Shown: positions 1 through 41,535 of the stretch, one piece after another
Layout of the letters: each line of letters opens with the position of its first letter
Position numbering within the stretch: position 1 is the stretch's first letter
IMG/VR virus record: IMGVR_UViG_2531839448_000006
DNA length: 41,535 bases
Source of the DNA: a virus
Lineage: Duplodnaviria; Heunggongvirae; Uroviricota; Caudoviricetes
Direction: 5' to 3' (one strand)
Program-made: the position numbers and the translations under genes
Notes under the pieces: model-generated
Databases searched by the model: none
What the model saw: the letters and a program-made list of their open reading frames with translations, nothing else
What the model was told of the DNA's origin: nothing

Positions 1-774
1 TTACAACTTAAAGAGTTTCGCTTGCCCTGGATTAACAGCTTCGACGTAGTTTTTGACCCCTATTCTGTGCGGCTCATAATTGCTTGAATAGAAATCAATC
101 AGGAAGTCACTCATTTTCTGAGATGTGACTTTCATAACTCCCTTACTCAAAGTTAAATTAAACACGCTAATCTTTGACGATGGTGCCTGAGTTTTACTCA
201 TGTTGGCTTGATAACCAGATTTGCGCATTGCCACTAGTGCTTCGTCGTAAGCCGCTTGTAATTGGGCCAAATCGTTTGACGAGATGATCACATCATCCAT
301 AAACACACTTAGCTTGAGATCATGATGTTTGTTCAATCGGCGTAGTAAGCTACCAAAATAACTTTTATCTAAGCAGAGGGTTGCAAGTATTGGAGATTGA
401 ACAAAACCAAAAGGGAGGACATGCTTATGTGGACTATGGGACAAGTTTCTTACAGTTGAAAATGTTGAGATTTCCCGCGCTTGAGAATAGGTGAAGTAGC
501 TCTTTAGATCACGGGTGATACGACTACGGCTCGTTGACTGAAAAAATTGTTTAATATCAACAACGGCAAAAAAATCACTTTTTAAGTGTAATCTGGCAGC
601 TTTAAGATGCCCACCAGTTCTTAGATGGTAAAAATAGAGTGGCGGAATCCACTTGTTTCTGACAGCCTGAAGTATCTTCCCTCCGACTTTACGTGCCTCA
701 ACGCTTGGGACATAAACCCAAACCCCGGGCTTAATCTCAAATTTATCTTCCCACCTTTGAACTTCTATTGTCAT
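1..774 (-). CDS. Reverse transcriptase-domain protein, compact (257 aa)
   Basis: Translation shows RT motif A (FFAVVDIKQFF), motif B (LPFGFVQSPILATL) and motif C (FMDD, DD codons near 292-297). ATG at 772-774 with an in-frame stop one codon upstream; stop codon at 1-3, so 257 aa is full length in this sequence. Motif spacing resembles retron-type RTs but no VTG motif seen. Confidence 0.75.
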   Translation of the reverse strand: MTIEVQRWEDKFEIKPGVWVYVPSVEARKVGGKILQAVRNKWIPPLYFYHLRTGGHLKAARLHLKSDFFAVVDIKQFFQSTSRSRITRDLKSYFTYSQAREISTFSTVRNLSHSPHKHVLPFGFVQSPILATLCLDKSYFGSLLRRLNKHHDLKLSVFMDDVIISSNDLAQLQAAYDEALVAMRKSGYQANMSKTQAPSSKISVFNLTLSKGVMKVTSQKMSDFLIDFYSSNYEPHRIGVKNYVEAVNPGQAKLFKL

Positions 775-916
775 GAGTTAAATTGCTGTAGTTGAAGGCC
801 ATGTTAAGAACGGCGTAAACCGCACCAACTAAGCCAACAAACGCGGTTGCGCATTTGAGCATAGCGGTGATCAGTTCAACACGCGCCTTAACTAAGCCAA
901 GTTCGTTTGTATCCAT
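743..916 (-). CDS. Small hydrophobic protein (about 57 aa) immediately upstream of and overlapping the RT gene
   Basis: ORF-track frame 743..931; internal ATG at 914-916 is preceded by GGAGG at 7-nt spacing. Product contains one long hydrophobic stretch (LITAMLKCATAFVGLVGAVYAVLNMAF). Overlaps RT start by 32 nt. Could alternatively be non-coding (ncRNA region). Confidence 0.35.
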   Translation of the reverse strand: MDTNELGLVKARVELITAMLKCATAFVGLVGAVYAVLNMAFNYSNLTHDNRSSKVGR

Positions 917-1099
917 AACTTGTTCCTCCATAGATACCTGACGTCTCTTAGCGCAAGCGCATGGCCCTAACTAAATAAAAAATAACAACCAGTTAGCCCA
1001 GAAAGCTTAACAAGTCGGCGTCCGATTACATGGCAATCAGGTAATCGGTCCGCAGTCGCAAAGCGACAAACTACATATCTACGGAGTGGGGATAAATCC

Positions 1100-2438
1100 C
1101 ATAAGCGCTAACTTAAGGGTTGTGGTATTACGCCTGATATGATTTAACGTGCCGATGAATTACTCTCACGATAACTGGTCAGCAATTCTGGCCCATATTG
1201 GTAAGCCCGAAGAACTGGATACTTCGGCACGTAATGCCGGGGCTCTAACCCGCCGCCGCGAAATTCGTGATGCTGCAACTCTGCTACGTCTGGGGCTGGC
1301 TTACGGCCCCGGGGGGATGTCATTACGTGAAGTCACTGCATGGGCTCAGCTCCATGACGTTGCAACATTATCTGACGTGGCTCTCCTGAAGCGGCTGCGG
1401 AATGCCGCCGACTGGTTTGGCATACTTGCCGCACAAACACTTGCTGTACGCGCCGCAGTTACGGGTTGTACAAGCGGAAAGAGATTGCGTCTTGTCGATG
1501 GAACAGCAATCAGTGCGCCCGGGGGCGGCAGCGCTGAATGGCGACTACATATGGGATATGATCCTCATACCTGTCAGTTCACTGATTTTGAGCTAACCGA
1601 CAGCAGAGACGCTGAACGGCTGGACCGATTTGCGCAAACGGCAGACGAGATACGCATTGCTGACCGGGGATTCGGTTCGCGTCCCGAATGTATCCGCTCA
1701 CTTGCTTTTGGAGAAGCTGATTATATCGTCCGGGTTCACTGGCGAGGATTGCGCTGGTTAACTGCAGAAGGAATGCGCTTTGACATGATGGGTTTTCTGC
1801 GCGGGCTGGATTGCGGTAAGAACGGTGAAACCACTGTAATGATAGGCAATTCAGGTAATAAAAAAGCCGGAGCTCCCTTTCCGGCACGTCTCATTGCCGT
1901 ATCACTTCCTCCCGAAAAAGCATTAATCAGTAAAACCCGACTGCTCAGCGAGAATCGTCGAAAAGGACGAGTAGTTCAGGCGGAAACGCTGGAAGCAGCG
2001 GGCCATGTGCTATTGCTAACATCATTACCGGAAGATGAATATTCAGCAGAGCAAGTGGCTGATTGTTACCGTCTGCGATGGCAAATTGAACTGGCTTTTA
2101 AGCGGCTCAAAAGTTTGCTGCACCTGGATGCTTTGCGTGCAAAGGAACCTGAACTCGCGAAAGCGTGGATATTTGCTAATCTACTCGCCGCATTTTTAAT
2201 TGACGACATAATCCAGCCATCGCTGGATTTCCCCCCCAGAAGTGCCGGATCCGAAAAGAAGAACTAACTCGTTGTGGAGAATAACAAAAATGGTCATCTG
2301 GAGCTTACAGGTGGCCATTCGTGGGACAGTATCCCTGACAGCCTACAAAACGCAATTGAAGAACGCGAGGCATCGTCTTAACGAGGCACCGAGGCGTCGC
2401 ATTCTTCAGATGGTTCAACCCTTAAGTTAGCGCTTATG
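1100..2438 (+). mobile_element. IS186 (IS4 family) insertion sequence, intact
   Basis: Perfect 23-bp terminal inverted repeats CATAAGCGCTAACTTAAGGGTTG at 1100-1122 and 2416-2438 (reverse complement). Flanking 10-bp direct repeat GGATAAATCC at 1090-1099 and 2439-2448 (target-site duplication). Element length about 1.34 kb, single transposase ORF. Confidence 0.9.
1155..2267 (+). CDS. insL: IS186 transposase
   Basis: 372-aa ORF (track 1149..2267, GTG at 1149; ATG at 1155) recognised from memory as the IS186/IS4-family transposase (MNYSHDNWSAILAHIGKPEEL...). Confidence 0.9.
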   Translation: MNYSHDNWSAILAHIGKPEELDTSARNAGALTRRREIRDAATLLRLGLAYGPGGMSLREVTAWAQLHDVATLSDVALLKRLRNAADWFGILAAQTLAVRAAVTGCTSGKRLRLVDGTAISAPGGGSAEWRLHMGYDPHTCQFTDFELTDSRDAERLDRFAQTADEIRIADRGFGSRPECIRSLAFGEADYIVRVHWRGLRWLTAEGMRFDMMGFLRGLDCGKNGETTVMIGNSGNKKAGAPFPARLIAVSLPPEKALISKTRLLSENRRKGRVVQAETLEAAGHVLLLTSLPEDEYSAEQVADCYRLRWQIELAFKRLKSLLHLDALRAKEPELAKAWIFANLLAAFLIDDIIQPSLDFPPRSAGSEKKN

Positions 2439-2526
2439 GGATAAATCCCCGCTAACGTCAGGCATTGTTAATTTAACCTCAACTTATAGAAAAGTATAGT
2501 TTTAAATCATGTAGTTATGTCGCCAT

Positions 2527-2745
2527 TTAAATCGGCAAACCCACCTGTTTAAATTTATGAGGATGCGGCTGAACCGGATTTGACTCTTTTGGCGTTGCAA
2601 TCGAACGAACAAAAGTTTCATGGGTAACAAAAGTATGGCTGCAGTTAATGTTCTGGCACTGGTTGTAACGCTCTTTGGTCAATGAAGATACCTGAAAACT
2701 GCTGCGAGTATGGGCGGCACTTCCACACAGTGGGCAAATCATCAT
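2527..2745 (-). CDS. ogr: Late gene transcriptional activator Ogr (zinc-finger)
   Basis: CPLCGSAAH...C..C zinc-finger pattern and close similarity to P2 Ogr (recalled); 72 aa if started at ATG 2743-2745; position after gene D as in P2. Confidence 0.85.
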   Translation of the reverse strand: MMICPLCGSAAHTRSSFQVSSLTKERYNQCQNINCSHTFVTHETFVRSIATPKESNPVQPHPHKFKQVGLPI

Positions 2746-2835
2746 TTTTCGAGTTCTCCCCATTTTTGCTAAATTCACAATAATGATATCGCATTATTCC
2801 ATTTTTCAAACTTAAAAGTTCTCCATTGTAAAGAA

Positions 2836-3936
2836 TCATTCCATTTCGAGATCATCAACCTTCACTTCAAGCTCAAGACTGGTCGTAAAACCATTATCCG
2901 GGCTGACGGTATGTGTCAGAGTCGTAATGGTCCATTCCGCATCATCTATCGGCTGTTTAAAGCCACTGACTTTCACTGGCATTTCCGTGTAGAGATCTGC
3001 CCGCCCTTCCGCCAGTTGTAGCGAGAATGACGCAACGCCGCGTTGCAGGCGTTCCCACTGCATTTTCGCTGCCCGTTCGGCGTTACTCCGATTGGCATAG
3101 GTGCGATTGAGTACCAGCACGTTTTCATCCGTACCCACCAGGTAATCGCCCTGCTTCGCTTCCGGCTCTTTCTTCTGATTCTTCGTTCTGCGCTTACGCT
3201 TCACCGTAGTGCTTTCTTTCTTCGCGGGTTCGCGGGTATGCAACCAGCTGGCAATTACGCCCGTGTAGGCTCCGCGATCTGCCAGGGTAAAGCGGTGACT
3301 GTCGCCGTCCTTGCGTGTGATAGTGATCACCGGCAGTGGTTTACCGCTGGCGCTTTTACCCTGTCCCTGCCGGATGAATAACAGATTGCCATTTTTCACC
3401 GACGCAATAGCACCGTACTGGCGCGCCAGCCGCATCAGAAAACTGCCGTCACTCTCATTGGTCTGGTCTATATGTTCCACGGGCTTATCCGACAGGTCTT
3501 TACCCAGTGCCATCTTCAGCTTATGCCGCGAGGCTATTTCCTTCACCACTTCCCCAACGGTGGTCTTGTGCCACGACTTTTCACGGCGGGTATTCAGCGT
3601 TTCACGAAAATCAGCACTTCGCGCCCGGATAGTCAGGCGGTCCGGTGCGCCAGTGTGTTCAATCTCGTCCACCGTGAATGCCCCTTTAGGGAAAAGCGGC
3701 TGCCCCTTCCAGCCCAGCGCCAGCGTAATGACCGCACCACGGCGCGGCAGCACGATTTTTCCGTCGGCGTCGTCCAGCTCCAGATCAAGCTGGTCCGCTT
3801 CAAAGCCCCGATTGTCCGTCAGAGTCAAACTCATCAGGCGGTTATCCAGCACAGTGTTGATATCCCTGCCCTCAATACTGATGCTGAATGCGGGAGTTTT
3901 GTTGCCTTTGTTAAGCAGTTCAGAGCTGAAATTCAC
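2836..3936 (-). CDS. D: Tail protein D
   Basis: 366-aa product similar to P2 gpD (recalled); position between U and ogr. Confidence 0.85.
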   Translation of the reverse strand: MNFSSELLNKGNKTPAFSISIEGRDINTVLDNRLMSLTLTDNRGFEADQLDLELDDADGKIVLPRRGAVITLALGWKGQPLFPKGAFTVDEIEHTGAPDRLTIRARSADFRETLNTRREKSWHKTTVGEVVKEIASRHKLKMALGKDLSDKPVEHIDQTNESDGSFLMRLARQYGAIASVKNGNLLFIRQGQGKSASGKPLPVITITRKDGDSHRFTLADRGAYTGVIASWLHTREPAKKESTTVKRKRRTKNQKKEPEAKQGDYLVGTDENVLVLNRTYANRSNAERAAKMQWERLQRGVASFSLQLAEGRADLYTEMPVKVSGFKQPIDDAEWTITTLTHTVSPDNGFTTSLELEVKVDDLEME

Positions 3937-4418
3937 GACAGCAGCCCTCCCACCGTTTTACTGATATCACTTAAGGCAGATGTTGCCGTGTCCTGCAGAT
4001 TATTCAGCTGCGTACTGAGATCACCGAACATATCGGACAGGGATTCATCCACCCGTTTGAGCGACAGGGTGAACTCAATCCGGCGCGGCATACCGTCGCG
4101 GAAAAACTCCGTTTTAGTCAGATTCAGTCCCTCAATCACATACATGCCGTAAATCGTGCCGCTGCCTTCAATCAGGGGCCATGCTTTTCCCTGTTCTGCC
4201 ATCTGCTCCAGAGCCAGCAACGACAGCCTGCCGCCCGTTATCTCCGGCATAAGAACACCAGAAAGCGTCAGCATGTCGTTGTCCGGTCCCAGAAACTGCG
4301 TGGACGGACGACGGTTTACCCGGCTGTTTGCCGCATGTCGCCAGCTGCGTTGATACTGCAGTTCCTGATACGGAACGGTGCGCAGCATAAACACGTACAA
4401 TCCCAGCACCATCATCAT
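3933..4418 (-). CDS. U: Tail protein U
   Basis: 161 aa, P2 gpU-like; overlaps D start and T stop by 4 nt. Confidence 0.85.
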   Translation of the reverse strand: MMMVLGLYVFMLRTVPYQELQYQRSWRHAANSRVNRRPSTQFLGPDNDMLTLSGVLMPEITGGRLSLLALEQMAEQGKAWPLIEGSGTIYGMYVIEGLNLTKTEFFRDGMPRRIEFTLSLKRVDESLSDMFGDLSTQLNNLQDTATSALSDISKTVGGLLS

Positions 4419-7400
4419 GCGTCGTATCCCCCCTGATCGCTGTAGTTACTCCTGGCTTTTGCCTTCAGCCTGCGTTCACGTTCATCAAGCTGGCGTGCCA
4501 CCTCCCGCGCAATATCCTGCGCACTTTGTCCTGGCTGCGTCTGAATGATGATCTGCGTCGGTGCCTCAATCCGGTGAACGGGCGGCACAGTGGCTGCACG
4601 ACTCACCATCGCTTCGCCGCCTTTCGCGGGAAGTGCCAAAGGATGCAACGGTGGAAGCTCTGCAGGCGCGGCAGCAACGCCCATCATTCCGGCAACAACG
4701 GCAGCCAGTGCAGCTGTATTTCTCCGGCTGGTCACATTTGCCGGGCCGTTAACAATTTCCGGCCCGTTTTCACCGACGATGCCAAACTGCCCGCGCGGGA
4801 TATAGCCGCCGCTGTCATACATCCCCGCAAAGCCATATCCCCATGACGGAAAACCACCCGATGGCATCATCACTTTACCGTCTGCATTCACCGTCGCAGG
4901 TTGCTGACGCGTCACTCTTTCCGGCAATTTCGCCTTTGCAGCCTCTTTACTGACAATGCCGAGTTTCTCCAGCAACCAGGAAACGCCGGATTTCAGGGAG
5001 TCCAGCGGATGCATGACCATATTCAGCCCTTCCGCCAGTGCCTCCCCGAATCGTCGCCCCATTGCCGCTGCGCTCTGCAGTTCGGCAGAGGTCGACTTAA
5101 CGGGCGTCAGCAGATCAGTAAACCAGCCCCACAACGCCTGCACTTTGTCGCCAATCCACTGAAACACAGGCTTAAGTGGTTCGAATGCTGCACTGATGGG
5201 ACCTGCCGCCGCTTTGAATCCTTCCACCACACCAGCGAGAAATGCGGTGATGGGTTGCCAGTATTTCCAGACAACCAGCGCCACGCCCGCCAGTGCAGTA
5301 ACCACAAGACCTATCGGACTGAGCAGAGCACCTAACAGACCCGATATGGCATACAGGGCAACGCGCAGCATCGCCAGCGGACCGGATGCCAGTACTCGCA
5401 GCACCGCGCCTGCGGCAGCCAGTCCACCGCGTAGTGCTGCCAGTGGATTCATAAACATCACAGCAACAGCACGTAAACCGGATAATCCAGACCGCAACAG
5501 TGCAACCGGCACACCTACTACAGTTTTCAGGACATTCCCCGTCAGTGATGCCGTGCGGCGCAAAGACGACAACGGCGCAGTAAGTAAACCCGCTGCGTTG
5601 CCCGATGAAGCAAGCCCGCGTCGCAGCAGTGCCAGTGGAGCGCCAGCTAACCAGGACAACGCGCTGCTGGTTCGTGTTACTGCTGCCGTAACGGAAGGTA
5701 ACGTTTTGATACCCAGCACAGAGAATCCCAGACGGATGACTGCCAGCGGCCCCAGCACTGCAGCCAGCGCCACCACTAAGGTGCCGAGGCCTACGGTAAC
5801 CGCAGCCACAACAGCCGCTACTTTCATCAGTGTGCCTGTCAGTTCCGGGTTAGCTTCCACCCAGCGGCGCAACGCCCCCGTGATGCTTTTCACCGTGTAC
5901 AGAATATCCATCAGCGGCTGGCGCAGCGTTTCGCCCAGGCTGCTGAAGGTGTTCTGCGCTCCGGTTTTGACCAGTAACCACTGAGCAGAAAGTGAGTCCT
6001 TATTGATGTCGGATTCTTTCTGCATGGAGCCGAGCGCATCATTGCCCGCTGTCAGTTTTAACTGACGCTGCAGTTCCGGCAGGTTGTTTGCCAGTTTCGC
6101 CGCGTCATCGCCAAACTCTTTACCAAACAACATGGTCATGGCAGACAGACGCTTGTCCTGCGGCAGTGCGTTCACCTTCTCCAGCACACGCTGGATAGTT
6201 CCCATCGCATCCTTCGTCATCTGCTTTTCAATCACTTCAGGATTGAGTTTCAGCAGATTCATCCCTTCAAAGAAACTCTTGCTCTGCATGGTGGCAATGG
6301 ACAATTCACGCACCATCGCGTTTGCTGCACTGGCTGCAACCTCCGGCGCAGCGCCCAGTGTCAGGAAGGTGGAACCCAGCACCGCCGCTTTACGATAATC
6401 CAGACGGTCAGCCACACCGCCCAGACGTTGCATCACATCAATGATGTCCGCCCCTTTCGACATGGCGTTATCATCCAGATAGTTCAGCGCATCGCCGAGC
6501 TGTTCAATATTGCGGGTTGGTATTTTGTAGAGCTGGGCGATTTTCCCCAGACTTTCTGACAGTTCATCCGCTGGCAGCTCAAAGGCTGTTGCCGCCTTTG
6601 CTGCCGTACTGGCGAAGGCCAGCAGGTCACGTTTCTGGTCTTCCCAGCTGTCGTCAGGGTTTGCGACGTTCATGCGCGCACCACCTTCAACCAGTGCAGC
6701 GAAGTCCACCGCACCGTTTTCCATCGGCAACTGTTCGCTGGCAGCCTTGATGGCATCCTGCATTTCATAAAAACGTGCAGTGCGGTTGCCATTATCGTCA
6801 CGCAGACCATTGACCTGCTTTGCCACACCTTTCATGGCATCTTCCATGCTGGTATAGCTTTTTACTGCCGCCATCACTGGCGCACCCATTGCCAGCCCTG
6901 CAGCCGTGGTAGTGGCTCCGGCTCCTGCGATGCGATCGCGCACTTCAAGCCGTCTTGAGTATTGTTCTCTGGCAGCGTTCATCCGTGCCTGTTGTTCACC
7001 CAGACGTTTAAGTGCTTTTTGCTGGCCCTCCAGTGCCTGCCTTGTTTCTTCAGCATTTTTCTTAAGTTCTCGCTGGGCACTACTGAGTTGTCTGGTATCA
7101 ATCCCTGATTCTTTAAGTGCCTGACGTTGTCTCTGGACCGCCCCCAACAAGCCGTTATAGGTCTGCTGAAGTTCCTGTACTCGTGTTTTGGCCTGACTGA
7201 ATAACTTTGCCTGCGCGGCGGTTGGCCTGTTAGTGGCAGCAAATTGTGTGGCGAGTTTTGCCGCCTCTTCGCGGGCTGCGTTCAGGTTGTTGGCTGTTAT
7301 GGCTAGTTGCGAGCGCGTCTTGCGAAATTCATCAATTCTGCCAGCCTGCTTATTCAGTTCTTTGAGGCTGTTTCGGGTATTCTGAATTGCGCCAGCCAGC

Positions 7401-7492
7401 TCTTTCGAACTGGCCTGTGCAGCACGGAATGGGCGGGTGAGTTTGTCAACCGCATTAAGAATGACCTGCAGGCGCAGGTTATTATCACTCAT
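4415..7492 (-). CDS. T: Tail tape measure protein
   Basis: 1025-aa product, Ala/Leu-rich coiled-coil N-terminal half and Gly/Ala-rich hydrophobic segments typical of tape measure proteins; position after E/E'. Confidence 0.85.
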   Translation of the reverse strand: MSDNNLRLQVILNAVDKLTRPFRAAQASSKELAGAIQNTRNSLKELNKQAGRIDEFRKTRSQLAITANNLNAAREEAAKLATQFAATNRPTAAQAKLFSQAKTRVQELQQTYNGLLGAVQRQRQALKESGIDTRQLSSAQRELKKNAEETRQALEGQQKALKRLGEQQARMNAAREQYSRRLEVRDRIAGAGATTTAAGLAMGAPVMAAVKSYTSMEDAMKGVAKQVNGLRDDNGNRTARFYEMQDAIKAASEQLPMENGAVDFAALVEGGARMNVANPDDSWEDQKRDLLAFASTAAKAATAFELPADELSESLGKIAQLYKIPTRNIEQLGDALNYLDDNAMSKGADIIDVMQRLGGVADRLDYRKAAVLGSTFLTLGAAPEVAASAANAMVRELSIATMQSKSFFEGMNLLKLNPEVIEKQMTKDAMGTIQRVLEKVNALPQDKRLSAMTMLFGKEFGDDAAKLANNLPELQRQLKLTAGNDALGSMQKESDINKDSLSAQWLLVKTGAQNTFSSLGETLRQPLMDILYTVKSITGALRRWVEANPELTGTLMKVAAVVAAVTVGLGTLVVALAAVLGPLAVIRLGFSVLGIKTLPSVTAAVTRTSSALSWLAGAPLALLRRGLASSGNAAGLLTAPLSSLRRTASLTGNVLKTVVGVPVALLRSGLSGLRAVAVMFMNPLAALRGGLAAAGAVLRVLASGPLAMLRVALYAISGLLGALLSPIGLVVTALAGVALVVWKYWQPITAFLAGVVEGFKAAAGPISAAFEPLKPVFQWIGDKVQALWGWFTDLLTPVKSTSAELQSAAAMGRRFGEALAEGLNMVMHPLDSLKSGVSWLLEKLGIVSKEAAKAKLPERVTRQQPATVNADGKVMMPSGGFPSWGYGFAGMYDSGGYIPRGQFGIVGENGPEIVNGPANVTSRRNTAALAAVVAGMMGVAAAPAELPPLHPLALPAKGGEAMVSRAATVPPVHRIEAPTQIIIQTQPGQSAQDIAREVARQLDERERRLKAKARSNYSDQGGYDA

Positions 7493-7921
7493 CGTTGGCC
7501 CCGCTTCTCTGAATCGCTTTATACCGCCATTCCAGCACTTCGGTCAGCGGCATAACGTCAGTAACGGATGGCGGCCAGTGAAAGATGGTGGCGATATCAG
7601 CCACCAGATCGTCAACCGTCAGGCTGTCGGTAAACCGGCAAGTACCGACTTCTTCAACAAAAAAGTGACAACCTCAACCGACATAGCGGTGAGATCTGCC
7701 GGGTCCATCTCTGCAATTTCCTGTGCAGTCAGTGCCGGGCTGGAGATGCGGGGGATCACGGTCATCATCGCGTTCACATCCATATCCATAATAGCCTGCA
7801 GGCGTGTACCGCGCAGTGCACCGGACTGCGGTTTACGCAGCACAATTTCGGTGATTTCCGTTTTACCGCGCTTGATAGGGGTATCCAGTTGAATGGTCTT
7901 TTCAGTCTGCTTATCGCTCAT
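7485..7921 (-). CDS. E': E+E' tail chaperone, product of programmed -1 frameshift
   Basis: Slippery heptamer T TTT TTG on the minus strand at 7658-7664 in the E zero frame; -1 frame remains open to a TGA at about 7485-7487 overlapping the T start codon, giving about 145 aa (P2 E+E' is about 142 aa). Confidence 0.65.
7619..7921 (-). CDS. E: Tail assembly chaperone E
   Basis: 100-aa ORF at the P2 gene E position, directly upstream of T. Confidence 0.8.
   Translation of the reverse strand: MSDKQTEKTIQLDTPIKRGKTEITEIVLRKPQSGALRGTRLQAIMDMDVNAMMTVIPRISSPALTAQEIAEMDPADLTAMSVEVVTFLLKKSVLAGLPTA
7658..7664 (-). other. Programmed -1 ribosomal frameshift slippery site (TTTTTTG)
   Basis: Heptamer in X XXY YYZ register within the E reading frame, verified by back-translation of E C-terminus (VTFLLKK). 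Confidence 0.65.
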
Positions 7922-7975
7922 TTTTCTGTCCTGTAAATTGGGTTCTGGCGCGGAATCCCGCGCCGTTCAGATACA

Positions 7976-8491
7976 TCAGAGGCCGAGGGCGTTGCGGTGC
8001 GCTTCCATCAGGTCCACGCCGTCCACAATTTCCACCATGTTGATAAGGTCCACTTCATAGAGCACCTCACCATTGATAGTCAGCTTCGCGTAGCTGTTGG
8101 TACTGGTCACTTTGGTGGTGTTGCTTTCGCCCGTCTTCCACTCGCCGGAATCCACTTCTTTGTGACGTCCACGCACCACAAGCTCCACGGCCTGCACTTC
8201 CCCGGTATCGTCACGCTGAATAGAGCCGGTAAAGCGCAACTGGATACCATCCACCGTGGCTTTGCCCATCTGCTTAAACAGCAGCAGTTCAGTACCACCA
8301 ATGGAAAATTCTGTGTCCAGCGCACTATCATCCAGCCCCAGATCCACATCCACTGCACCCGGCATTCCGCCACCGCGATACTTCTCATATTTGCGGGTGA
8401 ATTTCGGCAGCGTCAGCGACTCAACGATCCCCTGCCAGTTGTTCCCGTCGTTAAACAGGTTCAGGTGTTTTAATTTGCGTGGTAAAGCCAT
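7976..8491 (-). CDS. FII: Tail tube protein FII
   Basis: 171 aa, P2 gpFII-like; follows sheath gene. Confidence 0.9.
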   Translation of the reverse strand: MALPRKLKHLNLFNDGNNWQGIVESLTLPKFTRKYEKYRGGGMPGAVDVDLGLDDSALDTEFSIGGTELLLFKQMGKATVDGIQLRFTGSIQRDDTGEVQAVELVVRGRHKEVDSGEWKTGESNTTKVTSTNSYAKLTINGEVLYEVDLINMVEIVDGVDLMEAHRNALGL

Positions 8492-8500
8492 GTTGTCCCC

Positions 8501-9673
8501 TTACGCGCTGACCTGGCTGGAGAAATTCACCAGGTACTGATCGGTGATGCGCTGACGCAGCATCAGGTTTTCAAGTGGCGGCACTGGTGTGTAGTCGTAG
8601 TCGATGGTGAGTTTTCCAGCTTTCAGAGTGTCTTTGTCGTTCACCGACTCATCCAGCCAGCAATCGCCACCAATGAGATAGCCCTGACTGATCAGGCTGC
8701 GCATTTTGGCGCGGATACCTTCGATAATGTCGCGGGCCAGCGACGGATTCAGCGGTTTGTCGACCGCCCACATTGGCGCTTCTGCCATCGTGTCCATCAG
8801 CACCTGCGCCGTGCGGGTGTAGTTTTCGAAGGCAAAGAGTGGGTCATCACTCAGGCAGCGGGAACCCCAGAAGCGAAAGCCGTCTTTGCGGATAAGTGTG
8901 GTAACATCGTTCTGGTTAAGCAGTCCCGCATCAGTTGCCGGGTCCTGCAGATCCCAGAACACATCAGCAGAAATTCCGGTGACACCGTTCACGCCCACGT
9001 TGGACAGGCTTTTGTGCCACCCTGTCTGCTCATCAATTTTGGCACGCAGACCAAGCGCACGGGCGGTGGCATATGCCGTTGCGTCGGCATTCAGCACCGT
9101 GTCCCAGCCAGTAAAGTCAGGCCAGATCAGCATCCCTTCACGCTGACTGAAGTTTTCACGGTAAGTGATCGCCTCCTGCACCGTCTTGCAGCCATACGCT
9201 GACAGGTAAGCAAACCCACGCAGGCTTTGCGCCACGCCCAGCAACTCAGTAGCAACGGCTTTATTATCGTGCCCCGGCACGCCGAGAATGCGCGGTTTAA
9301 CACCGAGCTGTGACTGGGCAGATAACAGGGCTTTCATACCAGTTTTTTTACCTTCAGCAGTCACTGCGCCGATGATATTGGTCGTGGTTTCTTCTTCCGT
9401 TTCACCCTGCGGCACACGCACAACAACGGTCACGGGTTTTGCCTGGTCAGCGATGGCATCCAGCGAACGGGCCAGCGTACCGGATTCACCCGCCTTACCG
9501 CTGGCAGTAAGCACATCAGTGATCAGCACGGGTTTATTAAGAGGGAACATTTTTGCATCGGCATCATCGCCCGTGCAGACCATGCCCACGATGGCGGTGC
9601 TCACCGTGGTAATGGATCGAGTGCCTTCGTTGACTTCAACAACGCGCACTCCGTGGTGGTAATCCTGAGCCAT
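8501..9673 (-). CDS. FI: Tail sheath protein FI
   Basis: 390 aa, N-terminus [19 protein letters not shown] closely resembles P2 gpFI (recalled). Confidence 0.9.
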
Positions 9674-9749
9674 AGTGGCGAACCTCCTGATTGGATTAGG
9701 CTTCGCCCTATGTTGAAGTGATTGTGTCTGACAAGCAGCTAAGCGCAGT

Positions 9750-9767
9750 TGTACCGTTATTCACACA
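9750..9767 (-). promoter_or_regulatory. Late promoter activator (Ogr) binding site, TGT-N12-ACA, upstream of FI operon
   Basis: TGTACCGTTATTCACACA at 9750-9767, about 80-95 bp upstream of the FI start codon; matches the P2 late-promoter dyad consensus. Confidence 0.55.
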
Positions 9768-9779
9768 AAATGACGGTAT

Positions 9780-10193
9780 TTATCTGCTTGCAGGGAAAAC
9801 AGGCCAAATAATATCAGGTGCGGTGCTGGTATTTGTTGCCGTCACAGCCTCGATATAATCCAGCACAACGTTAAGTCGGGTAGTTTCCTCTTGCGTCAGT
9901 TTGCGCCCGGCCTGCAGCTTTAACTGAATCACGCTGATATTGGCCATTGCTGCGTCTAACAGCGACTGTTTTTTCTGTTCAGCGTCAGCTACCAGTTCAT
10001 CATGAGAACGTTCCTGAGTGGGTGGTGCAGTAAATCCCCCGTCTGAATAAACCCAGCCGATTCCGGGCTGCTCACTGATATCAGAAATATTAATGAGCTG
10101 CTGATTATCCGGCACTGTGAATTCAGCCTCGCCATCCCAGACAATGACATTCACAACCATCCCATTTTCAATAACTGCATATGACGTATTCAT
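9780..10193 (-). CDS. G: Tail fibre assembly protein G
   Basis: ATG at 10191-10193 overlaps the H stop codon (TAATG); 137 aa; position after H. Confidence 0.75.
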   Translation of the reverse strand: MNTSYAVIENGMVVNVIVWDGEAEFTVPDNQQLINISDISEQPGIGWVYSDGGFTAPPTQERSHDELVADAEQKKQSLLDAAMANISVIQLKLQAGRKLTQEETTRLNVVLDYIEAVTATNTSTAPDIIWPVFPASR

Positions 10194-12280
10194 TATGCAA
10201 ACTCCTCGATAATACAAATCCCTGAAGCGCCTTTCCCGCCCGTCATACTGGTTCCGCTATAACCGGCATCGTATGCGCCACCTCCGCCTGAACCATATGC
10301 TTTACCGATAACACCACCGCCAGCGCCTGCACGTCCACCGCCGCCCCAGTGCGATGTTCCGCCTTCACCGCTGACGCTGATATTTCCGGACTGACCGTCG
10401 CCTCCATCTCCACCAGTGATGCGGATATCGCCAGTACTCGGCACACCTCCGTTACCGCCGTTTGTGTTTGTAACACCCGCTTTCCCGCCACCTTCGCCAC
10501 CAGGAGCAATTAACGATGCGAATACGCTATTCCCGCCCCTGGTGCCGTTCGTCGCACTAACACCACCGGCCCCACCTGCGCCGATAGTGACTGGATAACT
10601 ATTCTGTGTCGGGGTCATTATTGAAATTATTGTTCCACCGGCCCCACCGCCAGCACCGAAAAACGTTTCATTATTGGATGCAGCCTTGCAGCCGCCCCCT
10701 CCGCCACCGCCGCCCGTTATTGTGACCCTGATCCGTTTTGTTCCTGGCGTCGGGGTGTATGTACCTGATGAGGTGAAAACCCGGGTATTCAGCCAGCGTC
10801 CAACGTATCCACTTGCATCGCTCAGACCAAGATATTGAATAACCGCCTGTGTGCTTGCTTTAGCCAGAATATTCCGTCCAACGTTAGTCAGGGTTGTCAG
10901 GCTGGCTGTATCATTCCCCGTAAAATACGGAAGTTTGTCTGCCGCAGTGGCAAGGCCTGCCAGTGCGGTCAGTGTGGCGTCGGCAGGTTGTTTTCCATTG
11001 GCAAGGTCATATACAGCCTTCACGGCTTTTGGTGTGGCAGCCTGCGTTTCTGACGTGCTGTTAGTGGCGCTGCTGAGTTGCACGGTACCTTTTACCGTCA
11101 GTGAAGCTGCAGGCACATCCGATATCTGGCTCCACGGGTGCGTGTGACTGACAGGTGCCTTACCTGCTGCAAGGTCATATGCCGCCTTCACTGCCTTTGG
11201 TGTGGCAGCCTGCGTTTCTGACGTGCTGTTAGTGGCGCTGCTGAGTTGCACGGTGCCTTTTACCGTCAGTGAAGCTGCAGGCACATCCGTTATCTGGCTC
11301 CACGGGTGCGTGTGACTGACAGGTGCCTTACCTGCTGCAAGGTCATATGCCGCCTTCACTGCCTTTGGTGTGGCAGCCTGCGTTTCTGACGTGCTGTTAG
11401 TGGCGCTGCTGAGTTGCACGGTGCCTTTTACCGTCAGTGAAGCTGCAGGCACATCCGTTATCTGATTCCACGGGTGTGTGTGACTGACAGGTGCCTTACC
11501 TGCTGCAAGGTCATATACAGCCTTCACTGCCTTTGGAGTGGCAGCCTGCGTTTCTGATGTGCTGTTAGTGGCGCTGCTGAGTTGCACAGTGCCTTTTACC
11601 GTCAGCGAGGCTGCAGGTACACCTGTTATCTGATTCCACGGGTGTGTGTGACTGGCGGATGCTTTACCTGCTGCAAGATCATATGCAGCCTTCACAGCCT
11701 TCGGTGTTGCGGCCAGTATTTCGGATTCACTGTTGGTCGCACTGCTTAACTGAGTAAAACCTTTTGCAGTCAGCGAGGCGTCCGGGTGACGTCGTGACTG
11801 TTCGTGCTCTGATATTTTGTCATCCACATACTTGCGGGTTGCCAGCACTACAGCAGGGTCGATTTTCAGGATGATATTGTCCGTACTACTGGTAATCAGC
11901 ACCATGCGCACGGTCTGGGTACGCCCACTGCCTTCAGCCAGTTGCGGCTTATAGCTTTCCGGGCAGTTACCCACGGCAATCAATGCCCCGGACTCATCAA
12001 ACAAGCCCACTTCACGTATCCACCAACCGCCCTCGTTTTCAGGGATCACCTGTTCAGCAATAATCTGGCTGCTGTTCTGCGGGTCGATATAGAGCATATT
12101 CAGCGCAGCCCGGCGTTTCTCATTTACCAGTGCTGTCTGCTTTGCGCCCGGCGTTGGTAATGTTCCGCCGCCATCGCCGACCGCCATATGGGTAATTTTT
12201 AAAGGCACACCGAGCGCGGCGGCGCTGGCAAGTTTCGCCGCGCCAATATCCGTCAGCAGGGTATAAAATTTTGTGCTCAT
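10193..12280 (-). CDS. H: Tail fibre protein H with internal tandem repeats and Gly-rich C-terminal domain
   Basis: 695 aa; N-terminus MSTKFYTLLTDIGAAKLASAA...MAVGDGGG is P2 gpH-like; five 56-aa repeats; C-terminal third is glycine-rich. Confidence 0.85.
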   Translation of the reverse strand: MSTKFYTLLTDIGAAKLASAAALGVPLKITHMAVGDGGGTLPTPGAKQTALVNEKRRAALNMLYIDPQNSSQIIAEQVIPENEGGWWIREVGLFDESGALIAVGNCPESYKPQLAEGSGRTQTVRMVLITSSTDNIILKIDPAVVLATRKYVDDKISEHEQSRRHPDASLTAKGFTQLSSATNSESEILAATPKAVKAAYDLAAGKASASHTHPWNQITGVPAASLTVKGTVQLSSATNSTSETQAATPKAVKAVYDLAAGKAPVSHTHPWNQITDVPAASLTVKGTVQLSSATNSTSETQAATPKAVKAAYDLAAGKAPVSHTHPWSQITDVPAASLTVKGTVQLSSATNSTSETQAATPKAVKAAYDLAAGKAPVSHTHPWSQISDVPAASLTVKGTVQLSSATNSTSETQAATPKAVKAVYDLANGKQPADATLTALAGLATAADKLPYFTGNDTASLTTLTNVGRNILAKASTQAVIQYLGLSDASGYVGRWLNTRVFTSSGTYTPTPGTKRIRVTITGGGGGGGGCKAASNNETFFGAGGGAGGTIISIMTPTQNSYPVTIGAGGAGGVSATNGTRGGNSVFASLIAPGGEGGGKAGVTNTNGGNGGVPSTGDIRITGGDGGDGQSGNISVSGEGGTSHWGGGGRAGAGGGVIGKAYGSGGGGAYDAGYSGTSMTGGKGASGICIIEEFA
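10991..11803 (-). repeat. Tandem 168-bp coding repeats (about 5 copies) inside tail fibre gene H
   Basis: Motif GCAAGGTCAT/GCAAGATCAT recurs at 11001, 11169, 11337, 11505 and 11673 (period 168 bp); encodes repeated HTHPWNQIT...LTVKGTVQLSSATNSTSETQAATPKAVKA units. Confidence 0.85.
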
Positions 12281-12291
12281 GGATTCACTCT

Positions 12292-12882
12292 CTATTGTGT
12301 CAATAACATGGACCGCCCGCCTTCATGCGCGGTGCCGCCGGAAATAATTGTTTCGTTGATATACGGATAGATCGTGATTTCTTCGCCAAGATAACTGGCG
12401 GCTCCCACCCAATGCGGGCCGCTGGTCTGCAGATTGATGGACATGCCGATCATGTGACGGCTGCAGGGTTTGGCATCGCTTATCAGTCGCTCAAGTTCCA
12501 GATAGGTATCTTCAGTGATGCCCTGATCCTGCACGCCGATATCCAGGCGAAACGTGCCTGGTGTTTCTCCGGTCTGCCACCACTCAATAATGCGGATCAG
12601 GAAGCCGAACGGTTCCACTACCCGCCGCACGGCACTGGTGGTTCCTTTATGCTGATGAATATAAAAAGCATCCTTCACCACCTGGCGTTTGACACTTTCC
12701 GTCCAGTCCTCGTCCCAGCGATCCACAGAGAACGCCCAGGCGAGATAAGGCAGGAAACTGACCGGACAGGTCGTTGGATTCCACAAGTCACGCAGCGGCA
12801 CCTGCAAATCAGAAATCCCGCTGCAGGTTTGCGCCAGTCGGCGCTCCAGTGAAGTTGAACCCGGTGGCAGCAGACTATTCAT
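12292..12882 (-). CDS. I: Baseplate assembly protein I
   Basis: 196 aa at P2 gene I position between J and H. Confidence 0.8.
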   Translation of the reverse strand: MNSLLPPGSTSLERRLAQTCSGISDLQVPLRDLWNPTTCPVSFLPYLAWAFSVDRWDEDWTESVKRQVVKDAFYIHQHKGTTSAVRRVVEPFGFLIRIIEWWQTGETPGTFRLDIGVQDQGITEDTYLELERLISDAKPCSRHMIGMSINLQTSGPHWVGAASYLGEEITIYPYINETIISGGTAHEGGRSMLLTQ

Positions 12883-13783
12883 CCGTTCCTCCGTTGGTTA
12901 CGCTCCACTGCGTACATGATGCCGCCTGTGTTTTGTTCAGGACCACATCCGCCAGCGGCGAAGCCAGCTCCACACGCTGCACACCCTCAACATGCAGGGC
13001 GGCAAAGATGGCGCTACGGCGAATATCCCGGCCAAGACGCGTCTGACTGGCGATGTACTTCTGCAGACTGGCTTTTGCCGCTGCCATTACCGGCTCTGCT
13101 TCCGGTCCCGGATAGAGAAAAATGGTGGCTTCCACGCGGTACGGGATGATTTCTGCGCTGCGAACCGTCAGACGGTCAGCCACCGGGCGGACGTTCTCAC
13201 TGTTCAGGGCGTTCTCCACCACATCCAGCAGGTCTTTTTCTGCTGTTCCGTCGCCTTCGCGACTCAGGACAGTCAGCACCACCTCTGCAGGGGCCGGACT
13301 GGTTGCACTGGCATCCGCCACCCGACCGTCGGCGCTTCGGGCATGAAATTCATAAGCTGCAGTTGGCCCCGCAACTGAAAGCCCCTCAAAGGCTGCAGGC
13401 ACACGCAGGCGTAACGCTTCATCGCTTTCCATCACAGCCGCAACGGGCGGCACAGCGTCATCATCAGCAGGTATCACCGTCAGGCGTTTCACGTTGTAAT
13501 TGGCGGCGAGCTGGTCCAGATCGCCGCCCATCGCATAAGCCACCATCACCGCCTGCGCGGCTTCGTTAATGCGCTGGCGCAGAAGCAGCTCACGATAAGC
13601 GTTCTCCTGCAGCAATTTGGTGACGGGTTCAGATTCCAGTTCCAGCGTGCGGATCACTGCTTCCTGCTCATCTTTCGGATGAAGCGCAACAAATTCGGCC
13701 TTGCGTTCGGCAAGCAGCGTCTCAAAGTCCGGCACATCGACAATCTGCGGCGCAGGCAACTGCGAAAGGTCAATCACTGCCAT
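12875..13783 (-). CDS. J: Baseplate assembly protein J
   Basis: Track ORF 12875..13822; internal start MAVIDLSQLP gives 302 aa, same as P2 gpJ. Confidence 0.8.
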   Translation of the reverse strand: MAVIDLSQLPAPQIVDVPDFETLLAERKAEFVALHPKDEQEAVIRTLELESEPVTKLLQENAYRELLLRQRINEAAQAVMVAYAMGGDLDQLAANYNVKRLTVIPADDDAVPPVAAVMESDEALRLRVPAAFEGLSVAGPTAAYEFHARSADGRVADASATSPAPAEVVLTVLSREGDGTAEKDLLDVVENALNSENVRPVADRLTVRSAEIIPYRVEATIFLYPGPEAEPVMAAAKASLQKYIASQTRLGRDIRRSAIFAALHVEGVQRVELASPLADVVLNKTQAASCTQWSVTNGGTDE

Positions 13784-14129
13784 TCTCTGCTCCTGTTGAT
13801 ACGGAAAGGGAAACAGGCACACCGTTATTACGCCGCCCGGTCAGCTCCACCACCATTGAACCGTCAAAATTGCTGTTAATGGTGATGGAATCCAGCGTCA
13901 GCCGTGGCTCCCAGCGACTCAGCGCCACATACACTGCCGACATGACCTGCAGGCGTAATGCCGGATTTTGTGGCTGGTCTATCAGTGCCGACAGCAGGGA
14001 ACCATATTCCCGACGGGCAATGCGGCTACCCTGCGGCGTCAGCAAAATGTCCCGCACCGACTGGCGCAGATGGTCAATATCAGTAATGGCTTTACCGCTG
14101 GTATTGTTCATCCCGCTATAAAGCGTCAT
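13770..14129 (-). CDS. W: Baseplate wedge protein W
   Basis: 119 aa at P2 gene W position. Confidence 0.8.
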   Translation of the reverse strand: MTLYSGMNNTSGKAITDIDHLRQSVRDILLTPQGSRIARREYGSLLSALIDQPQNPALRLQVMSAVYVALSRWEPRLTLDSITINSNFDGSMVVELTGRRNNGVPVSLSVSTGAENGSD

Positions 14130-14704
14130 ACCGGGCCTCCGGTTGTGTCGCCGCCTTTCAGGACGCCAGTATGCTGATGTGCATCAACCACAATCCCGTT
14201 AGAACTCATCGCTCCGCCGCCCTGGGTAACGCCACCATTGATCACCACTTCGCTGTTAATGCGCGTGCGGTCAGCCTCCAGTACAAACTCACTGGTTTTC
14301 ATGGTGATGTTATCAGCGGCCTCAATGACCATTGATTTGATGCCCCTGACATACCAGCGCCCGGTGGCGGGTTCATATTCAAACCAGCCACCGTCAGGAT
14401 GTTCTGTCACGCAGGCGTCCGCCGACGTCGACGGCGGTGCAAACTGATTCGAATAGACAGCGGGCAGCGCAAAGGCTGTTTCCAGATTTCCGCCCAGACT
14501 CAGCAGCACCACCTGCTCACCTTCCGATGGTCGCCACCATGTCCGGGCATTCCCGGCACGCAGTGTCAGCCAGCTGATCCAGTTGGTTTCGAGGTCGCCC
14601 GTTTTCACCCGGCAAAGCCAGTTCTCCCGATCCACTTCGGTGACTATACCTGTGCGGATCAGGTTGGTGATAAGGCGCATGATTTCGGTTAATTGTGCGT
14701 TCAT
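14126..14704 (-). CDS. V: Baseplate spike protein V
   Basis: 192 aa at P2 gene V position; ATG at 14702-14704. Confidence 0.8.
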   Translation of the reverse strand: MNAQLTEIMRLITNLIRTGIVTEVDRENWLCRVKTGDLETNWISWLTLRAGNARTWWRPSEGEQVVLLSLGGNLETAFALPAVYSNQFAPPSTSADACVTEHPDGGWFEYEPATGRWYVRGIKSMVIEAADNITMKTSEFVLEADRTRINSEVVINGGVTQGGGAMSSNGIVVDAHQHTGVLKGGDTTGGPV

Positions 14705-14750
14705 AGGGAAAGGTTGCCATCAGGGGAAGAAAGGCGGCAGTGCTGCAACT

Positions 14751-14768
14751 TGTATCAGTGCTGATACA
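14751..14768 (-). promoter_or_regulatory. Late promoter activator (Ogr) binding site, TGT-N12-ACA, upstream of V operon
   Basis: Perfect palindrome TGTATCAGTGCTGATACA at 14751-14768 in the S-V intergenic gap, about 50 bp upstream of V start. Confidence 0.6.
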
Positions 14769-14772
14769 AAGA

Positions 14773-15219
14773 TCACCCCGCCAGCCATTGCAGAATCATG
14801 TCGCGGGTCATTGCCTCAACATCATCATTTACACCCAGCAGGCGGCGCTCTGCGTAACGGACTTCCGGTCCTTTGCGACTGACGCGATCACGCAGGCCGT
14901 AATGGTGAACACGGGCAATACGCTGCACCTTGCCTTCAAACTGTACGCTGGCAGAGTCGGCGCTGGCGGCAGTTTTCAGGTATTTTGTGGTGCGCAGCTT
15001 TGCAAACATCTGACGTTTGATGCGCCCCTTCTTGCTACGTGCTGTTACCCTGCGCGGTTCATAACTGCTGCCATCTGGATTGCGCTGCATCCTGATATTC
15101 TGCTGCTGTGTCCGGCGCAGTTCCTGCGCCAGCTGGCGCATCATGCGGCTTCTTGCGGCTGGCTCCAGATTCGCCAGCAAGGCACTCAGCCAGTCGTCCA
15201 CCTTCTGCAGTTCAGCCAC
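14773..15219 (-). CDS. S: Tail completion protein S
   Basis: 148 aa at P2 gene S position. Confidence 0.75.
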   Translation of the reverse strand: MAELQKVDDWLSALLANLEPAARSRMMRQLAQELRRTQQQNIRMQRNPDGSSYEPRRVTARSKKGRIKRQMFAKLRTTKYLKTAASADSASVQFEGKVQRIARVHHYGLRDRVSRKGPEVRYAERRLLGVNDDVEAMTRDMILQWLAG

Positions 15220-15664
15220 GTTTCACCGTCCACATTTCTTCAGGTTCATCGGGTTCTGCTACAGCTTCAACACTCGACACACTGCCGTCAGTACTGACCA
15301 GCACACGTTCCGTCAATTGCAGGTTAAGGCTGATATCACAGACATCGTTGCGCAAAATATCCACCTCAAAGGTGAATAGCTTTTCCCGTAACGCCGGGTT
15401 ATTGATGGCATCGGGCTGGTTATCCCGAAGCCACAGCAAAACCGGGGCCATCAGCAGATTCTGGTCGCCGCTGAAATCCTCTATCACCACGTTCAGGGTA
15501 TAGCGGTACTCCCATGACATGGAGCTGGCCCCCGTGGCAACCAGCGAACCGTTATCCACAAACAGATGCAGTTTGTCCGGGTTATTGCGGACATAAGGTA
15601 CCGCTTTATTGAGGGCGTGGCGCAGGGATTGTGGTTTGTTCACTGTTTCGCTCCTGACACGCAA
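15212..15664 (-). CDS. R: Tail completion protein R
   Basis: 150 aa at P2 gene R position. Confidence 0.75.
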   Translation of the reverse strand: MRVRSETVNKPQSLRHALNKAVPYVRNNPDKLHLFVDNGSLVATGASSMSWEYRYTLNVVIEDFSGDQNLLMAPVLLWLRDNQPDAINNPALREKLFTFEVDILRNDVCDISLNLQLTERVLVSTDGSVSSVEAVAEPDEPEEMWTVKRG

Positions 15665-15896
15665 TAATCATGTCCACTTTGTCTGCACAGACCGCCCAGG
15701 CGACCTCCGTTTCATCCAGCAATGCGTTCAGATCACCGTTAGTGCGCGGCGCTGCCTGCTCCAGCCGACACGGCGTCACTCGCGGACAACCACTGACGGT
15801 AAGCTGCACCTCCGGTGAGTGCCGGACGTTCCCGCAGCCGGATAATGTCAGCAGGCAAAGGAGTATCAGCCCAGCGGCGTAAATCCTCGTTCTCAC
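15606..15896 (-). CDS. lysC: LysC, Rz1-like outer-membrane lipoprotein (spanin component), embedded out of frame in lysB/R
   Basis: 96 aa (same length as P2 LysC); signal peptide with lipobox LTLSGC; overlaps lysB 3-prime end and R start in another frame. Confidence 0.7.
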   Translation of the reverse strand: MRTRIYAAGLILLCLLTLSGCGNVRHSPEVQLTVSGCPRVTPCRLEQAAPRTNGDLNALLDETEVAWAVCADKVDMIIACQERNSEQTTIPAPRPQ

Positions 15897-16167
15897 GTTT
15901 CAGTTCCTCCATCCGGCGTTGTCGTTGTCTCAGCAGTGCGCTGGTCTGTTCTGCTTCGGCGTAGAGCCGCGCCTGCTCCCGGTTGTTGGTTTCAGTCAGA
16001 ATGGACAGGCTGATAAGCTGGCTGTTGCTCTTTGCCAGTGCCTGGCTTTTGCTCCGAAGCTCGTCTGCCTGCGTGCTGATGGTCTGGCTGGCATCAGCCA
16101 GCCGCCACGTCTGCCAGCCCAGCGCCGCCAGTAATAACGCCAGCACAACCAGCAGCAACCGATTCAT
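15739..16167 (-). CDS. lysB: LysB, Rz-like spanin component
   Basis: 142 aa; N-terminal TM segment then coiled-coil; P2 LysB position. Confidence 0.8.
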   Translation of the reverse strand: MNRLLLVVLALLLAALGWQTWRLADASQTISTQADELRSKSQALAKSNSQLISLSILTETNNREQARLYAEAEQTSALLRQRQRRMEELKRENEDLRRWADTPLPADIIRLRERPALTGGAAYRQWLSASDAVSAGAGSAAH

Positions 16168-16613
16168 GCTGCTACCTGTTGCGCAATCTGATTACGGATC
16201 ATCCAGAAGGCAATAACGGTCAGCAGATAAAAGACCAGGGTAATAGCCCACCCCGTCCAGGCGAAACTTACGACAATCAGCAATCGCATCACCCAGCTGA
16301 TAAATACGTTTTCTTTTCGGGTAATGGTCTTTAGCAAAGATGCCCTCAACTCCTGCCAGAGCGGGCCGTTCTTAATTGACGCAGCCAGTGCTACCGGAAT
16401 TACCGCCCATGTCAGCAGACAGGCTACCCAGACACCGGACGCTGCCAGTACCGGAAAAATCCCCTGCGGATACACCATTGCTGCGATCAACAGCGCCATC
16501 CATAACATCAGAAACAGCCCGCTGATTACTTTCTTTTTCATTTCAGTTTGCTCCCTGTAAGCACCAGGCCATCTCCCGCGCACGGCGGTTATCCAGCCCC
16601 TGATTAAAAACAC
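16164..16613 (-). CDS. lysA: LysA, membrane protein affecting lysis timing
   Basis: 149 aa with multiple hydrophobic helices; P2 lysA position. Confidence 0.7.
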   Translation of the reverse strand: MFLIRGWITAVRGRWPGAYREQTEMKKKVISGLFLMLWMALLIAAMVYPQGIFPVLAASGVWVACLLTWAVIPVALAASIKNGPLWQELRASLLKTITRKENVFISWVMRLLIVVSFAWTGWAITLVFYLLTVIAFWMIRNQIAQQVAA

Positions 16614-17055
16614 CTTTCACATAAACCCAGCGCGGCAACTGTCGGCACGCATCCGCCCAGCGCCGCTGATTGAGTAATTTCACCAGTGTGGAACTGCAGG
16701 CATTGCCCGTTCCCACGTTGAAGGCAAACGACACCGCAGCGTCATACACCTTCTGCGGCGGCTGTTGCTTCACACACCTTTCCAGCGCCCGCTCCACACG
16801 CAGCACGTTGGAGATCAGCCCTTCTGCTGCCTGTCGCTCCGTAATGGTTTTGCCGGGAATGACGCCCGACGTATTACCAATGCCGTCGGTCCAGACACCC
16901 GCGCTGCACTGATACGGCTGCAGACGACAGCCTTCGTAATCAGCAATCAGTTTCAGCCCCTCCACGGAGGTGTGAAGCTGCTGAAAACCCGGCAGCGTGG
17001 CAGTAATAGCCAGCACGGCCCCGACAAGGCAGCGTTTAACGATTGATGGATTCAT
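16543..17055 (-). CDS. K: Endolysin K
   Basis: 170 aa at P2 gene K position following holin. Confidence 0.8.
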   Translation of the reverse strand: MNPSIVKRCLVGAVLAITATLPGFQQLHTSVEGLKLIADYEGCRLQPYQCSAGVWTDGIGNTSGVIPGKTITERQAAEGLISNVLRVERALERCVKQQPPQKVYDAAVSFAFNVGTGNACSSTLVKLLNQRRWADACRQLPRWVYVKGVFNQGLDNRRAREMAWCLQGAN

Positions 17056-17251
17056 AGTCCTCCCGCGAGATCTGCCCGTCGCGCAGAAGCTGGTAGGCTT
17101 TATGTTTGTAGTACCAGTTGATAGCCAGCATCAGCACACCAATCATCAGGCCGCCCAGCGTTGAGGCATCCTTGATGGACAAATCGCCCAGCCAGGCCAG
17201 CACGACGGCGATGCAATACGTGATAAAGGCGCTGATTCGCTCAAGCGTCAT
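17036..17251 (-). CDS. Y: Holin Y
   Basis: 71 aa with two hydrophobic segments and charged C-terminus; precedes endolysin. Confidence 0.7.
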   Translation of the reverse strand: MTLERISAFITYCIAVVLAWLGDLSIKDASTLGGLMIGVLMLAINWYYKHKAYQLLRDGQISREDYESINR

Positions 17252-17254
17252 AAT

Positions 17255-17458
17255 TCAGTCCCATAGCTGGACGGTCTGCACGGTGGTGGTGGTCGGAATG
17301 TCCGGCAGCTCCACCTGCAGCCCGTGAGGTAAAAAGGGGCCGTATTCGGCAAGCCCCGGATTTGCCTTCAGTACCTGCTCCGTGACACCCTGCGTGCGCC
17401 CGTAATGACGCCAGCAAAGCGCGTCCACCGTGTCATACTGATGCGCACGCACTTTCAT
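17255..17458 (-). CDS. X: Tail protein X
   Basis: 67 aa, same length and position as P2 gpX. Confidence 0.75.
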   Translation of the reverse strand: MKVRAHQYDTVDALCWRHYGRTQGVTEQVLKANPGLAEYGPFLPHGLQVELPDIPTTTTVQTVQLWD

Positions 17459-17985
17459 CAGATAAGCTCCACTGTGCAGTGCGGCGCGTCCTGCACCCGG
17501 CTGATGGCCCAGCGGGCGTCACGCCACAAATCACCGCTGGCTTCCGCCAGTTCCTCGCCCCGCTTCACACCGGACGCCGTGGCGTCATAGTCCTGGTATC
17601 GTTCGTTGAGCATGGCGCGTGCCCAGCAGTAAACCGCGTTGAAATAGTGCTGAATGCGCTCACTTTTGCCGTCCAGCTGTTCCGCCGGAACCTCAGCCAG
17701 CGACACATATCCCAGCATCTGCTGACGTCTGCGAAACTCATACAGCTCTGCGTTGACCTCCGAAATTGCCGACAGGGCAACCTGCTTTAAACGCGGCTGC
17801 GTCACCGTGCCGTCAGTGCGCATCACGCTGCGAAACTCCGACAGGTCCACATCAGGCCAGAACGGCGTATTTCTGATGATTTCCGCCTGTTCCGGTGCCT
17901 GTTCTGGCGCAACAAACTTCATGCTGCTTTCTCCTGAAATAGAGGGCGGTGGACGGGATTTTGATGTGGCTATGCCTTTCGCCAC
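17458..17985 (-). CDS. L: Capsid completion protein L
   Basis: 175 aa at P2 gene L position. Confidence 0.8.
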   Translation of the reverse strand: MAKGIATSKSRPPPSISGESSMKFVAPEQAPEQAEIIRNTPFWPDVDLSEFRSVMRTDGTVTQPRLKQVALSAISEVNAELYEFRRRQQMLGYVSLAEVPAEQLDGKSERIQHYFNAVYCWARAMLNERYQDYDATASGVKRGEELAEASGDLWRDARWAISRVQDAPHCTVELI

Positions 17986-18017
17986 CCCGTGCCGCCCGTG
18001 CGCGGGGGCACGTTCTG

Positions 18018-18668
18018 TCAGCGGCTGTCATTGCGCAGTCTGCGCTCCAGCTGCTGTTTGTCTTTTTTCACGCCACAGCGGGGATCGAGCTGTAACGCAT
18101 GGTTGAGATGATTAAGGGCGGAAGCCGGATTGCTTTCACTCAGGACAGCGCCAATCGCTTTATGCAGACGCGCCCGTGACTGGTCCGGCATATCCAGACC
18201 GTCTGTCAGCTCCAGCGTCTGCAGCAACAGATCGGCATCAAAGCCGGTAGCGGCAAGCATTGCGCTCTGCGCTGCATCTGCCATTTCCTCTGCCAGCACG
18301 GTCTGCACGTTGCGGTTACCCAGAGGCATCACCCAGCCATGACGCAGGGCATGACGCCCGATCTCCAGCGCCCCGGCATAATCTCCGGCATCAATGCGCC
18401 ACAGCATCACGTACATCAGCACGTCATCCTGTTGAGCGCCTCCGGCAGCCAGGACGCCCTCCGCCCAGGCGGCATATTTCGGCAGCAGCTCCACCTTTAT
18501 TTCCGCTTTTTTCACCGTGGACTGAACGCCCTTGAGACGGCGGCGGTCTTCCGACAGCTGCAGCAGCATCAGGTCATAGCCCGACGCGTGGCGAACACTG
18601 CCGCCCTCACGGGCGGCCTGTTCAGCCTGAACGCGCAGGCGATGCTGCCGTGCGGGACTCAGGCTCAT
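18018..18668 (-). CDS. M: Terminase small (endonuclease) subunit M
   Basis: 216 aa at P2 gene M position. Confidence 0.8.
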   Translation of the reverse strand: MSLSPARQHRLRVQAEQAAREGGSVRHASGYDLMLLQLSEDRRRLKGVQSTVKKAEIKVELLPKYAAWAEGVLAAGGAQQDDVLMYVMLWRIDAGDYAGALEIGRHALRHGWVMPLGNRNVQTVLAEEMADAAQSAMLAATGFDADLLLQTLELTDGLDMPDQSRARLHKAIGAVLSESNPASALNHLNHALQLDPRCGVKKDKQQLERRLRNDSR

Positions 18669-18671
18669 GGT

Positions 18672-19730
18672 TTACGCTCCGGCTTCTGCTGCGGCGGCGC
18701 TGAAATCACCAATCTGGATGTTTTCCACCAGTGCGGCGCAGCGGTAGTCCTCAACCACATAGGCTTCATTAACGGATTCAAAGTTTTCAATCCGGTCACG
18801 TTTCGGGTTGTCGATAACTGAACGGCGGCGGGTGTCTTCCTGCCAGTAGATGGACAAGTTATCCAGACGGGTGATCAGCAGTGCATTCGGCGGGAAGAAC
18901 GGCGCACGCACGGCCTGCAGGCCACCCATGCGTTTCTGACTGATGATCATATCGGCAGCGAGTTTTTCACTGTTTTCCTGCTCTTTGTTGACCAGTGGGA
19001 AATACTTGTCAGACAACAGTTCACGACCGCAAATCACCACCAGATCGTCATCGTCCTGGTAGACCACGTCGATAAGCTCATTGACGGCATCCATCACCAC
19101 GGCGTCCAGGTTGGCATATTCGCCACCTTTACCGACTTTCACCGCGCCCGGTGTGGTTTCACCGCCTGTGGTGGTGCTGCCCATGACGTGATCCGGTGCA
19201 TCCTCACGGATTTTCTGCAGCCAGCCTTTGTTCACATCCTGCAGCAGCGGGTTTTCACTACGGTTGGAGGTTTTCGCACGCTTCACGCCGTTAAAGCCGA
19301 TCATGATGCGGTCCAGTGCCTGACGTTTCACGATGGCGTCACGGATACGCACCTGGAAATCCTGAAATTTCGCCCACAGGTCCAGCTTCGCGTAGGTCAG
19401 CACCGTGTCAAAGTTGGTCTGCTCGCATTTGTATTCCACATCGACCATCAGCGTCGGATCGACAGGTTCACGCTCTTTCGCGGTGGTATCAGTGGTTCCG
19501 GCAATGGTGCTGCCAACACCCAACCCCAGCAGCTGACCGGACTGCTCAGTCACTGGCGTGACGTTAATCAGCGTCAGGAAAGCGGCGGACTGCTGGATCT
19601 GGTCTTCCAGCGTCTGCTGTACAGACGGCTCCACGGTGAACTTGCTGGACAGTTCTTCAACTGCCACACCGTTCAGACGCGCCAGCTGCTGCAGGTAAGC
19701 GTTAAAAGCAAAGCGGGTATTCTTCTTCAT
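18672..19730 (-). CDS. N: Major capsid protein N
   Basis: 352 aa; strong similarity to P2 gpN recalled (..TRFAFNAYL..NG..KFTVEPSV..). Confidence 0.9.
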   Translation of the reverse strand: MKKNTRFAFNAYLQQLARLNGVAVEELSSKFTVEPSVQQTLEDQIQQSAAFLTLINVTPVTEQSGQLLGLGVGSTIAGTTDTTAKEREPVDPTLMVDVEYKCEQTNFDTVLTYAKLDLWAKFQDFQVRIRDAIVKRQALDRIMIGFNGVKRAKTSNRSENPLLQDVNKGWLQKIREDAPDHVMGSTTTGGETTPGAVKVGKGGEYANLDAVVMDAVNELIDVVYQDDDDLVVICGRELLSDKYFPLVNKEQENSEKLAADMIISQKRMGGLQAVRAPFFPPNALLITRLDNLSIYWQEDTRRRSVIDNPKRDRIENFESVNEAYVVEDYRCAALVENIQIGDFSAAAAEAGA

Positions 19731-19746
19731 CAGGTTTTGTGCTCCA

Positions 19747-20580
19747 TCAGCAATTGGTCAGAGTGTCAGCGGGGGCGTTACCGCCTGTTGCACGCTGGCG
19801 GTAGTCCTGGCGGCTGTCTTCATGACTCAGCTTATTCACCAGTTCGTTAAAAGCGGTTTGCTGCTCCTGCAGAGCAGTCTCCAGTTCAGACAGGCGTTCT
19901 TCCTGCTCAGACAGGGATTTTTCGGTGCGTGCGCTCAGGTTCTGCTGCTCAGTGGCGACCAGCTCCACGGCCTTATGCACATCAGAGAACCGGGCATCAT
20001 CGGACTGCTCTTTTTTGGTGAACAGCGCCGTGACACGGGCAAACAGGGACGGTTTGTCATCCTGGATTTCTTCCAGTTCGATCACCGTTTCCTCTGCAGC
20101 GGTAAAGAGATTGGCAGGATTCTGCTTGCGGCTTGCCAGCGGGTTATGGGCTGCACTGGCGCTGAATGTCAGCATTTCCGTACCCAGACTGGCTGGATCA
20201 TCAGTGGCAGCCAGGCCGACCAGGTAGGCTTTGCCCGTATCAGCAAACTTCGGGCTGACTTCCATAGAGGTGAATAATTTCTGGCCTTTTTTCACCAGCT
20301 CCACCAGGGACTCCGTTGGCTCAACGTCGGCATACAGCGCCATCTTGCCTGCCAGCGGACCTTCCGTGATTTCTTCAGCAAACAGCGCCGTCACCTTGCC
20401 GTAGCGGTTAAAGGTGCTGTCCGGCAGATAAGACTTGATGTGCTCAAGGTTAATCAGCGCGGTATACACCGCCGGGTTGTAGCTGGCTGCCATCTGTTCC
20501 AGCCATTCACGCTGGATTTCGCGTCCGTCGGTGGTGGCACCTTCCACCCCGATGCGAAAACGCTTTGCTTTCACTGTCAT
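19747..20580 (-). CDS. O: Capsid scaffolding protein O
   Basis: 277 aa at P2 gene O position, divergent from P. Confidence 0.85.
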   Translation of the reverse strand: MTVKAKRFRIGVEGATTDGREIQREWLEQMAASYNPAVYTALINLEHIKSYLPDSTFNRYGKVTALFAEEITEGPLAGKMALYADVEPTESLVELVKKGQKLFTSMEVSPKFADTGKAYLVGLAATDDPASLGTEMLTFSASAAHNPLASRKQNPANLFTAAEETVIELEEIQDDKPSLFARVTALFTKKEQSDDARFSDVHKAVELVATEQQNLSARTEKSLSEQEERLSELETALQEQQTAFNELVNKLSHEDSRQDYRQRATGGNAPADTLTNC

Positions 20581-20658
20581 GAGCCGTGCTCCGTTAGAAA
20601 AAACTTACTGGAGCCTTATGGTTGCGGTGATGGGGGCAGTGAAACAATGCGCGGTATT

Positions 20659-20676
20659 TGTACCGACAACCACACA
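20659..20676. promoter_or_regulatory. Late promoter activator (Ogr) binding site, TGT-N12-ACA, in divergent O/P promoter region
   Basis: TGTACCGACAACCACACA at 20659-20676, about 50 bp upstream of the P start codon (20723). Confidence 0.5.
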
Positions 20677-20722
20677 AACCGCAGGCGGGGAAAGCCTTCA
20701 TTCAAGGCTGTAGGTTTGTGCC

Positions 20723-22489
20723 ATGAACACCACACTGACACCCGCAGATCTCGATCCCCGTCGGCAGGCCATGCTGCTGTACTTTCAGGGATACCGCGTA
20801 GCCCGCATTGCTGAAATGCTGGGCGAGAAAGTTGCAACCGTTCACAGCTGGAAAAAACGCGACAAGTGGGGTGACTATGGGCCGCTGGATCAGATGCAGC
20901 TCACCACCGCCGCACGCTACTGCCAGCTCATTATGAAGGAGCACAAAGAAGGGAAAGATTTCAAAGAGATTGACCTGCTGGCGCGCCAGTCGGAGCGCCA
21001 CGCGCGGATCGGCAAGTTTAACAATGGCGGCAACGAATCCGACTTAAACCCTAACGTCGCCAACCGCAACAAAGGCCCGCGCCGTCAGCCGGAAAAGAAT
21101 GTTTTCACCGATGAGCAGATTGAGAAGCTGGAAGAAATCTTCCATTCCTCCATGTTCAACTACCAGCGCCACTGGTGGGAAGCCGGAAAAACCAACCGCA
21201 TCCGCAACCTGCTGAAGTCACGCCAGATCGGCGCGACCTTTTACTTTGCCCGTGAAGCCCTGATTGACGCTCTGCTTACCGGACGTAACCAGATTTTTCT
21301 TTCCGCCAGCAAGGCACAGGCTCACGTCTTTAAGCAGTACATCATAGACTTCGCCAAAGAAGTCGAGGTGGAGCTGAAAGGCGATCCGATGGTGCTTCCT
21401 AACGGAGCCACGCTTTACTTCCTCGGCACCAATGCCCGCACGGCCCAGAGTTACCACGGCAACCTGTATCTGGATGAATATTTCTGGATACCGAAATTCC
21501 AGGAGCTGCGCAAAGTGGCTTCTGGTATGGCTATTCACAAAAAATGGCGACAAACCTATTTTTCCACGCCATCCAGCCTGACACACAGTGCTTATCCGTT
21601 CTGGTCCGGTGCGCTGTTCAACCGTGGGCGCAATAAAGCCGATAAGGTGGACATCGACCTGTCCCACAGCAATCTGGCCCCCGGCCTGCTGTGCGCAGAC
21701 GGGCAATACCGCCAGATAGTCACCGTGGAAGATGCAGTGCGCGGCGGATGTAACCTTTTCGACCTCGATCAGTTGCGCATGGAGTACAGCCCGGACGAAT
21801 ACCAGAACCTGCTGATGTGCGAGTTTGTGGACGATCTCGCGTCCGTGTTCCCGCTCAGCGAGCTGCAGGCGTGCATGGTGGACAGTTGGGAAGTCTGGAC
21901 CGACTTTCATGCACTGGCCCTGCGCCCGTTTGGCTGGCGCGAAGTGTGGATCGGTTATGACCCGGCAAAAGGTACGCAAAACGGCGACAGCGCCGGGTGC
22001 GTGGTGGTGGCACCGCCAGCCGTGCCGGGCGGTAAGTTCCGCATTCTTGAGCGTCACCAGTGGCGCGGGATGGACTTCCGCGCCCAGGCTAACGCCATCA
22101 AAAAACTGACTGAACAGTACAACGTGACATACATCGGTATCGACTCAACCGGCGTCGGTCACGGGGTTTACGAGAACGTGAAAGCGTTTTTTCCTGCCGT
22201 CCGGGAGTTTGTCTACAACCCCAACGTTAAAAACGCCCTGGTACTCAAGGCCTACGACATTATTAGCCACCGCCGCCTGGAGTTTGACGCCGGGCACACC
22301 GACATAGCGCAGTCCTTTATGGCAATCCGTCGCGCCACCACTGCCAGCGGCAACCGCCCGACCTATGAGGCCAGCCGCAGCGAAGAAGCCAGCCACGCCG
22401 ATCTGGCCTGGGCAACAATGCACGCACTGTTTAACGAACCGCTGCAGGGCGAGTCCGCCAATACCAGCAATATTGTGGAGATTTTTTGA
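20723..22489 (+). CDS. P: Terminase large (ATPase) subunit P
   Basis: 588 aa (P2 gpP about 590 aa); conserved position and orientation. Confidence 0.9.
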   Translation: MNTTLTPADLDPRRQAMLLYFQGYRVARIAEMLGEKVATVHSWKKRDKWGDYGPLDQMQLTTAARYCQLIMKEHKEGKDFKEIDLLARQSERHARIGKFNNGGNESDLNPNVANRNKGPRRQPEKNVFTDEQIEKLEEIFHSSMFNYQRHWWEAGKTNRIRNLLKSRQIGATFYFAREALIDALLTGRNQIFLSASKAQAHVFKQYIIDFAKEVEVELKGDPMVLPNGATLYFLGTNARTAQSYHGNLYLDEYFWIPKFQELRKVASGMAIHKKWRQTYFSTPSSLTHSAYPFWSGALFNRGRNKADKVDIDLSHSNLAPGLLCADGQYRQIVTVEDAVRGGCNLFDLDQLRMEYSPDEYQNLLMCEFVDDLASVFPLSELQACMVDSWEVWTDFHALALRPFGWREVWIGYDPAKGTQNGDSAGCVVVAPPAVPGGKFRILERHQWRGMDFRAQANAIKKLTEQYNVTYIGIDSTGVGHGVYENVKAFFPAVREFVYNPNVKNALVLKAYDIISHRRLEFDAGHTDIAQSFMAIRRATTASGNRPTYEASRSEEASHADLAWATMHALFNEPLQGESANTSNIVEIF

Positions 22490-23514
22490 TGGGAAAGAGT
22501 AAGAAAAACCGCGCTGCGGCGACGAATCAGCTCAAGCATAAAAGCCAAACTTCAGCCGAAGCATTCAGCTTTGGCGATCCCGTTCCTGTTCTGGACCGCC
22601 GTGAACTGCTGGACTATGTGGAATGCGTACAGATGGACCGCTGGTATGAGCCGCCCGTCAGCTTTGACGGACTGGCACGAACCTTCCGCGCCGCCGTGCA
22701 TCACAGCTCACCAATTGCGGTGAAATGCAACATTCTGACCAGTACCTACATCCCTCACCCGCTGCTCAGCCAGCAGGCTTTTTCACGTTTTGTGCAGGAC
22801 TATCTGGTATTTGGTAACGCCTACCTGGAGAAACGCACGAACCGCTTCGGTGAAGTTATCGCCCTTGAGCCTGCTCTGGCAAAATACACCCGACGCGGGT
22901 TAGACCTGGATACCTACTGGTTTGTGCAATACGGTATGACAACCCAGCCGTATCAGTTCACGAAAGGCAGCATTTTTCATCTGATGGAACCGGACATCAA
23001 CCAGGAGATCTACGGCCTGCCAGGTTATCTTTCTGCCATTCCATCAGCCCTGCTCAACGAGTCCGCCACGCTGTTCCGCCGCAAGTATTACATTAACGGC
23101 AGTCATGCAGGCTTCATCATGTACATGACCGATGCCGCGCAGAACCAGGAGGATGTGAACAACCTCCGCAATGCGATGAAAAGCGCCAAAGGCCCTGGCA
23201 ACTTCCGCAACCTGTTTATGTACTCGCCTAACGGCAAAAAGGACGGGCTTCAGATCATCCCGTTGTCAGAAGTCGCGGCGAAGGATGAGTTTCTGAATAT
23301 CAAAAATGTCAGCCGCGATGACATGATGGCAGCGCATCGTGTGCCGCCGCAAATGATGGGGATTATGCCGAATAATGTTGGGGGGTTTGGGGATGTGGAG
23401 AAGGCAAGCCGTGTGTTTGTTCGTAACGAACTAATACCATTGCAAAAAAGATTGGATGAGTTAAATAATTGGTTAGACGATAAAATAATAACATTTAACA
23501 CATACAATTTTTAA
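22486..23514 (+). CDS. Q: Portal protein Q
   Basis: 342 aa (P2 gpQ about 344 aa); overlaps P stop by 4 nt. Confidence 0.9.
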   Translation: MMGKSKKNRAAATNQLKHKSQTSAEAFSFGDPVPVLDRRELLDYVECVQMDRWYEPPVSFDGLARTFRAAVHHSSPIAVKCNILTSTYIPHPLLSQQAFSRFVQDYLVFGNAYLEKRTNRFGEVIALEPALAKYTRRGLDLDTYWFVQYGMTTQPYQFTKGSIFHLMEPDINQEIYGLPGYLSAIPSALLNESATLFRRKYYINGSHAGFIMYMTDAAQNQEDVNNLRNAMKSAKGPGNFRNLFMYSPNGKKDGLQIIPLSEVAAKDEFLNIKNVSRDDMMAAHRVPPQMMGIMPNNVGGFGDVEKASRVFVRNELIPLQKRLDELNNWLDDKIITFNTYNF

Positions 23515-23519
23515 AGCAA

Positions 23520-23539
23520 GCCCTCAATCGAGGGCTTTT
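23520..23539 (+). terminator. Rho-independent terminator after Q (possibly bidirectional)
   Basis: Stem GCCCTC / GAGGGC with AATC loop followed by TTTT, 6 bp after the Q stop codon and 6 bp before the convergent cassette gene stop. Confidence 0.55.
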
Positions 23540-23544
23540 GAAAA

Positions 23545-24066
23545 TCAGTTAATCAGTTTATTTAATGACTTAGACCACTTCTGTCCCAAATCATCAATAT
23601 CAAAATCACCATCTCGCTGCTGCCATTTAAAAACTAAGGCTATAAGTTCACTCTTGAGGATTCTTTTATAATAATCCTTAGATTTTAATTGCTCAAGTAT
23701 ATGTTCACCAACCTCAGCAAGCTTTCTATGATTTAATTCTGACAGATCTCGATGCAAATGGTTAACTGATTTATACAAAGTATTTCCTTCAGTACGAGAA
23801 ATATCAATACCTTTATCTTCAAACCATTGTGAATCAAGCCAAACCAAATCTATCGTAGCTGGCTCTGACATCGTGGTGGCAAGGGCAACAATAATTTTCT
23901 CTACCGATTCATCTTGAAAATCGATAGAGTCAGAAACCCAAACTGACAAGGTGTTATTAGAGGTCCTTGTGCAACCTGTTATCGCGTCTGCGGATATATT
24001 GTCAGGTGCTCTACCTTTATTACATTCCCATTTACTATGGGATATTTTACGCAATAAATATGTCAT
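23545..24066 (-). CDS. Hypothetical protein, third gene of AT-rich three-gene accessory operon
   Basis: 173-aa ORF; ATG overlaps upstream stop (TAATG) indicating translational coupling; no motif recognisable by eye; AT-rich versus prophage core. Confidence 0.6.
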   Translation of the reverse strand: MTYLLRKISHSKWECNKGRAPDNISADAITGCTRTSNNTLSVWVSDSIDFQDESVEKIIVALATTMSEPATIDLVWLDSQWFEDKGIDISRTEGNTLYKSVNHLHRDLSELNHRKLAEVGEHILEQLKSKDYYKRILKSELIALVFKWQQRDGDFDIDDLGQKWSKSLNKLIN

Positions 24067-24713
24067 TATAGACTTCTCAAATATCCTATAACTGCTTCTT
24101 TATATTCTTCCACCCAATCAGCATCAAATTTCCTCATTCTTTCAAGGACTGGAATAAATGATTTTTCCCCCCAAGACTCAACTGCACGGATCGCTGCCTC
24201 AAATATAAGTTCATTCTCAAGAGAACAAACTCCCATAATCATAGCGTCAGCTTTATTACCTAACCATTCATATTCAATAGTCGATGCAAAATTAATGAAG
24301 TTCTTTACATGTTGATCATTCATTCTGTACAATTGTACCCATGTCCTTTGAAAGGACTCTTGGAATAAATCCTGATTTTTATCATACAAGAACTCCATGT
24401 AAATCTGTGTCTTGCTTATCTCGCCTTCAATGTAATCTTCTGAACATGTTAACTCAATTAGTCTAGAGGTACATTTTGAAACCTGAATTTCAAAGTTCTG
24501 CTTAGTTGACGAACCTTGATTTATTGACTCAGTCTCTAATTGAAAGCCACCATTTGTTTTGCTATGTGACAGCTCATTTCTTTTAATATCAGCGTAAATG
24601 ATATTGTTACCATCATAATAATCAGAAAATGCACCTATTGAACTTACCCCATTTTTAAACTTAGGTAAGCCAAAAGGCTTTTCATCACTTATTATAAAAC
24701 TATTCTTTACCAT
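24066..24713 (-). CDS. Hypothetical protein, second gene of three-gene accessory operon
   Basis: 215-aa ORF starting 10 nt after the upstream stop with GGTGA just upstream of the ATG; no recognisable motif. Confidence 0.6.
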   Translation of the reverse strand: MVKNSFIISDEKPFGLPKFKNGVSSIGAFSDYYDGNNIIYADIKRNELSHSKTNGGFQLETESINQGSSTKQNFEIQVSKCTSRLIELTCSEDYIEGEISKTQIYMEFLYDKNQDLFQESFQRTWVQLYRMNDQHVKNFINFASTIEYEWLGNKADAMIMGVCSLENELIFEAAIRAVESWGEKSFIPVLERMRKFDADWVEEYKEAVIGYLRSL

Positions 24714-24722
24714 AGCATCACC

Positions 24723-25418
24723 TTACAGAGAAGTGTAGCGTTGTAAATTATCAATAGTTTTAAGATTGTCCTGACACAATAACTCTAGCACGCGGATATA
24801 TTCATCCCAACCAAACCGCATATATCCATTTTGAGGAAGAGTATTAGTATCAGTTTCAAATAATACGCAATCACTTGGCATACCATTATTCAAAAATGGA
24901 GCTGAAATTTCAGCGCGTCTAATTGTACTAATACTATTAATTTCTTCCTGATACTCTTCAATATTTTTCCTTACAGCTATACGATTGTCCCACTCAAATG
25001 GATTAACACCTTTATAGGTAAACAAAGCATTGTAAAGCGAAAAGTAAACAGATTCATCCCCTTGATAGATACGTGAATTCAGAACAGCTATCCTATTTCC
25101 TTTTTTCATCGGAAATACGTTTTGTAGTTCCCTAGATATAGATAGAACCATTTCTGAAAACGCTTGAGGTTCCCCCCCCAAACCATTAAAAATGATTCCA
25201 TGGCTAGGAAACTCGACTCTTACTGTTTGATTGGTATCTACCATGATAAGAATTTGCTTTTTCTCACCAGTGATGGCATTAATCTCCTGACCAAAAGTAG
25301 GTACAAATCCAAATTTTCCAATCTTATCAAGCATAGATCCAATAGTTAGTGTATTTGGAACTATATCATTATTATTTGTGAAAAAATTAATCTGATGCGT
25401 CTGTTCAATCAATTTCAT
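24723..25418 (-). CDS. Hypothetical protein, first gene of three-gene accessory operon
   Basis: 231-aa ORF with strong RBS (AAGGAG, 5-nt spacer) before ATG at 25416-25418; no recognisable motif. Confidence 0.6.
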   Translation of the reverse strand: MKLIEQTHQINFFTNNNDIVPNTLTIGSMLDKIGKFGFVPTFGQEINAITGEKKQILIMVDTNQTVRVEFPSHGIIFNGLGGEPQAFSEMVLSISRELQNVFPMKKGNRIAVLNSRIYQGDESVYFSLYNALFTYKGVNPFEWDNRIAVRKNIEEYQEEINSISTIRRAEISAPFLNNGMPSDCVLFETDTNTLPQNGYMRFGWDEYIRVLELLCQDNLKTIDNLQRYTSL

Positions 25419-25565
25419 AATTGCTCCTTGTTCAAAAAAACACCACCGCTCAGTGGTTCCTCTCTGTTAAAATATTCTAGTTCAACTTACTCTCAATATG
25501 AATCAAAGCTTAACCCTGGTTGGTAATTAAGTCACACTTTTCTTCATAGTAAGGGATTTCGCGCG

Positions 25566-25584
25566 CTCGTATCCCCGCCACGCC
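25566..25584. other. Candidate cos (cohesive end) site
   Basis: Reverse complement reads GGCGTGGCGGGGATACGAG, resembling the P2/186 cohesive-end sequence as I recall it (GGCG.GGCGGGGAAAGCA.); recalled, not verified. Confidence 0.3.
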
Positions 25585-25624
25585 TGCCCGCTTTATGTAG
25601 TGGTTTTCATGCACCTGCATGAGC

Positions 25625-25653
25625 TACGCAAAAGCCCGCCAGTTCTGGCGGGC
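25625..25653 (-). terminator. Rho-independent terminator downstream of the LexA-regulated operon
   Basis: GC-rich stem GCCCGCCAG / CTGGCGGGC (25634-25653) followed on the minus strand by TTTTGCG. Confidence 0.5.
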
Positions 25654-25788
25654 CTTAGCAAAAACGATCCTCAAACGATCATGCGATCTCATGCGGCATA
25701 GACATGCACTACAGAGCTAACGCCTCGCAAGGGCTCGTTGTTCAACCTTGCTGACGCCAGAAGCAAGTTCAGACGCCAGCAACGTTTC

Positions 25789-26022
25789 TTAATGCAGCCA
25801 GCTGTCGTCTTCCCACACCTTCTGCATAATTTTCATCACTTGTTTTCTTTCTTCGTCCAGTTGCAGTCCGGTTAGTTCCACACCGTTAGAGCTACCTTTG
25901 CGAATGCGAATTACCGTTTTGGGATACAGGGGGCGCAGATTGCGGTAAAGCTCGGATTCAAGGGCGTCCAGGGTAGACTGGCTAATCTTCTGCTCTTTAT
26001 CGATCATTATTTCAATGCGCAT
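25789..26022 (-). CDS. DinI-family protein
   Basis: 77 aa from ATG at 26020-26022 (SD GAGGTG upstream); MRIEIMIDKEQ...ELYRNL...VWEDDSWL resembles DinI (recalled). Confidence 0.7.
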   Translation of the reverse strand: MRIEIMIDKEQKISQSTLDALESELYRNLRPLYPKTVIRIRKGSSNGVELTGLQLDEERKQVMKIMQKVWEDDSWLH

Positions 26023-26032
26023 AAAAGTCACC

Positions 26033-26221
26033 TCAGCTGATGACATCCATTGAGCGGTTGTATTCGTGGGTTCTGATTTTTGCCATGAGTTCATCAGTCA
26101 ATTCAGAAACCCACTGCAGAGCCAGCCCCTTCTCTTCATCACTACACTCACTAGCCGCTACAAGCTTAAGAAAAAAATCAATGCGCTGGAGCTTCAAAGA
26201 CTCCAAAAAATAGTCCTGCAT
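26033..26221 (-). CDS. Small SOS-regulated protein (candidate Tum-like antirepressor)
   Basis: 62 aa from ATG at 26219-26221 preceded by GGAGGA; LexA box 45-60 bp upstream; first gene of a two-gene operon with the DinI-like gene. Function inferred from position by analogy with phage 186 tum. Confidence 0.45.
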   Translation of the reverse strand: MQDYFLESLKLQRIDFFLKLVAASECSDEEKGLALQWVSELTDELMAKIRTHEYNRSMDVIS

Positions 26222-26264
26222 CTTTCCTCCTATGACACCACACGCAATACTGTATGTATAACCA

Positions 26265-26280
26265 CTGTTTATATTTACAG
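26265..26280 (-). promoter_or_regulatory. LexA operator (SOS box)
   Basis: CTGTTTATATTTACAG matches CTGT-N8-ACAG with AT-rich spacer; overlapped by a second partial half-site upstream (TACTGTATGTATAACC). Confidence 0.7.
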
Positions 26281-26374
26281 TATATAATAATCTTACTGAT
26301 GTAAAACGTTTTTTTACATTCATCAGCCTGATATGCCTGGTATTATTAAGAGCACGAATTGTTAACCCGCGTAA

Positions 26375-28789
26375 TTAATACAGGTTCCGCCACTGATCAT
26401 CTTCCTGCAAACGCTGGCTCCGATAGAAGATACGCAGGCCTGCTCCTGACGGAATACTGCCTCCGCGAAGGAGTAAATCGACCTCTTTCTCGCTGCCATC
26501 AAATCCTCTGGACTTCAGCTCATACACGAGCTGCAGTCGCTGATGGTCTGTAATTCGCTGTTTGTAGTCTTTACGCCGTTTCGGTTTCACCAGGCATAAC
26601 CTTGCTGCCAGTTCCCGGCGCTCTTTTTTGCTCATACTGTGCAGGTAATCGTGCAACTCCTTGTCATCCATGCTGGTAATGTCCGTTCTGGGGTCCCCAT
26701 CAGCTGATTTATCTTTCTCCTGTTGGTTCAAATTTTCAGCAAGGGGACAGTTATTGCCACGAGTCCAAGGGGCGCAAGCGCCCTGGTCGGCTGCCGCCTC
26801 CTGAACGTCAACGGCTTTACGAACCATTTTCCACTTCACTGCATGAGTGCAGATCTTGCCCTCTGCAATGGGTGACCAGATGCCATAAATACGAATACCG
26901 TGATCGCCATAGGCGGTCGGCTCTTCGTTGATTTCATAAGCGGTTCTGATGAGGTGATATTTACGGGGAACCAGTACGCCGCCCTGCTTCATGATGTAGG
27001 TGGCAAAGCAACCAGCATCAGCTGCAGCCAGAATGGCATCAAGGCGCTGGTTATCCAGTACCGGCGCACCTGCTTTTTTGTCACCCTGTTGCCTTGCCGC
27101 CTGACCAGCCAGCAATCGCAGTTCACGGTAAGCCTGACGCCCCGGAATGCCAAAGAAGCGGAATTGCTGAACACGATGCAGAGACGCCCAGGCATTAACG
27201 TATTCAGCGTTATCACGCAGAGATTTACCCGTTTCCTTGCTGATCTCGCCAGCCAGACCACGCCCGTCAATGTTCTTACTGATATATTTCGCGATGTAGC
27301 TTGTCGGCGTTCCTTTGCGCGGGTTAATCAACTCAGACTTAAAGCGCGGCCCAGTGTTATTGCCCAGCTCCTCGCGGTCTTCACGGATGGCAAACTTACG
27401 CAGTAATGCAGTGATGGCGCGGCGGTCTTTTTTGCGCATAAAACACAACAGGTGCCAGTGAACTGTACCGTCATGATGCGGCTCAGCCACCCGCACGCCA
27501 TACCAGCGCAATCCGGCTTTGTGCATCGCCTTACGAAATGCAGCAAACATGCCGACCAGATAGTCGCTGCTTTGTCTTACCGTCGAGTTTGTCCAGGTCG
27601 GGTTGGGTCTGCCGTTATTGAGCGTGGAATGGAAACGCGACGGACAGGTGATAGTGTAGAAAACGGCGCAGTCACCGCGCATTTCCGCGATAAGCTCCAG
27701 ACCTTTAACACAGGCCATCATCTCATTGCGGCGATGCGCCGGGTTGCTGCTGCTGGCGTTTACCACATCTTCCATATCCAGCGTGTCGCCGTCTTCGTTC
27801 ACCAGTTCATGAGAACGGAAAAACTCCAGCGACTTACGGCGCTGCTCACGTTTATGCATCACGGCTTCATAGCTGACATAGGGGGATGCTTTTTTGCTGA
27901 CCAGGCAGACAGCACGCAACTGCTCTTCCCGCCATTCGCAACGCATCTTCCATAATTTCCGATACCACCAGTCGGCACACAACATACGCGCCAGCGAACC
28001 CGGAATGAGTTCATAGGGCACGGGTTTACGGCGGTTTCTTTTCCGACGGAGTTGCTCAAACGCAGGCGGAATAACATCCAGACGCAGGGTTTCCGCTGCC
28101 ACCTTTTCCCATGTTTTGCGGATTTCTTCTGGCTTAACGTCATCGGTGGCATACAAATCACCACAAGCGGCATCAAGGCACATGCTCATATGCGCAGCGA
28201 CAAGGGTGGACAGGCGCTTCACCTGATCCTGACTCATTTCAGGCAGGATAAGCAGGCCATCCAGCCCTTCATGGCTTGCCATAAAGCGAAAAGAAGTGGA
28301 TAGCTGACAGTCGCGGACATGCTCCAGTCGTTCCAGACATGGCTTAATCGTCTCACGCAAATAGCGGGAATAAGCCTTTGGCCTGCCCAGGCTGCTGAAA
28401 TATTCAATACGTTGCATCAGCGGCTTGCTGATATGGGAAGGCTGGGCGTTGACGTCAGCCAGAATGACCATGTCCGGATTAAAACGCTGCTGCTCATGCG
28501 CCAGCTTTGCCCGGCTAATGAGCTTATCCTGCTCCATTTCGCGCTGGACAGGATCACGGGATTCATTAAAGAAATAACGCTCCCAGACCTGATCACTCAG
28601 TGCCTCGCGGCGCAGTTGTTCCTGCTCGTTATCGGCAGCGTACAGAGTGATCAGGTTTGAAAGTGCAGAAACCGGCGCAACTTCCGCCGGGTCCAGATAA
28701 GGGTTAATGGCCTTTTTTGGGCTGTTCCATGAGAATGCTGCGGCGACCTCGTTAAAGCCGCTGCAGTTGTTCATATCAGCATGGCTCAT
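26375..28789 (-). CDS. A: Replication initiation endonuclease A (rolling-circle initiator)
   Basis: Large ORF at the P2 gene A position; track start is TTG at 28816, first ATG at 28787-28789 overlaps the dam stop codon (ATGA). Confidence 0.8.
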
Positions 28790-29643
28790 GCACGCACTCC
28801 GTACACGGCGGAACAATCCACGCCACGCGAAGGATCAAATCCTATCCAGCAGCGCGGCCCGGCAACAGCAATGATTTCTGTTGCAGATTTACTCTCACCA
28901 GCTGCCACGCCGATGCTGCGTTTTGCCTTGATGTAGTGGTGAGTAAAATTGCGATACAGCGAACGGATCAGGGATGTGTCACTGTTAGAAATAATGACCG
29001 GATATCCTTCTGATGACCAATGTTCAAGAACAGATGCCAGGTGATACTGGTCATCTTCAGTGAAACCATCAGTGTGATAGCCGGAAAACGTACCGTCATA
29101 AGGCGGATCGCAATACACCACATCCCCCGCGTGCAACATCGCCAGCGTTTCATCGAAGCTGGCGCAGATAAACGTTGCCCGCTGGGCTTTTACTGCAAAT
29201 GCACGAATTTCTTTTTCAGGAAAATACGGATTTTTATAATTACCGTAGGGAATGTTGAAATGCCCGCTCTTGTTATAGCGACATAAACCACGGTAACCGT
29301 GACGATTGAGATACAGGAAATATATCGCTTTCATAAAATCAGTAATTTCAGTTGAGTAATTAAACTCCTGCCTTATGTTGTAATAATCCATCTCCCTGTT
29401 TGCGTTCTCAAATAAAACTCTGGCGCGAGATATAAACGATTCACAATCAGCGGCAACCTTTTTATAGAGGTTGATTAAATCAGGATTAATATCCGCAACC
29501 AGATAGCTGGGATAATCCGTCTCCATCATCACAGCACAGGAACCCGCGAAAGGTTCAACCAGTCGCGGGCCAGCAGGAAGATGTTTTTTCAGTTCGGACA
29601 TTATGGCAGTTTTATTTCCCGCCCATTTCAGGATGGTGCTCAT
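28786..29643 (-). CDS. dam: DNA adenine methyltransferase (Dam-like, N6-adenine)
   Basis: Catalytic DPPY motif ([10 protein letters not shown]) and N-terminal KWAGNK...FAGS AdoMet-binding region; ATG at 29641-29643 with GGAGG RBS. Confidence 0.85.
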
Positions 29644-29867
29644 ACAGCACCTCCGTTGTAATGTTTGCCTTTCAGCTCTGCGATTTCCTGACAGGTAATG
29701 CAAAGCTGCACACCCGGAATGGCACGGCGGCGTGCTGGCGGAATTGGCGCTTCACACTCAATGCAAAGCACGCGGGACACGCCCGGCGTTTTGGCACGGG
29801 CAGCACGGATATGGCGTTGGCGTTCTTCTTCAACGCGCTGCTGTACGAGATCCATTGCATCAGCCAT
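29640..29867 (-). CDS. TraR/DksA-family C4 zinc-finger protein
   Basis: 75 aa with CIECEAPIPPARRRAIPGVQLCITCQ four-cysteine motif; stop overlaps dam start. Confidence 0.7.
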   Translation of the reverse strand: MADAMDLVQQRVEEERQRHIRAARAKTPGVSRVLCIECEAPIPPARRRAIPGVQLCITCQEIAELKGKHYNGGAV

Positions 29868-30106
29868 TAGTGGATCTCCTGCGCTTCGTTCTGGATTGCT
29901 TCAGCAGTCACACGAAGCAGTTCTGCCGCTTCCACGTGGTTTAGCTGGCGGGATGAGATATGACACGCCAGGCTATCAAGGCGAGCTGCCATTGCTTCAG
30001 CCCTTGCCCGGCGTTCTTCCAGACGAGCCTCTGTCAGTAAAATATTAAGCCCTGCGTCAGCCGGTCCGGTTTTGGTCGAGAGGGTTTCAATATTACGCAT
30101 AATCAA
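29867..30106 (-). CDS. Hypothetical early-operon protein
   Basis: 79-aa ORF in the early operon; start of downstream gene overlaps its stop (TAATG). Confidence 0.5.
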   Translation of the reverse strand: MIMRNIETLSTKTGPADAGLNILLTEARLEERRARAEAMAARLDSLACHISSRQLNHVEAAELLRVTAEAIQNEAQEIH

Positions 30107-30167
30107 TTCTCCTGAATTTAGATAAAGGGATGCCCGGCGGGTTTACGCCATTAATTTCATTAGTTGG

Positions 30168-30509
30168 TTAATTCGGCATGGTTAGCCGTCTGGGGAATAA
30201 GCTCACCACTGCACGAAAATGATTCATTGCTTTAATCAACTCCCGCTTTTCGTCAGTGGTCAGCTCATTAATGCTGATGCTATGACGTTCAGCTGGAATT
30301 TTTGCCATAAAGAATATGGCAGCCAGTGCCCGTTTATTTTGTTCGCTATTAATATCGCGTGGATCACGCATATCTTTAATAAACCGTTCAAGCTCTGACT
30401 CAATATTCAGACCAAAAACTTTCGCCCTTAACTCCGCAATGTGATTAAGTCCATTCAGGCGTTCACCGGGGCCTAATGGAACAGTCGCCGCAGCGCCATT
30501 AATTGCCAT
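30168..30509 (-). CDS. Hypothetical early-operon protein
   Basis: 113-aa ORF co-oriented in the early operon; no recognisable motif. Confidence 0.5.
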   Translation of the reverse strand: MAINGAAATVPLGPGERLNGLNHIAELRAKVFGLNIESELERFIKDMRDPRDINSEQNKRALAAIFFMAKIPAERHSISINELTTDEKRELIKAMNHFRAVVSLFPRRLTMPN

Positions 30510-30531
30510 AATTCATATTCCCAAAACGCAA

Positions 30532-30756
30532 CTATCGCTCTTTGTTCTTACGGTAACGCTCAAGAGGAGATATATTTTTTCGTATCATCTCTTTAACCTG
30601 CTCTCCCCGTAAAAACGTCCCATCCTTTAGCGTGAAAAAGTAACTGCCATCGCCCGACAACGACGGATAACAACAGAGCAAATCATCTTCAGATACTGAA
30701 TAACTCTCCCCTCTGTAACGAAACTGATAAACCACTTCACTTTCCGCTGCATACAT
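30532..30756 (-). CDS. Hypothetical protein (overlaps the next ORF in another frame)
   Basis: 74-aa ORF; overlaps 30627..30953 by 130 nt, so one of the two is spurious or the pair is a frameshifted gene. Confidence 0.3.
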   Translation of the reverse strand: MYAAESEVVYQFRYRGESYSVSEDDLLCCYPSLSGDGSYFFTLKDGTFLRGEQVKEMIRKNISPLERYRKNKER

Positions 30757-30953
30757 TTTGACTTTCTTCGTATCCCCGTGGTCAATTCAGACAGCAATTC
30801 ATCTTGTGAACGGCACGGATGCCAGCGTTTACCATCCTCACCCATGATCCAGCCGTGACCGTAGTGCATTGCCGGGCTTTGTTTTACCAGCAGCGATGCA
30901 AATGATGGTTCTTTCGTCAGCATAAGCACCTCACAGCAAACCGAATGAAGCAC
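30627..30953 (-). CDS. Hypothetical protein (alternative start MLTKEPSF at 30923)
   Basis: 108-aa ORF immediately downstream of CII-like gene; 130-nt out-of-frame overlap with 30532..30756. Confidence 0.35.
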   Translation of the reverse strand: MLHSVCCEVLMLTKEPSFASLLVKQSPAMHYGHGWIMGEDGKRWHPCRSQDELLSELTTGIRRKSKCMQRKVKWFISFVTEGRVIQYLKMICSVVIRRCRAMAVTFSR

Positions 30954-31440
30954 CGAGGCCAGTCACGGTATCAACTGCACTCGCCATCGCAGGATTAGCC
31001 TGTAAACGGGCCTGCAATGAAACAGCAGCCAGCGCCATCAGTCGTGTTACAGAGTTAATGCTGCTGATAGCATCACGACGACCTGCACTGGTTTTTACAT
31101 CGCCAGATACCGCACCTGCAGCAACACGCCCGATCTCTGCGGTTGCACTCATGACGTAATGTGGCAGTTTCTCTTTTGCCACCTCATTAATCGGTACACA
31201 TGGCAGACAATGAATCTGTGCCAGAAAACCATCTATCAGCGTTGAGTCTTCTGTCAGATCGGTAAGCAGCCAGATTTCTGGCGCATTGAGCTGATGCGGT
31301 TGATCTGGGTTGAGTTTGTTTCGCAGTGTCTGAACATTCATTCCTGCACGTTCTGCCAGCTTCGCCATATTGTGACGTAGTGCAAAAGCTCTACAGGCTT
31401 CATCAAAATACGGATGTTTGGAAATCTTGTAATCAAACAT
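30931..31440 (-). CDS. cII: Phage 186 CII-like transcriptional activator
   Basis: 169 aa, the same length as 186 CII; N-terminal HTH-like region; GGGGG RBS; sits just inside the lytic operon after the Apl-like gene. Family assignment from memory. Confidence 0.6.
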   Translation of the reverse strand: MFDYKISKHPYFDEACRAFALRHNMAKLAERAGMNVQTLRNKLNPDQPHQLNAPEIWLLTDLTEDSTLIDGFLAQIHCLPCVPINEVAKEKLPHYVMSATAEIGRVAAGAVSGDVKTSAGRRDAISSINSVTRLMALAAVSLQARLQANPAMASAVDTVTGLGASFGLL

Positions 31441-31555
31441 GCTGCCCCCTTAGAAAGTTCCCATAATTGAACTTACTTACCAACAATGACGCGGAAGTTG
31501 GAATGTCCGAGGGATTCACGGACCTGATCAGTTTTGTACATCAGATAACGCAGAC

Positions 31556-31714
31556 TTACGCGGCCTTTGTTTTTTCTTTCTTGACCATGTACTTAGCAAG
31601 TTGACCATGGTGAATTTTTTGGTAAACAGAGCCGCGGGAAATGCCCTCCCACTCTGCGAACTCTGCAGGTGTTGCCATCTCTTTTGGTACACGAATTGAA
31701 ATATCAGTACTCAT
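31556..31714 (-). CDS. Small HTH protein, Apl/Cox/excisionase-like (first gene of lytic operon)
   Basis: Manually translated 52-aa ORF (MSTDISIRVPKEMATPAEFAEWEGISRGSVYQKIHHGQLAKYMVKKEKTKAA), below the ORF-track length cutoff; divergent from the repressor gene across a 121-bp switch region. Confidence 0.5.
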   Translation of the reverse strand: MSTDISIRVPKEMATPAEFAEWEGISRGSVYQKIHHGQLAKYMVKKEKTKAA

Positions 31715-31801
31715 AGTGCAGTATCTCTTACTTTGTGTGCGTGTTAGTTCGTTTTAGCCCGTCTCTTAAACTCTCACATCAAGAGACAAGAAAACATTAC
31801 G

Positions 31802-31816
31802 ATCTTGATTCAAGAT
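31802..31816. promoter_or_regulatory. Candidate operator palindrome in the lysis-lysogeny switch region
   Basis: Perfect 15-bp palindrome ATCTTGATTCAAGAT 20 bp upstream of the repressor ATG; a second inverted repeat GTCTCTT...AAGAGAC at 31761-31787. Confidence 0.3.
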
Positions 31817-31835
31817 TGTCAAATGGAGATTACCA

Positions 31836-32468
31836 ATGTTAAACATCAGAATGGGTTCCGATACGGGAGGTAAAGCAGCTATTGAGAGGCTGCTTGCGGC
31901 TTATGGATTCACAACTAAGCAGGCATTAAGTGAGCACCTGAATGTCTCAAAAAGCACTATGGCAAACAGAGTGTTACGTGACAGCTTTCCTGCTGACTGG
32001 ATAATTCAGTGCGCACTAGAAACCGGTGTTTCGTTGCTTTGGTTAGCTACAGGACAGGGAAGCATGAAAGCAGGATCTGAGACTGAAAAAAGATCTCATA
32101 ATGAGAACAAACAAGCAATTAAACCGTTATCTAAACTCATAACTCCATCTATTCCTAAAGGAACCTTGGAGAATGGACAACTCAGTATTGATGAAGAGAT
32201 TTTCCTAGACCACAGCATATTACCTGCAAATTATGAAGAATCGATGTTCTTAGAAACCCCTACTGATTGTTATCTCATCGATAAATCAGTTAAACAAGTC
32301 AGCAATGGATTCTGGCTTATCAATATTGATGGAATGATTATTATTGCAAAAATTATGCGGATTCCCGGCAATAAGATTGTAGTAAATCAAGATGAAGCGT
32401 CTTTCGAGTGCTCTGCTGATGATGTGGAAGTTATTGGGCGTGCAGTCAAAGTAATAAAGAGTATCTAA
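31836..32468 (+). CDS. cI: CI-like immunity repressor (186 type)
   Basis: 210 aa with N-terminal HTH (TKQALSEHLNVSKSTMANRV); no obvious S24 peptidase Ser/Lys autocleavage motif; transcribed with int. Confidence 0.7.
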   Translation: MLNIRMGSDTGGKAAIERLLAAYGFTTKQALSEHLNVSKSTMANRVLRDSFPADWIIQCALETGVSLLWLATGQGSMKAGSETEKRSHNENKQAIKPLSKLITPSIPKGTLENGQLSIDEEIFLDHSILPANYEESMFLETPTDCYLIDKSVKQVSNGFWLINIDGMIIIAKIMRIPGNKIVVNQDEASFECSADDVEVIGRAVKVIKSI

Positions 32469-32470
32469 AC

Positions 32471-33487
32471 ATGACTGTCAGAAAACAGCCAAACGGCAAA
32501 TGGTTGTGTGAGTGCTATCCCAATGGACGCAATGGCAAGCGCGTGCGTAAGCAATTTGCTACGAAAGGAGAAGCCATTGCTTTTGAAAGCTTCACAATGG
32601 AAGAAGTGAATAAAAAACCGTGGCTAGGTGAAAAGGATGATCGGCGACGCCTATCAGAATTAATTGAGCTTTGGTATTCCCTGTATGGCCAGACACTCGC
32701 AGACCCCAAGCGCCTCATGGCGAAACTTAGAATTATCTGTAATGGTCTAGGCGACCCCATCGCCTCAGAACTGACAGCCGGTGACTTTACAAAATACCGC
32801 GAAGCACGGTTAAAAGGCGACGTTCGTAACGAAGACGGCACACTAATGTCGCCAGTAAAACCACGCACGGTGAATCTTGAGCAACGTAACCTATCATCGG
32901 TTTTCGGCACATTGAAAAAACTAGGCCACTGGTCAGCACCAAATCCTCTCGCCGGGCTGCCAACATTTAAAATCGCTGAGGGGGAACTGGCGTTCCTGAC
33001 CTCGGAAGAAATTAAACGTCTGCTAGATGCCTGCGCTGATTCTCAAAACCCCAGTCTGCTTTTGATTGCAAAAATATGCCTGGCCACCGGCGCACGCTGG
33101 AGTGAAGCCGAAAACCTGCAGGGCCATCAGTTATCTAAATACCGCATCACTTATACCAAGACGAAGGGCAAGAAAAACCGCACCGTGCCGATATCTCAAG
33201 ATCTGTATGACGAACTCCCCAAGAACAGAGGGAAGCTATTCACCCCGTGCAGAAAAGCCTTTGAACGGGCAGTAAAGCGAGCTGGCATCGAGCTGCCAGA
33301 GGGCCAATGCACTCACGTGCTACGTCATACATTCGCCAGTCATTTTATGATGAATGGCGGAAACATACTGGTCCTACGCGATATTCTGGGCCATGCCGAT
33401 ATAAAAATGACGATGATTTACGCCCACTTTTCGCCGGATCATCTTGAAGATGCAGTTACTAAAAACCCTTTATGCAACTTAAGATAG
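32471..33487 (+). CDS. int: Tyrosine integrase
   Basis: 338 aa; C-terminal catalytic region with R...HxxRH...Y pattern (VLRHTFASHF...MIYAHF); position after the repressor as in P2/186. Confidence 0.9.
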   Translation: MTVRKQPNGKWLCECYPNGRNGKRVRKQFATKGEAIAFESFTMEEVNKKPWLGEKDDRRRLSELIELWYSLYGQTLADPKRLMAKLRIICNGLGDPIASELTAGDFTKYREARLKGDVRNEDGTLMSPVKPRTVNLEQRNLSSVFGTLKKLGHWSAPNPLAGLPTFKIAEGELAFLTSEEIKRLLDACADSQNPSLLLIAKICLATGARWSEAENLQGHQLSKYRITYTKTKGKKNRTVPISQDLYDELPKNRGKLFTPCRKAFERAVKRAGIELPEGQCTHVLRHTFASHFMMNGGNILVLRDILGHADIKMTMIYAHFSPDHLEDAVTKNPLCNLR

Positions 33488-33801
33488 AGTAACTTATGAA
33501 AATAAACTCAAATTATTTACAAATATAATATTCAGCAGGTTATCCATTCTTATTTAACTCTTCAGACTGAGATTAGATTTTATTTATAGAATAAGATAAT
33601 TTCATATCACAAAAAACCTGTAAGCCCTCATCTTTGTTGTATAAAAACATAAAAGATGCCATATTTAAAAAAGTAGAAAAGCATTGCAATGCAACATTAA
33701 AAATAAACCAATAAAAACCAGTCATTAGAAAGTGAAAAAAAACAAAAACATTTTTTATCAAAGCTTCAGTCTGACTACTAGTTGGACTCTGCAATTAACT
33801 A

Positions 33802-33833
33802 TCAAGATGATCAATATTTATTGATCATCTTGA
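33802..33833. repeat. Perfect 32-bp palindrome carrying two GATC sites
   Basis: TCAAGATGATCAATATTTATTGATCATCTTGA: 14-bp arms with a 4-nt centre, 33 bp downstream of the kinase-deaminase stop codon; not followed by a T-run on either strand. Confidence 0.6.
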
Positions 33834-33865
33834 AGTTGCCCTCAGGAAAGATGAGTATAATATTT

Positions 33866-35608
33866 CTACTCAAGAAGATATTCTAACTCATCTTTTATCG
33901 GGATAACTTGCTCATAAAGTCGGTGATATGACTTCCCAATTGCGCCTCTGAATTGTATTAACTTTGGTGGCTTGTTACCTATATTAATAATATGGTCTTG
34001 AGCTATACCTGGGTAGGGATCAATAAATACAATTTCAGATATACCTAACTGATAAGCTTTTTTCGCACACAGCTCACAGGGACTGGCAGTTGTATATAAC
34101 CTCCCCCCCTGAACGCCAATGCCACCATATTTTGCAAGTTGTAAAAATGCGTTTTCCTCAGCATGTAATGCACGTGTATGAACTTGATTACCTTTTTTAT
34201 CTTTATCAAGATCATTATGTATATCTTTAAAACAATAAGATAAGTTCCTGCCTCTATAAATATCACCAGTTTTATCTATCGCCCTAAAATTTAATAGTTT
34301 CTCATTAGCTTTAATTCTGAAAGAACTATTATTTCTCTCATAATGACTGTACACTTTTTCATCAAAGTCGTTCATTAGGCCATCTAGCGATCTCATAGAG
34401 CAAGGAATCTGACCGTTGGCGACATCATTCCAACCCACTGATTTTATTGAATTTTCACCATCAGTTACTACAGCTCCCACCTGTCTAGATATACAACCAG
34501 AGTTTAATTTTACCGTATACGCAACTTGCATAACCCTTTCCATTGCAGTAGGTGTTATCAGACCAGGATGCTTCATCAGTGCGATGTACCACGCTAATTG
34601 TGCTTTTAAAATATTGTCATTATCAAATTCATTTTTTGGGTTAAAAATGTGTATATCTGATAGTTCAATGCATTTAGTTACATTTGGATTAGTGAGATGT
34701 TTGTAAGAGTTATCACCTTTACCTGACTCTACAGAATCTATTTCCTCTATCTGCTTTTCAGAAAACTTATGTAGTTTCCGCAAATAGTTTGTTCGATGTT
34801 CATCTGGGGCATTTATTGACATTAAATGAAATGCAGAATATCTATCCTTAAAAAATTTTGCTTCATATGGATTTCTAATAGCATCTATGACAATTAATGC
34901 GTTATCTCTTTTGCTTTTTCTTATTAATTTAATAACCCTATTAATAGTTTCCGGCAAATGAAAAACAGATTTAGGTATAAACTCTTTATCTTCAAAATCG
35001 ACTTCAATACGCCCACGGCGTCTAATTGACTTACCTGCTAACTGATAGACTGAAACATATAAATTTGAGTTTATCGCATTTAGTTCAGCTTTGAATTCCT
35101 TAGTAAATTTTCTAACTAACCTCAAAATTGATATAAATTTATTAATCGTTTTTTCATTAAGCTTCAATTCACTATTATGATCAAGCAAATTCTCAATTAC
35201 ATTTTTAAATCTTGTTAAAATGAGATTATCTGAAAATACACCAAAAGTTAATACATTATCTAAATGCTCTTTACTGATAGATTTATTAGATGATAGAATA
35301 AACTCAGAAGCTTCTTCAACTGTTAACATCAAAAGATACGCTGAGATTAGGTCACTCACCTTAATTGAGTAAAAATTTTCCCAGTGATTTTCTGCGAATT
35401 TTTTAACTATATTATAACGATGGACATCCAATCCCTTGTAAAAACCCTGTAATTTACTTACATCAGGGAAGACTGTTTTTTCGTTTTCAAGAATATTAGC
35501 TGTTGTTGTGCAACCAGAACCAGTTCGACCTGTCAAACCGACTAAAATAAACTGCCCATTTTCAAGGAAAAGCTCACTAACGAATTTTTTTCTTTCATCA
35601 CGTCCCAC
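33866..35608 (-). CDS. P-loop NTPase/kinase-like plus cytidine/dCMP-deaminase fusion protein (dCTP-deaminase-type defence candidate)
   Basis: 580 aa; N-terminal glycine-rich P-loop-like motif GLTGRTGSGCTT; C-terminal zinc-deaminase signature HAEENA ... PCELC about 30 residues apart; AT-rich gene. Confidence 0.65.
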   Translation of the reverse strand: MGRDERKKFVSELFLENGQFILVGLTGRTGSGCTTTANILENEKTVFPDVSKLQGFYKGLDVHRYNIVKKFAENHWENFYSIKVSDLISAYLLMLTVEEASEFILSSNKSISKEHLDNVLTFGVFSDNLILTRFKNVIENLLDHNSELKLNEKTINKFISILRLVRKFTKEFKAELNAINSNLYVSVYQLAGKSIRRRGRIEVDFEDKEFIPKSVFHLPETINRVIKLIRKSKRDNALIVIDAIRNPYEAKFFKDRYSAFHLMSINAPDEHRTNYLRKLHKFSEKQIEEIDSVESGKGDNSYKHLTNPNVTKCIELSDIHIFNPKNEFDNDNILKAQLAWYIALMKHPGLITPTAMERVMQVAYTVKLNSGCISRQVGAVVTDGENSIKSVGWNDVANGQIPCSMRSLDGLMNDFDEKVYSHYERNNSSFRIKANEKLLNFRAIDKTGDIYRGRNLSYCFKDIHNDLDKDKKGNQVHTRALHAEENAFLQLAKYGGIGVQGGRLYTTASPCELCAKKAYQLGISEIVFIDPYPGIAQDHIINIGNKPPKLIQFRGAIGKSYHRLYEQVIPIKDELEYLLE

Positions 35609-35793
35609 TTATGAATGTAAGAATATTCAACATATTAATTATAATTTATTAACTCATTTTGTTCTAGATACTTGATGTAATGGCGGCACTTTGGCGACGG
35701 AGCATTAAAAACGCGTAAGACGAGCAAATACAACAAAACACTAACACATTGTTTTTAAATATAAATAGCTGTTTTTACTATACTAAAAATGGT

Positions 35794-35831
35794 ATGTAGG
35801 AATTTCGGACGCGGGTTCAACTCCCGCCAGC
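35794..35831 (+). other. 38-bp remnant of the tmRNA (ssrA) 3-prime end (att-site-like island boundary)
   Basis: ATGTAGGAATTTCGGACGCGGGTTCAACTCCCGCCAGC matches the 3-prime region of E. coli ssrA as I recall it, lacking the terminal TCCACCA and all upstream tmRNA sequence. Confidence 0.6.
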
Positions 35832-35963
35832 CAATCATGATTGGACGGTATAAGGACAACACCAATAAAAACAGTAAGTTAGCAGTCTCAGCAGGACACC
35901 GACCAGACGGTGAAGAGACATAAAAGGATACGCAAAGGAGCCGCGGCTCCTGGTGACATGAAA

Positions 35964-35984
35964 GCCCACAGATGTGGGCTTTTT
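35964..35984. terminator. Terminator-like hairpin
   Basis: Stem GCCCAC / GTGGGC with AGAT loop followed by TTTTT on the plus strand; lies 10 bp beyond the stop of the minus-strand autotransporter fragment. Confidence 0.4.
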
Positions 35985-35993
35985 CGTTGATGG

Positions 35994-38900
35994 TCAGAAC
36001 GACCAGTTCACACCAGCTACCCCGTTCCACGGGGATTCCACACCGGCACCATGGCTATACCCCACCCCAAGATGCCCGCTTAACGTACTGCTGAATGAGG
36101 CTTTAATACCTGCCTGGTATATTCCACGTCTGCCCGACAAATCATTGACGAAATTACCGTCACTATTCACTTTCACCCGGTTATCATCGACAAATTCTTT
36201 GCGCACAGCCGCCTTCAGCCACGGCTCAACTTCCATACCGTTCCCCAGACGCATGTTGTAACTCAGCGTTGCACCCAGTTCACGATATAAACTGCGGGTA
36301 TCGACTGATTTCGATTCCATGCCATTGGATAAATGATATTCAGGGTTATCAGCGGTGAACCCCCGTTAACGATGCATACGGCGTCAGGTTCCAGTTACCA
36401 TCGGTAAATCGCATCCCGGTTTCAATGTGACCGCCCAGCCCGTAGCTGCGATAACTGCCGTTGGCGGCTCCACCGCTGCCAACCGTGGAGTCGCGAGCTT
36501 CGGTACCTGCTAATACCAATAAATTACCGCCATTTTCCAGCAACATATTGGTCGCTAAATTGCCGGAAATGGAAAAAGTGCCGTACTGGTGAGTACCGCT
36601 GATTTCAATACCGTTAGCCGTGCTCGTCTGGAGAGCGGCACCGCTGTTCTGGACGATATCTGTCGCTTTGCCATTATCGTTAACTGTCAGCGTACCGCCT
36701 TCATTGATCTTTGTTTTTATTGCCTCTCCGTTAGCTGAAACTGTTTGTATTCCGCCGTCGTTAATCGTTGTCTCATTCGCCACCCCCTCGACGATTTGTT
36801 CGCCGCCGGTGAGCGTCGTGCCTGTCGCAGTGGCTTTTGTTTTGACGATCTCCCGTCCGCCCGTATTGACCTGTGTTTTGTCAGAAGAGGTGTCTGACTC
36901 CACGGTTAACACGCCGCCATTTGCCAGCAGGATATTGTTCGCCGCACCCTGCTCGATGCTGAACGCGACGCCATCCGCGCGTGTTCCTGTGACCCGCGTC
37001 GCCCTGGTGGTTGCAACCAAAGCGCCCTGGCTACTCTGCTGTATCCCCGTTGCGCTGCCTTTCTCCCGCACATCGAGTGTGCCGCCGTCATTAAGCACCG
37101 AGTTTTCAGCCAGACCGCCCTCATTAACTACCTGTGAACACCCATTAATAATGGAACCTTCCGCTATCCCGTTTGCCATAATTTGTTGTAGGCCAGAGAC
37201 GATATCGGTATTGATCGCCTTACCATAATTCTGAACGGTTTGTGTGCCGCCATTGATGTGCGTTTTGTCAGTTGACCCACCATCAACAATTTGTTCACCA
37301 CTTTCAATATTTGCCTCAGTGGCTAAACCATATACCGTTTGCTTGCCACCTTTGATATTTGCTTTATCAGAAGTGGCACTGGCATATATTGTTTGGGTGC
37401 CAGCACTATTAAGTACAGTGCCAACATCTTTTCCATAAACATCCATTTTGCCGTTGGCATTAATAATCGTATCAACTGCCCGGGAACCAGTGACGACTGT
37501 TAATGAGCCAGCGTTTTCCAGCACTACATTTTTAGCTTCTGAATTCCTGATGTAGAAAGCATCACCATAACTGTTGGTTCCTTCGATAAGGGTTCCGGAA
37601 GTTGTGGAAGCAATTAATGCGCCGCCGGATTGTTGCTCAACATGCTTAGCCTCACCACCGTCCTGAACCTCCAGAACGCCACCATTATTAAGTCTGGTGG
37701 TATCTGTTTTAGCCTCCTTCTGGACAATCAGCTTACCGCCAGCATCAACGGTAGTATTTTTCGCCGAGGTTTTAGCCACTACCGTCAGTTCGCCGGTATT
37801 TTCCAGCACAACATAATTAGCCTCCCCTCCGGTAATAGTGAAGTGAGAGAGCTTGTTGTATCCTTCAATATCAGTCCCTGCGCCCGTGTTGGCAACTAAA
37901 GCACTGCCCGTCTCCTGGTTAACCCCATGTGCAATACCGCCGGTATAGACAATCAGCGAGCCTCCGGCGCTAATATTGCTGCCAATTGCCGTACCATCTT
38001 TCTCAACAACTTGCTGGCTCCCGGAGGATATAATTGTTGTGTCAGCTTTCCCACCGCTTTTGATATTTTGCGTTCCGCTGTTGATATTGGTGCCTGTGGC
38101 TATGCCATAATTATTAAGATTCTGTGTGCCACCATTAATTATGGTATTTGTCGCGTTTCCTGCAACATCCATAACCCCGCCATTATCTATTCGGGTCGCA
38201 TCAGCTTTAGCATTCGTTAAAACTGACATTGTTCCTTTATCTTTAATAATCGTCTTGTTTGCGGAATGAGATACTTCTAAATGGCCTCCATTTTCCAGCA
38301 ACACATTGTCTTCCACTTTATTGTGGATGGAGAATGCACCTTCACTATTCGTACCGCTCACCGTCGTACCGTTAGTGTTTGTTTTTAAAATTGCACCATC
38401 GTGCTGGGTAACATTTGTTGCCGTACCACCACTAACATCAAGCACGCCACCGGAATAAACTTCAATAACATCCGAGGTGCTGGTGTTATTAACAATTTGC
38501 GTGCCACCAGAATAGATCTGCGTAATTTTTGCCGTTGACTTACTATTCAGAGACTGAGTTCCGCCTTCAATCGTCGTGTCCAGCGCACGGCTCTCATATA
38601 CTCTTTGCTCACCGCCATTTTTAATGGTTGTTGTTTCTACTGTGCTCTGTTCAACATACTGTCGACCACCATTTATGGTTGTGTTCGTTGCCAGACTTCC
38701 TTGTACTACGTCCTGAGAGCCAGACTTATTTATCGTTGTACCATCAGCATGCCCTTGAACTTTTACTATCTGGCTACCACCATCAATGAGTATTCCATTC
38801 GCACTCCCTCCCTCTACGCGTGAAGCACCGCCCTTAATTGTCGTTCCATTGCTGATACCCCCTTTATAAACGTCCTGATTGCCACTCTCGATTGTCGTAC

Positions 38901-39249
38901 CTGTGGAAATACCCCCGTCATGAATTGACTGTCTGCCACCGTTAATGGTTGTATTATTAGCCTGCCCCACAAAATTGTTATGACTTCCTATATCTTGATA
39001 TCCACCAGATTCAATAAGACTTCCATTAGATACCCCGCCATGAACATTCTGCTGGCCATGGTTGATAATATGAGTGTTATTTGTTGTACCTCGTTCATCC
39101 ACTTTTTGGTTGCCATCTACAGTCTCATCGTTTACCACACCAATAACATCAGGAGTGAAGGCCGCCATACCGGGCGGGGCATATATCAAGGCAGATATCA
39201 ATAAGGAAAGTACTGAGCGGCGACAATAATGGGGACTGGTCCTGTTCAT
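35994..39249 (-). pseudogene. Autotransporter adhesin, disrupted (reading frame breaks at about 36,320-36,349; beta-domain shortened)
   Basis: Passenger ORF 36349..39378 (likely start MNRTSPHY at 39247-39249 with signal peptide) is rich in T/G/N/S repeats. A separate-frame 108-aa ORF 35994..36320 ends in the classic outer-membrane beta-barrel terminus ...GVNWSF. Combined translocator region is only about 150 aa. Confidence 0.6.
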
Positions 39250-39587
39250 AAATTTCATCCTCTGAAAAGTGAATACTGAGTAGCGTTTAAGCGACCTTAG
39301 CTCTGCTGCAACATCAGCCCACAGGCACCAGACCAGGGGATTCATCCTGAAGAGACAGCGCAAGTGTATTGTGTTCACCGCTCATCAAAGACATCATGAT
39401 GAAATGATGATATTCCACATAAGAAAGAAGCATTTTTTAAACGCAGTGCGCTGAAGTATGGTTGGATAAAAAAGTCAATCTATTCAGGGAATACGGGGGT
39501 ATTCTTTTCTTTCGACAATCAGGTCGTCGGCAAAATAAAATGATTTACATAATCGTTTCTGATGAATATCTTCTGCTCACATAAAAA

Positions 39588-39776
39588 TCACACAATAACT
39601 TTGAGATCGCAGATTCTTTTACTTTTACAGCATTCGTCCCCCCATTGTTGGGCAAATATAGATTGGGCCAGAGCACGAAAGTTAATACCACGTTTGCACA
39701 GCTCCTCCAACAGCACGACAAGATGCCACATACTGCGCCCCAGTCGGTTCGGTTTACAGACTACCCGTGCGTCCAC
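39588..39776 (-). pseudogene. Serine recombinase (Pin/Hin-type invertase) fragment
   Basis: KPNRLGRSMWHLVVLLEELCKRGINFRALAQSI resembles the Hin/Pin segment around the conserved LGRS motif; only about 35 residues are conserved, flanked upstream by an IS3-family-like transposase fragment. Confidence 0.55.
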
Positions 39777-40161
39777 CGCCGATAATGTCCTGAGCAGTTT
39801 TTTCAGTCCGGACCTCCTGCCACGGTTTTACGTTGAAGAGGTAACCCTGAGCACGCAGTTCATCAGTCAGGCGTGGTGTACCGTAACCCTATTATTGATG
39901 GGTAAGATCAAAAAAACTTTCAGGCAGCTAAGGAAAGTTGAACCAGACATTAGAATAAATATTTCAACCAATTACAGCACCAATTCAGACACCGCCAGCT
40001 CAACAAATAAATCAAGGGGTTACGTGAAAGCGTAGCCCCTTTTTCTTTGGTAGTGGCAGCAAAATGGTTGTAGTGTAAAAAATAATCCCGTTTAATCAAT
40101 CAATAATACATATTGTTTCAATCTACGTTATTATCTCTTTGTAAAAATAGCCATTTATTAA

Positions 40162-41535
40162 TCATTGAAAACTGCTTTTAGAACTTGATACAACGGGACT
40201 AGTCACAACAGGACTATTCTCAACGGGATCATCCTCAGAGGAACTATCATCAAAGTCATCATCCATAAATAAAATATCATCGAATGGTGCCACGCCCGTG
40301 ATGAGTTTTATTTTATTATTACGATCAGTCAAGACTCCACTTAAACCGTTTTCGCTCACAGGTTTTAATGATTTTTCATTACTCTTGTTGTAAGCAGGCG
40401 CATTAAAAATACACGGAGTATCAAGATCAAACAATGACGTTCCCCAGTTCACATATTGAATATCATAGTTACTGAAGTTCTGTCCAGAAAAGAAGCATCC
40501 CTTAAAATCCAATCCACCTAAATTATATAAACCATCCTCTTCTTTTTGGAGAGTAATGTTAATTTTGGCTATCTCCCGGACATCATCGCCATTTTTATAT
40601 TTGAATACCGTTTCAAGATTTTCCCCACACAGTTTGACTTCTGGAAATAATTTGAAATCAAAGCCTATATTATTATGTATCAACGTAGATGAACAAAAGA
40701 TGGAGAAAGCTTGCAGTGCTGAATTATAGCTTTCGATTTTATCCTGAGGCTGCGCTCTTGGTAAAAACTCATAGCAACATTCATAAAAATTAAGTAGAAA
40801 CTCTGAAGACCTTCCATTTTTATCAAATAATATCCCCTTGAACTCATTCACAAACGCATCTTTTTTTTCTTGAATATCTATGGGGTGTTCCTTTGACTCT
40901 GACAAAGATGAAATCTCATCTATTTTGTTTTCATATGAATTACGTGATTCCATACAGACATTTGGCGGCGTTTCTAAAATAACACTACGCGTACTACTTG
41001 GCTTAAGTAAACCAACATGAAAATCACTTTTTCTTATATTATCGAAAAGGTTCTGTTCATTTCTTTTAGCGCATTCAAAAAACTGATCGGCATTATTTTT
41101 ATTCGATAATTTTTTAGTTTCAGAAAACACATTTTCATTGTTTTCCAGCTTTAGTTTAATGAGAAGATTTTCCCAGGCCTGCTTGCTTAAACATATTACG
41201 TCAGGCTCACCAGAACTAACTAACTCGTGATTATTATTAAAGTGTACGTTGAATACCTTTAAGTTATTTTCACCAACTTCATATTTAATACGTTTTAATT
41301 GTTCTCCAGCTCCCATAATGACAAAGGCGTTGCCTTCTTGATATATACATTCAGACATCATTTTTTGTAAAGTTTCAAGAGCACCGCGATACGTCTCTGA
41401 TGCAGCTTCCTTACAAATTAATTTTAAAATACTATGAGCTAGTAGCTCCATGTGTTTAGAAGATTTATTTTCATTATAACTTCCACTACCCAAAACTGCG
41501 CTAGCGTTAAATCCGTTGCTTTTACTAACTAACAT
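40162..41535 (-). CDS. Hypothetical AT-rich protein, possibly N-terminally truncated by the window edge
   Basis: 457-aa ORF running to the last base of the window (ATG at 41533-41535 may be internal); acidic, Ser-rich C-terminus; no motif assigned. Confidence 0.45.
   Translation of the reverse strand: MLVSKSNGFNASAVLGSGSYNENKSSKHMELLAHSILKLICKEAASETYRGALETLQKMMSECIYQEGNAFVIMGAGEQLKRIKYEVGENNLKVFNVHFNNNHELVSSGEPDVICLSKQAWENLLIKLKLENNENVFSETKKLSNKNNADQFFECAKRNEQNLFDNIRKSDFHVGLLKPSSTRSVILETPPNVCMESRNSYENKIDEISSLSESKEHPIDIQEKKDAFVNEFKGILFDKNGRSSEFLLNFYECCYEFLPRAQPQDKIESYNSALQAFSIFCSSTLIHNNIGFDFKLFPEVKLCGENLETVFKYKNGDDVREIAKINITLQKEEDGLYNLGGLDFKGCFFSGQNFSNYDIQYVNWGTSLFDLDTPCIFNAPAYNKSNEKSLKPVSENGLSGVLTDRNNKIKLITGVAPFDDILFMDDDFDDSSSEDDPVENSPVVTSPVVSSSKSSFQ

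Follow-up and report, generated by a model that had tools for sequence, protein, structure and literature searches.

Type VI retrons comprise an ncRNA, a small-protein toxin, an HTH protein and a reverse transcriptase (RT), and the ribosome-binding site (RBS) of their small protein (SP) is sequestered upstream, in a 'hybrid RNA' in Vpa2 and by the basal stem in Sen3 (bioRxiv 10.1101/2025.10.22.683967; 10.64898/2026.04.27.721009). The window, by which we mean the whole 41,535-nucleotide stretch of DNA that was analysed, carries at its edge a locus with the same order of ncRNA, small helical protein and short RT that is seen in Retron-Vpa2, Retron-Eco12 and Retron-Sen3 (type VI; clade 3 of Mestre 2020). 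In both, the SP lies between ncRNA and RT and its RBS is sequestered in RNA, by a predicted pairing in the case of the module described here. Classical retrons are also alike in that the ncRNA is 5' of the RT, with terminal inverted repeats and a G-containing motif after the 5' arm. They have a large enzymatic effector, however, which the module is without, and whereas that effector is part of an RT–msDNA–effector complex, the putative effector of the module is apparently controlled at the level of translation. We think it fairly probable that the locus is a complete three-part retron-like module, made up of an ncRNA of ~200 nt, a 57-aa SP and a 257-aa RT, which operates in a type VI-like mode (Table 1). 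Literature searches found no account of this RT/SP/ncRNA family.

The module is cargo of a P2-like prophage, with ogr on one side and the ssrA attachment site on the other. The region had been described as AT-richer than the prophage, which is the case (GC content 42% for positions 1–1,099 and 52% for the prophage). Partner genes had been thought possible beyond position 1, but in complete genomes no partner gene is found there: ssrA comes next, after ~108 nt. At a second integration site the flanking genes of the cassette are ogr and ybjL, and between ogr and ssrA (or ybjL) the E. coli cassette holds SP and RT only. Other RTs that P2/P4-type elements carry as non-essential cargo, likewise at a variable locus, are the Abi-P2/P2-EC30 RT and Ec73 of retronphage phiR73. 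Unlike the module, which is at ogr–att, P2 cargo RTs occupy the cos-proximal tin/old region. Moreover, Abi-P2-type RTs are of a different class, the module RT being much smaller and unmatched by Abi/UG profiles.

Table 1. Elements of the module and the IS186 insertion in the window.
Feature	Position	Strand	Remarks
RT gene, 257 aa	1–774	−	ORF, stop codon 1–3; Pfam RVT_1
SP gene, 57 aa, candidate toxic effector	743–916	−	overlaps RT start by 32 nt (743–774)
B', SP ribosome-binding region (GUAUCUAUGGAG, includes GGAG Shine-Dalgarno)	926–937	−	pairs with B
A', 3' arm of a1/a2-like terminal stem (ACGUCAGG)	937–944	−	pairs with 2455–2462
HP3, GCGC-NN-GCGC hairpin, conserved, next to A' on its 5' side	951–960	−	100% paired, unfitted alignment
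(C/U)UGGUU(G) motif	986–992	−	block that hardly varies in alignments A2 and A3
Variable long hairpin (CCGAUUAC...GUAAUCGG), retron msd-stem position	1022–1048	−	MFE fold, intact E. coli RNA
HP2, conserved msr-like GUC(A/G)C-NNN-G(U/C)GAC hairpin	1055–1067	−	85% paired
B, anti-RBS segment (CUCCGUAGAUAU)	1075–1086	−	pairs with 926–937
HP1, 3' half (GGGGAUUUAUCCCC)	1088–1099	−	cut by IS186
IS186/IS421, 1339 bp, transposase 1149–2267	1100–2438	+	inside ncRNA
HP1, 5' half, and second target-duplication copy	2439–2450	−	sequence
A, 5' arm of terminal stem (CCUGACGU)	2455–2462	−	pairs with 937–944
Spacer, ogr stop to ncRNA; presumed promoter region	2463–2526	−	inferred

The reverse transcriptase

The RT matches Pfam RVT_1 with an E value of 2e-21. 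Relatives are nearly all ~250–265 aa long (575 clusters at 90%; 284 representatives at 50% identity, E ≤ 1e-30), and the same constancy is found in a set of 72 clusters. Since length is constant among relatives, the window RT is complete and no fragment, as the original prediction had held when it weighed a truncated remnant of a longer RT. The in-frame stop said to stand one codon upstream of the RT ATG is present, but it is two codons 5' of it, the sense strand reading TAA-CTC-ATG. No Shine-Dalgarno sequence is evident for the RT gene itself, and this counts against our best explanation, in which the RT is expressed while the SP is repressed. Loci of relatives were recovered with a degenerate DNA pattern for LPFGFVQSP, the window protein having retrieved none as a contig query; in databases these genes are labelled only 'reverse transcriptase domain-containing protein'.

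Motifs A, B and C, noted at first for their retron-like spacing, all lie in conserved or invariant columns of the family (FFAVVDIKQFF, LPFGFVQSP and FMDD). The catalytic aspartates and all polymerase motifs are invariant in at least 284 representatives, the catalytic motif of the family being Y/F-M/V-DD. In PADLOC, all top profiles for the window RT are retron RT types, although with weak scores, so that the family may be missed by defence annotation. The best RT matches in a PDB sequence search are Ec86, Eco8, Kva2, Ec78, Ec67 and Ec83. An AF2 model of the RT has a pLDDT of 95.8, and its 15 best Foldseek matches in the PDB are all retron RTs (TM 0.66–0.76), the fold resembling those of Ec86/Eco1 (type II-A), Ec78/Eco7 and Ec83 at TM 0.73–0.76. 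Judged by its sequence and its modelled fold, the RT is of the retron type, in keeping with the original prediction.

The enzyme nonetheless departs from the retron norm. Relative to the Ec86 RT it is short of ~45 N-terminal and 25 C-terminal residues, and the VTG signature is replaced. In an alignment to Ec86 and one type VI RT, the family has an invariant (V)FN, with F205-N206 where TG is expected, and the NAxxH signature is altered to AAxxH, the family form being A59-[A/L/I]-x-x-H63. Both alterations count against a retron model, and they are among the points that favour a DRT-type defence RT outside the retrons, with an ncRNA that would template some product other than branched msDNA, such as concatemeric or homopolymeric cDNA (compare DRT2 and DRT9), and a terminal stem that would serve for template jumping. 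A minimal RT with a structured ncRNA would suit such a system, and DRT9 structures appear at Foldseek ranks 20–21 for the RT model. We consider this improbable, given that UG and DRT profiles fall far below the retron profiles (the best of the UG/Abi/DRT set being UG33 at 33 bits, with E 3e-15 for UG17 and 17.6 bits for Drt3a, whose cutoff is 200), that retron RTs are nearest by both sequence and fold, and that DRT2 and DRT9 do not feature a conserved coding partner whose RBS is sequestered. The group II intron maturase profile TIGR04416 gave 23 bits (cutoff 300).

The small protein

The overlapping 57-aa ORF that had been pointed out upstream of the RT proved to be a conserved partner. It has a GGAGG ribosome-binding site at 925–929, lies directly upstream of the RT in all relatives with upstream sequence, and has a C-terminal motif, ..LLNMAFNY, that is conserved among them. 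Comparative evidence of this kind identifies the SP as a real and universal companion of the RT. Databases call the SP genes 'hypothetical protein'.

It could be argued that the ORF is untranslated and is conserved for RNA structure only. The SP has no family match (Pfam, PADLOC, NCBIfam and PHROGs), and a C(C/U)UAG motif at codons 6–9, where a rare Leu codon is used, is conserved beyond what the protein needs and can base-pair with the ncRNA. We find this reading scarcely credible, however. Reading frame, start codon and Shine-Dalgarno sequence persist across Enterobacteria, Alphaproteobacteria and a Roizmanbacteria MAG, the amino-acid motif is maintained while codons vary, the third position most, and in-frame SP–RT fusions occur naturally in several lineages (K. 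pneumoniae, Serratia and Kistimonas).

The earlier suggestion of a membrane effector is not established: the SP of most relatives contains charged residues and forms an amphipathic helical peptide, with no clear transmembrane segment. In an AF2 model of a natural SP–RT fusion the SP is a low-confidence single helix with no docking or interface on the RT, a result that we count against our best explanation. The 11-bp direct repeat (AACTAAGCCAA; 827–837 and 890–900), once proposed as part of an ncRNA, is present but falls within the SP ORF, where it encodes GLV twice.

The ncRNA and its interruption by IS186

Upstream of SP–RT is a conserved ncRNA of ~200 nt, seen as conserved nucleotide blocks in relatives. 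The interval 932–1,097 belongs to it, as had been supposed, but its 5' arm is outside that interval. The hairpins at 1022–1048 and 1055–1067 exist as first described and are both elements of the conserved RNA, relatives having a variable-sequence hairpin at the position equivalent to the former. HP1 is intact in the uninterrupted E. coli locus L001. In an unfitted alignment of the ncRNA 82.8% of cells are paired, as against ~38% in slid registers, and for the E. coli RNA the MFE fold gives z = −3.2. A covariance model trained on 15 beta/gamma-proteobacterial sequences only finds the E. coli RNA at its predicted coordinates (28.9 bits, E 1.4e-5; L001 8914–9117, arm A included) and the K. pneumoniae RNA (27 bits, E 3.9e-6), and also matches K. 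michiganensis and two other untrained loci. A permissive Rfam search of the window and the intact locus gave chance-level matches only, with no family and no intron RNA; that no Rfam family matches is a point against our best explanation.

Two long-range helices organize the RNA. Arms A and A' form perfect stems of 6–10 bp in 25/25 relatives while their sequence changes; cognate stems are more stable than non-cognate ones (−14.1 vs −9.7 kcal/mol), the stem is recovered independently by RNAalifold, and in the unfitted alignment 93% of its cells are paired, with both sides changing in four of seven pairs. Following arm A on its 3' side in the RNA is a conserved motif of the type (G/A)NUAGG, where retrons have the branching G. 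Most members have G directly after the 5' arm and some (L036 and L037) have A, so a branching G can be given only a candidate position, and this too is counted against our best explanation. Covariance and folding scans yield an msr/msd-like structure, and the predicted RNA carries the parts of a retron ncRNA: an a1/a2-like stem, two short msr-like hairpins (HP1 and HP2) and a variable msd-like hairpin, besides the conserved GCGC hairpin.

The second helix covers the SP RBS. B and B' pair over 12 bp (926–937 with 1075–1086), and an equivalent helix of 6–12 bp is found in 25/25 relatives, with a covarying pair, CUCUCUGUAC/GUAUAGAGAG, in K. pneumoniae. On a MAFFT alignment 62% of B–B' is paired, a count blurred by register shifts, and we therefore used an alignment-free test, in which cognate helices beat non-cognate ones and the cognate mean was reached by 0 of 20,000 permutations. 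Because A–A' and B–B' cross, the RNA would either be pseudoknotted or exist in two alternative states. A third long-range helix, CUAGG/UUAGUUAGG with SP codons 6–9, including the TTGGCTTAGTT repeat, displays some covariation but its cognate mean was reached by 179 of 20,000 permutations, and it stays tentative. A direct-repeat riboregulator as proposed for Vpa2 was sought by eye and not established. A sigma-70 consensus scan upstream of the ncRNA on the (−) strand gave nothing convincing, which likewise weighs against our best explanation.

That B–B' is the best-supported regulatory feature raises the question of whether the ncRNA is only a translational repressor of the SP in cis, the RT being non-polymerising, for example a protein antitoxin or a sensor. 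Natural SP–RT fusions imply that the two proteins are physically close, and toxin–antitoxin control in Retron-Sen3 is independent of RT catalysis. We nevertheless think this very unlikely, in view of catalytic aspartates and polymerase motifs that are invariant across at least 284 representatives and of a conserved priming-type A–A' stem and msd-like hairpin.

IS186 had been taken to abut the module; it does more than that and interrupts the ncRNA. The element is bounded by 23-bp terminal inverted repeats (1100–1122 and 2416–2438) and by a 10-bp target duplication, GGATAAATCC (1090–1099 and 2439–2448), and an IS421-family transposase is annotated there in matching genomes. In silico deletion of 1100–2448 restores the uninterrupted E. 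coli locus at 1451/1451 bases. IS186 sits in HP1, and the remainder is thereby separated by 1.35 kb from the 5' arm and from the presumed promoter. With the 5' arm beyond IS186, the ncRNA is split in the window. Hence the priming stem should not form, and the window copy of the module is probably inactive. Insertion of IS186 into the ncRNA hairpin is recurrent, being found in 7 of 32 E. coli carriers and in both orientations, and these insertions amount to a natural knock-out series.

Relation to type VI retrons and proposed mechanism

How close the module is to type VI was judged with a Bacteroides plasmid locus as the calibrator, Vpa2, Eco12 and Sen3 being compared by description. For the E. 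coli RT no PADLOC profile scores higher than RT_VI, which also matches 40/40 family members tested. This, with the resemblance in ncRNA-SP-RT order and RBS sequestration, suggests that the module might be a divergent type VI sub-lineage in which the HTH protein was lost or never needed and which works exactly like Retron-Vpa2 and Retron-Sen3. About 22% of type VI entries are without a detected HTH protein, and the bona fide Bacteroides type VI locus also has its SP directly 5' of the RT.

Several observations make that assignment unlikely. On RT_VI the window RT reaches 63 bits and the family 48–80 bits (E 1.9e-24 for the best of 40 members), whereas the Bacteroides uniformis type VI RT scores 279 bits (E 9.5e-84). 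On other retron profiles, too, the Bacteroides RT reaches 100–160 bits and the module family at most 63, and a Rhizobiales member has RT_I-B as its best profile and not RT_VI. Profile–profile alignment with the Bacteroides RT extends over a 156-residue core only, at 28% identity. The SP has no similarity to the one Bacteroides type VI SP with which it was compared, a comparison that leaves clusters cl2075, cl2760, cl3272 and cl3897 outside. Given 63 as against 279 bits on RT_VI, we call the module a new retron-like variant rather than type VI.

The architecture differs as well, and here the missing HTH protein and the catalytic motif also speak against type VI. A Cro/C1 HTH protein belongs to type VI and is essential in both type VI retrons studied, but the module is without one: no conserved HTH gene is found near it, HTH_3/HTH_31 (Cro/C1) matches accounting for 3 of 107 neighbouring ORFs within ~1 kb in 23 non-enterobacterial loci. 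Type VI RTs are among the shortest retron RTs, and the module RT is 20–30 residues shorter still. The catalytic motif of Vpa2 is YADD, in contrast to Y/F-M/V-DD, accompanied by VFN and AAxxH, in the module. Finally, the terminal stem of Vpa2 closes after the SP ORF, whereas that of the module closes before the RBS and crosses the anti-RBS helix.

Analogy with Retron-Vpa2 and Retron-Sen3 suggests how a retron-like module of this composition may operate. The ncRNA and SP would be carried on a single 'hybrid' transcript, and the SP, a putative toxic effector, would go untranslated for as long as its RBS is sequestered. The RT would prime at the A–A' stem and copy the msd-like part of the ncRNA. 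On phage infection, cDNA might accumulate or the template RNA might be removed, either of which would free the RBS. The SP would then be made and the infected cell arrested by abortive infection, with no HTH protein taking part, unlike in type VI. By the same analogy, the module is probably anti-phage.

A bolder interpretation, which we offer tentatively and would rate below an even chance, is that the module represents an unclassified minimal retron lineage beyond the 13 described types, with an RT of ~250 aa and no protein regulator. A single pseudoknotted RNA would couple the priming stem with sequestration of the toxin RBS, and reverse transcription would unmask toxin translation in cis. 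If confirmed, the module, at ~1.2 kb with an RT of ~250 aa, would rank as the smallest retron-type system that is self-contained, and the type VI logic of a toxin mRNA fused to an RT template would be seen to work without an HTH protein. It would also provide a simple and testable RNA switch, since its two crossing helices both covary. The very small RT and short ncRNA could be of interest for retron-based genome editing.

Members of the family abound in Enterobacteria of clinical importance, and a single K. pneumoniae variant is found in thousands of assemblies. The lineage is common in prophages of K. pneumoniae, S. Typhi and E. coli.

Composition of the cassette and its reverse transcriptase

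The module at the left end of the window comprises a reverse transcriptase (RT) gene, an overlapping gene for a small protein (SP) and a structured RNA (ncRNA) upstream of SP. On the sense strand the RT start reads TAA-CTC-ATG, and the RT gene is without an evident Shine-Dalgarno sequence. The GC content of the cassette is 42%, against 52% for the prophage. Among 5426 complete E. coli genomes, 33 have the same 1.1 kb. In the uninterrupted locus of strain CV839-06 (L001) the order is P2-like tail genes, D, ogr, ~260 nt of non-coding sequence, the small ORF, RT, ~108 nt and ssrA. A second E. coli variant (L002; 81% nucleotide identity) occupies another P2 integration site, adjoining ybjL, with only the same two genes. 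This bounded gene content at the ssrA and ybjL sites means that the system is complete within the cassette. Partner genes had been thought possible beyond position 1; there are none, the leftward context in complete genomes being the ~108 nt and then ssrA.

Features of the module and of the remaining prophage and flank (window coordinates)
Feature	Position	Strand	Description
RT gene	1-774	minus	257-aa ORF, terminates at window edge; Pfam RVT_1, E 2e-21
SP gene	743-916	minus	57-aa ORF upstream of RT, 32-nt overlap; GGAGG 8 nt ahead of ATG
Remaining ncRNA	917-1099		other side of IS186 from arm A
IS186	1100-2438		flanked by 10-bp duplication GGATAAATCC
5' arm A of ncRNA	2455-2462		beyond IS186
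Three consecutive ORFs	23545-25418	minus	173, 215 and 231 aa; between portal/terminase genes and replication gene A
Prophage integrase	32471-33487		
dCTPase-like gene	33866-35608	minus	580-aa protein; 483 bits on PADLOC dCTPase (dCTP deaminase anti-phage) profile
Autotransporter	36349-39378		Ag43/AIDA-type
DUF5507/DUF5508 protein	40162-41535		

The RT is complete and retron-like, yet fits no described type. Its homologues are constantly ~250-265 aa, whether in the 72 clusters of a single-sequence search, the 575 clusters of a profile search or the 284 representatives (50% identity, E<=1e-30) from a set of 1.84 billion proteins; the alternative that it is a truncated remnant of a longer enzyme is countered by this shared compactness. 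Across the family there is little or no variation in the catalytic DD and in LPFGFVQSP. Compared with the Ec86 RT, the protein is shorter by ~45 residues at the N-terminus and ~25 at the C-terminus; in place of the retron VTG it has an invariant (V)FN, and AAxxH stands where retrons have NAxxH.

All top PADLOC profiles were retron RT types, RT_VI narrowly first, with low scores (63 bits for the window RT; the strongest of 40 family members had E 1.9e-24); for a Rhizobiales member RT_I-B scored highest. A Bacteroides uniformis plasmid RT, located by tblastn as calibrator, scored 279 bits against RT_VI and 100-160 bits against other retron types. Against NCBIfam, UG/DRT and group II profiles the RT scored far under their cutoffs. 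The AlphaFold model has high confidence (pLDDT 95.8, pTM 0.90). When it was compared with the PDB by Foldseek, each of the top 15 hits was a retron RT (Ec86, Ec83, Eco7/Ec78, Eco8, Eco2; TM 0.66-0.76), and a PDB sequence search concurs. The PADLOC profiles and the fold both agree with the retron-like motif spacing of the original prediction.

The small protein

Using a degenerate pattern for LPFGFVQSP we retrieved ~35 relatives from 185,579 species genomes. Wherever the sequence reaches far enough upstream, these relatives have an ORF of 40-70 codons that lies ahead of the RT gene, overlaps its start and carries a Shine-Dalgarno sequence of its own. The encoded SPs are alignable over their full length, with a basic N-terminus, (Y/H)RLV, helical hydrophobic or amphipathic segments and a common C-terminal LL(N/G/S)MxFNY motif, and the third codon position is the most variable. 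SP and RT share a single reading frame in K. pneumoniae P0036, Serratia, P0106 and a Kistimonas MAG; P0036 is a 302-aa in-frame fusion indexed in 7802 collection blocks. These comparisons point to the small ORF as a genuine conserved partner of RT. The possible membrane effector originally seen in its long hydrophobic segment fared less well: in most SPs this segment includes charged residues, and a transmembrane role is no more than possible. Pfam, PADLOC, NCBIfam and PHROGs gave no match to SP, whose database label is 'hypothetical protein'.

In K. pneumoniae (L049-L053) the fusion gene (5001-5909) has its own ncRNA at 4785-5003 and adjoins umuDC and an SRAP gene and, in some strains, a second, 494-aa RT. 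The two E. coli variants are ~97% identical across the ncRNA and the first half of SP (L001 8740-9200, L002 6380-6840) and diverge from mid-SP onward, RT amino-acid identity being only 67%. This pattern suggests a recombination breakpoint within SP and an SP C-terminus that co-varies with RT.

A conserved RNA overlapping the SP ribosome-binding site

Upstream nucleotide blocks are common to Gamma-, Beta- and Alphaproteobacteria and a Roizmanbacteria MAG. From 5' to 3' the ncRNA begins with arm A, a motif of the (G/A)NUAGG type and the hairpin HP1. Segment B follows, then the HP2 hairpin (GUCAC-NNN-GUGAC), a long hairpin of variable sequence, UUGGUU and the HP3 hairpin (GCGC-NNN-GCGC). Last come arm A', segment B', which includes the SP Shine-Dalgarno, and the SP AUG. 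A and A' form a perfect 6-10 bp helix in 25/25 sequences tested, although the arm sequence varies (CCUGACGU, UCCGGC, UCCCAGC, CCCUGGC, CCCCAGC, CCCUCGG and others), with mean duplex energies of -14.1 kcal/mol for cognate and -9.7 kcal/mol for non-cognate arms. RNAalifold yields the same stem. In a MAFFT alignment not fitted to the structure, pairing holds for 82.8% of cells, as opposed to ~38% in slid registers; for A-A' the figure is 93%, and 4 of 7 pairs change on both sides.

B and B' likewise form a contiguous helix (6-12 bp) over the RBS in each of the 25 sequences; the E. coli pair is CUCCGUAGAUAU/GUAUCUAUGGAG, and further examples are CCUCAUCA/UGAUGAGG, CCUUAUCU/AGAUAAGG and GGUUCUUCC/GGGAGAACC. 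Cognate scores exceed non-cognate ones, and none of 20,000 permutations attains the cognate mean. The two helices cross (order A, B, A', B') and are predicted to make a pseudoknot or else to represent two alternative states of the RNA.

A covariance model trained solely on 15 beta/gamma-proteobacterial sequences found the untrained E. coli locus at L001 8914-9117 (28.9 bits, E 1.4e-5), with the boundaries predicted by hand. Also recovered, likewise untrained, are the ybjL variant, K. michiganensis, two further loci (97 and 63 bits) and K. pneumoniae, where the hit scores 27.1 bits (E 3.9e-6) and B-B' is CUCUCUGUAC/GUAUAGAGAG. Folded alone, the E. coli RNA gives the same stem and hairpins (z = -3.2). 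The structured RNA suspected upstream is thus detected as a conserved architecture by covariance-model and fold scans, and the window hairpins at 1022-1048 and 1055-1067 are present. An 11-bp repeat (827-837, 890-900) is also there, but both copies lie within the small ORF rather than in the ncRNA. Its sense sequence, TTGGCTTAGTT, is complementary to the ncRNA segment UUUAGUUAGG(CCA) (L001 ~8958-8967), with potential for 10-13 bp in E. coli and K. michiganensis. Other lineages have an analogous CUAGG/CCUAG pairing. This third pairing, which joins the ncRNA to SP codons 6-9, is tentative, its statistics being weak (179/20000 permutations).

Relation to type VI retrons and disruption by IS186

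Type VI retrons consist of ncRNA, SP, a Cro/C1 HTH protein and RT (Mestre 2020, PMC7736814). In Retron-Vpa2 a single 'hybrid RNA' comprises the ncRNA and the SP ORF, the SP is a toxin with its RBS and start codon sequestered, the HTH represses reverse transcription, and phage-induced msDNA derepresses SP translation (10.1101/2025.10.22.683967). In Retron-Sen3 the SP is made constitutively and the HTH is the antitoxin. Our module is closest to this type, failing two of its defining features. Gene order, a small helical protein and RBS sequestration are alike. Unlike type VI, the module is without an HTH, and there is none in the E. coli cassette; Cro/C1 HTH families match only 3 of 107 neighbouring ORFs at 23 loci, where no other family is recurrent. 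The RT falls short of the RT_VI profile at family level (63 vs 279 bits for the B. uniformis RT), its signatures differ, and the terminal stem closes ahead of the RBS. The SP is without similarity to the single type VI SP compared (Bacteroides). The module was set apart from Eco12, Vpa2 and Sen3 by their descriptions, one B. uniformis locus being the sequence calibrator. At that locus (L054, plasmid pBUN2, 2018-3115) a bona fide type VI RT (279 bits, RT_VI) is directly preceded by a 71-aa lysine-rich helical ORF, and the only nearby HTH gene is divergent, ~470 nt upstream; not all type VI loci therefore follow the canonical SP-HTH-RT order. A literature search for the RT-SP-ncRNA family found no paper describing it.

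From the components and pairings seen in the sequences we infer the following dynamics. The ncRNA and SP would lie on one transcript, SP being held untranslated by B-B'. RT would bind the msr-like hairpins, prime at the A-A' stem and copy an msd-like region. On infection, cDNA build-up or RNase H removal of template RNA would remodel the RNA and free the RBS, and SP would then be produced and arrest the cell. By comparative analysis the window holds a real example of a widespread, unannotated, minimal retron-like module with well-supported RNA architecture, which is of more interest than a lone unusual RT.

IS186, taken originally to abut the element, instead splits it, lying inside HP1 at GGGGAUUUAUCCCC. 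This is a typical IS186 target. Removal of 1100-2448 exactly regains the intact locus; as it stands, the window gives the covariance model a weak partial match (17.4 bits, E 0.015). The window copy is probably non-functional because A-A' is lost and the module is separated from whatever promoter adjoins ogr. B, B' and SP are still adjacent, so SP would remain repressed if transcribed. Among 32 E. coli junction carriers 25 are intact and 7 have IS186/IS421 at this site (the one seen in the window, L048 and L056), four in one orientation and three in the other. Such recurrence at one hairpin may reflect an insertion hot spot or selection to inactivate the module. In L056 (WP4-S18-ESBL-08, 27956-39077) the prophage with the same interrupted cassette is a ~12-kb remnant, cut by IS1 and with pseudogenised tail genes, yet its RT and SP ORFs are intact.

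Elsewhere in the prophage, the three consecutive ORFs occupy the variable tin/old hotspot near cos in P2-like phages. Pfam and PADLOC give no match to them, and PHROGs only families of unknown function (10743, 21208, 19817); they are a candidate cargo or defence system. The dCTPase-like gene lies just outside the integrase and is followed by the autotransporter and the DUF5507/DUF5508 protein, a stretch resembling a CP4-57-like island.

Follow-up and report, generated by a model that had tools for sequence, protein, structure and literature searches.

The cos-proximal interval between gpA and gpQ of P2-like phages is a published defence hotspot (PMC9122126, PMC13586616), at which 81% of the P2 elements carry defence-associated genes (PMC13586616). 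One of the systems described from this interval is Rst_3HP (hp+hp+hp, pFR109), which is found in P2-like prophages of E. coli, has been validated against phage P1, and consists, like the cassette described here, of three proteins without domains (PMC9122126). The Rst_3HP proteins comprise 333, 359, and 227 aa, whereas the proteins of the cassette, g1, g2, and g3, comprise 231, 215, and 173 aa, and Rst_3HP is located between cos and DinI while the cassette is located between cos and the portal gene Q. P2 old/tin, DUF4238, DprA-PRTase, and 2TM-1TM-TIR have the niche beside cos and the swapping behaviour in common with the cassette, but their proteins are unrelated, the respective PADLOC and Pfam models having no match to g1-g3. 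In the tripartite toxin-antitoxin-chaperone system CmdTAC (PD-T4-9), the toxin is an ADP-ribosyltransferase. This system has three small cytosolic proteins: besides the toxin, which has the ADP-ribosyltransferase (ART) fold, these are an antitoxin that is labile and a further protein by which the infection is sensed. By analogy, drawn from general background, the cassette might work like this system.

The window, by which we mean the whole analysed stretch of 41,535 nucleotides, represents a P2/186-type E. coli prophage with an AT-rich three-gene operon between cos and Q. The elements of the locus are the following:

Flank on the Q side, plus strand: terminase P
22486-23514, plus strand: portal gene Q
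23518-23537, no strand assigned: hairpin AAGCCCTC-AATC-GAGGGCTT, read in the sequence of the gap between Q and g3
24066..23545 (23545..24066), minus strand: g3, open reading frame of 173 aa
24713..24066 (24066..24713), minus strand: g2, open reading frame of 215 aa
25418..24723 (24723..25418), minus strand: g1, open reading frame of 231 aa
25424..25429, minus strand: putative Shine-Dalgarno sequence AAGGAG, read from the sequence 5 nt 5' of the g1 ATG
25433..25466, minus strand: terminator-like hairpin with subsequent U-run in the 5' leader, directly upstream of the ribosome-binding site
25474..25502, minus strand: best sigma-70-like promoter candidate, TTCATA-17-TAGAAT, 9/12 consensus positions, from a scan only
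25560..25584, minus strand: 186-type cos core, GGCGTGGCGGGGATACGAG at 25566-25584, then CGCGCG to 25560
Flank beyond cos, minus strand: DinI
26375-28816, minus strand: replication endonuclease A

The order of the locus is A, DinI, cos (25566-25584), g1-g3, and Q. An earlier sequence-only reading had described three co-oriented, translationally coupled genes with a strong ribosome-binding site and a GC content below that of the flanks, and all of this was borne out: the three reading frames are all on the minus strand, g1 and g2 are separated by 9 nt, the stop codon of g2 overlaps the start codon of g3 (TAATG), AAGGAG is found at 25429-25424, and the GC content of the cassette is 0.346 compared to 0.556 in the late-gene block and 0.482 in the early block. 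The position that it gave, between Q and DinI/A, was right as well, but the cassette is on the cos-Q side, so that cos separates it from the position of P2 old/tin and of Rst_3HP. The P2 hotspot takes cargo at both sides of cos. Because full-length homologues exist at the protein level and the gene order is repeated in 39 of 41 loci, g1-g3 are real genes and not chance reading frames. The three gene products are acidic cytosolic proteins, in which neither signal peptides nor transmembrane segments were found. The operon is of foreign origin, being AT-rich compared to the late genes and patchily distributed in E. coli. The region from about 23,541 to 25,559 (about 2 kb) is best explained as a self-contained, horizontally mobile three-gene module that is carried as cargo of the prophage hotspot.

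The borders of the cargo are well defined. The cos core separates g1 from DinI, and the cargo therefore occupies the interval from cos to the stop codon of Q. In an alignment of five loci the columns of the cos core are invariant while the cargo side is fully divergent, so that cos is the boundary on this side and the homology among cargo alleles stops directly past it. The cos core motif is also present in the pFR109 insert (Rousset 2022). At the other end, the stop codons of Q and g3 are convergent and only 30 bp apart (Q ends at 23514, g3 at 23545), and the hairpin at 23518-23537 is, as read from its sequence, the putative terminator common to Q and g3 and the boundary of the cargo on the Q side. 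The leader hairpin (25433..25466) has an RNA fold of -16.3 kcal/mol (z = -2.43) and is not kept in other alleles of the cassette. It could possibly act as an insulator against read-through of the early operon across cos, or as an attenuator. A promoter space of its own, as had been proposed for the operon, is plausible, but promoter-like sites are not more abundant in the region than in shuffled sequences (13 compared to 9.0 +/- 3.0 expected). A search of the locus for non-coding RNAs, for example of the retron type, resulted in no Rfam match at the gathering threshold and only in chance-level matches at E<=1.

The cassette lies between gene A and the portal gene Q next to cos, which agrees with the proposal of a variable defence locus and with the published definition of the gpA-gpQ hotspot (PMC9122126, PMC13586616). 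The same cos flank is present in 1,277 E. coli genomes, four of which have the same cargo. The cargo swapping that had been predicted is visible in other E. coli: in MFDS1016424 the slot holds a reverse transcriptase (RT) system composed of an RT and two hypothetical proteins, in phage 500465-1 it holds a TIR protein, and in CE0026f a divergent allele of the cassette with 41-58% identity. Thus, unrelated gene sets exchange at exactly the cos-Q slot of otherwise homologous prophages. Among 5,426 complete E. coli genomes, one allele of the cassette occurs in 4 and the other in 6. In addition, the cassette is present in the same slot of Klebsiella P2-like prophages and of more distant P2-like phages, and in Acinetobacter phages of the Ab105-1phi-like temperate type. 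The P2/186-like and the Ab105-1phi-like carriers are unrelated types, and both have the cassette at moron positions. Of 41 loci, ranging from Enterobacterales to Bacteroidota, 39 preserve the order g1-g2-g3, and these include g3 homologues of just 30-40% identity and one Bacteroidota genome. Genomic islets contain the cassette beside integrases or among housekeeping genes, and in Acinetobacter, Microbulbifer, and Shewanella it is found outside any phage between housekeeping genes. A 7.5-kb MOBQ plasmid also bears the cassette, and a distant version is the only sizeable cargo of a non-mobilizable ColE1 plasmid of 4,375 bp. For the ColE1 plasmid a bacteriocin operon was considered and rejected, because the proteins are acidic and cytosolic, and there is no signal peptide, transmembrane segment, or reading frame of the size of a lysis gene. 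Known defence genes are scarce around the cassette, with two to three PtuA/AriA-like ATPases among 150 flanking reading frames of 24 loci. This association is modest and weighs against a defence function.

The sequence-only reading had recognised no motif in the three proteins, and the database searches led to the same result. PHROGs, Pfam, NCBIfam, and PADLOC assign no known function to g1-g3, and profile searches against PDB sequences gave no match for any of the three families, even with broadened alignments. There is no match of g1-g3 in PADLOC-DB 2.0.0 at E<=1, and their 137 relatives (68 close and 69 distant ones) have only scattered single matches to unrelated models there (E>=4e-4), so that nothing consistent was obtained from Pfam, NCBIfam, or PADLOC 2.0.0 for the entire set. 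The domain searches with the relatives yielded just two faint matches, each to a single member (Pfam NarE, E 0.069; TIGR04255, E 0.007). Homology to housekeeping or virion proteins, the counter-evidence named in advance, was not found for g1, g2, or g3, and a DNA-binding antitoxin domain was not detected in the cassette. Searching the literature with the protein accessions retrieved no paper that mentions g1-g3 in its text. The cassette is nevertheless not previously unseen but a candidate in two published catalogues: it is listed in Table S5 of Rousset 2022 (PMC9122126) and in Table S10 of DefensePredictor, and is absent from the tested set of both. In the latter, g2 is denoted 'Predicted novel defense gene', and this machine-learning model gives a mean log-odds of 7.07 for g2 and a log-odds of 4.60 for g3 at a cut-off of 4. 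The suggested match to a three-hypothetical-protein system did not hold for Rst_3HP. When compared with Hp1, Hp2, and Hp3 of pFR109 (Table S2A of Rousset 2022), g1-g3 reached at most 24.6 bits in BLASTP, 0.5 bits in HMM searches, and a probability of 1.1% in HHalign.

Conservation decreases from g3 to g1 to g2. At a clustering threshold of 50% identity, the g3 family falls into at least 1,862 clusters from several phyla, and it is characterised by the motif R6-K7...K12-W13...A26-D27-A28...T35...L40-S41-x-W43...H105-x-D107, in which R6 (99%), S41 (100%), H105 (100%), and D107 (86%) are conserved and an invariant Glu is absent. According to the structural model, g3 is built from an N-terminal alpha/beta domain and a C-terminal helical part. 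R6, S41, and H105-x-D107 are placed on the strands 3-8, 38-45, and 105-111, with R6 in beta1 and S41 in beta2, and these strands would correspond to the ones on which R-S-E transferases have their R, S, and [Q/E]-x-E residues. The fold matches of g3 obtained with two programs are weak and below significance, and they are mostly HopF2, Tpt1/KptA, RES toxins, NarE, LT, DarT, MbcT, and ParT. The faint Pfam NarE match belongs to one relative of this family, and a profile-level sequence link between g3 and ART-fold proteins was not found. Compared to the ART-fold toxins and effectors (DarT, RES/MbcT/ParT, NarE, HopF2, Tpt1/KptA), g3 has H105-x-D107 in place of the conserved catalytic Glu and an additional C-terminal helical domain. 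The g3 protein is a candidate effector and, judged from the model, may be a divergent enzyme of the ADP-ribosyltransferase fold. The HEPN-like string RDLSELNH, which had been noticed as a weak hint, did not survive this comparison. Across 69 superfamily members the conservation of R106 and of H113 stays below 60% in each case, and near relatives already have L, Y, or R at the position of H113. The R-x6-H segment falls partly into a predicted beta strand, the modelled fold is not the all-alpha fold of HEPN nucleases, and HEPN proteins do not occur among the fold matches.

The g2 protein, which corresponds to phrog_21208, did not match in Pfam and PDB sequence searches. In an alignment of 14 homologues, the N-terminal approximately 80 aa are Ser/Asn-rich and of variable length, while the C-terminal approximately 135 aa are conserved (DDYIEGEISKTQ...LVNEAAIRAAESW). 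The hypervariable N-terminus is probably disordered, and the C-terminal part looks HEAT-like by eye. A weak HHblits match of g2 to HEAT repeats is reported in DefensePredictor (Table S10, probability 50.7). In Limihaloglobus, g2 and g3 are present as a pair without g1.

The model of g1 is a two-layer alpha/beta sandwich of two beta-alpha-beta(n)-alpha repeats. Among distant homologues P40, R109, and E142 are invariant and Q9, E45, W143, and R146 nearly so, and R109, E142, E45, and R146 map to strands of the predicted sheet. The modelled fold appears closest to the catalytic fold of guanidino kinases and glutamine synthetases, although generic two-layer sandwiches score nearly as well in the fold search. 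The comparison with phosphagen and protein-arginine kinases (arginine kinase, McsB) is limited to the level of the predicted fold. Neither g1, its profile, nor 22-25 relatives match Pfam (including ATP-gua_Ptrans), NCBIfam, or PDB sequences, and a kinase motif was not found in g1. TIGR04255 is the best, sub-threshold NCBIfam match of one of 25 members of the g1 family. This 'sporadically distributed' family is itself uncharacterised, not mentioned in the literature searched, and not matched by g1 of this prophage.

We propose, at about even odds (probability roughly 0.5), that the cassette is a new abortive-infection or toxin-antitoxin-like defence module that protects the lysogen from other phages. 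This proposal is based on the location in the hotspot, the swapping of cargo, and the break of homology at cos, on the foreign GC content, the patchy distribution, and the conserved synteny on phages, plasmids, and islets, and on the independent DefensePredictor scores of g2 and g3. The cassette is a strong candidate for an anti-phage system, and its activity against phages is a prediction. We infer the roles of the single proteins from the order of conservation, the g2-g3 pair of Limihaloglobus, the g2/g3 overlap, and the weak ART-fold matches of g3. Being the most conserved component and the member of a very large family, g3 would be the effector, which could either use NAD+ for the modification of a target or deplete it. 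The translationally coupled g2 would be its obligate partner, an inhibitor or scaffold keeping g3 inactive, and the hypervariable N-terminus of g2 could be the labile or phage-sensing part. The g1 protein might be a sensor or nucleotide-dependent regulator that triggers the release of g3.

Enzymes of the guanidino-kinase/glutamine-synthetase fold bind ATP and their substrate on the sheet strands that carry the invariant R109 and E142 and the near-invariant E45 and R146 in the model of g1. The chemistry of a defence system could instead reside in g1. The g1 protein would then modify a target of the phage or the host as an ATP-dependent enzyme resembling kinases or ligases, and g3 would be a non-catalytic sensor or adaptor, for which the sub-significant ART signal of g3 and its missing catalytic Glu would speak. 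We consider this unlikely. The dispensable member of the cassette is g1, which is missing or escapes detection in 2 of 41 loci, lacks a kinase motif and Pfam and PDB sequence matches, and is matched nearly as well by generic sandwiches, whereas g3 is the most conserved and widespread protein, as an effector should be. The cassette could also be an addiction module of the toxin-antitoxin type that stabilises the prophage, plasmid, or islet and has no dedicated anti-phage role. The overlap of g2 and g3, their occurrence without g1, and the presence of the cassette on the small MOBQ plasmid are in agreement with this. ART-fold toxins are, moreover, frequent in toxin-antitoxin pairs (DarTG, RES-Xre, ParST, MbcTA), and such toxins appear among the weak fold matches of g3. 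The cassette as sole cargo of a tiny ColE1 plasmid suits an addiction module equally well. However, a plain type II pair has no use for the third gene that is kept in nearly all loci, an antitoxin domain binding DNA was not detected, DefensePredictor scores the cassette as defensive, and the cassette resides in a hotspot in which defence-associated genes are found in 81% of the P2 elements (PMC13586616). An addiction module is thus quite unlikely, and since many toxin-antitoxin-like modules are anti-phage themselves it overlaps with the defence module that we prefer.

A benefit for the carrier phage itself, by anti-defence, host takeover, or lysogenic conversion, for example through an Alt/Mod-like modifier acting in the lytic cycle of the carrier, seems still less probable. 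It would be consistent with the carriage by two unrelated temperate phage types at moron positions, and there is precedent for phage-encoded ARTs: T4 Alt, ModA, and ModB are established modifiers of host proteins. The cassette is, however, also found outside phages, both on small plasmids and between housekeeping genes of Acinetobacter, Microbulbifer, and Shewanella. In addition, it has a putative promoter space and terminators of its own and converges on the late operon, and is therefore not embedded in a lytic transcription unit. Anti-defence genes have been reported in 28 P2 elements, but they are rare in P2 hotspots (PMC13586616). It is very improbable that the cassette represents a system that has been named before, be it Rst_3HP, another system catalogued in PADLOC, or a HEPN RNase module. 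The resemblance is superficial, consisting of three hypothetical proteins in a P2 hotspot and the R-x6-H string in g3, and it is opposed by the missing similarity to Rst_3HP in BLASTP, HMM, and HHalign comparisons, by the 137 family members without consistent PADLOC 2.0.0 match, and by the poor conservation of R-x6-H and its partial location in a predicted beta strand. The Rst_3HP and HEPN readings are already refuted.

A more far-reaching version of the defence module, which is doubtful when all of its parts are taken together, would make the cassette the founding member of a three-component immune system that is widespread from Proteobacteria to Bacteroidota and Planctomycetota and in which no family has a characterised member. 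Its effector would belong to a new minimal ART-like family with R-S-HxD in place of R-S-E, its inhibitor would be HEAT-like and carry a hypervariable tail for sensing, and its third component would be an enzyme of the guanidino-kinase fold. Here, g1 would couple the detection of infection to the release of the effector, possibly via a nucleotide-dependent modification of the inhibitor, and we know of no defence system with such a coupling. If active, the cassette would add a broadly distributed defence system with three uncharacterised protein families, and an annotation would become available for thousands of genes that now count as 'hypothetical' in prophages, plasmids, and islets. A Glu-less ART-like enzyme would possibly represent a new effector chemistry, and g1 the first immune role of a guanidino-kinase-like fold. 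If inactive, the cassette would be ordinary prophage cargo of unassigned role. With its 2 kb it is a compact and readily clonable test case.

Some of the database proteins of the cassette are short, namely P0007 (128 aa), P0077, and the truncated g3 of Table S5 of Rousset 2022. These had led to the idea of degraded cassettes, in which the short proteins are pseudogenes and g3 is inactivated where g2 is broken. This was rejected for the P0007 locus, whose DNA is 100% identical to positions 23500-25620 of the window, so that the short proteins of this locus (128, 85, and 134 aa) are artefacts of gene calling. The entry in Table S5 differs from the cassette described here at a few residues.

The three cassette genes, g1, g2 and g3 in order of transcription, lie at the coordinates given by the sequence-only reading, and all are encoded on the minus strand. 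The locus comprises the following features:

20723-22489, plus strand: terminase gene P, left flank
22486-23514, plus strand: portal gene Q, left flank
23518-23537: hairpin between the stop codons of Q and g3
24066-23545, minus strand: g3, ORF of 173 aa
24713-24066, minus strand: g2, ORF of 215 aa
25418-24723, minus strand: g1, ORF of 231 aa
25466-25433, minus strand: hairpin with U-run in the operon 5' leader
25502-25474, minus strand: promoter-like site upstream of g1
25566-25584: 186-type cos core GGCGTGGCGGGGATACGAG, between the DinI-like gene and g1

The right flank contains, on the minus strand, the DinI-like gene, a 62-aa phrog_698 gene and the replication endonuclease gene A. With the cos core located between DinI and g1, the cargo is bounded by cos on one side and by the 3' end of Q on the other. 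The genes are tightly packed, with 9 nt between g1 and g2 and overlapping stop and start codons of g2 and g3 (TAATG), and the stop codons of Q and g3 are 30 bp apart with a single hairpin in the gap. The ribosome binding site (AAGGAG, 5 nt before the ATG of g1) and the low GC content (34.6% versus 55.6% in the late-gene block and 48.2% in the early block) are as first described. Each of the encoded proteins is acidic and cytosolic and lacks transmembrane segments. The operon had also been supposed to have promoter space of its own upstream. A promoter-like site is present upstream of g1, but such matches are not more common in this region than in shuffled sequences, and the site at 25502-25474 is therefore a plausible candidate promoter. 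The hairpin with U-run (-16.3 kcal/mol, z -2.4), which follows this site and directly precedes the ribosome binding site, could serve as insulator or attenuator; it is allele-specific and not kept in other cassette alleles. In the E. coli genome CV839-06, RefSeq lists a pseudogene ("hypothetical protein, internal stop") corresponding to about 25510-25692 of the window, minus strand. It overlaps both the cos core and its conserved flank and is thus probably not a gene. In Klebsiella loci, an 85-aa ORF separates DinI from the cassette.

The gpA-gpQ cos-proximal region is a published P2 defence hotspot (PMC9122126, PMC13586616), which agrees with the location given by the sequence-only reading. 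Old and tin of P2 and the three-hypothetical-protein system Rst_3HP are found, in contrast, on the opposite side of cos (according to the inserts given in Table S2A of Rousset 2022, PMC9122126). The anticipated exchange of cargo became apparent when the Q-to-A interval was compared. The same slot holds a second, divergent allele of the cassette in E. coli CE0026f and five other strains (protein identities of 45%, 41% and 58% for g1, g2 and g3), a reverse-transcriptase gene with two hypothetical genes in MFDS1016424, and a TIR-domain gene in phage 500465-1. Five aligned loci with different alleles are fully identical over the cos core and lose identity directly after it. Therefore, each cargo comes with an upstream region of its own, and one of the recombination boundaries lies directly next to cos. 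The cos flank is common to 1,277 of 5,426 complete E. coli genomes, only four of which contain the cargo.

Many draft assemblies contain the cassette as DNA of 100% identity, and the index of the collection lists the 128-aa database protein P0007 in 186 blocks. The genes called in these assemblies are truncated. For example, positions 3490-5610 of a locus in the E. coli draft GCA_012381175.2 are 100% identical to window positions 23500-25620 and are nevertheless annotated with shortened genes of 128, 85 and 134 aa. This explains the "fragment" proteins at that locus and rules out a pseudogene; the short "fragment" clusters that represent this AT-rich cargo among database proteins, that of P0007 at least, are gene-calling artefacts.

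The word-indexed search yielded 22, 6 and 53 homologue clusters for g1, g2 and g3, respectively. In a profile search of 1.84 billion representatives, g3 had 1,862 relatives at E<=1e-3 (861 at E<=1e-10), each about 160-190 aa long and made up of a single domain. Several phyla are represented, among others by Larkinella, candidate division KSB3 and Limihaloglobus. Synteny was assessed by searching the ORFs of every fetched locus with HMMs of the three families, counting those loci that extend far enough. The tightly packed order g1-g2-g3 is present in 39 of 41 loci (about 30 of the 39 being non-redundant), including a Bacteroidota genome and IMG/VR contigs whose g3 is just 30-40% identical. The exceptions are Limihaloglobus, where g2 and g3 form a pair lacking g1, and one locus in which g1 was not detected by HMM. 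Carriers include Klebsiella P2/186-like prophages, with the cassette in the identical slot, more distant P2-like phages, in which it adjoins portal and terminase, and Acinetobacter phage Ab105-1phi and relatives, which have it at the genome end. It is also found on a 7.5-kb MOBQ plasmid and in islets by integrases or amid housekeeping genes of Acinetobacter, Vibrio, Shewanella and Microbulbifer. The non-mobilizable ColE1-type plasmid P3 of K. quasipneumoniae (4,375 bp) carries a distant copy (220-2031; 229, 199 and 173 aa) and no other sizeable cargo. In K. pneumoniae there are near-identical plasmids of 4.4-8 kb, and 5-kb Enterobacter plasmids give weaker g3 matches. The cassette is a mobile and conserved unit of three genes. 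Of 150 ORFs in the flanks of 24 loci (L008-L041), six are integrases and two to three show very strong matches to ATPase models of the Septu PtuA or PARIS AriA type (best E 5e-188). In a Vibrio alginolyticus locus (L013, 8678-14772), an integrase and four unannotated proteins (582, 681, 152 and 174 aa) adjoin the cassette; these may form a further uncharacterised system within this islet.

That no motif could be recognised by eye was borne out by the database searches. PADLOC 2.0.0, Pfam and NCBIfam gave no match at E<=1 beyond noise for g1-g3 of the window, profiles of all three families had no match among PDB sequences, and individual Pfam/PADLOC searches of 68 close and, for g3, 69 distant relatives revealed no consistent family. 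PHROGs places each protein in a family of unknown function. The suggested match to a catalogued three-hypothetical-protein system has to be discarded: the validated Rst_3HP (pFR109, Rousset et al.) encodes proteins of 333, 359 and 227 aa versus 231, 215 and 173 aa here, and is unrelated by BLASTP, HMM and HHalign. The HEPN hint in g3 (RDLSELNH) does not hold either. H113 varies in close relatives, the superfamily as a whole conserves neither R106 nor H113, the model shows a strand at residues 105-111, and HEPN proteins are absent from the fold matches.

The g3 model is confident (pLDDT 89). Foldseek found no significant match for it, the list being topped by NarE and Tpt1/KptA, and one g3 relative has a faint Pfam NarE match. 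Invariant or near-invariant across the superfamily are R6 and K7 (strand 1), W13, D27, T35, L40-S41-x-W43 (strand 2) and H105-x-D107 (a later strand), a pattern that recalls the R-S-[Q/E]xE transferases, but the Glu is missing. ART chemistry in the cassette is considered possible though less likely than not. The g1 model, likewise confident (pLDDT 92), contains two beta-alpha-beta(n)-alpha repeats. Its distant homologues invariably retain P40, R109 and E142, and almost invariably Q9, E45, W143 and R146. In g2, a variable, Ser/Asn-rich N-terminus precedes a conserved C-terminal domain, which is helical and about 135 aa long; DefensePredictor's own HHblits annotation of g2 has a weak HEAT-repeat match (PMC13092281).

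We consider the cassette most likely to be a defence module of the abortive-infection or toxin-antitoxin-like kind, and assign a probability of about 0.6 to its being anti-phage. Its kind is known, namely cargo of the cos-proximal hotspot and probably an Abi-like system; its three protein families are widely distributed and lack a characterised member. It is a good candidate, being compact and tractable. g3 would be the effector because it is the most conserved protein with the largest family and the ART-like lead, g2 might be its coupled inhibitor or scaffold with the variable tail as sensing or labile part, and g1 could be a sensor or nucleotide-dependent regulator. It could also be that g1 instead of g3 is the enzyme of such a defence system. 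A pure addiction module is a rival that fits the tiny-plasmid context, whereas an accessory module benefiting the phage is disfavoured by the non-phage carriers.

Both g2 (WP_000240425.1, mean log-odds 7.07) and the g3 next to it (4.60) belong to the 1,041 "predicted, uncharacterized" defence clusters of DefensePredictor (cut-off 4; PMC13092281), and their accessions are absent from its tables of 118 tested units. g1 (WP_032235580) appears in Rousset Table S5 (PMC9122126), in the P2 locus list and the genetic-systems table (row reading "83" and "43"), and is missing from the systems cloned there (Table S2). Two catalogues have thus already flagged the cassette as a predicted candidate; a literature search by protein accession found no paper text naming the g1-g3 proteins. 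In NZ_MCLD01000056 and some other drafts, g1 is listed with the 280-aa WP_089614730 (Rousset 2022 Table S5), a predicted novel defence gene (log-odds 6.7, DefensePredictor Table S10), which may represent a different or chimeric cargo arrangement.

Just past the prophage integrase (32471-33487, plus strand) lies a 580-aa ORF (33866-35608, minus strand), annotated as "anti-phage dCTP deaminase" WP_000660070.1 in the 99.9%-identical region of CV839-06. With it, the prophage has a second defence gene, already known, at its int/att edge. Window positions 1-2300 contain a reverse-transcriptase-domain gene by ogr, accompanied by an IS421 (IS4-like) transposase. In CV839-06, ssrA and smpB come after the RT-domain gene instead, and no tmRNA or tRNA was found in the window. 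At this opposite end of the prophage, the gene may serve RT-based defence, and the IS may have disrupted it.

Follow-up and report, generated by a model that had tools for sequence, protein, structure and literature searches.

A LexA-silenced tumA-dinI operon as the probable SOS-induction module of a Fels-2/186-like prophage of Escherichia coli

The locus described here raises the question of how a prophage is induced by DNA damage when its immunity repressor carries no recognizable self-cleavage domain. The window, that is the whole stretch of 41,535 nucleotides that was analysed, contains a P2/186-family (Peduoviridae) prophage of Escherichia coli, and the prophage finds a near base-for-base match in E. 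coli strain CV839-06. A sequence-only reading had proposed that an SOS box in front of a 62-aa ORF and a DinI-like gene, paired with a CI repressor that looks non-cleavable, forms a 186-type induction circuit. It is highly probable that the locus is indeed a Fels-2/186-like SOS-induction module, in which LexA silences a tumA-dinI operon and TumA inactivates a 186-type CI without cleaving it. The locus adds little to known biology: the circuit is the textbook alternative to repressor cleavage of the lambda type, and it has been described in 186, PSP3, and Fels-2. What goes beyond the first reading is a double operator, an invariant cassette associated with divergent CI repressors, and a one-base deletion in apl.

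The arrangement of the window is given in Table 1. The SOS module closes the early region: it follows gene A and precedes the packaging genes, and the operon begins directly downstream of the replication gene on the minus strand. The start of gene A in RefSeq relatives is the position equal to 28789 rather than 28816. With either start (26375–28789/28816), the gene identified by the Pfam Phage_GPA match adjoins the upstream side of the operon, where the earlier reading had placed it. This site after gene A is common to the window, 186, PSP3, Fels-2, and DuoHS.

Outside the module, an ORF for a DDE transposase of an IS element (1149–2267, plus strand) lies at the left end of the window, close to where the tail-gene region ends. 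Just past the integrase lies a low-G+C gene of 580 aa (33866–35608, minus strand) with a PADLOC match to dCTPase (4e-145) and a cytidine/dCMP deaminase domain. The identical gene in RefSeq is called 'anti-phage dCTP deaminase', thus a known defence gene abuts the prophage end. An ORF for an AIDA-type autotransporter adhesin of 1009 aa (36349–39378, minus strand) is followed by a separate 108-aa ORF (35994–36320, minus strand) with only the autotransporter beta-domain end, and the autotransporter gene looks split or disrupted.

Table 1. Features of the SOS module and of its surroundings in the window. Positions are those of the whole stretch.
Feature	Position	Strand	Evidence or remark
Tail, lysis, capsid genes		minus	first in listed order
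Terminase ATPase and portal genes	20723–23514	plus	
Three-gene low-G+C cargo	23545–25418	minus	
Intrinsic terminator-like hairpin	25625–25658	minus	RNA fold -28.8 kcal/mol, z = -3.36
DinI-family gene, 77 aa, tumB equivalent	25789–26022	minus	Pfam DinI 6.6e-23
tumA, 62-aa antirepressor candidate	26033–26221	minus	homologue of 186 Tum N-terminal half
LexA box 2, CAGTGGTTATACATACAGTA	26248–26267	minus	5-nt overlap with box 1
LexA (SOS) box 1, TACTGTAAATATAAACAGTG	26263–26282	minus	17/20 matches to consensus TACTGTATATATATACAGTA
Predicted p95-like sigma-70 promoter	26277–26305	minus	read from sequence
Weak A+T-rich hairpin between gene A and SOS promoter	26295–26327	minus	RNA fold -9.5 kcal/mol, z = -2.05
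Replication gene A, P2/186 gpA-type rolling-circle initiator	26375–28816	minus	Pfam Phage_GPA 3.6e-127
Dam methylase, small early genes, CII, Apl/Cox-like gene		minus	beyond gene A in listed order
CI immunity repressor, 186 type, 210 aa	31836–32468	plus	Pfam Phage_CI_repr 5.7e-30, Phage_CI_C 1.7e-30
Integrase	32471–33487	plus	follows CI

The first gene of the operon has GGAGG four bases ahead of its ATG, and its stop codon, TGA, is separated by 10 nt from the ATG of the dinI-like gene. The program-made ORF list contains a 96-aa ORF (26323–26033) at this place, which begins upstream of the operator and is therefore an over-extension of the 62-aa gene. Metagenome gene calls often stretch the gene in the same way, to 84–106 aa, with a start upstream of the LexA operator. 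Database entries P0005, P0007, P0008, and others are such over-extended calls. In some records the gene bears the name 'levan regulatory protein'; RefSeq labels the 62-aa gene as hypothetical. The levan label is wrong, and for annotation purposes the gene could safely be named a TumA-type antirepressor.

By pairwise BLASTP, the 62-aa protein could not be aligned with 186 Tum. The homology to Tum thus rests on profiles, and the relationship is distant. A family profile built from 27 diverse members was compared with full-length 186 Tum by hhalign, which aligned residues 3–45 on 3–45 with a probability of 94.9% and E 4.7e-8. Conversely, the N-terminal 70 residues of 186 Tum match PHROG 698, to which the 62-aa protein belongs, at 5.9e-6 and in register. 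Both the Tum N-half and the 62-aa protein match PHROG 8554 and PHROG 1993; the latter is the PSP3 TumA family, and the 62-aa protein matches it at 0.0022. A motif, C-x7-A-L-x-[LW]-[IV]-[AS]-E-[IL], is common to all. Homology to the N-terminal, antirepressor half of Tum is therefore found at the profile level.

Searches of Pfam, NCBIfam, and PDB sequences returned nothing for the 62-aa protein. An exhaustive phmmer search of 1.84 billion representatives yielded no more than 66 relatives, all of them small and stand-alone, and zero fused proteins of Tum length, so that the link to the fused Tum is visible only with profiles. AlphaFold2 predicts TumA to be a two-helix hairpin (helices 2–23 and 28–61; pLDDT 85.8). 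A Foldseek search of this model against the PDB returned generic helical hairpins, none at E <= 0.001. Among close relatives, TumA is 98.4% identical to STM2728 of Fels-2 and shares 61 of 62 residues with the tum product of DuoHS.

The second gene encodes a clear member of the DinI family (PF06183): the match scores 81.3 bits against a gathering cut-off of 24.2, covers profile positions 1–63 of 63, and is accompanied by a PDB match to E. coli DinI (1GHH, 2.7e-6). Both the family assignment and the 10-nt gap to the 62-aa ORF are as the earlier reading had described them. The protein is 100% identical in the window, Fels-2, 813R9, and DuoHS, and it is 41% identical to residues 71–145 of 186 Tum (E 3e-24). 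When the two proteins are set against 186 Tum, the small one covers the N-half (by hhalign and PHROG, with BLASTP negative) and the DinI-like one the C-half. The two genes therefore correspond to the halves of Tum. According to the 186 record, the DinI-like C-terminal part of Tum, 77 aa, is also made separately from an internal GTG.

It could be asked whether the two halves are joined in the window as well, in which case the true inducer would be a Tum-like fusion of about 145 aa that arises by +1 ribosomal frameshifting from tumA into dinI, and the 62-aa product alone would be inactive. Ahead of the dinI start codon, 24 codons are free of stops in the dinI frame, which is +1 relative to tumA and overlaps its end, and the resulting protein would be close in length to the 146 aa of 186 Tum. 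However, chance alone would leave 24 codons open in roughly a third of cases, no slippery or otherwise shift-prone motif was recognised, and dinI has its own GAGGTGA ribosome-binding site and ATG. On these grounds the fused product was judged unlikely. In PSP3, moreover, the two genes are in the same frame with a stop between them and the upstream gene alone is reported as the antirepressor, and tumA occurs without dinI in ESSI-2-like and Yersinia phages. Taken together, the frameshift product is extremely improbable, and a stand-alone 62-aa TumA is the preferred inducer.

The DNA ahead of tumA contains the expected control site. The core motif CTGT-N8-ACAG occurs once in the 41.5-kb window, at 26265–26280, but 0.54 occurrences of this minimal motif are expected by chance, so the core alone proves nothing. 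The consensus SOS box that the earlier reading had reported at this position is nevertheless present, since the full 20-mer fits the LexA consensus at 17 of 20 positions, a score that none of 100 shuffles equalled. Ten upstream regions were aligned, those of the window, 186, PSP3, Fels-2, 813R9, SopEPhi, Klebsiella phage ST512-KPC3phi13.6, ESSI2_ev015, Cronobacter phage ESSI-2, and Yersinia phage YenM_06.16-2. TACTGT-N8-ACAGT stands 25–50 nt ahead of the small-gene start codon in all ten, and the box is kept in all nine related loci even where the adjacent intergenic DNA has diverged.

The operator is, however, not the one SOS box that the earlier reading had seen, but a colicin-like overlapping pair (26248–26282). 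Box 2 has a perfect right half (ACAGTA) and a degenerate left half (GTGG), the latter being a poor LexA half-site by itself. The pair has the CAGTGGTTAT...ACAGTA junction that characterizes colicin-type double operators. The 35 nt of the double box, TACTGTAAATATAAACAGTGGTTATACATACAGTA, are ~85% identical to operators of colicin-like bacteriocins on ~750 plasmids. In the underlying BLAST search, a 61-nt query against plasmids gave ~750 records with 80–90% identity over this stretch alone. Two of these plasmids were opened, and in both the operator lies directly upstream of colicin-like bacteriocin genes, for example TACTGTATATAAAACCAGTGGTTATATGTACAGTA. Over 42 nt, identity to the operators of colicin-like genes is about 85%. 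A full-text literature search for the colicin operator string returned no paper; the comparison was therefore made directly on the plasmid sequences.

Box 2 is present in the Fels-2-like group, namely the window, Fels-2, 813R9, DuoHS, SopEPhi, and ST512-KPC3phi13.6, and the DuoHS double operator is identical in sequence to that of the window. The upstream alignment shows no box 2 in 186, PSP3, ESSI-2, or the Yersinia phage. In colicin operons, two LexA dimers bind double boxes cooperatively, and such double operators result in very tight repression, with a small fraction of cells expressing the genes (PMC2994835). By analogy, two LexA dimers may occupy the double box of the window, and the Fels-2-like clade would then hold its antirepressor under tighter LexA control than 186 does.

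The predicted promoter consists of a -35 hexamer TTTACA (26305–26300), a spacer of 17 nt, and a -10 hexamer TACTGT (26282–26277) that lies within the LexA box. In the annotation of 186, p95 has TTCACA, 18 nt, and TACTGT, with the -10 as the left arm of the LexA site. A TT(T/C)ACA hexamer stands 17–18 nt ahead of TACTGT in eight of the ten loci, with diverged spacers and flanks. The exceptions are PSP3, which has TTCCCA at that spacing, and the Yersinia phage, in which there is no comparable hexamer. A generic promoter scan did not call the p95-like promoter because TACTGT fits only three of the six positions of TATAAT, and the assignment is based on the conserved layout. It appears that the SOS box lies in the promoter of the 62-aa ORF, as the earlier reading had it, with the operator covering the predicted -10 in the manner of 186 p95.

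Two hairpins flank the operon. The weak one on the gene A side holds the -35 hexamer in its 3' arm. It may insulate the operon as a terminator against read-through from gene A, though this role is uncertain; in the Gifsy prophages, terminator-like palindromes stand ahead of the LexA boxes (Lemire 2011). The one at the distal end has a G+C-rich stem of 11 bp followed by UUUUG, and it probably ends the SOS operon like t95a in 186.

Between this terminator and the portal gene, in the position of orf97 in 186, sits the cargo listed in Table 1. We take this position to be a variable cargo hotspot of P2-like phages. The cargo consists of three co-oriented genes for proteins of 231, 215, and 173 aa, with 33–36% G+C as compared with about 53% for the phage. 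The genes gave no match in Pfam, NCBIfam, or PADLOC, and they match only PHROGs of unknown function. DNA and protein searches of the phage collection returned no match, and among 5426 complete E. coli genomes only 4 have the cassette. The three genes make up a candidate defence or moron cassette, so far uncharacterised.

The repressor that such an operon would have to overcome is encoded on the plus strand, next to the integrase. CI has an N-terminal helix-turn-helix domain and the C-terminal oligomerisation domain of 186 CI. As the earlier reading had suspected, the 210-aa protein has no Pfam match to Peptidase_S24 at E <= 0.01; its C-terminal domain is Phage_CI_C, and the features of a lambda-type self-cleaving repressor (S24, Ser/Lys dyad) are not found. 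Its identity is 95% with the CI of Salmonella phage RE2010 and 30% with 186 CI, and among solved structures it matches 186 CI best (PDB 2FJR, 2.8e-26). The partner repressor of the operon is thus a 186-type CI without a self-cleavage domain, and it is the presumed target of TumA.

With the box, the gene spacing, the DinI assignment, and the CI facts all checked, every factual statement of the sequence-only reading holds. Its proposal that the small protein is a candidate antirepressor acting by 186 logic is supported, as each element was found: the homology to the Tum N-half, the DinI-like partner with its homology to the Tum C-half, the LexA operator, and the 186-type CI. The probable course of events in a lysogen is as follows. 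Host LexA would sit on the overlapping SOS boxes downstream of gene A, covering the -10 region and the start of the promoter, and would thereby silence the two-gene operon of tumA and the dinI-like gene. Upon DNA damage, RecA would be activated, LexA would cleave itself, and the operon would be transcribed. TumA, the predicted helical hairpin of 62 aa, would then bind the 186-type CI and block its binding to the operators, so that the lytic promoter would be freed with CI uncleaved. The DinI-like protein would act on RecA filaments and tune the strength or timing of the SOS signal without causing induction itself.

The evidence for individual steps comes from related phages. The record of 186 describes Tum as 'expression repressed by LexA; inhibits CI DNA binding' and its 77-aa form as modulating SOS induction. 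The Tum protein of 186 binds CI and prevents it from binding its operators (PMC3121763); direct binding of TumA to the CI of the window is presumed from this precedent. When tum is deleted from DuoHS, or when the strain carries lexA(Ind-), mitomycin C no longer causes lysis or the appearance of viral foci (PMC12055606). The gene deleted as 'tum' in that study, the Phollow study of DuoHS, is ECHS_RS04495, the 62-aa gene. By analogy with these experiments, induction of the window prophage would likewise depend on LexA and require tumA.

The roles of the two gene products could also be reversed, with the DinI-like protein driving induction, for example via RecA filaments, and the 62-aa ORF serving as an accessory or as an aid to dinI translation. 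DinI-family proteins bind RecA filaments. The match to 1GHH places the protein in this family, and dinI is fully conserved in the cassette. In addition, the start-to-stop deletion of tum in DuoHS could in principle lower translation of dinI 10 nt downstream. However, the CI of the window has no S24 domain for RecA to act on, and in 186 the 77-aa form only modulates, while it is full-length Tum that inhibits CI binding. When dinI was removed by non-polar deletion in Gifsy-1 and Gifsy-3, lytic reporter fusions did not differ significantly in how strongly or how fast they were induced (PMC3121763), a result that supports TumA as the inducer and DinI as the accessory. The presence of tumA homologues under a LexA box in several phages without any dinI gene (the ESSI-2-like and Yersinia phages) fits the same division of labour. 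A DinI-driven induction is therefore very unlikely, and TumA is kept as the inducer in what follows.

A separate matter is whether the module still serves a phage. The apl/cox-like gene (31556–31714, minus strand) shows a one-base deletion relative to E. coli CV839-06, with A6 in place of A7 at about 31570–31576, in an alignment of 320 nt that is otherwise identical. The deletion shortens the Apl/Cox-like protein from 80 to 52 aa. The missing base may be a sequencing error in the homopolymer; if the frameshift is instead real, it could impair excision and the lytic switch. As apl is apparently frameshifted, induction here may not give excised phage.

One could go further and regard the module as a relic in a defective prophage, in which the operon serves the host only, for example as an extra copy of DinI in the SOS regulon. 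Besides the truncation of apl, an excisionase and lytic-switch gene, by one base in a poly-A run, the IS transposase near the tail-gene end of the window speaks for this possibility. On the other hand, tumA, dinI, and the operator are intact and 98–100% identical to those of inducible phages, one missing homopolymer base is a common sequencing error, and all other phage genes examined are full-length ORFs. A mere relic is thus hardly to be expected, and an SOS-induction module that works for the prophage remains the preferred interpretation.

The conservation of the cassette does not extend to the repressor. Across the window, Fels-2, 813R9, and DuoHS, TumA is 98–100% and DinI 100% identical, whereas the CI of the window is only 59.5% identical to that of Fels-2, 44.4% to that of 813R9, and 38.3% to that of DuoHS. 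In these comparisons the N-terminal DNA-binding domain is 59–69% identical as against 31–58% for the C-terminal domain. In Klebsiella phages whose TumA is 100% identical, CI is 41–59% identical to that of the window. Two explanations present themselves: free recombination of the SOS cassette among heteroimmune phages, or recognition by TumA of a conserved surface of CI, which would then probably lie on the N-terminal domain. We tentatively put forward, as a possibility that falls somewhat short of being likely, that tumA-dinI is an immunity-independent 'master key' for divergent CI proteins and may recognise their better-conserved N-terminal domain. If this is true, SOS induction of one prophage could spread by cross-induction to heteroimmune Fels-2-like prophages of the same cell, and the damage threshold for that decision would be set high by the colicin-type double LexA operator. 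Antirepressors of the Gifsy prophages act in trans across prophages (PMC3121763), and cross-induction in the Fels-2-like group would be only a modest extension of known biology. The double operator, and the single antirepressor found with divergent CI repressors, are accordingly modest leads on induction thresholds and prophage cross-talk.

The system as a whole is already known from 186, PSP3, Fels-2, and DuoHS, and the window can be placed among these and two more distant relatives. Colicin operons have nearly the same 35-nt operator sequence and box spacing as the window. In colicin promoters, however, the boxes are downstream of a separate -10 hexamer, whereas in the window the -10 is apparently inside box 1, and the gene under the double box is a phage antirepressor. 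The Gifsy-1/2/3 operons (gfoA/gftA) resemble that of the window in that they combine a LexA-repressed DinI homologue and a small antirepressor directed against a non-cleavable repressor. They differ in having the reversed order, with dinI first, and in belonging to lambdoid phages with a different repressor family.

Phage 186 shares with the window a LexA-repressed promoter after gene A with the -10 inside the SOS box, a CI of the same type without self-cleavage, and a DinI-like part that is also made alone. In contrast to the two genes of the window, both halves are fused in one Tum of 146 aa in 186; 186 also has a single SOS box instead of a double one, and orf97 is next in its operon, whereas different cargo stands behind the terminator in the window. 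PSP3 has, like the window, a split Tum after gene A and a LexA box, with an upstream antirepressor and a downstream DinI homologue. Its annotation names tumA ('similar to 5' end 186 tum; UV induction of prophage') and tumB, and the assignment of the upstream gene as antirepressor and of the downstream gene as DinI homologue goes back to a personal communication cited second-hand (PMC3121763). PSP3 TumA is distant from TumA of the window (PHROG 1993 at 0.0022, weak hhalign match). Its tumA and tumB are in the same frame with a stop codon between them, unlike the different frames and 10-nt gap of the window, and its SOS box is single.

Fels-2 of Salmonella (Felsduovirus; STM2728 / STM2726.1) is said to be regulated by an antirepressor like 186, and tum is split in two in Fels-2 as in PSP3 (PMC3121763). 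It has the same split operon as the window, with TumA 98.4% and DinI 100% identical and a nearly identical operator, but its CI is 60% identical and the cargo between dinI and the portal gene differs. DuoHS of E. coli HS (ECHS_RS04495 / ECHS_RS04500) differs in the cargo downstream of dinI and in CI, which is 38% identical overall and 59% in the N-terminal domain. Its TumA (61/62), its DinI-like protein (100%), its double operator, and its place after gene A are those of the window. On this near-identical copy, the hypothesis of the first reading has in effect already been tested, with a positive outcome.

Follow-up and report, generated by a model that had tools for sequence, protein, structure and literature searches.

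Hsu, Inouye and Inouye (1990) reportedly described the Dam methylase of a 186-related prophage that carries retron Ec67, a protein of 285 amino acids and thus of the same length as the one studied here, and a 186-related retron-Ec67 prophage is also said to be the subject of Dodd and Egan (1996). Other phage Dams, namely those of T4/T2, P1, HP1 and VT-2, are likewise orphan GATC methyltransferases and are generally viewed as serving anti-restriction or self-methylation. Among the P2/186-like prophages of E. coli, Salmonella and Klebsiella, many carry a dam gene just upstream of the replication gene, and a Klebsiella Fels-2-like prophage with identical gene order has been explicitly compared with the Ec67 element.

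Here, we analysed such a locus within a stretch of 41,535 nucleotides of tailed-phage DNA (IMG/VR record IMGVR_UViG_2531839448_000006; the window). Its Dam is 94% identical to E. coli ELD71839.1, which annotators named 'retron EC67 DNA adenine methylase' by similarity. A first reading of the letters without database searches (the sequence-only reading) had remarked that some retron-carrying 186-like prophages harbor a dam gene; the work attributed to Hsu et al. 1990 and Dodd & Egan 1996 and the 94% identical namesake bear this out.

A Dam-type methyltransferase gene distinct from host dam

The dam gene (28786–29643, minus strand) extends from an ATG at 29643–29641 to a TGA at 28788–28786 (858 nt, 285 codons), with a GGAGG located 5 nt upstream of the start codon, and encodes a 285-aa N6-adenine DNA methyltransferase of the Dam family (D12, alpha-class). 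A 100% identical locus in E. coli CV839-06 bears RefSeq gene calls with the same dam coordinates, and RefSeq names the identical gene product (WP_000104161.1) "DNA adenine methylase". PF02086 matched residues 7–244 over profile positions 1–253 (E = 7.4e-77; 258.9 bits against a threshold of 22), TIGR00571 returned 317.9 bits (cut-off 114.85), and alignment to the E. coli Dam structure 2g1p gave 47% identity over 258 residues. Together, these matches confirmed the initial call of a DPPY-motif adenine methyltransferase, the motif being encoded at 29098–29109. The prophage dam is thus a real and ordinary Dam-type gene, already annotated and already known.

The sequence-only reading had left room for the ORF being the host dam gene, an identity that we reject on the grounds of the 47% identity, the prophage context and a score of 289.4 bits against the host-Dam equivalog model NF008152 of NCBIfam (cut-off 441). 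While chromosomal dam resides in a damX-dam-rpe locus, the prophage gene is flanked by phage genes within an early lytic operon. The two enzymes belong to a common fold family, share DPPY and the residues contacting the GATC bases (structures 2g1p and 4gol), and both are without a partner nuclease; the prophage protein differs by N120R, R137N and a 5-residue deletion after DPPY, and by a conserved 22-aa C-terminal tail (W-x-G-x-D-x3-G-x-D) that host Dam does not have. Work in Salmonella on prophage reintegration and Dam was set aside, as its subject is host Dam and another prophage.

Close homologs of the prophage dam were found in 1239 of 5426 complete E. coli genomes, almost a quarter. Since the A gene of this phage is present in 1289 E. 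coli genomes, dam is a stable gene of the lineage rather than sporadic cargo.

Conserved residues and predicted GATC specificity

To define residue invariance, we used 147 homologs at 70–100% identity to the prophage Dam. The catalytic motif IV, (D/N)PP(Y/F), corresponds to D179-P-P-Y182 and is present in ~144 of them. The AdoMet-binding motif I reads E30-P-F-A-G-S-C, aligned to E-P-F-V-G-A-G of E. coli; F32, G34 and D51 (the counterpart of E. coli D54) are conserved and show no variation, and the last glycine of the motif is a cysteine across the prophage lineage. K9, Y119, L122, R124, P134, Y138 and D181-P-P-Y184 of E. coli Dam are all retained in the alignment to 2g1p and 4gol, and the key catalytic and DNA-contact residues are invariant in ~145 of the 147 homologs. 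The roles of these contact residues reportedly go back to the Dam-DNA structure of Horton et al. 2006; we take K9, L122, R124 and P134 to be the readers of the GATC bases, and Y119 and Y138 to be intercalating. Purifying selection acts over the whole protein (dN/dS 0.14–0.24). Structure prediction yielded a poor model (mean pLDDT 66, with the C-terminal tail below 50). Judging by its residues, the prophage Dam is probably an active, GATC-specific m6A enzyme.

dam is part of the early lytic operon

The prophage that carries the gene is P2/186-like (Peduoviridae, Fels-2/RE-2010/Cartapus-type), and dam is one of the genes of its early lytic operon. The early placement already proposed from the letters was borne out by the gene content, with CI, Apl/Cox, CII, DUF2732, the zinc-finger gene, dam, A and DinI all in the prophage. 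A candidate early lytic promoter (pR/Pe-like; 31815–31842, minus strand), located in the gap that separates apl/cox from the divergently oriented CI repressor gene, was picked up by a consensus scan only (TTAACA-16-GACAAT); its position matches that of pR of phage 186, and it may act as the early promoter. On the same strand follow the apl/cox excisionase-repressor gene as the first of the operon (31556–31714), the cII-like regulator gene (30931–31440; PF06892 Phage_CP76, E = 7e-43), a DUF2732 gene positioned as in P2 (orf80) and 186 (29867–30106; PF10809, E = 3e-28), a DksA/TraR-type C4 zinc-finger gene (29640–29867; PF01258, E = 3e-11; TIGR02419, 65.8 bits; phrog_54), dam, and the gene for the replication initiator A (26375–28789; PF05840 Phage_GPA, E = 3.5e-127). 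In the window, apl/cox is truncated to a 52-aa ORF by a 1-nt deletion (A6 vs A7 near 31569), the RefSeq product in CV839-06 being 80 aa long. The predicted gpA, a rolling-circle nickase, is 31–33% identical to the A proteins of P2 and 186, and an ori-like nick region within its gene (26750–26790, minus strand; GCGCCCCTTGGACTCGTGGCAATAACTGT) aligned to the annotated P2 and 186 nick sites. No convincing attachment-site repeats were found inside the window.

Overlapping reading frames chain dam to the zinc-finger gene and to gene A

Read on the minus strand, the two ATGA overlaps claimed for the flanks of dam are directly evident, each spanning 4 nt: the one at 29643–29640 joins the zinc-finger stop (the gene ends GTA TGA) to the dam start, and that at 28789–28786 joins the dam stop to the start of A, whose ATG is preceded by a GGAG. 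In homologous genes from different species, the dam 3′ end is ATGA or GTGA in 32 of 33 intact copies, and the dam start is ATGA or GTGA in 32 of 37 loci (all loci considered). The overlaps are not due to chance. Likewise, a gpA homolog lies downstream of dam in all 35 untruncated loci from other species, directly adjacent in most.

The end of dam is further predicted to form RNA stem-loops in which the start codon of gene A is paired (28779–28828, minus strand; MFE −48.8 kcal/mol, z = −2.35), with 4 of 200 shuffled sequences being equally stable. According to the RefSeq record of phage 186, translating orf84 to its end appears necessary for translation of A, and orf84 fills the position of dam there, overlapping A by the same ATGA. 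By analogy, dam translation probably also feeds that of gene A.

Proposed function

We favor, with a probability of roughly 0.6, the reading that dam is an early-operon GATC methylase that fully methylates replicating phage DNA when host Dam limits and that, in addition, is coupled to gene A. The reading builds on observed features: the enzyme family, the conserved catalytic and DNA-contact residues, the operon position, the overlaps and their conservation, and purifying selection. Enzymatic activity, GATC specificity, the time at which the gene is expressed and its benefit to the phage are inferred. After induction or infection, the repressor-controlled early promoter would drive dam together with the initiator A, in a translational chain running across the zinc-finger stop/dam start and dam stop/A start overlaps. 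The Dam product would then methylate the ~100 GATC sites on each of many new phage genomes at a time when the small host Dam pool may be unable to keep pace with phage copies. Progeny DNA would consequently be fully methylated, which may shield it from nucleases cutting at GATC-containing sites that are un- or hemimethylated, and spare it the action of host MutH and SeqA on hemimethylated DNA. A second, purely structural role would be that ribosomes ending dam bring translation to gene A, as in phage 186.

Relatives carry further DNA methyltransferases in the same slot between the zinc-finger gene and A, either C5-cytosine enzymes or a second D12 enzyme, and a role in DNA self-modification fits this pattern. 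In a preprint, Bobonis et al. describe host Dam as rate-limiting for high-copy DNA and treat phage Dams as anti-restriction functions. The prophage contains 103 GATC sites, a mild depletion only (observed/expected 0.68); strong avoidance or enrichment of GATC was rejected, the value lying among those of other 4-bp palindromes and being uninformative. Because enterobacterial hosts have their own Dam, it is not obvious that unmethylated GATC would expose phage DNA to restriction in the natural hosts, and since P2 and 186 thrive without any dam, the gene is dispensable for this phage type. Control of the replication origin by Dam was likewise rejected: no GATC occurs in the ori-like region located by comparison with P2 and 186, leaving a direct role in replication initiation unsupported.

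Alternative readings

The region between the zinc-finger gene and A invites a broader interpretation. It houses non-essential genes in 186 (orf82-orf83-orf84) and P2 (orf83), whose products, i.e. an RNase T-like exonuclease, a DUF5405 protein and a PAPS-reductase-like protein, are unrelated to Dam. With Dam, a second D12 methylase, a C5-cytosine methylase, ASCH/DUF3850 and the PAPS-reductase-like and RNase T-like exonuclease modules all found in this slot, it could represent an unrecognised hotspot of counter-defence (DNA self-modification) whose interchangeable modules are translationally chained to the initiator. The N120R and R137N changes fixed in this Dam lineage and its conserved tail could then confer something that host Dam does not have, for example an altered processivity or an ability to dock onto the replication machinery. 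We put this forward tentatively and consider it rather improbable as a whole; papers on P2 hotspots make no mention of this dam gene.

A separate observation concerns the defence hotspot between gpA and gpQ, where the window holds a rare three-gene cassette (23545–25418) that is more interesting than dam and occurs in only 4 of 5426 complete E. coli genomes. Its first protein gave a confident structure model with only weak, TBP-like fold matches.

Alternatively, Dam might be expressed in the lysogen, raising or re-patterning host GATC methylation, with consequences for the expression of phase-variable or virulence genes, for the mutation rate or for the timing of replication. A review states that orphan methyltransferases, prophage-encoded ones included, can alter host phenotypes, and prophage dam is widespread in pathogenic enterobacteria. 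However, the gene lies within a CI-repressed lytic operon, a consensus scan of its upstream region, the zinc-finger gene included, turned up nothing resembling a promoter for dam itself, and a core-genome Dam with the same predicted specificity is already present in the host, which together render an epigenetic role in the lysogen less likely. Moreover, the true conversion genes of these phages are separate low-GC cassettes, whereas dam is chained to a replication gene. We therefore regard lysogenic conversion as unlikely.

Equally unlikely is the notion that the enzyme has a changed or relaxed specificity and methylates non-GATC or additional sites, widening protection against restriction enzymes. 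It could draw on the modest identity to E. coli Dam and on two DNA-contacting positions changed lineage-wide, N120 to R and R137 to N or H (E. coli Dam numbering); a D12-type enzyme with very relaxed specificity is on record from Serratia phage OS31. Yet every base-specific GATC contact residue of E. coli Dam is conserved and invariant, and a paper title reports Dam function for the Ec67 homolog. Since the substitutions sit at DNA contacts, an altered preference for flanking sequence or altered processivity is conceivable, but a departure from GATC appears improbable.

Could dam instead serve mainly as a translational leader for gene A, its methyltransferase activity being dispensable or lost? 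The retention of the downstream overlap, the predicted structure at the A start, the use of an unrelated PAPS-reductase-like gene in this role in 186, and two relatives with disrupted dam copies (L043 and L044) would be in keeping with this. A mere leader has no need of 285 conserved codons, though, and neither the near-invariance of catalytic and DNA-binding residues nor the low dN/dS along the entire protein would be expected of one, making this interpretation very unlikely.

Finally, that Dam is the methylase half of a restriction-modification system with an unrecognised nuclease is hardly credible: Dam is also hit by PADLOC models of Type II methyltransferases, and the three prophage ORFs at 23545–25418 have no known function, but the best PADLOC model is 'orphan methyltransferase', both dam neighbors are identified (zinc finger and gpA), their order around dam recurs in 35 loci across many genera with no nuclease there, and the cassette lies 3.4 kb from dam, is vastly rarer among E. 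coli genomes (4 vs 1239) and starts with a protein whose fold weakly resembles TBP rather than a nuclease. Neither Pfam nor PADLOC detected a nuclease or restriction family in the genes adjoining dam, upholding the original claim that no restriction gene is adjacent, and Pfam, NCBIfam, PADLOC and PDB searches found no nuclease in the nearby ORFs of unknown function.

Implications

As a discovery, the early-operon dam gene counts for little, with RefSeq and many phage records already listing it by name and its kind published in 1990. Its practical relevance is modest: once a prophage is induced, such a Dam can keep some GATC sites methylated in hosts mutated in dam, and such enzymes may help these very common prophages to cross restriction barriers. 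Overproduction of Dam (that of E. coli, Salmonella and phage P1) has been demonstrated to activate at least one retron defence system. The conserved chaining to a replication gene makes this lineage convenient for testing what benefit a second Dam confers in a Dam-positive host.

Comparison with known systems

Comparison of the early operons with those of P2 and 186, as suggested from the outset, showed the same slot, but with no methyltransferase there in either phage. The Dams of T4 (only 69 bits) and P1 (~36% identical) are much more distant from the window Dam, and the dam genes of T4/T2, P1, HP1 and VT-2 occupy other genomic positions, none being chained to a gpA-type initiator. The Dam of Escherichia phage ESSI2_ev040 is 49% identical, and its gene, too, overlaps A by ATGA.

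The Ec67-type prophage shares with the window the protein family and the 186-related kind of prophage, whereas the window prophage is without a retron: no Rfam family reached its gathering score in the window, and the cos-proximal cassette contains no reverse-transcriptase domain. The cos-proximal slot holds a retron in the Ec67/Ec86 phages and the three-gene cassette here. Close homologs in the same gene order are carried by sequenced phages that include many from Klebsiella. Such counterparts are Salmonella phage RE-2010, Escherichia phage Cartapus and Klebsiella phages 4LV2017, KP12 and ST15-OXA48phi14.1, whose dam genes are 91–96% identical at the nucleotide level. Differences from the window Dam are allelic only (16 amino-acid changes in the case of Cartapus Dam), and this group displays the same order of zinc-finger gene, dam and gpA with the same 4-nt overlaps, while its flanking cargo cassettes differ.

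A Dam-type phage gene in the early lytic operon

The 858-nt dam frame (28786-29643, minus strand; ATG at 29643, TGA at 28788-28786) encodes a protein that covers the whole profile of the D12-class N6-adenine methyltransferases (PF02086, E 7.4e-77) and scores 318 bits against the NCBIfam Dam family model TIGR00571 (cut-off 115), with the DPPY codons at 29098-29109. An alternative TTG start in the ORF list would extend the gene to 28786-29703; RefSeq places the start at the ATG at 29643 in the 100% identical locus of E. coli CV839-06, and GGAGG lies 5 nt 5′ of this ATG. Directly 5′ is the gene for a DksA/TraR C4 zinc-finger protein (29640-29867, minus strand, 75 codons; PF01258, TIGR02419, phrog_54), whose 3′ end reads GTA-TGA and whose stop falls, together with the dam start, within the ATGA at 29643-29640. 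Directly 3′, the start of the 804-codon gene A, encoding the replication initiator gpA (PF05840, E 3.5e-127), shares the ATGA at 28789-28786 with the dam stop. The coordinates and ORF anatomy given by the sequence-only reading, i.e. start and stop codons, both ATGA overlaps and the DPPY motif, were thus exact when read from the minus strand.

Farther 5′ of the zinc-finger gene follow DUF2732, DUF5347, cII and apl/cox, then the divergent CI repressor and the integrase; a DinI/Tum-like gene lies 3′ of gene A, and the remaining window contains the usual late genes (portal, terminase, capsid, lysis, baseplate, tail fibre, sheath). The dam region constitutes the early lytic operon of a P2-like phage (Peduoviridae) of the 186 type.

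Several features of this operon were recorded in passing. The gpA of this lineage, 31-33% identical overall to P2 and 186 gpA, carries an N-terminal insertion of ~60 residues relative to them (residues ~30-95; window ~28500-28700). In apl/cox (31473-31715), a 1-base deletion at ~31563-31572 (A6 versus A7 in CV839-06) shifts the frame and shortens the excisionase-repressor from 80 to 52 residues; this may reflect genuine inactivation by mutation or an error in sequencing the homopolymer. The identical RefSeq locus annotates the cell-division inhibitor gene fil (30768-30923) as truncated; a 74-aa ORF (30532-30756, phrog_4312) follows it. Just 3′ of the dinI-like gene, three GATC sites fall within 23 nt (25666-25688; GAGATCGCATGATCGTTTGAGGATCG), immediately followed by a strong terminator-like hairpin (GCCCGCCAGAACTGGCGGGCTTTTG).

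That the gene belongs to the phage had been proposed, and this reading holds. The protein shares 47% identity with E. coli Dam over 258 aligned residues, its score against the host-Dam equivalog model (289 bits) is under the cut-off of 441, and phage genes flank it on both sides, ruling out the host dam gene. A separate origin is suggested by its G+C content, since 46% is below the 53-57% of its neighbours.

Predicted activity and specificity

Alignment to the sequences of E. coli Dam crystal structures indicated that K9, Y119, L122, R124, P134, Y138 and D181-P-P-Y184 are all kept, and these residues are invariant in ~145 of 147 homologues (70-100% identity). In the 2006 Dam-DNA structure of Horton and colleagues, they reportedly read GATC and form the active site. 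Two DNA-contacting positions carry lineage-fixed changes (N120 to R; R137 to N or H), and five residues are deleted after DPPY in the lineage. The lineage further conserves a 22-residue C-terminal tail (residues 264-285; window 28789-28854) with the pattern W-x-G-x-D-x3-G-x-D, which host Dam lacks; W266, G268, D270, G274, D276 and V283 are common to the lineage. The structure model of the protein is poor, with a pLDDT below 50 in the tail. Constraint on the tail seems to act on the protein, as conservation of the underlying nucleotide sequence is not unusual. Across the gene, dN/dS is 0.24 in the comparison with phage Cartapus and 0.14 in that with a Klebsiella phage, versus ~0.075 for the essential initiator gene A. 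These values point to purifying selection on dam that is somewhat milder than on A.

Prevalence of dam and other cargo of the prophage

Megablast retrieved dam from 56 phage records, 46 of which cover at least 80% of the gene length, including Salmonella phage RE-2010, Escherichia phage Cartapus and dozens of Klebsiella phages; annotated records place a DNA (adenine) methyltransferase between the zinc-finger and gpA genes. Among 5426 complete E. coli genomes, 1239 carry dam, labelled 'DNA adenine methylase', and 1289 carry the A gene of the lineage; dam is therefore a near-constant part of this phage lineage rather than occasional cargo. The exact protein sequence occurs on 307 contigs, and its cluster at 90% comprises 4038 members, among them a protein named 'retron EC67 DNA adenine methylase' that is 94% identical to the window protein. 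A 34-kb E. coli element with retron Ec67 is reported to encode a Dam methylase (Hsu et al. 1990), and this element was later reported to be a 186-related prophage (Dodd & Egan 1996), in agreement with the earlier statement that some retron-carrying 186-like prophages carry dam. A Fels-2-like prophage of Klebsiella has been described in a paper that reports exactly the gene order of the window and compares it with Ec67. The interpretation as a Dam-type, operon-embedded phage gene with overlapping neighbours and no restriction partner was right overall, but dam has long been known in this lineage, where it is widespread and already annotated. What is mildly new is limited to three points: seeing the slot between the zinc-finger gene and A as a patchwork of genes for DNA modification that are chained to the initiator, the substitutions fixed in this lineage, and the conserved C-terminal tail.

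A better candidate for novelty than dam is a cassette in the cos-proximal gpA-gpQ region, which has been described in the literature as a defence hotspot in P2-like phages and which retrons Ec67 and Ec86 occupy in their phages. Here, three co-directional ORFs of low G+C content (34.6%) span 23545-25418 on the minus strand (24723-25418, 24066-24713 and 23545-24066). They matched no family in Pfam, NCBIfam or PADLOC, had no significant match in the PDB and hit only PHROGs of unknown function. The cassette is present in only 4 of the 5426 E. coli genomes and was found in no phage record; the three genes occur together again in Erwinia billingiae (63-75% identity) and, in a non-prophage context, in Acinetobacter baumannii (36-42%). 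The first protein was modelled with confidence (pLDDT 92), and its only fold matches were weak and TBP-like. We regard the cassette as a candidate for an uncharacterised defence system.

Elsewhere in the window, a dCTP deaminase anti-phage gene (33866-35608, minus strand; PADLOC dCTPase 483 bits, dCMP_cyt_deam_1 domain, 33% G+C) directly adjoins the prophage integrase gene. The tail-fibre gene (10193-12280) contains four tandem 168-nt units at 10984-11787, 79-95% identical to the reference copy. A transposase gene (1149-2267; DDE_Tnp_1, E 1.6e-26) near the left end of the window adjoins the late-gene end of the prophage, and no attachment-site repeats were found within the window.

Stop/start chaining in the zinc-finger-to-A slot

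At the dam/A junction, predicted RNA hairpins pair the A start codon (-48.8 kcal/mol, z -2.35), with equal stability reached by 4 of 200 shuffled sequences; similar folding is predicted at the zinc-finger/dam junction (z -2.70). Such hairpins would be compatible with the proposed translational coupling, without proving it.

One scan of species-representative genomes yielded 37 loci with a Dam at least 58% identical (Escherichia, Citrobacter, Enterobacter, Kluyvera, Kosakonia, Pantoea, Erwinia, Tatumella, Rosenbergiella, Mixta and others). A zinc-finger homologue precedes dam in every one of the 37, and a gpA homologue, 31-98% identical to that of the window, lies 3′ in each of the 35 loci uncut by a contig end. 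The 3′ end of dam is ATGA or GTGA in 32 of 33 intact copies; two further copies (loci L043 and L044) are disrupted. Additional genes separate the zinc-finger gene from dam in seven loci, the scanned inserts being DUF3850/ASCH, an RNase T-like exonuclease or a second D12 methyltransferase. Between dam and A, four loci carry a gene of 1 kb. It is PAPS-reductase-like in L017 and, judged by a similar N-terminus, in L023; in L020 and L021 it encodes a C5-cytosine methyltransferase. As these inserts each end in GTGA, like the [A/G]TGA ends of the dam copies, the slot itself conserves the stop/start chaining into A, whichever gene occupies it. DNA-modifying enzymes are common there. Loci with extra slot genes beside dam include L008, L012, L014, L017, L020, L021 and L035 (~3100-5900 in each).

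Proposed role of dam

Since no promoter-like site was found directly 5′ of dam, expression would be expected from the early lytic promoter beside the CI gene; once the prophage is induced or a cell infected, the enzyme would be produced alongside the replication initiator. We favour a role in which Dam would methylate the replicating phage DNA, giving fully methylated progeny genomes, while its translation would also bring ribosomes to gene A. Self-methylation is favoured because host Dam is described as rate-limiting when DNA is present in many copies, and phage Dams as anti-restriction functions (both Bobonis et al., preprint), and because the prophage has 103 GATC sites, a mild depletion (observed/expected 0.68) similar to that of other palindromes.

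An action on the host epigenome of the lysogen, the other function raised by the sequence-only reading, is less likely: dam sits in a repressor-controlled lytic operon with no promoter-like site of its own found 5′ of it, and the host already has a Dam. That dam is half of a restriction-modification pair with an unrecognised nuclease is very unlikely, its flanks being identified as zinc finger and gpA. A direct role at the origin is unsupported, as the ori-like sequence, mapped from annotated P2/186 nick sites, contains no GATC.

Comparison with P2 and 186

Comparing the early operons of P2 and 186, as had been recommended, revealed dam in neither. Where the window has dam, P2 has orf83 (DUF5405) between the zinc-finger gene and A, whereas 186 has three non-essential genes, encoding an RNase T-like exonuclease, a DUF5405 protein and the PAPS-reductase-like orf84. 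According to the 186 record, translation of A appears to need translation through the end of orf84, and a terminator early in A is active when A is untranslated. The orf84/A overlap of 186 is ATGA, as is that of dam and A in the window.

What the first reader, a model, noticed from the sequence alone, without database searches (positions are those of the whole stretch)
33866..35608. Kinase-like/deaminase fusion gene between int and a tmRNA-type att remnant, matching the architecture of nucleotide-depleting dCTP-deaminase defence proteins
The 580-aa protein pairs an N-terminal P-loop-like glycine-rich motif (GLTGRTGSGCTT, with Cys where Walker A usually has Lys) with a C-terminal zinc-deaminase signature (HAE ... 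PCxxC). That domain combination is what has been described for anti-phage dCTP deaminases that deplete dCTP during infection. The gene is AT-rich, sits in an AT-rich 2.3-kb segment between the integrase stop and the ssrA 3-prime remnant, and is followed by a 32-bp perfect palindrome.
Basis: partly seen in the sequence, partly recalled or inferred. Interest (0 to 1): 0.6.

Follow-up and report, generated by a model that had tools for sequence, protein, structure and literature searches.

The report
Known anti-phage dCTP deaminase gene
This gene encodes an already catalogued bacterial antiviral enzyme that starves infecting phages of the DNA building block dCTP; it rides as cargo at the end of a P2/186-like prophage, and a one-base deletion near its start probably weakens or silences this copy.

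Summary
The open frame 33866-35608 (-) encodes a two-domain protein: a P-loop/kinase-like N-terminal domain and a zinc deaminase C-terminal domain. It scores above the curated cutoff of NCBIfam NF041025 "anti-phage dCTP deaminase" and hits PADLOC "dCTPase" at E = 4e-145. It is 71.8% identical over its full length to the E. coli AW1.7 enzyme that Tal et al. characterised. The unusual Cys in the Walker-A-like motif is invariant in the family and essential in AW1.7 (C30A).

RefSeq already names both this exact protein (WP_000532184.1) and its common form (WP_000660070.1) "anti-phage dCTP deaminase". The gene sits in the integrase-att cargo slot of a 186/P2-like prophage integrated in ssrA, and that slot has been published as a minor P2 defence hotspot.

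New details:
- The window has an A7 run where the common allele has A8.
- Only 82 nt upstream are cassette-specific. The rest is the attP arm with integrase-type repeats, and no AvcI-like RNA is detectable.
- The "perfect palindrome" is a conserved 15+2+15 hairpin built partly from a relic of an int 3' end.

Verdict: already known; low interest.

The parts
33866..35608 (-). Open reading frame of the anti-phage dCTP deaminase (AvcD family). It is 580 aa as an open frame from GTG 35608. The canonical gene in the A8 allele runs 33866-35598.
35596..35598 (-). Canonical ATG start codon, preceded by the Shine-Dalgarno-like TAAGTGGGA. It is out of frame in this window and would give an 18-aa peptide.
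   Evidence: The leader block CATAAGTGGGACGTGATG is invariant in relatives.
35585..35591 (-). A7 homopolymer at codons 3-5. It is A8 in the 577-aa form seen on 468 contigs. The -1 difference shifts the frame.
35504..35539 (-). P-loop-like motif GLTGRTGSGCTT, with Cys at the Walker-A Lys position.
   Evidence: Invariant in 16 homologs down to 58% identity. G29A and C30A abolish defence in AW1.7.
34025..34543 (-). Zinc-dependent dCMP/cytidine deaminase domain. It includes HAE (34157-34165) and PCELC (34067-34081).
   Evidence: Pfam PF00383; PDB sequence hits to the dCMP deaminases 1VQ2 and 4P9C; fold hits to dCMP deaminases; motifs invariant.
35599..35680 (-). Cassette-specific leader of 82 nt, with a -10-like TATAAT at 35638-35643 and the SD. 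It is too short for a V. cholerae-type AvcI.
   Evidence: Boundary from alignment A4. Conserved blocks. No RNA structure signal. The promoter scan found nothing above its threshold here.
35681..35793 (.). attP arm shared with prophages that carry other cargo. It contains the direct repeats TGGCGGCA (35681-35688) and TGGCGACG (35692-35699), which are probably integrase arm-type sites.
   Evidence: Conserved in ZYS9073, JX21CE8 and TW10598. The same repeat lies on the other arm next to ssrA in CV839-06.
35794..35833 (+). ssrA 3' fragment (attR core), nt 319-356 of ssrA. It lacks the TCCAC of the 3' end found in relatives.
33802..33833 (.). Inverted repeat (15+2+15) 33 nt downstream of the stop codon. 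The hairpin is conserved and has no U-tract on either strand.
   Evidence: A compensatory change is seen in the Citrobacter and Siccibacter relatives. The terminator scan does not call it.
33823..33839 (+). Relic of an integrase 3' end (GATCATCTTGAAGTTGC; compare int 33437-33453). It forms the right-hand arm of the hairpin on the + strand.
   Evidence: Repeat D3. In L015 and L012 the same position is the actual or relic int 3' coding end.
32471..33487 (+). 186/P2-type tyrosine integrase, convergent with the deaminase gene.

Best explanation
The gene encodes a member of the anti-phage dCTP deaminase family (DefenseFinder/PADLOC 'dCTP deaminase'; AvcD of the AvcID system). It is carried as a moron in the integrase-attP cargo slot of a 186/P2-like prophage integrated in ssrA.

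Mechanism, inferred from characterised homologs:
- The enzyme is made constitutively but held inactive. In AvcID systems a labile small RNA does this.
- When an infecting lytic phage shuts off host transcription, the enzyme is released.
- It deaminates dCTP (and dCMP) to deoxyuridine nucleotides, empties the dC pool and stalls phage DNA replication.
- Both the P-loop/kinase-like N-domain (G29, C30) and the zinc deaminase site are needed.

Shown here: family membership, conservation of all critical residues, the genomic setting and the cassette boundaries. Inferred: enzymatic activity, the trigger and the phage range.

In this particular sequence a -1 change (A7 for A8) in codons 3-5 disconnects the SD-served ATG from the reading frame, so expression of the full-length protein is probably strongly reduced.
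For: - PADLOC dCTPase E = 4.1e-145. NCBIfam NF041025 equivalog 423.6 bits, above the cutoff of 400. phrog_8118 1330 bits. Pfam deaminase domain.
- With the A-run restored the protein is 100% identical to WP_000660070.1 and 71.8% identical to the AW1.7 enzyme. The exact 580-aa form is WP_000532184.1, which carries the same name.
- Mutagenesis and dCTP depletion are published for AW1.7, and T7 escapers map to gp5.7. The AvcI/AvcD mechanism and the transcription-shutoff trigger are published.
- GLTGRTGSGCTT, C369, C400, HAEEN and PCELC are invariant in 16 homologs.
- The setting is a prophage int-att slot that holds different cargo in other genomes. It is published as a P2 defence hotspot.
- Divergent alleles of the same gene occupy the same slot in other E. 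coli strains, Citrobacter and Siccibacter.
Against: - No biochemical or phage data exist for this allele.
- The window's A7 run puts the canonical ATG out of frame. The only in-frame start is a GTG lying inside the SD, with no SD of its own.
- No AvcI-like RNA is detectable. Only 82 nt of cassette-specific leader exist, with no structure or covariation signal, and there is no Rfam hit.
- The kinase-like fold of the N-domain could not be confirmed independently. The structure model was poor and the profile search against the PDB was empty.
Confidence: 0.9

Rival explanations
1. This copy is a frameshift-silenced (pseudogene-like) allele. The A7 tract leaves the ribosome-binding site feeding an 18-aa peptide, so the prophage in this strain no longer provides dCTP-deaminase defence. 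This concerns the state of this copy, not the identity of the gene.
For: - A7 here and in L028-L032, against A8 in the form found on 468 contigs.
- The GTG at 35608 lies within the SD-like TAAGTGGGA and has no SD of its own (sequence).
- Another strain, ETEC1731, carries a different 1-nt deletion that truncates the protein at 517 aa. This suggests the gene is inactivated recurrently.
Against: - The whole 1.7-kb frame downstream is intact and identical to the functional-looking allele, so any loss is recent.
- Low-level initiation at the GTG, or transcriptional or translational slippage on the A-run, could restore some protein.
- The 2011-12 draft assemblies may carry homopolymer errors. However, the same A7 is seen in a later SRA run on a different haplotype.
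Confidence: 0.45
2. The locus is a full AvcID-type type III toxin-antitoxin pair. Its RNA antitoxin would be encoded in the ~200 nt between the ssrA core and the ATG, so it would overlap the attP arm.
For: - In V. cholerae, V. parahaemolyticus, P. mirabilis and ETEC H10407 an RNA encoded immediately 5' on the same strand inhibits the enzyme. These RNAs share no sequence similarity.
- A review states that the dCTP deaminase is 'safeguarded by a small RNA'.
- The leader has conserved blocks among close relatives.
Against: - The distal 115 nt are shared with prophages that carry unrelated cargo. Their TGGCGGCA repeats recur on the other att arm, so they are recombination sites.
- Only 82 nt are cassette-specific, against a 152-174 nt minimum for AvcI.
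- The fold is no more stable than shuffles (z = +1.34). The covariation term is +0.31. No promoter-like site is called upstream.
Confidence: 0.2
3. It is a housekeeping or phage-metabolic dCMP deaminase (ComEB or T4 Cd-like) that supplies dUMP for thymidylate synthesis.
For: The C-terminal domain matches dCMP deaminases. phrog_174 'dCMP deaminase' gives E = 1.9e-24.
Against: - ComEB TIGR02571 scores 37 bits against a cutoff of 219.
- These matches cover only the C-terminal third. The 345-aa N-domain is family-specific.
- The gene is accessory: 44 of 5,426 complete E. coli genomes carry a homolog. It is AT-rich and sits in a variable prophage cargo slot.
Confidence: 0.02

Closest known systems
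E. coli AW1.7 anti-phage dCTP deaminase (Tal et al., bioRxiv 10.1101/2021.04.26.441389; Nat Microbiol 2022)
   Same: - 71.8% identity over the full length, 577 vs 576 aa.
- The same GSGC motif, with G29 and C30.
- The same conserved Cys, HAE and PCxxC residues.
- The same NCBIfam equivalog name.
   Different: - AW1.7's gene lies in a P4-like satellite at tRNA-Phe, with a 524-nt upstream region next to a divergent integrase.
- Here the gene lies in a 186/P2-like prophage at ssrA, with only 82 nt of own leader and convergent with int.
- This allele has the A7 frameshift.
AvcID (DcdV/DifV) of Vibrio cholerae and relatives (Hsueh, Severin et al.; bioRxiv 10.1101/2021.03.31.437871; PMC10511110)
   Same: - The same two-domain architecture: P-loop kinase-like domain plus dCMP-deaminase domain.
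- A Walker A that naturally lacks Lys.
- The expected trigger is host transcription shutoff.
   Different: - Vibrio has Ser52 where this clade has Cys30.
- AvcI RNA (at least 152-174 nt, 5' of the gene, same strand) is defined there and not detectable here.
- The ETEC H10407 homolog tested there is too divergent to appear at 65% DNA identity or above.
Stand-alone dCMP deaminases (T4 Cd 1VQ2, human DCTD 2W4L, S-TIM5 4P9C, PBCV-1 bi-DCD 7FH4)
   Same: Zinc deaminase core with HAE and PCxxC.
   Different: These proteins are 130-190 aa, have no N-terminal P-loop domain and serve metabolic roles. The matches cover only residues ~356-533 here.
Integrase-att defence hotspot of P2-like phages (PMC13586616, NAR 2026)
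   Same: The cargo gene lies between int and att of a P2-family prophage. The slot is variable among genomes.
   Different: That paper reports the slot as holding 3% of P2 defence systems. The phrase 'dCTP deaminase' does not occur in its main text. Its supplements were not checked.

Membership tests
Anti-phage dCTP deaminase (NCBIfam NF041025 / PADLOC dCTPase / AvcD) | Scores above the curated family profile threshold over the full length. | tested here: met
   NF041025 423.6 bits against a cutoff of 400, profile positions 1-437 of 437. PADLOC PDLC02373 E = 4.1e-145.
Anti-phage dCTP deaminase (NCBIfam NF041025 / PADLOC dCTPase / AvcD) | C-terminal zinc-dependent deaminase domain with catalytic HAE and PCxxC, plus the Cys residues mutated by Tal et al. 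| tested here: met
   PF00383 E = 1.3e-14. H479/A480/E481, C508/C511, C369 and C400 are invariant. C370A and C401A are lethal to defence in AW1.7.
Anti-phage dCTP deaminase (NCBIfam NF041025 / PADLOC dCTPase / AvcD) | N-terminal nucleotide-binding (P-loop/kinase-like) motif with a non-Lys residue; G29 and C30 are essential. | tested here: met
   GLTGRTGSGCTT is invariant. G29A and C30A abolish defence in AW1.7. S52K inactivates V. cholerae AvcD.
Anti-phage dCTP deaminase (NCBIfam NF041025 / PADLOC dCTPase / AvcD) | The N-terminal domain adopts a P-loop kinase fold. | tested here: inconclusive
   Only weak HMM hits: AAA_18 E = 0.041, TIGR00152 E = 0.039, phrog_139 E = 0.007. The AlphaFold model has pLDDT 58.5. 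No kinase fold match was found. The N-domain profile search against the PDB was empty.
Anti-phage dCTP deaminase (NCBIfam NF041025 / PADLOC dCTPase / AvcD) | Accessory gene located in mobile elements or defence hotspots. | tested here: met
   A homolog is present in 44 of 5,426 complete E. coli genomes. The prophage int-att slot holds variable cargo. The hotspot is published.
Anti-phage dCTP deaminase (NCBIfam NF041025 / PADLOC dCTPase / AvcD) | Depletes dCTP on phage infection and reduces phage plating. | not testable with these tools
   Needs LC-MS and plaque assays. Shown only for homologs.
AvcID type III toxin-antitoxin system | A small RNA antitoxin (AvcI, at least ~152 nt) encoded immediately 5' of the deaminase on the same strand and co-transcribed. 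| tested here: inconclusive
   Only 82 nt of cassette-specific leader; the rest is attP arm. No structure or covariation. No Rfam match. AvcI RNAs have no conserved sequence, so absence cannot be proven in silico.
Housekeeping dCMP deaminase / ComEB | Reaches the ComEB (TIGR02571) equivalog cutoff; single-domain protein of ~150-190 aa. | tested here: not met
   37.1 bits against a cutoff of 219.45. The match covers residues 478-532 only, and the protein is 577 aa.

The most novel reading that the evidence does not exclude
Two readings are not excluded.
1. The A7/A8 homopolymer in codons 3-5 is a slippage-prone on/off switch for a potentially autotoxic nucleotide-depleting defence gene. A7 occurs on at least two haplotypes, and the nearest A8 genome differs from the window by only 2 SNPs over 4.6 kb.
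2. This prophage-borne clade works without a classical 5' AvcI RNA, because only 82 nt of its own sequence precede the ATG. It would then be controlled differently, for example through its position against the attP arm.
Probability: 0.1. Interest if true: 0.4.

Novelty: already known. Interest (0 to 1): 0.12.

Why it matters
It matters little beyond correct annotation. The family, its mechanism, this exact protein's name in RefSeq, and even the integrase-att cargo slot of P2-like phages have all been published.

The useful points are practical:
- Automated ORF calling gives a misleading GTG start, because this allele carries a -1 homopolymer change that probably silences the gene.
- The sequence upstream of the gene is mostly the attP arm. 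This limits where an antitoxin RNA could lie in this clade.

The same prophage also carries three uncharacterised AT-rich genes in the classical gpA-gpQ hotspot. These are a better lead for new biology than the flagged gene.

Tried and rejected
- ARAGORN and Rfam (gathering thresholds) found no tmRNA or other RNA family in the window. The intact ssrA lies just outside the left edge.
Encoding-contig look-ups replaced it.
- I tested the leader for an AvcI-like RNA by single-sequence fold (z = +1.34) and RNAalifold on four relatives (covariation term +0.31). Neither gave support.
- The consensus promoter/terminator scan called nothing in the leader or at the hairpin. The -10-like TATAAT at 35638-35643 is my own reading and is weak evidence.
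- The AlphaFold2 model from a 16-sequence alignment was poor (pLDDT 58.5). Foldseek against the PDB recovered only dCMP deaminases, at E about 2.5e-3.
- An N-domain profile search against PDB sequences gave only chance hits.
- The 208-aa ORF that lies between int and the deaminase in relatives has no Pfam or PADLOC family and no counterpart in the window.
- I first suspected that ETEC1731 shared the A7 allele. It does not: it has A8 and a different deletion.
- The two Nature Microbiology papers themselves are not held. Their preprints were used instead.

Full report
OBSERVATION

The minus-strand ORF 33866..35608 (580 aa) exists. It encodes GLTGRTGSGCTT at 35504-35539, HAE at 34157-34165 and PCELC at 34067-34081. 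The region 33.5-35.5 kb has GC 0.30-0.34, against about 0.55 in the neighbouring prophage structural genes. A 186/P2-type integrase ends at 33487. A fragment 100% identical to nt 319-356 of an annotated ssrA lies at 35794-35831, and it is the only such copy in the window.

The "32-bp perfect palindrome" is 33802-33833. It has 15-nt perfect arms around a non-symmetric TT. As RNA it forms a 14-bp stem with a 4-nt loop, -24 kcal/mol, z = -3.6.

IDENTITY

- PADLOC's dCTPase model matches at E = 4.1e-145.
- NCBIfam NF041025 "anti-phage dCTP deaminase" (equivalog) gives 423.6 bits against a cutoff of 400, over the whole profile.
- phrog_8118 gives 1330 bits.
- Pfam finds the dCMP/cytidine deaminase domain at residues 356-528.
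- More than 4,700 homologs exist, many of them named "anti-phage dCTP deaminase".
- The cassette is present at 96% identity or more in 20 of 5,426 complete E. coli genomes, and PGAP already gives it that name. Any homolog at roughly 65% DNA identity or more is present in 44 genomes.

After correcting the A-run (see below) the protein is 100% identical to WP_000660070.1. It is 71.8% identical over its full length to the E. coli AW1.7 protein.

The Tal et al. preprint shows the following for the 576-aa AW1.7 protein:
- It defends against several phages and eliminates dCTP during infection.
- G29A/C30A in the kinase-like motif and C370A/C401A abolish defence.
- T7 escapers map to gp5.7, an inhibitor of host RNA polymerase.

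In my alignment of 16 homologs down to 58% identity, the motif GLTGRTGSGCTT, C369, C400, HAEEN and PCELC are all invariant. In V. cholerae AvcD the equivalent residue is Ser52, and S52K inactivates the protein.

No structure of the full-length family is in the PDB by sequence. Only dCMP deaminases match, and only over the C-terminal domain.

MECHANISM (by homology)

AvcD-type enzymes are present but inhibited in uninfected cells. In AvcID systems a labile RNA, AvcI, is encoded immediately 5' on the same strand, binds the enzyme and inhibits it. Transcription shutoff by rifampicin or phage leads to AvcI decay, enzyme activation and loss of dCTP/dCMP. Nothing in the window contradicts this for the protein itself.

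START CODON AND FRAMESHIFT

In CV839-06 the gene starts ATG AAA GAA AAA AAA TTC (MKEKKF..., 577 aa) and is preceded by TAAGTGGGA. The window has seven A's instead of eight at 35585-35591. That ATG (35598) therefore leads to an 18-aa peptide. The long frame stays open only back to a GTG (35608) that lies inside the Shine-Dalgarno-like sequence.

The 577-aa form is on 468 contigs. The window's exact 580-aa form (WP_000532184.1, also named "anti-phage dCTP deaminase") is on a handful. The window is 100% identical over 4.6 kb to AFEB01000045.1. A7 also occurs in a Logan assembly that differs at 11 positions, whereas the closest A8 genome differs at only 2. A7 is therefore probably a real allele that may have arisen more than once.

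ETEC1731 has A8 but a different 1-nt deletion, which truncates the protein at 517 aa. I rate substantial loss of expression in this copy at about 45%.

CASSETTE ANATOMY AND CONTEXT

The window is a 186/P2-like prophage. In window order it reads: RT gene, IS, ogr, gpD, tail genes, lysis genes, capsid genes, terminase and portal, gpA-gpQ hotspot, gpA, dam, CII, apl/Rha, CI, int, deaminase, attR. In CV839-06 the intact ssrA and smpB lie just beyond the window's left end. The prophage is therefore integrated in ssrA, and 35794-35831 is attR.

Aligning the upstream region with prophages of the same int type gives a clear boundary. These prophages carry either other cargo (ZYS9073) or divergent deaminase alleles (JX21CE8, TW10598). 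Conservation starts at about 35681 and runs to the core. That stretch contains the direct repeats TGGCGGCA and TGGCGACG about one helical turn apart. The same repeat pair occurs on the other side of the core, next to ssrA, in CV839-06. This is the expected pattern for integrase arm-type sites, but that assignment is an inference. Only 82 nt (35599-35680) are specific to the deaminase cassette.

This leader shows no RNA structure signal (z = +1.34). RNAalifold on four relatives gives a covariation term of +0.31. V. cholerae AvcI needs 152-174 nt. An AvcI equivalent is therefore neither found nor excluded.

Downstream, the hairpin is conserved in the Citrobacter, Siccibacter and metagenomic relatives, with a compensatory change (GATGATC/GATCATC against GATGACC/GGTCATC). 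One of its arms is a 17-nt copy of the int 3' coding end (33437-33453 and 33823-33839). In L015 the deaminase stop lies 6 nt from the int stop, and the same sequence there is the real int end. The hairpin has no U-tract on either strand and the terminator scan does not call it. I read it as a junction scar that may also act as an RNA 3'-end or insulator structure between the convergent genes. This is an inference.

Many relatives carry an extra 208-aa ORF of no known family between int and the deaminase. The window has 379 bp of AT-rich sequence there instead.

IS THE LOCATION NEW?

No. 185 of 5,426 complete genomes carry this int type. All five loci I sampled that lack the deaminase carry other, unannotated cargo in the same slot. 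[quoted passage not shown] The AW1.7 allele and P0013-type alleles sit next to P4-like satellite integrases.

WHAT COULD NOT BE CONFIRMED

The kinase-like fold of the N-domain could not be confirmed:
- The HMM hits are weak (AAA_18 E = 0.041, dephospho-CoA kinase E = 0.039, dNMP kinase PHROG E = 0.007).
- The AlphaFold model was poor (pLDDT 58.5).
- Foldseek returned only dCMP deaminases.
- An N-domain profile found nothing in PDB sequences.

VERDICT

Interest is low. The residual points of interest are the A7/A8 start-region polymorphism and the lack of room for a classical AvcI RNA.

Noticed in passing
window 23545-25418 (-): Three abutting, co-oriented AT-rich ORFs (173, 215 and 231 aa; GC about 0.34) lie in the classical P2 gpA-gpQ (old/tin) defence hotspot, between the portal gene and the DinI/gpA genes. 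None has a Pfam or PADLOC hit, and CV839-06 annotates them as hypothetical. This is a candidate uncharacterised three-gene defence system.
   Followed up: partly
window 1-774 (-) and 1149-2267 (+): A short (257-aa) reverse-transcriptase-domain protein lies in the ogr-attL cargo slot. Its hits are RVT_1 at 2e-21 and, at best, PADLOC retron RT_VI at 6.6e-18. An IS transposase (DDE_Tnp_1) lies between it and ogr in the window but is absent from CV839-06. Both prophage ends therefore carry defence-type cargo.
   Followed up: partly
window 35681-35699 (+); L023 ~4360-4400: The direct repeats TGGCGGCA / TGGCG(A/G)C(G/A), about 11 nt apart, are found on both sides of the ssrA core (attR arm here, attL arm in CV839-06). 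They are conserved across prophages with different cargo and are probably integrase arm-type binding sites.
   Followed up: partly
window 35832-35833: The attR ssrA fragment lacks the 5 nt TCCAC of the ssrA 3' end. These are present in JX21CE8, ZYS9073, TW10598 and Citrobacter (CCAGC|CAATCATG against CCAGCTCCACCAATCATG).
   Followed up: no
window 35994-39378 (-): The autotransporter adhesin ypjA/ehaD next to attR is split into a 108-aa beta-barrel ORF (35994-36320) and a 1009-aa ORF (36349-39378). CV839-06 and ETEC1731 annotate it as a pseudogene.
   Followed up: no
L009 5872-6498, L016 4874-5500, L017 2099-2737, L012 6035-6661: A 208-212-aa ORF of unknown family often lies between int and the deaminase in Citrobacter, Siccibacter and metagenomic relatives. 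It has no Pfam hit apart from a weak HNH-like hit in L012, and no PADLOC hit. It is absent from the window, which has only a 73-aa ORF at 33573-33794.
   Followed up: partly
L022 631-3007; L024 5014-6075; L025 5026-6010; L026 5028-5696; L027 5022-6080: Other E. coli prophages with the same int type carry different unannotated genes in the int-att slot (375+397, 353, 182+154, 222 and 352 aa). The two ZYS9073 proteins have no PADLOC hit, and the others were not scanned.
   Followed up: partly
L018 (ETEC1731) gene position ~1492: An independent 1-nt deletion truncates the same deaminase at 517 aa in strain ETEC1731. PGAP then names it only 'deoxycytidylate deaminase'. This hints that the gene is inactivated recurrently.
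   Followed up: partly

Follow-up and report, generated by a model that had tools for sequence, protein, structure and literature searches.

The window analyzed here, which is the whole stretch of 41,535 nt, carries at positions 35794–35831 on the plus strand an isolated 38-bp sequence (ATGTAGGAATTTCGGACGCGGGTTCAACTCCCGCCAGC, as read from the window), and the question raised by this locus is what such a fragment marks and to which element it belongs. In a pattern search, the 38-mer occurred once within the window, even with three mismatches permitted, and matches were found in 0 of 100 shuffled controls. The earlier note, made from the sequence of the window, had assigned the segment to the 3′ region of the E. 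coli tmRNA gene, ssrA, and alignment confirmed this assignment at 38/38 identity, the segment corresponding to nt 319–356 of the 363-nt gene. It is 100% identical to the annotated ssrA of K-12 and of thousands of other E. coli genomes, and a 66-base query around it (in which bases 15–52 are the 38-mer) matched 5,426 of 5,426 complete E. coli genomes. In terms of tmRNA structure, the segment comprises the 3′ strand of helix P2, the T-arm, and the first 4 nt of the 3′ strand of the acceptor stem.

The second copy was found in the window's nearest genome, that of E. coli CV839-06 (porcine ETEC; NZ_CP025753.1), which is 99.97–100% identical to the window apart from one insertion sequence, IS421. 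In CV839-06, the 38-mer occurs twice, 34,600 bp apart, once within intact ssrA (L001 41467), where it aligns to nt 319–356, and once at the window's site (L001 6867); this pair forms the direct repeats at the prophage ends. Intact ssrA lies approximately 110 bp to the left of window base 1 in CV839-06 and is followed by the phage right arm. The window itself contains attR, and the attL copy falls beyond its left edge, at a position that we infer from CV839-06 and two sister genomes. The earlier observation that no copy lies beside ogr holds for the window, but the att sites that it left unassigned can be placed, since the partner is the ssrA gene beyond the left edge, missed because the window starts to the right of it. 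The compared sites are as follows.

attP, phage Cartapus: ...tagtaaaaatggt-[38-mer]-TCCACCAAataaatcaaggggttacgtgaaagcgtagcccctttttc...
attP, RE-2010 and Fels-2: same design as Cartapus; the Fels-2 record is cut through its annotated 24+23-bp attP
attL, CV839-06: ssrA...ccgagg-[38-mer]-TCCACCAAataaatcaatgggttacgtgaaagcgtagcccttttttc...
attR, window: ...tatactaaaaatggt-[38-mer]-CAATCATGATTGGACGG...
attB (empty), strain 13E0725: ssrA...-[38-mer]-TCCACCA-ATCATGATTGGACGGTATAAGG...

Around the fragment, the window is organized as follows.

35672–35793, plus strand: P arm of attR, the phage-derived left arm, with homology to the corresponding arms in Cartapus, RE-2010, Fels-2, and SopEPhi
35680–35688 (ATGGCGGCA) and 35691–35699 (TTGGCGACG): candidate 186-type integrase arm repeats, conserved in position in five phage or prophage arms
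35794–35831, plus strand: attR core
35832–35833, plus strand: CA, with which the displaced ssrA 3′ end terminates, from alignment to 13E0725 and the attR of NZ_CP104112.1
35834–35993, plus strand: host right arm (B′), the DNA directly 3′ of ssrA where no island is present, extending to the ypjA C-terminal fragment
35994–39378 (35994–36320 and 36349–39378), minus strand: split ypjA/ehaD autotransporter gene, backbone

The left arm and core of the window matched the attP of Cartapus, RE-2010, Fels-2, SEN8, and SopEPhi, and the matches to the Fels-2 group consisted of the int–cI block, the left arm, and the core, at 83–86% identity. The SopEPhi match spans window positions 35681–35831, and the phage matches stop at 35831 with two exceptions, namely SE479_1PHIH2 (35822) and Fels-2 (35817), whose record is interrupted there within attP. 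The core itself has the same sequence as the attP core in Cartapus and RE-2010 and the attL (ssrA) core in CV839-06. On the other side of the prophage, the DNA just 3′ of ssrA in CV839-06 matches the attP right arm of Cartapus, with a terminator-like hairpin 12 nt past the CCA end of ssrA. The repeats ATGGCGGCA and TTGGCGACG fit the consensus published for 186-type integrase arm sites (tgccGCCActt; PMC3448106). Furthermore, the T-stem arms GCGGG/CCCGC flank the 7-nt T-loop within the core, which presumably provides the usual inverted-repeat layout of a tyrosine-recombinase core. In the empty site of strain 13E0725 (smpB-ssrA-ATCATGATTGGACGG...-ypjA), the two outer flanks are joined precisely. 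The anatomy of attP, attL, attR, and attB is therefore what site-specific integration at the ssrA 3′ end would be expected to produce. The related attP sites and the empty site agree with the earlier proposal of an element integrated at ssrA with the fragment at its distal end, and the 38-mer is very probably the attR core of one complete prophage of the Fels-2/SopEPhi type (Peduoviridae, P2 family). Integration of Fels-2 and SopEPhi in ssrA is documented in PMC3448106, which cites Pelludat et al. 2003.

By the proposed mechanism, the phage attP contains a 46–47-bp copy of the 3′ end of ssrA followed by the phage's own terminator, and the tyrosine integrase recombines this copy with its identical counterpart in ssrA. 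After integration, ssrA (attL, just past the left edge of the window) would be completed by phage DNA; the predicted attL would read ...CCAGCTCCACCA at the ssrA 3′ end and then AATAAATCAATGGGTTACG..., approximately 110 bp before base 1. The native 3′ end of the host gene would be displaced about 35 kb to the right, beside the int side of the phage, where it would form the orphan fragment. The reconstituted attP would be window positions 35672–35831 joined to TCCACCAA and the phage right arm.

To the right of the fragment, the native downstream DNA (ATCATGATTGGACGG...) directly follows the last CA of ssrA, and the flank differed from that of 13E0725 by one SNP over the bases compared. The two parts of the split ypjA/ehaD gene are a C-terminal ORF of 108 aa and a pseudogene. 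In island-free 13E0725, smpB-ssrA is followed by the same split ypjA, the pin fragment, and ypjCB, indicating that the split is unrelated to the prophage. The earlier note was therefore right that the backbone (autotransporter, pin fragment) resumes rightward, and a comparison with the ssrA/CP4-57 region of K-12 gave the same right-hand backbone (ypjA, pin fragment, ypjCB, ileY). In other words, the backbone to the right of attR is an ordinary ssrA–ypjA junction.

The fragment and its native flank meet at a small deletion. It had been noted earlier that the terminal TCCACCA is missing; this is correct for exact matching but overstated, as the alignment to the empty site shows that only five bases (TCCAC, ssrA nt 357–361; CTCCA is an equivalent placement) are gone, between 35831 and 35832. 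The undeleted attR of NZ_CP104112.1 reads [38-mer]-TCCACCAATCATGATTGG, whereas that of the window reads [38-mer]-CAATCATGATTGG. The absence of TCCACCA was also considered as the mark of an older, truncated island, which the alignment to the empty site and the undeleted attR copies ruled out. The deletion starts 9 bp 3′ of the T-loop and removes most of the 3′ strand of the acceptor stem in the displaced fragment. CV839-06 and 13E0725 have the same ssrA sequence throughout its 363 nt, and the attL copy is thus undeleted.

A 40-mer spanning the deleted junction, which is unable to seed on the undeleted form, matched 149 of 5,426 complete E. coli genomes, most of them clonal (ST95-like) and reflecting few independent events. 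The carriers include three porcine ETEC strains, CV839-06 among them; CAVP773 and MSB1_4I, with other Fels-2-like left arms and other right-flank haplotypes; a large ST95-type group (UTI89, S88, APEC O1); and ATCC 11775. The deleted junction was seen alongside three Fels-2-like left arms (the window, L008, and L009). ATCC 11775 (L011, NZ_CP033092.2) has an unrelated 43-kb prophage at ssrA, with an HK97-type head and a contractile tail. The att repeat of this prophage (copies at L011 3334 and 46458) begins at CGGGTTCAAC, in the T-arm, and continues beyond ssrA for more than 170 bp. Its distal copy has the 5-bp deletion together with scattered SNPs, so the deletion may belong to the att region of the element itself. 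In strain WB61 (L010, NZ_CP020025.1, 4667–5040), the deletion lies inside ssrA itself, which is 359 nt long and ends in ...CCAGCCA. The locus is island-free (smpB, ssrA, ypjA), and WB61 is the only such genome among the 5,426; it is predicted, from a single assembly, to be a candidate natural tmRNA-defective isolate.

Genomes in which ssrA abuts the ypjA-side flank number 2,340, an upper bound on those with an unoccupied site; the figure was rejected as an exact count of empty ssrA sites, as ATCC 11775 has this junction and yet carries a prophage, its att repeat extending past ssrA. In the match listing, the laboratory strain DTU-1 (NZ_CP026612.1) has an ssrA–flank junction one base shorter than that of intact genomes, which fits the published deltaT357 from CP4-57 excision in a K-12 derivative.

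The deletion is most likely a host-side allele, which would be older than the window prophage or acquired independently of it. Alternatively, as in ATCC 11775 it sits inside a long, diverged repeat that could be phage-derived, recombination may have transferred it from another element, in which case it would not be an old host allele; it may also be a recurrent event. A further account keeps attR unchanged and treats the deletion as a private mutation after integration, that is, neutral decay with no history or consequence in a prophage that no longer excises. In favor of this account, no selection acts on the displaced fragment, the prophage shows some decay in the form of IS421 and a truncated fil gene, and only a handful of Fels-2-like lysogens are listed with the deleted junction. 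However, the same 5-bp deletion is found next to several left arms and in more than one right-flank haplotype, as well as in island-free WB61, and PMC10107115 places it in other E. coli elements and in Salmonella. Moreover, int, cI, the cox/apl-like gene, and all structural genes are intact in CV839-06 according to its annotation. A private mutation is thus unlikely.

The earlier note had further suggested that the P2-like prophage and/or the kinase-deaminase segment belong to a composite island at ssrA. The gene content of the interval bears on this suggestion, and its main features are as follows.

1–774, minus strand: retron-type reverse transcriptase (PADLOC RT_VI, 6.6e−18; Pfam RVT_1, 2e−21), with its stop codon at window base 1
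1101–2437, plus strand: IS421 (IS4 family, DDE_Tnp_1), 1,337 bp, with 12-bp target duplications at 1089–1100 and 2438–2449
2527–2745, minus strand: ogr/Delta-like late activator, the last core gene on the left (attL) side
31836–32468, plus strand: CI repressor, from the annotation of the identical CV839-06 sequence
32471–33487, plus strand: tyrosine integrase of the P2/186/Fels-2 type (Pfam Int_N, 1.8e−29; Phage_integrase, 9.1e−25)
33866–35608, minus strand: anti-phage dCTP deaminase, with a kinase-like N-terminus and a deaminase domain (PADLOC dCTPase, 4.1e−145; Pfam dCMP_cyt_deam_1)

In CV839-06, the order from the ssrA end is smpB, ssrA, a 108-bp spacer, the reverse transcriptase (RT) gene, a small ORF, and ogr; the middle holds complete sets of P2-type tail, lysis, head, and replication genes, followed by the cox/apl-like gene, cI, and int; and the right end holds the dCTP deaminase gene, the 38-mer, two ypjA fragments, a pin-like recombinase fragment, ypjCB, and tRNA-Ile. 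The structural genes match P2-like phage records at 96.5% identity, and the integrase gene lies 2.3 kb from the 38-bp core. The interval from ssrA to the 38-mer is a single prophage of approximately 34.6 kb plus one IS421. This core-to-core length fits one P2-family genome (Fels-2, 33.7 kb; Cartapus, 33.4 kb; RE-2010, 34.1 kb), which argues against a composite island.

In a composite or tandem island, the 38-mer would end a separate, older element, such as a defense islet with the kinase-deaminase, and the prophage att sites would lie elsewhere. A deaminase gene outside int is unusual for integrated elements (PMC13586616), serial and tandem occupancy are known at ssrA, and a 5-bp deletion common to unrelated elements hints at earlier occupants. 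Against this, in addition to the length, the deaminase gene is separated from the core by 120 bp with homology to the Fels-2-group attP left arm, arm repeats included; the genomes of Cartapus and RE-2010 hold a cargo gene in the same int–attP slot; and the window contains no other full or degenerate ssrA fragment. No second full or degenerate copy of the core was found in the window near ogr, IS421, or the RT gene, and the sole other match to a 16-mer of the core (at 16345, three mismatches, lysis gene region) was at chance level. A composite island is therefore very unlikely, and the suggestion gives way to one P2-family prophage of normal size with the deaminase gene in a phage cargo slot.

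The dCTP deaminase and RT genes are phage cargo in two variable slots flanking attP. The RT gene lies between the right arm of attL and ogr, in the slot of the Cartapus “exonuclease” gene. In the slot between int and att, Cartapus and RE-2010 have a gene for a 401-aa RES-domain protein, NZ_CP104112.1 one for a 343-aa protein, and MSB1_4I one for a 222-aa protein, the last two hypothetical; Fels-2 has none. The gene in this slot differs by relative (window, L002, L003, L005, and L009), so that the slot acts as a small cargo-exchange site, and a 2026 survey described the int–att interval as a minor defense hotspot of P2-like phages (PMC13586616). These assignments place the dCTP deaminase and the retron-type RT in a mobile phage genome, not in a chromosomal defense island.

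The RT gene belongs to a retron-like module (window positions 1–1100 and 2438–2465, minus strand; uninterrupted copy at L001 40225–41351, plus strand), which also has a 57-aa ORF beside the RT gene (743–916). Upstream of the RT gene is a structured region of approximately 180 nt (MFE −67.7 kcal/mol, z −3.06), which a 12-bp long-range inverted repeat closes in the manner of the a1/a2 repeats in retron msr-msd; a search for a retron RNA beside the RT gene gave no Rfam match. IS421 sits in the first hairpin (GGGGATTTATCCCC) of this putative ncRNA, which would thus be split, and the retron-like system in the window is probably inactive. IS421 is absent from the otherwise identical CV839-06 sequence, and the same insertion occurs in strains 5735, WP4-S18-ESBL-08, NMBU-W12E19, and EC6563; strains that carry IS421 at the same position, such as 5735, have an undeleted ssrA junction. 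Separately, three ORFs (173, 215, and 231 aa; window positions 23545–25418, minus strand) lie between the replication-gene side and the portal gene, an interval that is the main defense hotspot of P2-like phages. They had no Pfam or PADLOC match and could represent a candidate undescribed defense system.

The fragment itself is not a gene, as the earlier note had stated. ARAGORN found no tmRNA or tRNA gene in the window, and no Rfam family matched the window at the gathering threshold. Only nt 319–356 and the CA remain of ssrA at this site, and the 5′ 318 nt are absent; the 35794–35833 fragment thus does not provide what a tmRNA requires (both acceptor strands, a tag reading frame, and pseudoknots). 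The similarity is almost certainly not due to chance, and the fragment is almost certainly neither a small RNA that is expressed nor a tmRNA pseudogene with a role of its own: a permissive Rfam search did align the tmRNA model below threshold (26.2 bits against a threshold of 47; E-value 9.7e−9 in a 601-bp search), but only over the T-arm and the 3′ part of the acceptor stem, whereas the identity is complete with zero expectation in shuffles, a scan found no promoter-like site in 35550–36100, and the context fully accounts for the fragment as a recombination product. In the terminator scan around the att site, a hairpin (AAAGCCCACAGATGTGGGCTTTTT, approximately 35962–35985) was seen by eye and was not reported by the tool.

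Among known systems, Fels-2 and SopEPhi of Salmonella and their relatives RE-2010, SEN8, and Escherichia phage Cartapus are the closest to the window prophage, sharing the same core, a homologous left arm with candidate 186-type arm repeats, and the gene order att-(cargo)-ogr...cI-int-(cargo)-att. The window prophage differs in its host (E. coli, versus Salmonella for Fels-2 and SopEPhi), in its cargo (dCTP deaminase versus a RES-domain protein or nothing, and RT versus the “exonuclease” gene), and in the 5-bp deletion of its attR, whereas Fels-2 and SopEPhi are listed with intact CGCCAGCTCCACCA in PMC10107115. CP4-57 of K-12 occupies the same chromosomal site with the same right-hand backbone, and its attR is likewise deleted in the 3′ strand of the acceptor stem, by 1 nt rather than 5 nt. 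However, CP4-57 has a P4-type integrase and is unrelated to the window prophage, and its attR core in K-12 is short and degenerate (CTCCGCCAGC-CCACCA, also given as CTCCGCCAGC-CCACCAATCATGATTGG). Exactly the deletion of the window, at the same position (CGCCAGC-----CA), is listed for Eco48X (RS218), Oi108 (O-island 108; EDL933), and Stm27X (LT2) in Table 1 of PMC10107115, which cites Williams 2003; these elements have other integrase types, and their 5′ identity is shorter, starting at CGGGTTCAAC. With P4, 186 (at ileY), and HP1, the window prophage shares a phage-supplied 3′ end, a displaced partial copy at the far junction, and int near one end; those phages target tRNA genes whereas it targets the tmRNA gene, with no essential difference otherwise.

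The ssrA locus has long been known for element traffic. The junction in the window is an ordinary, already explained integration boundary, in the tmRNA gene, of a known phage group, and the 5-bp-deleted attR allele is already published in PMC10107115. The present analysis fixes the prophage borders for annotation, from ssrA just left of the window to position 35831. It adds a prophage with a P2-type integrase paired with the 5-bp-deleted flank in E. coli, hence one P2-type example for the published set of prophages that occupy ssrA and on whose loss tmRNA would be inactivated, and it adds WB61 as a natural island-free carrier of the deletion. Neither of these two additions alters current understanding.

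What the deletion would mean for the host follows from its position. The sequence that attL and attR have in common lies entirely to the left of the deletion, so any crossover within the core on excision would leave ssrA ending in ...CCAGCCA. The excision product would equal the WB61 allele, with attB as an ssrA ending in ...CCAGCCAATCATG; conversely, the WB61 allele, present in a single strain, is the one expected of an excisant of a deleted-attR prophage. On precise excision, ssrA would end in the deleted fragment and yield an unchargeable tmRNA, as it would lack the strand that pairs with G1–G3, including the G3–U357 wobble pair described in PMC10107115. According to section 2.1 of the same paper (Mol Microbiol 2022), such mutations placed in E. 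coli tmRNA abolished trans-translation; the paper also reports that the excision of CP4-57 inactivates tmRNA (the ssrA deltaT357 “regulatory switch”), with ribosome rescue shifting to ArfA. The two ingredients of a CP4-57-type switch, an acceptor-stem mutation in the displaced fragment and an intact ssrA at attL, are both present, the latter as read in CV839-06; the consequence is reported for CP4-57 and predicted from sequence for the window prophage, on whose retention the tmRNA function of the strain would depend. The deletion could also impair excision itself rather than only its product. We propose, tentatively and with considerable doubt, that the deleted flank acts as a lock, such that an element completing ssrA is hard to lose, the scar persists through successive unrelated ssrA-targeting phages, and WB61 is a rare natural excisant without trans-translation. 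If this is true, excision would leave a tmRNA-null cell dependent on ArfA, and a fully equipped P2-family phage, of a type so far listed only with an intact attR, would be locked in place.
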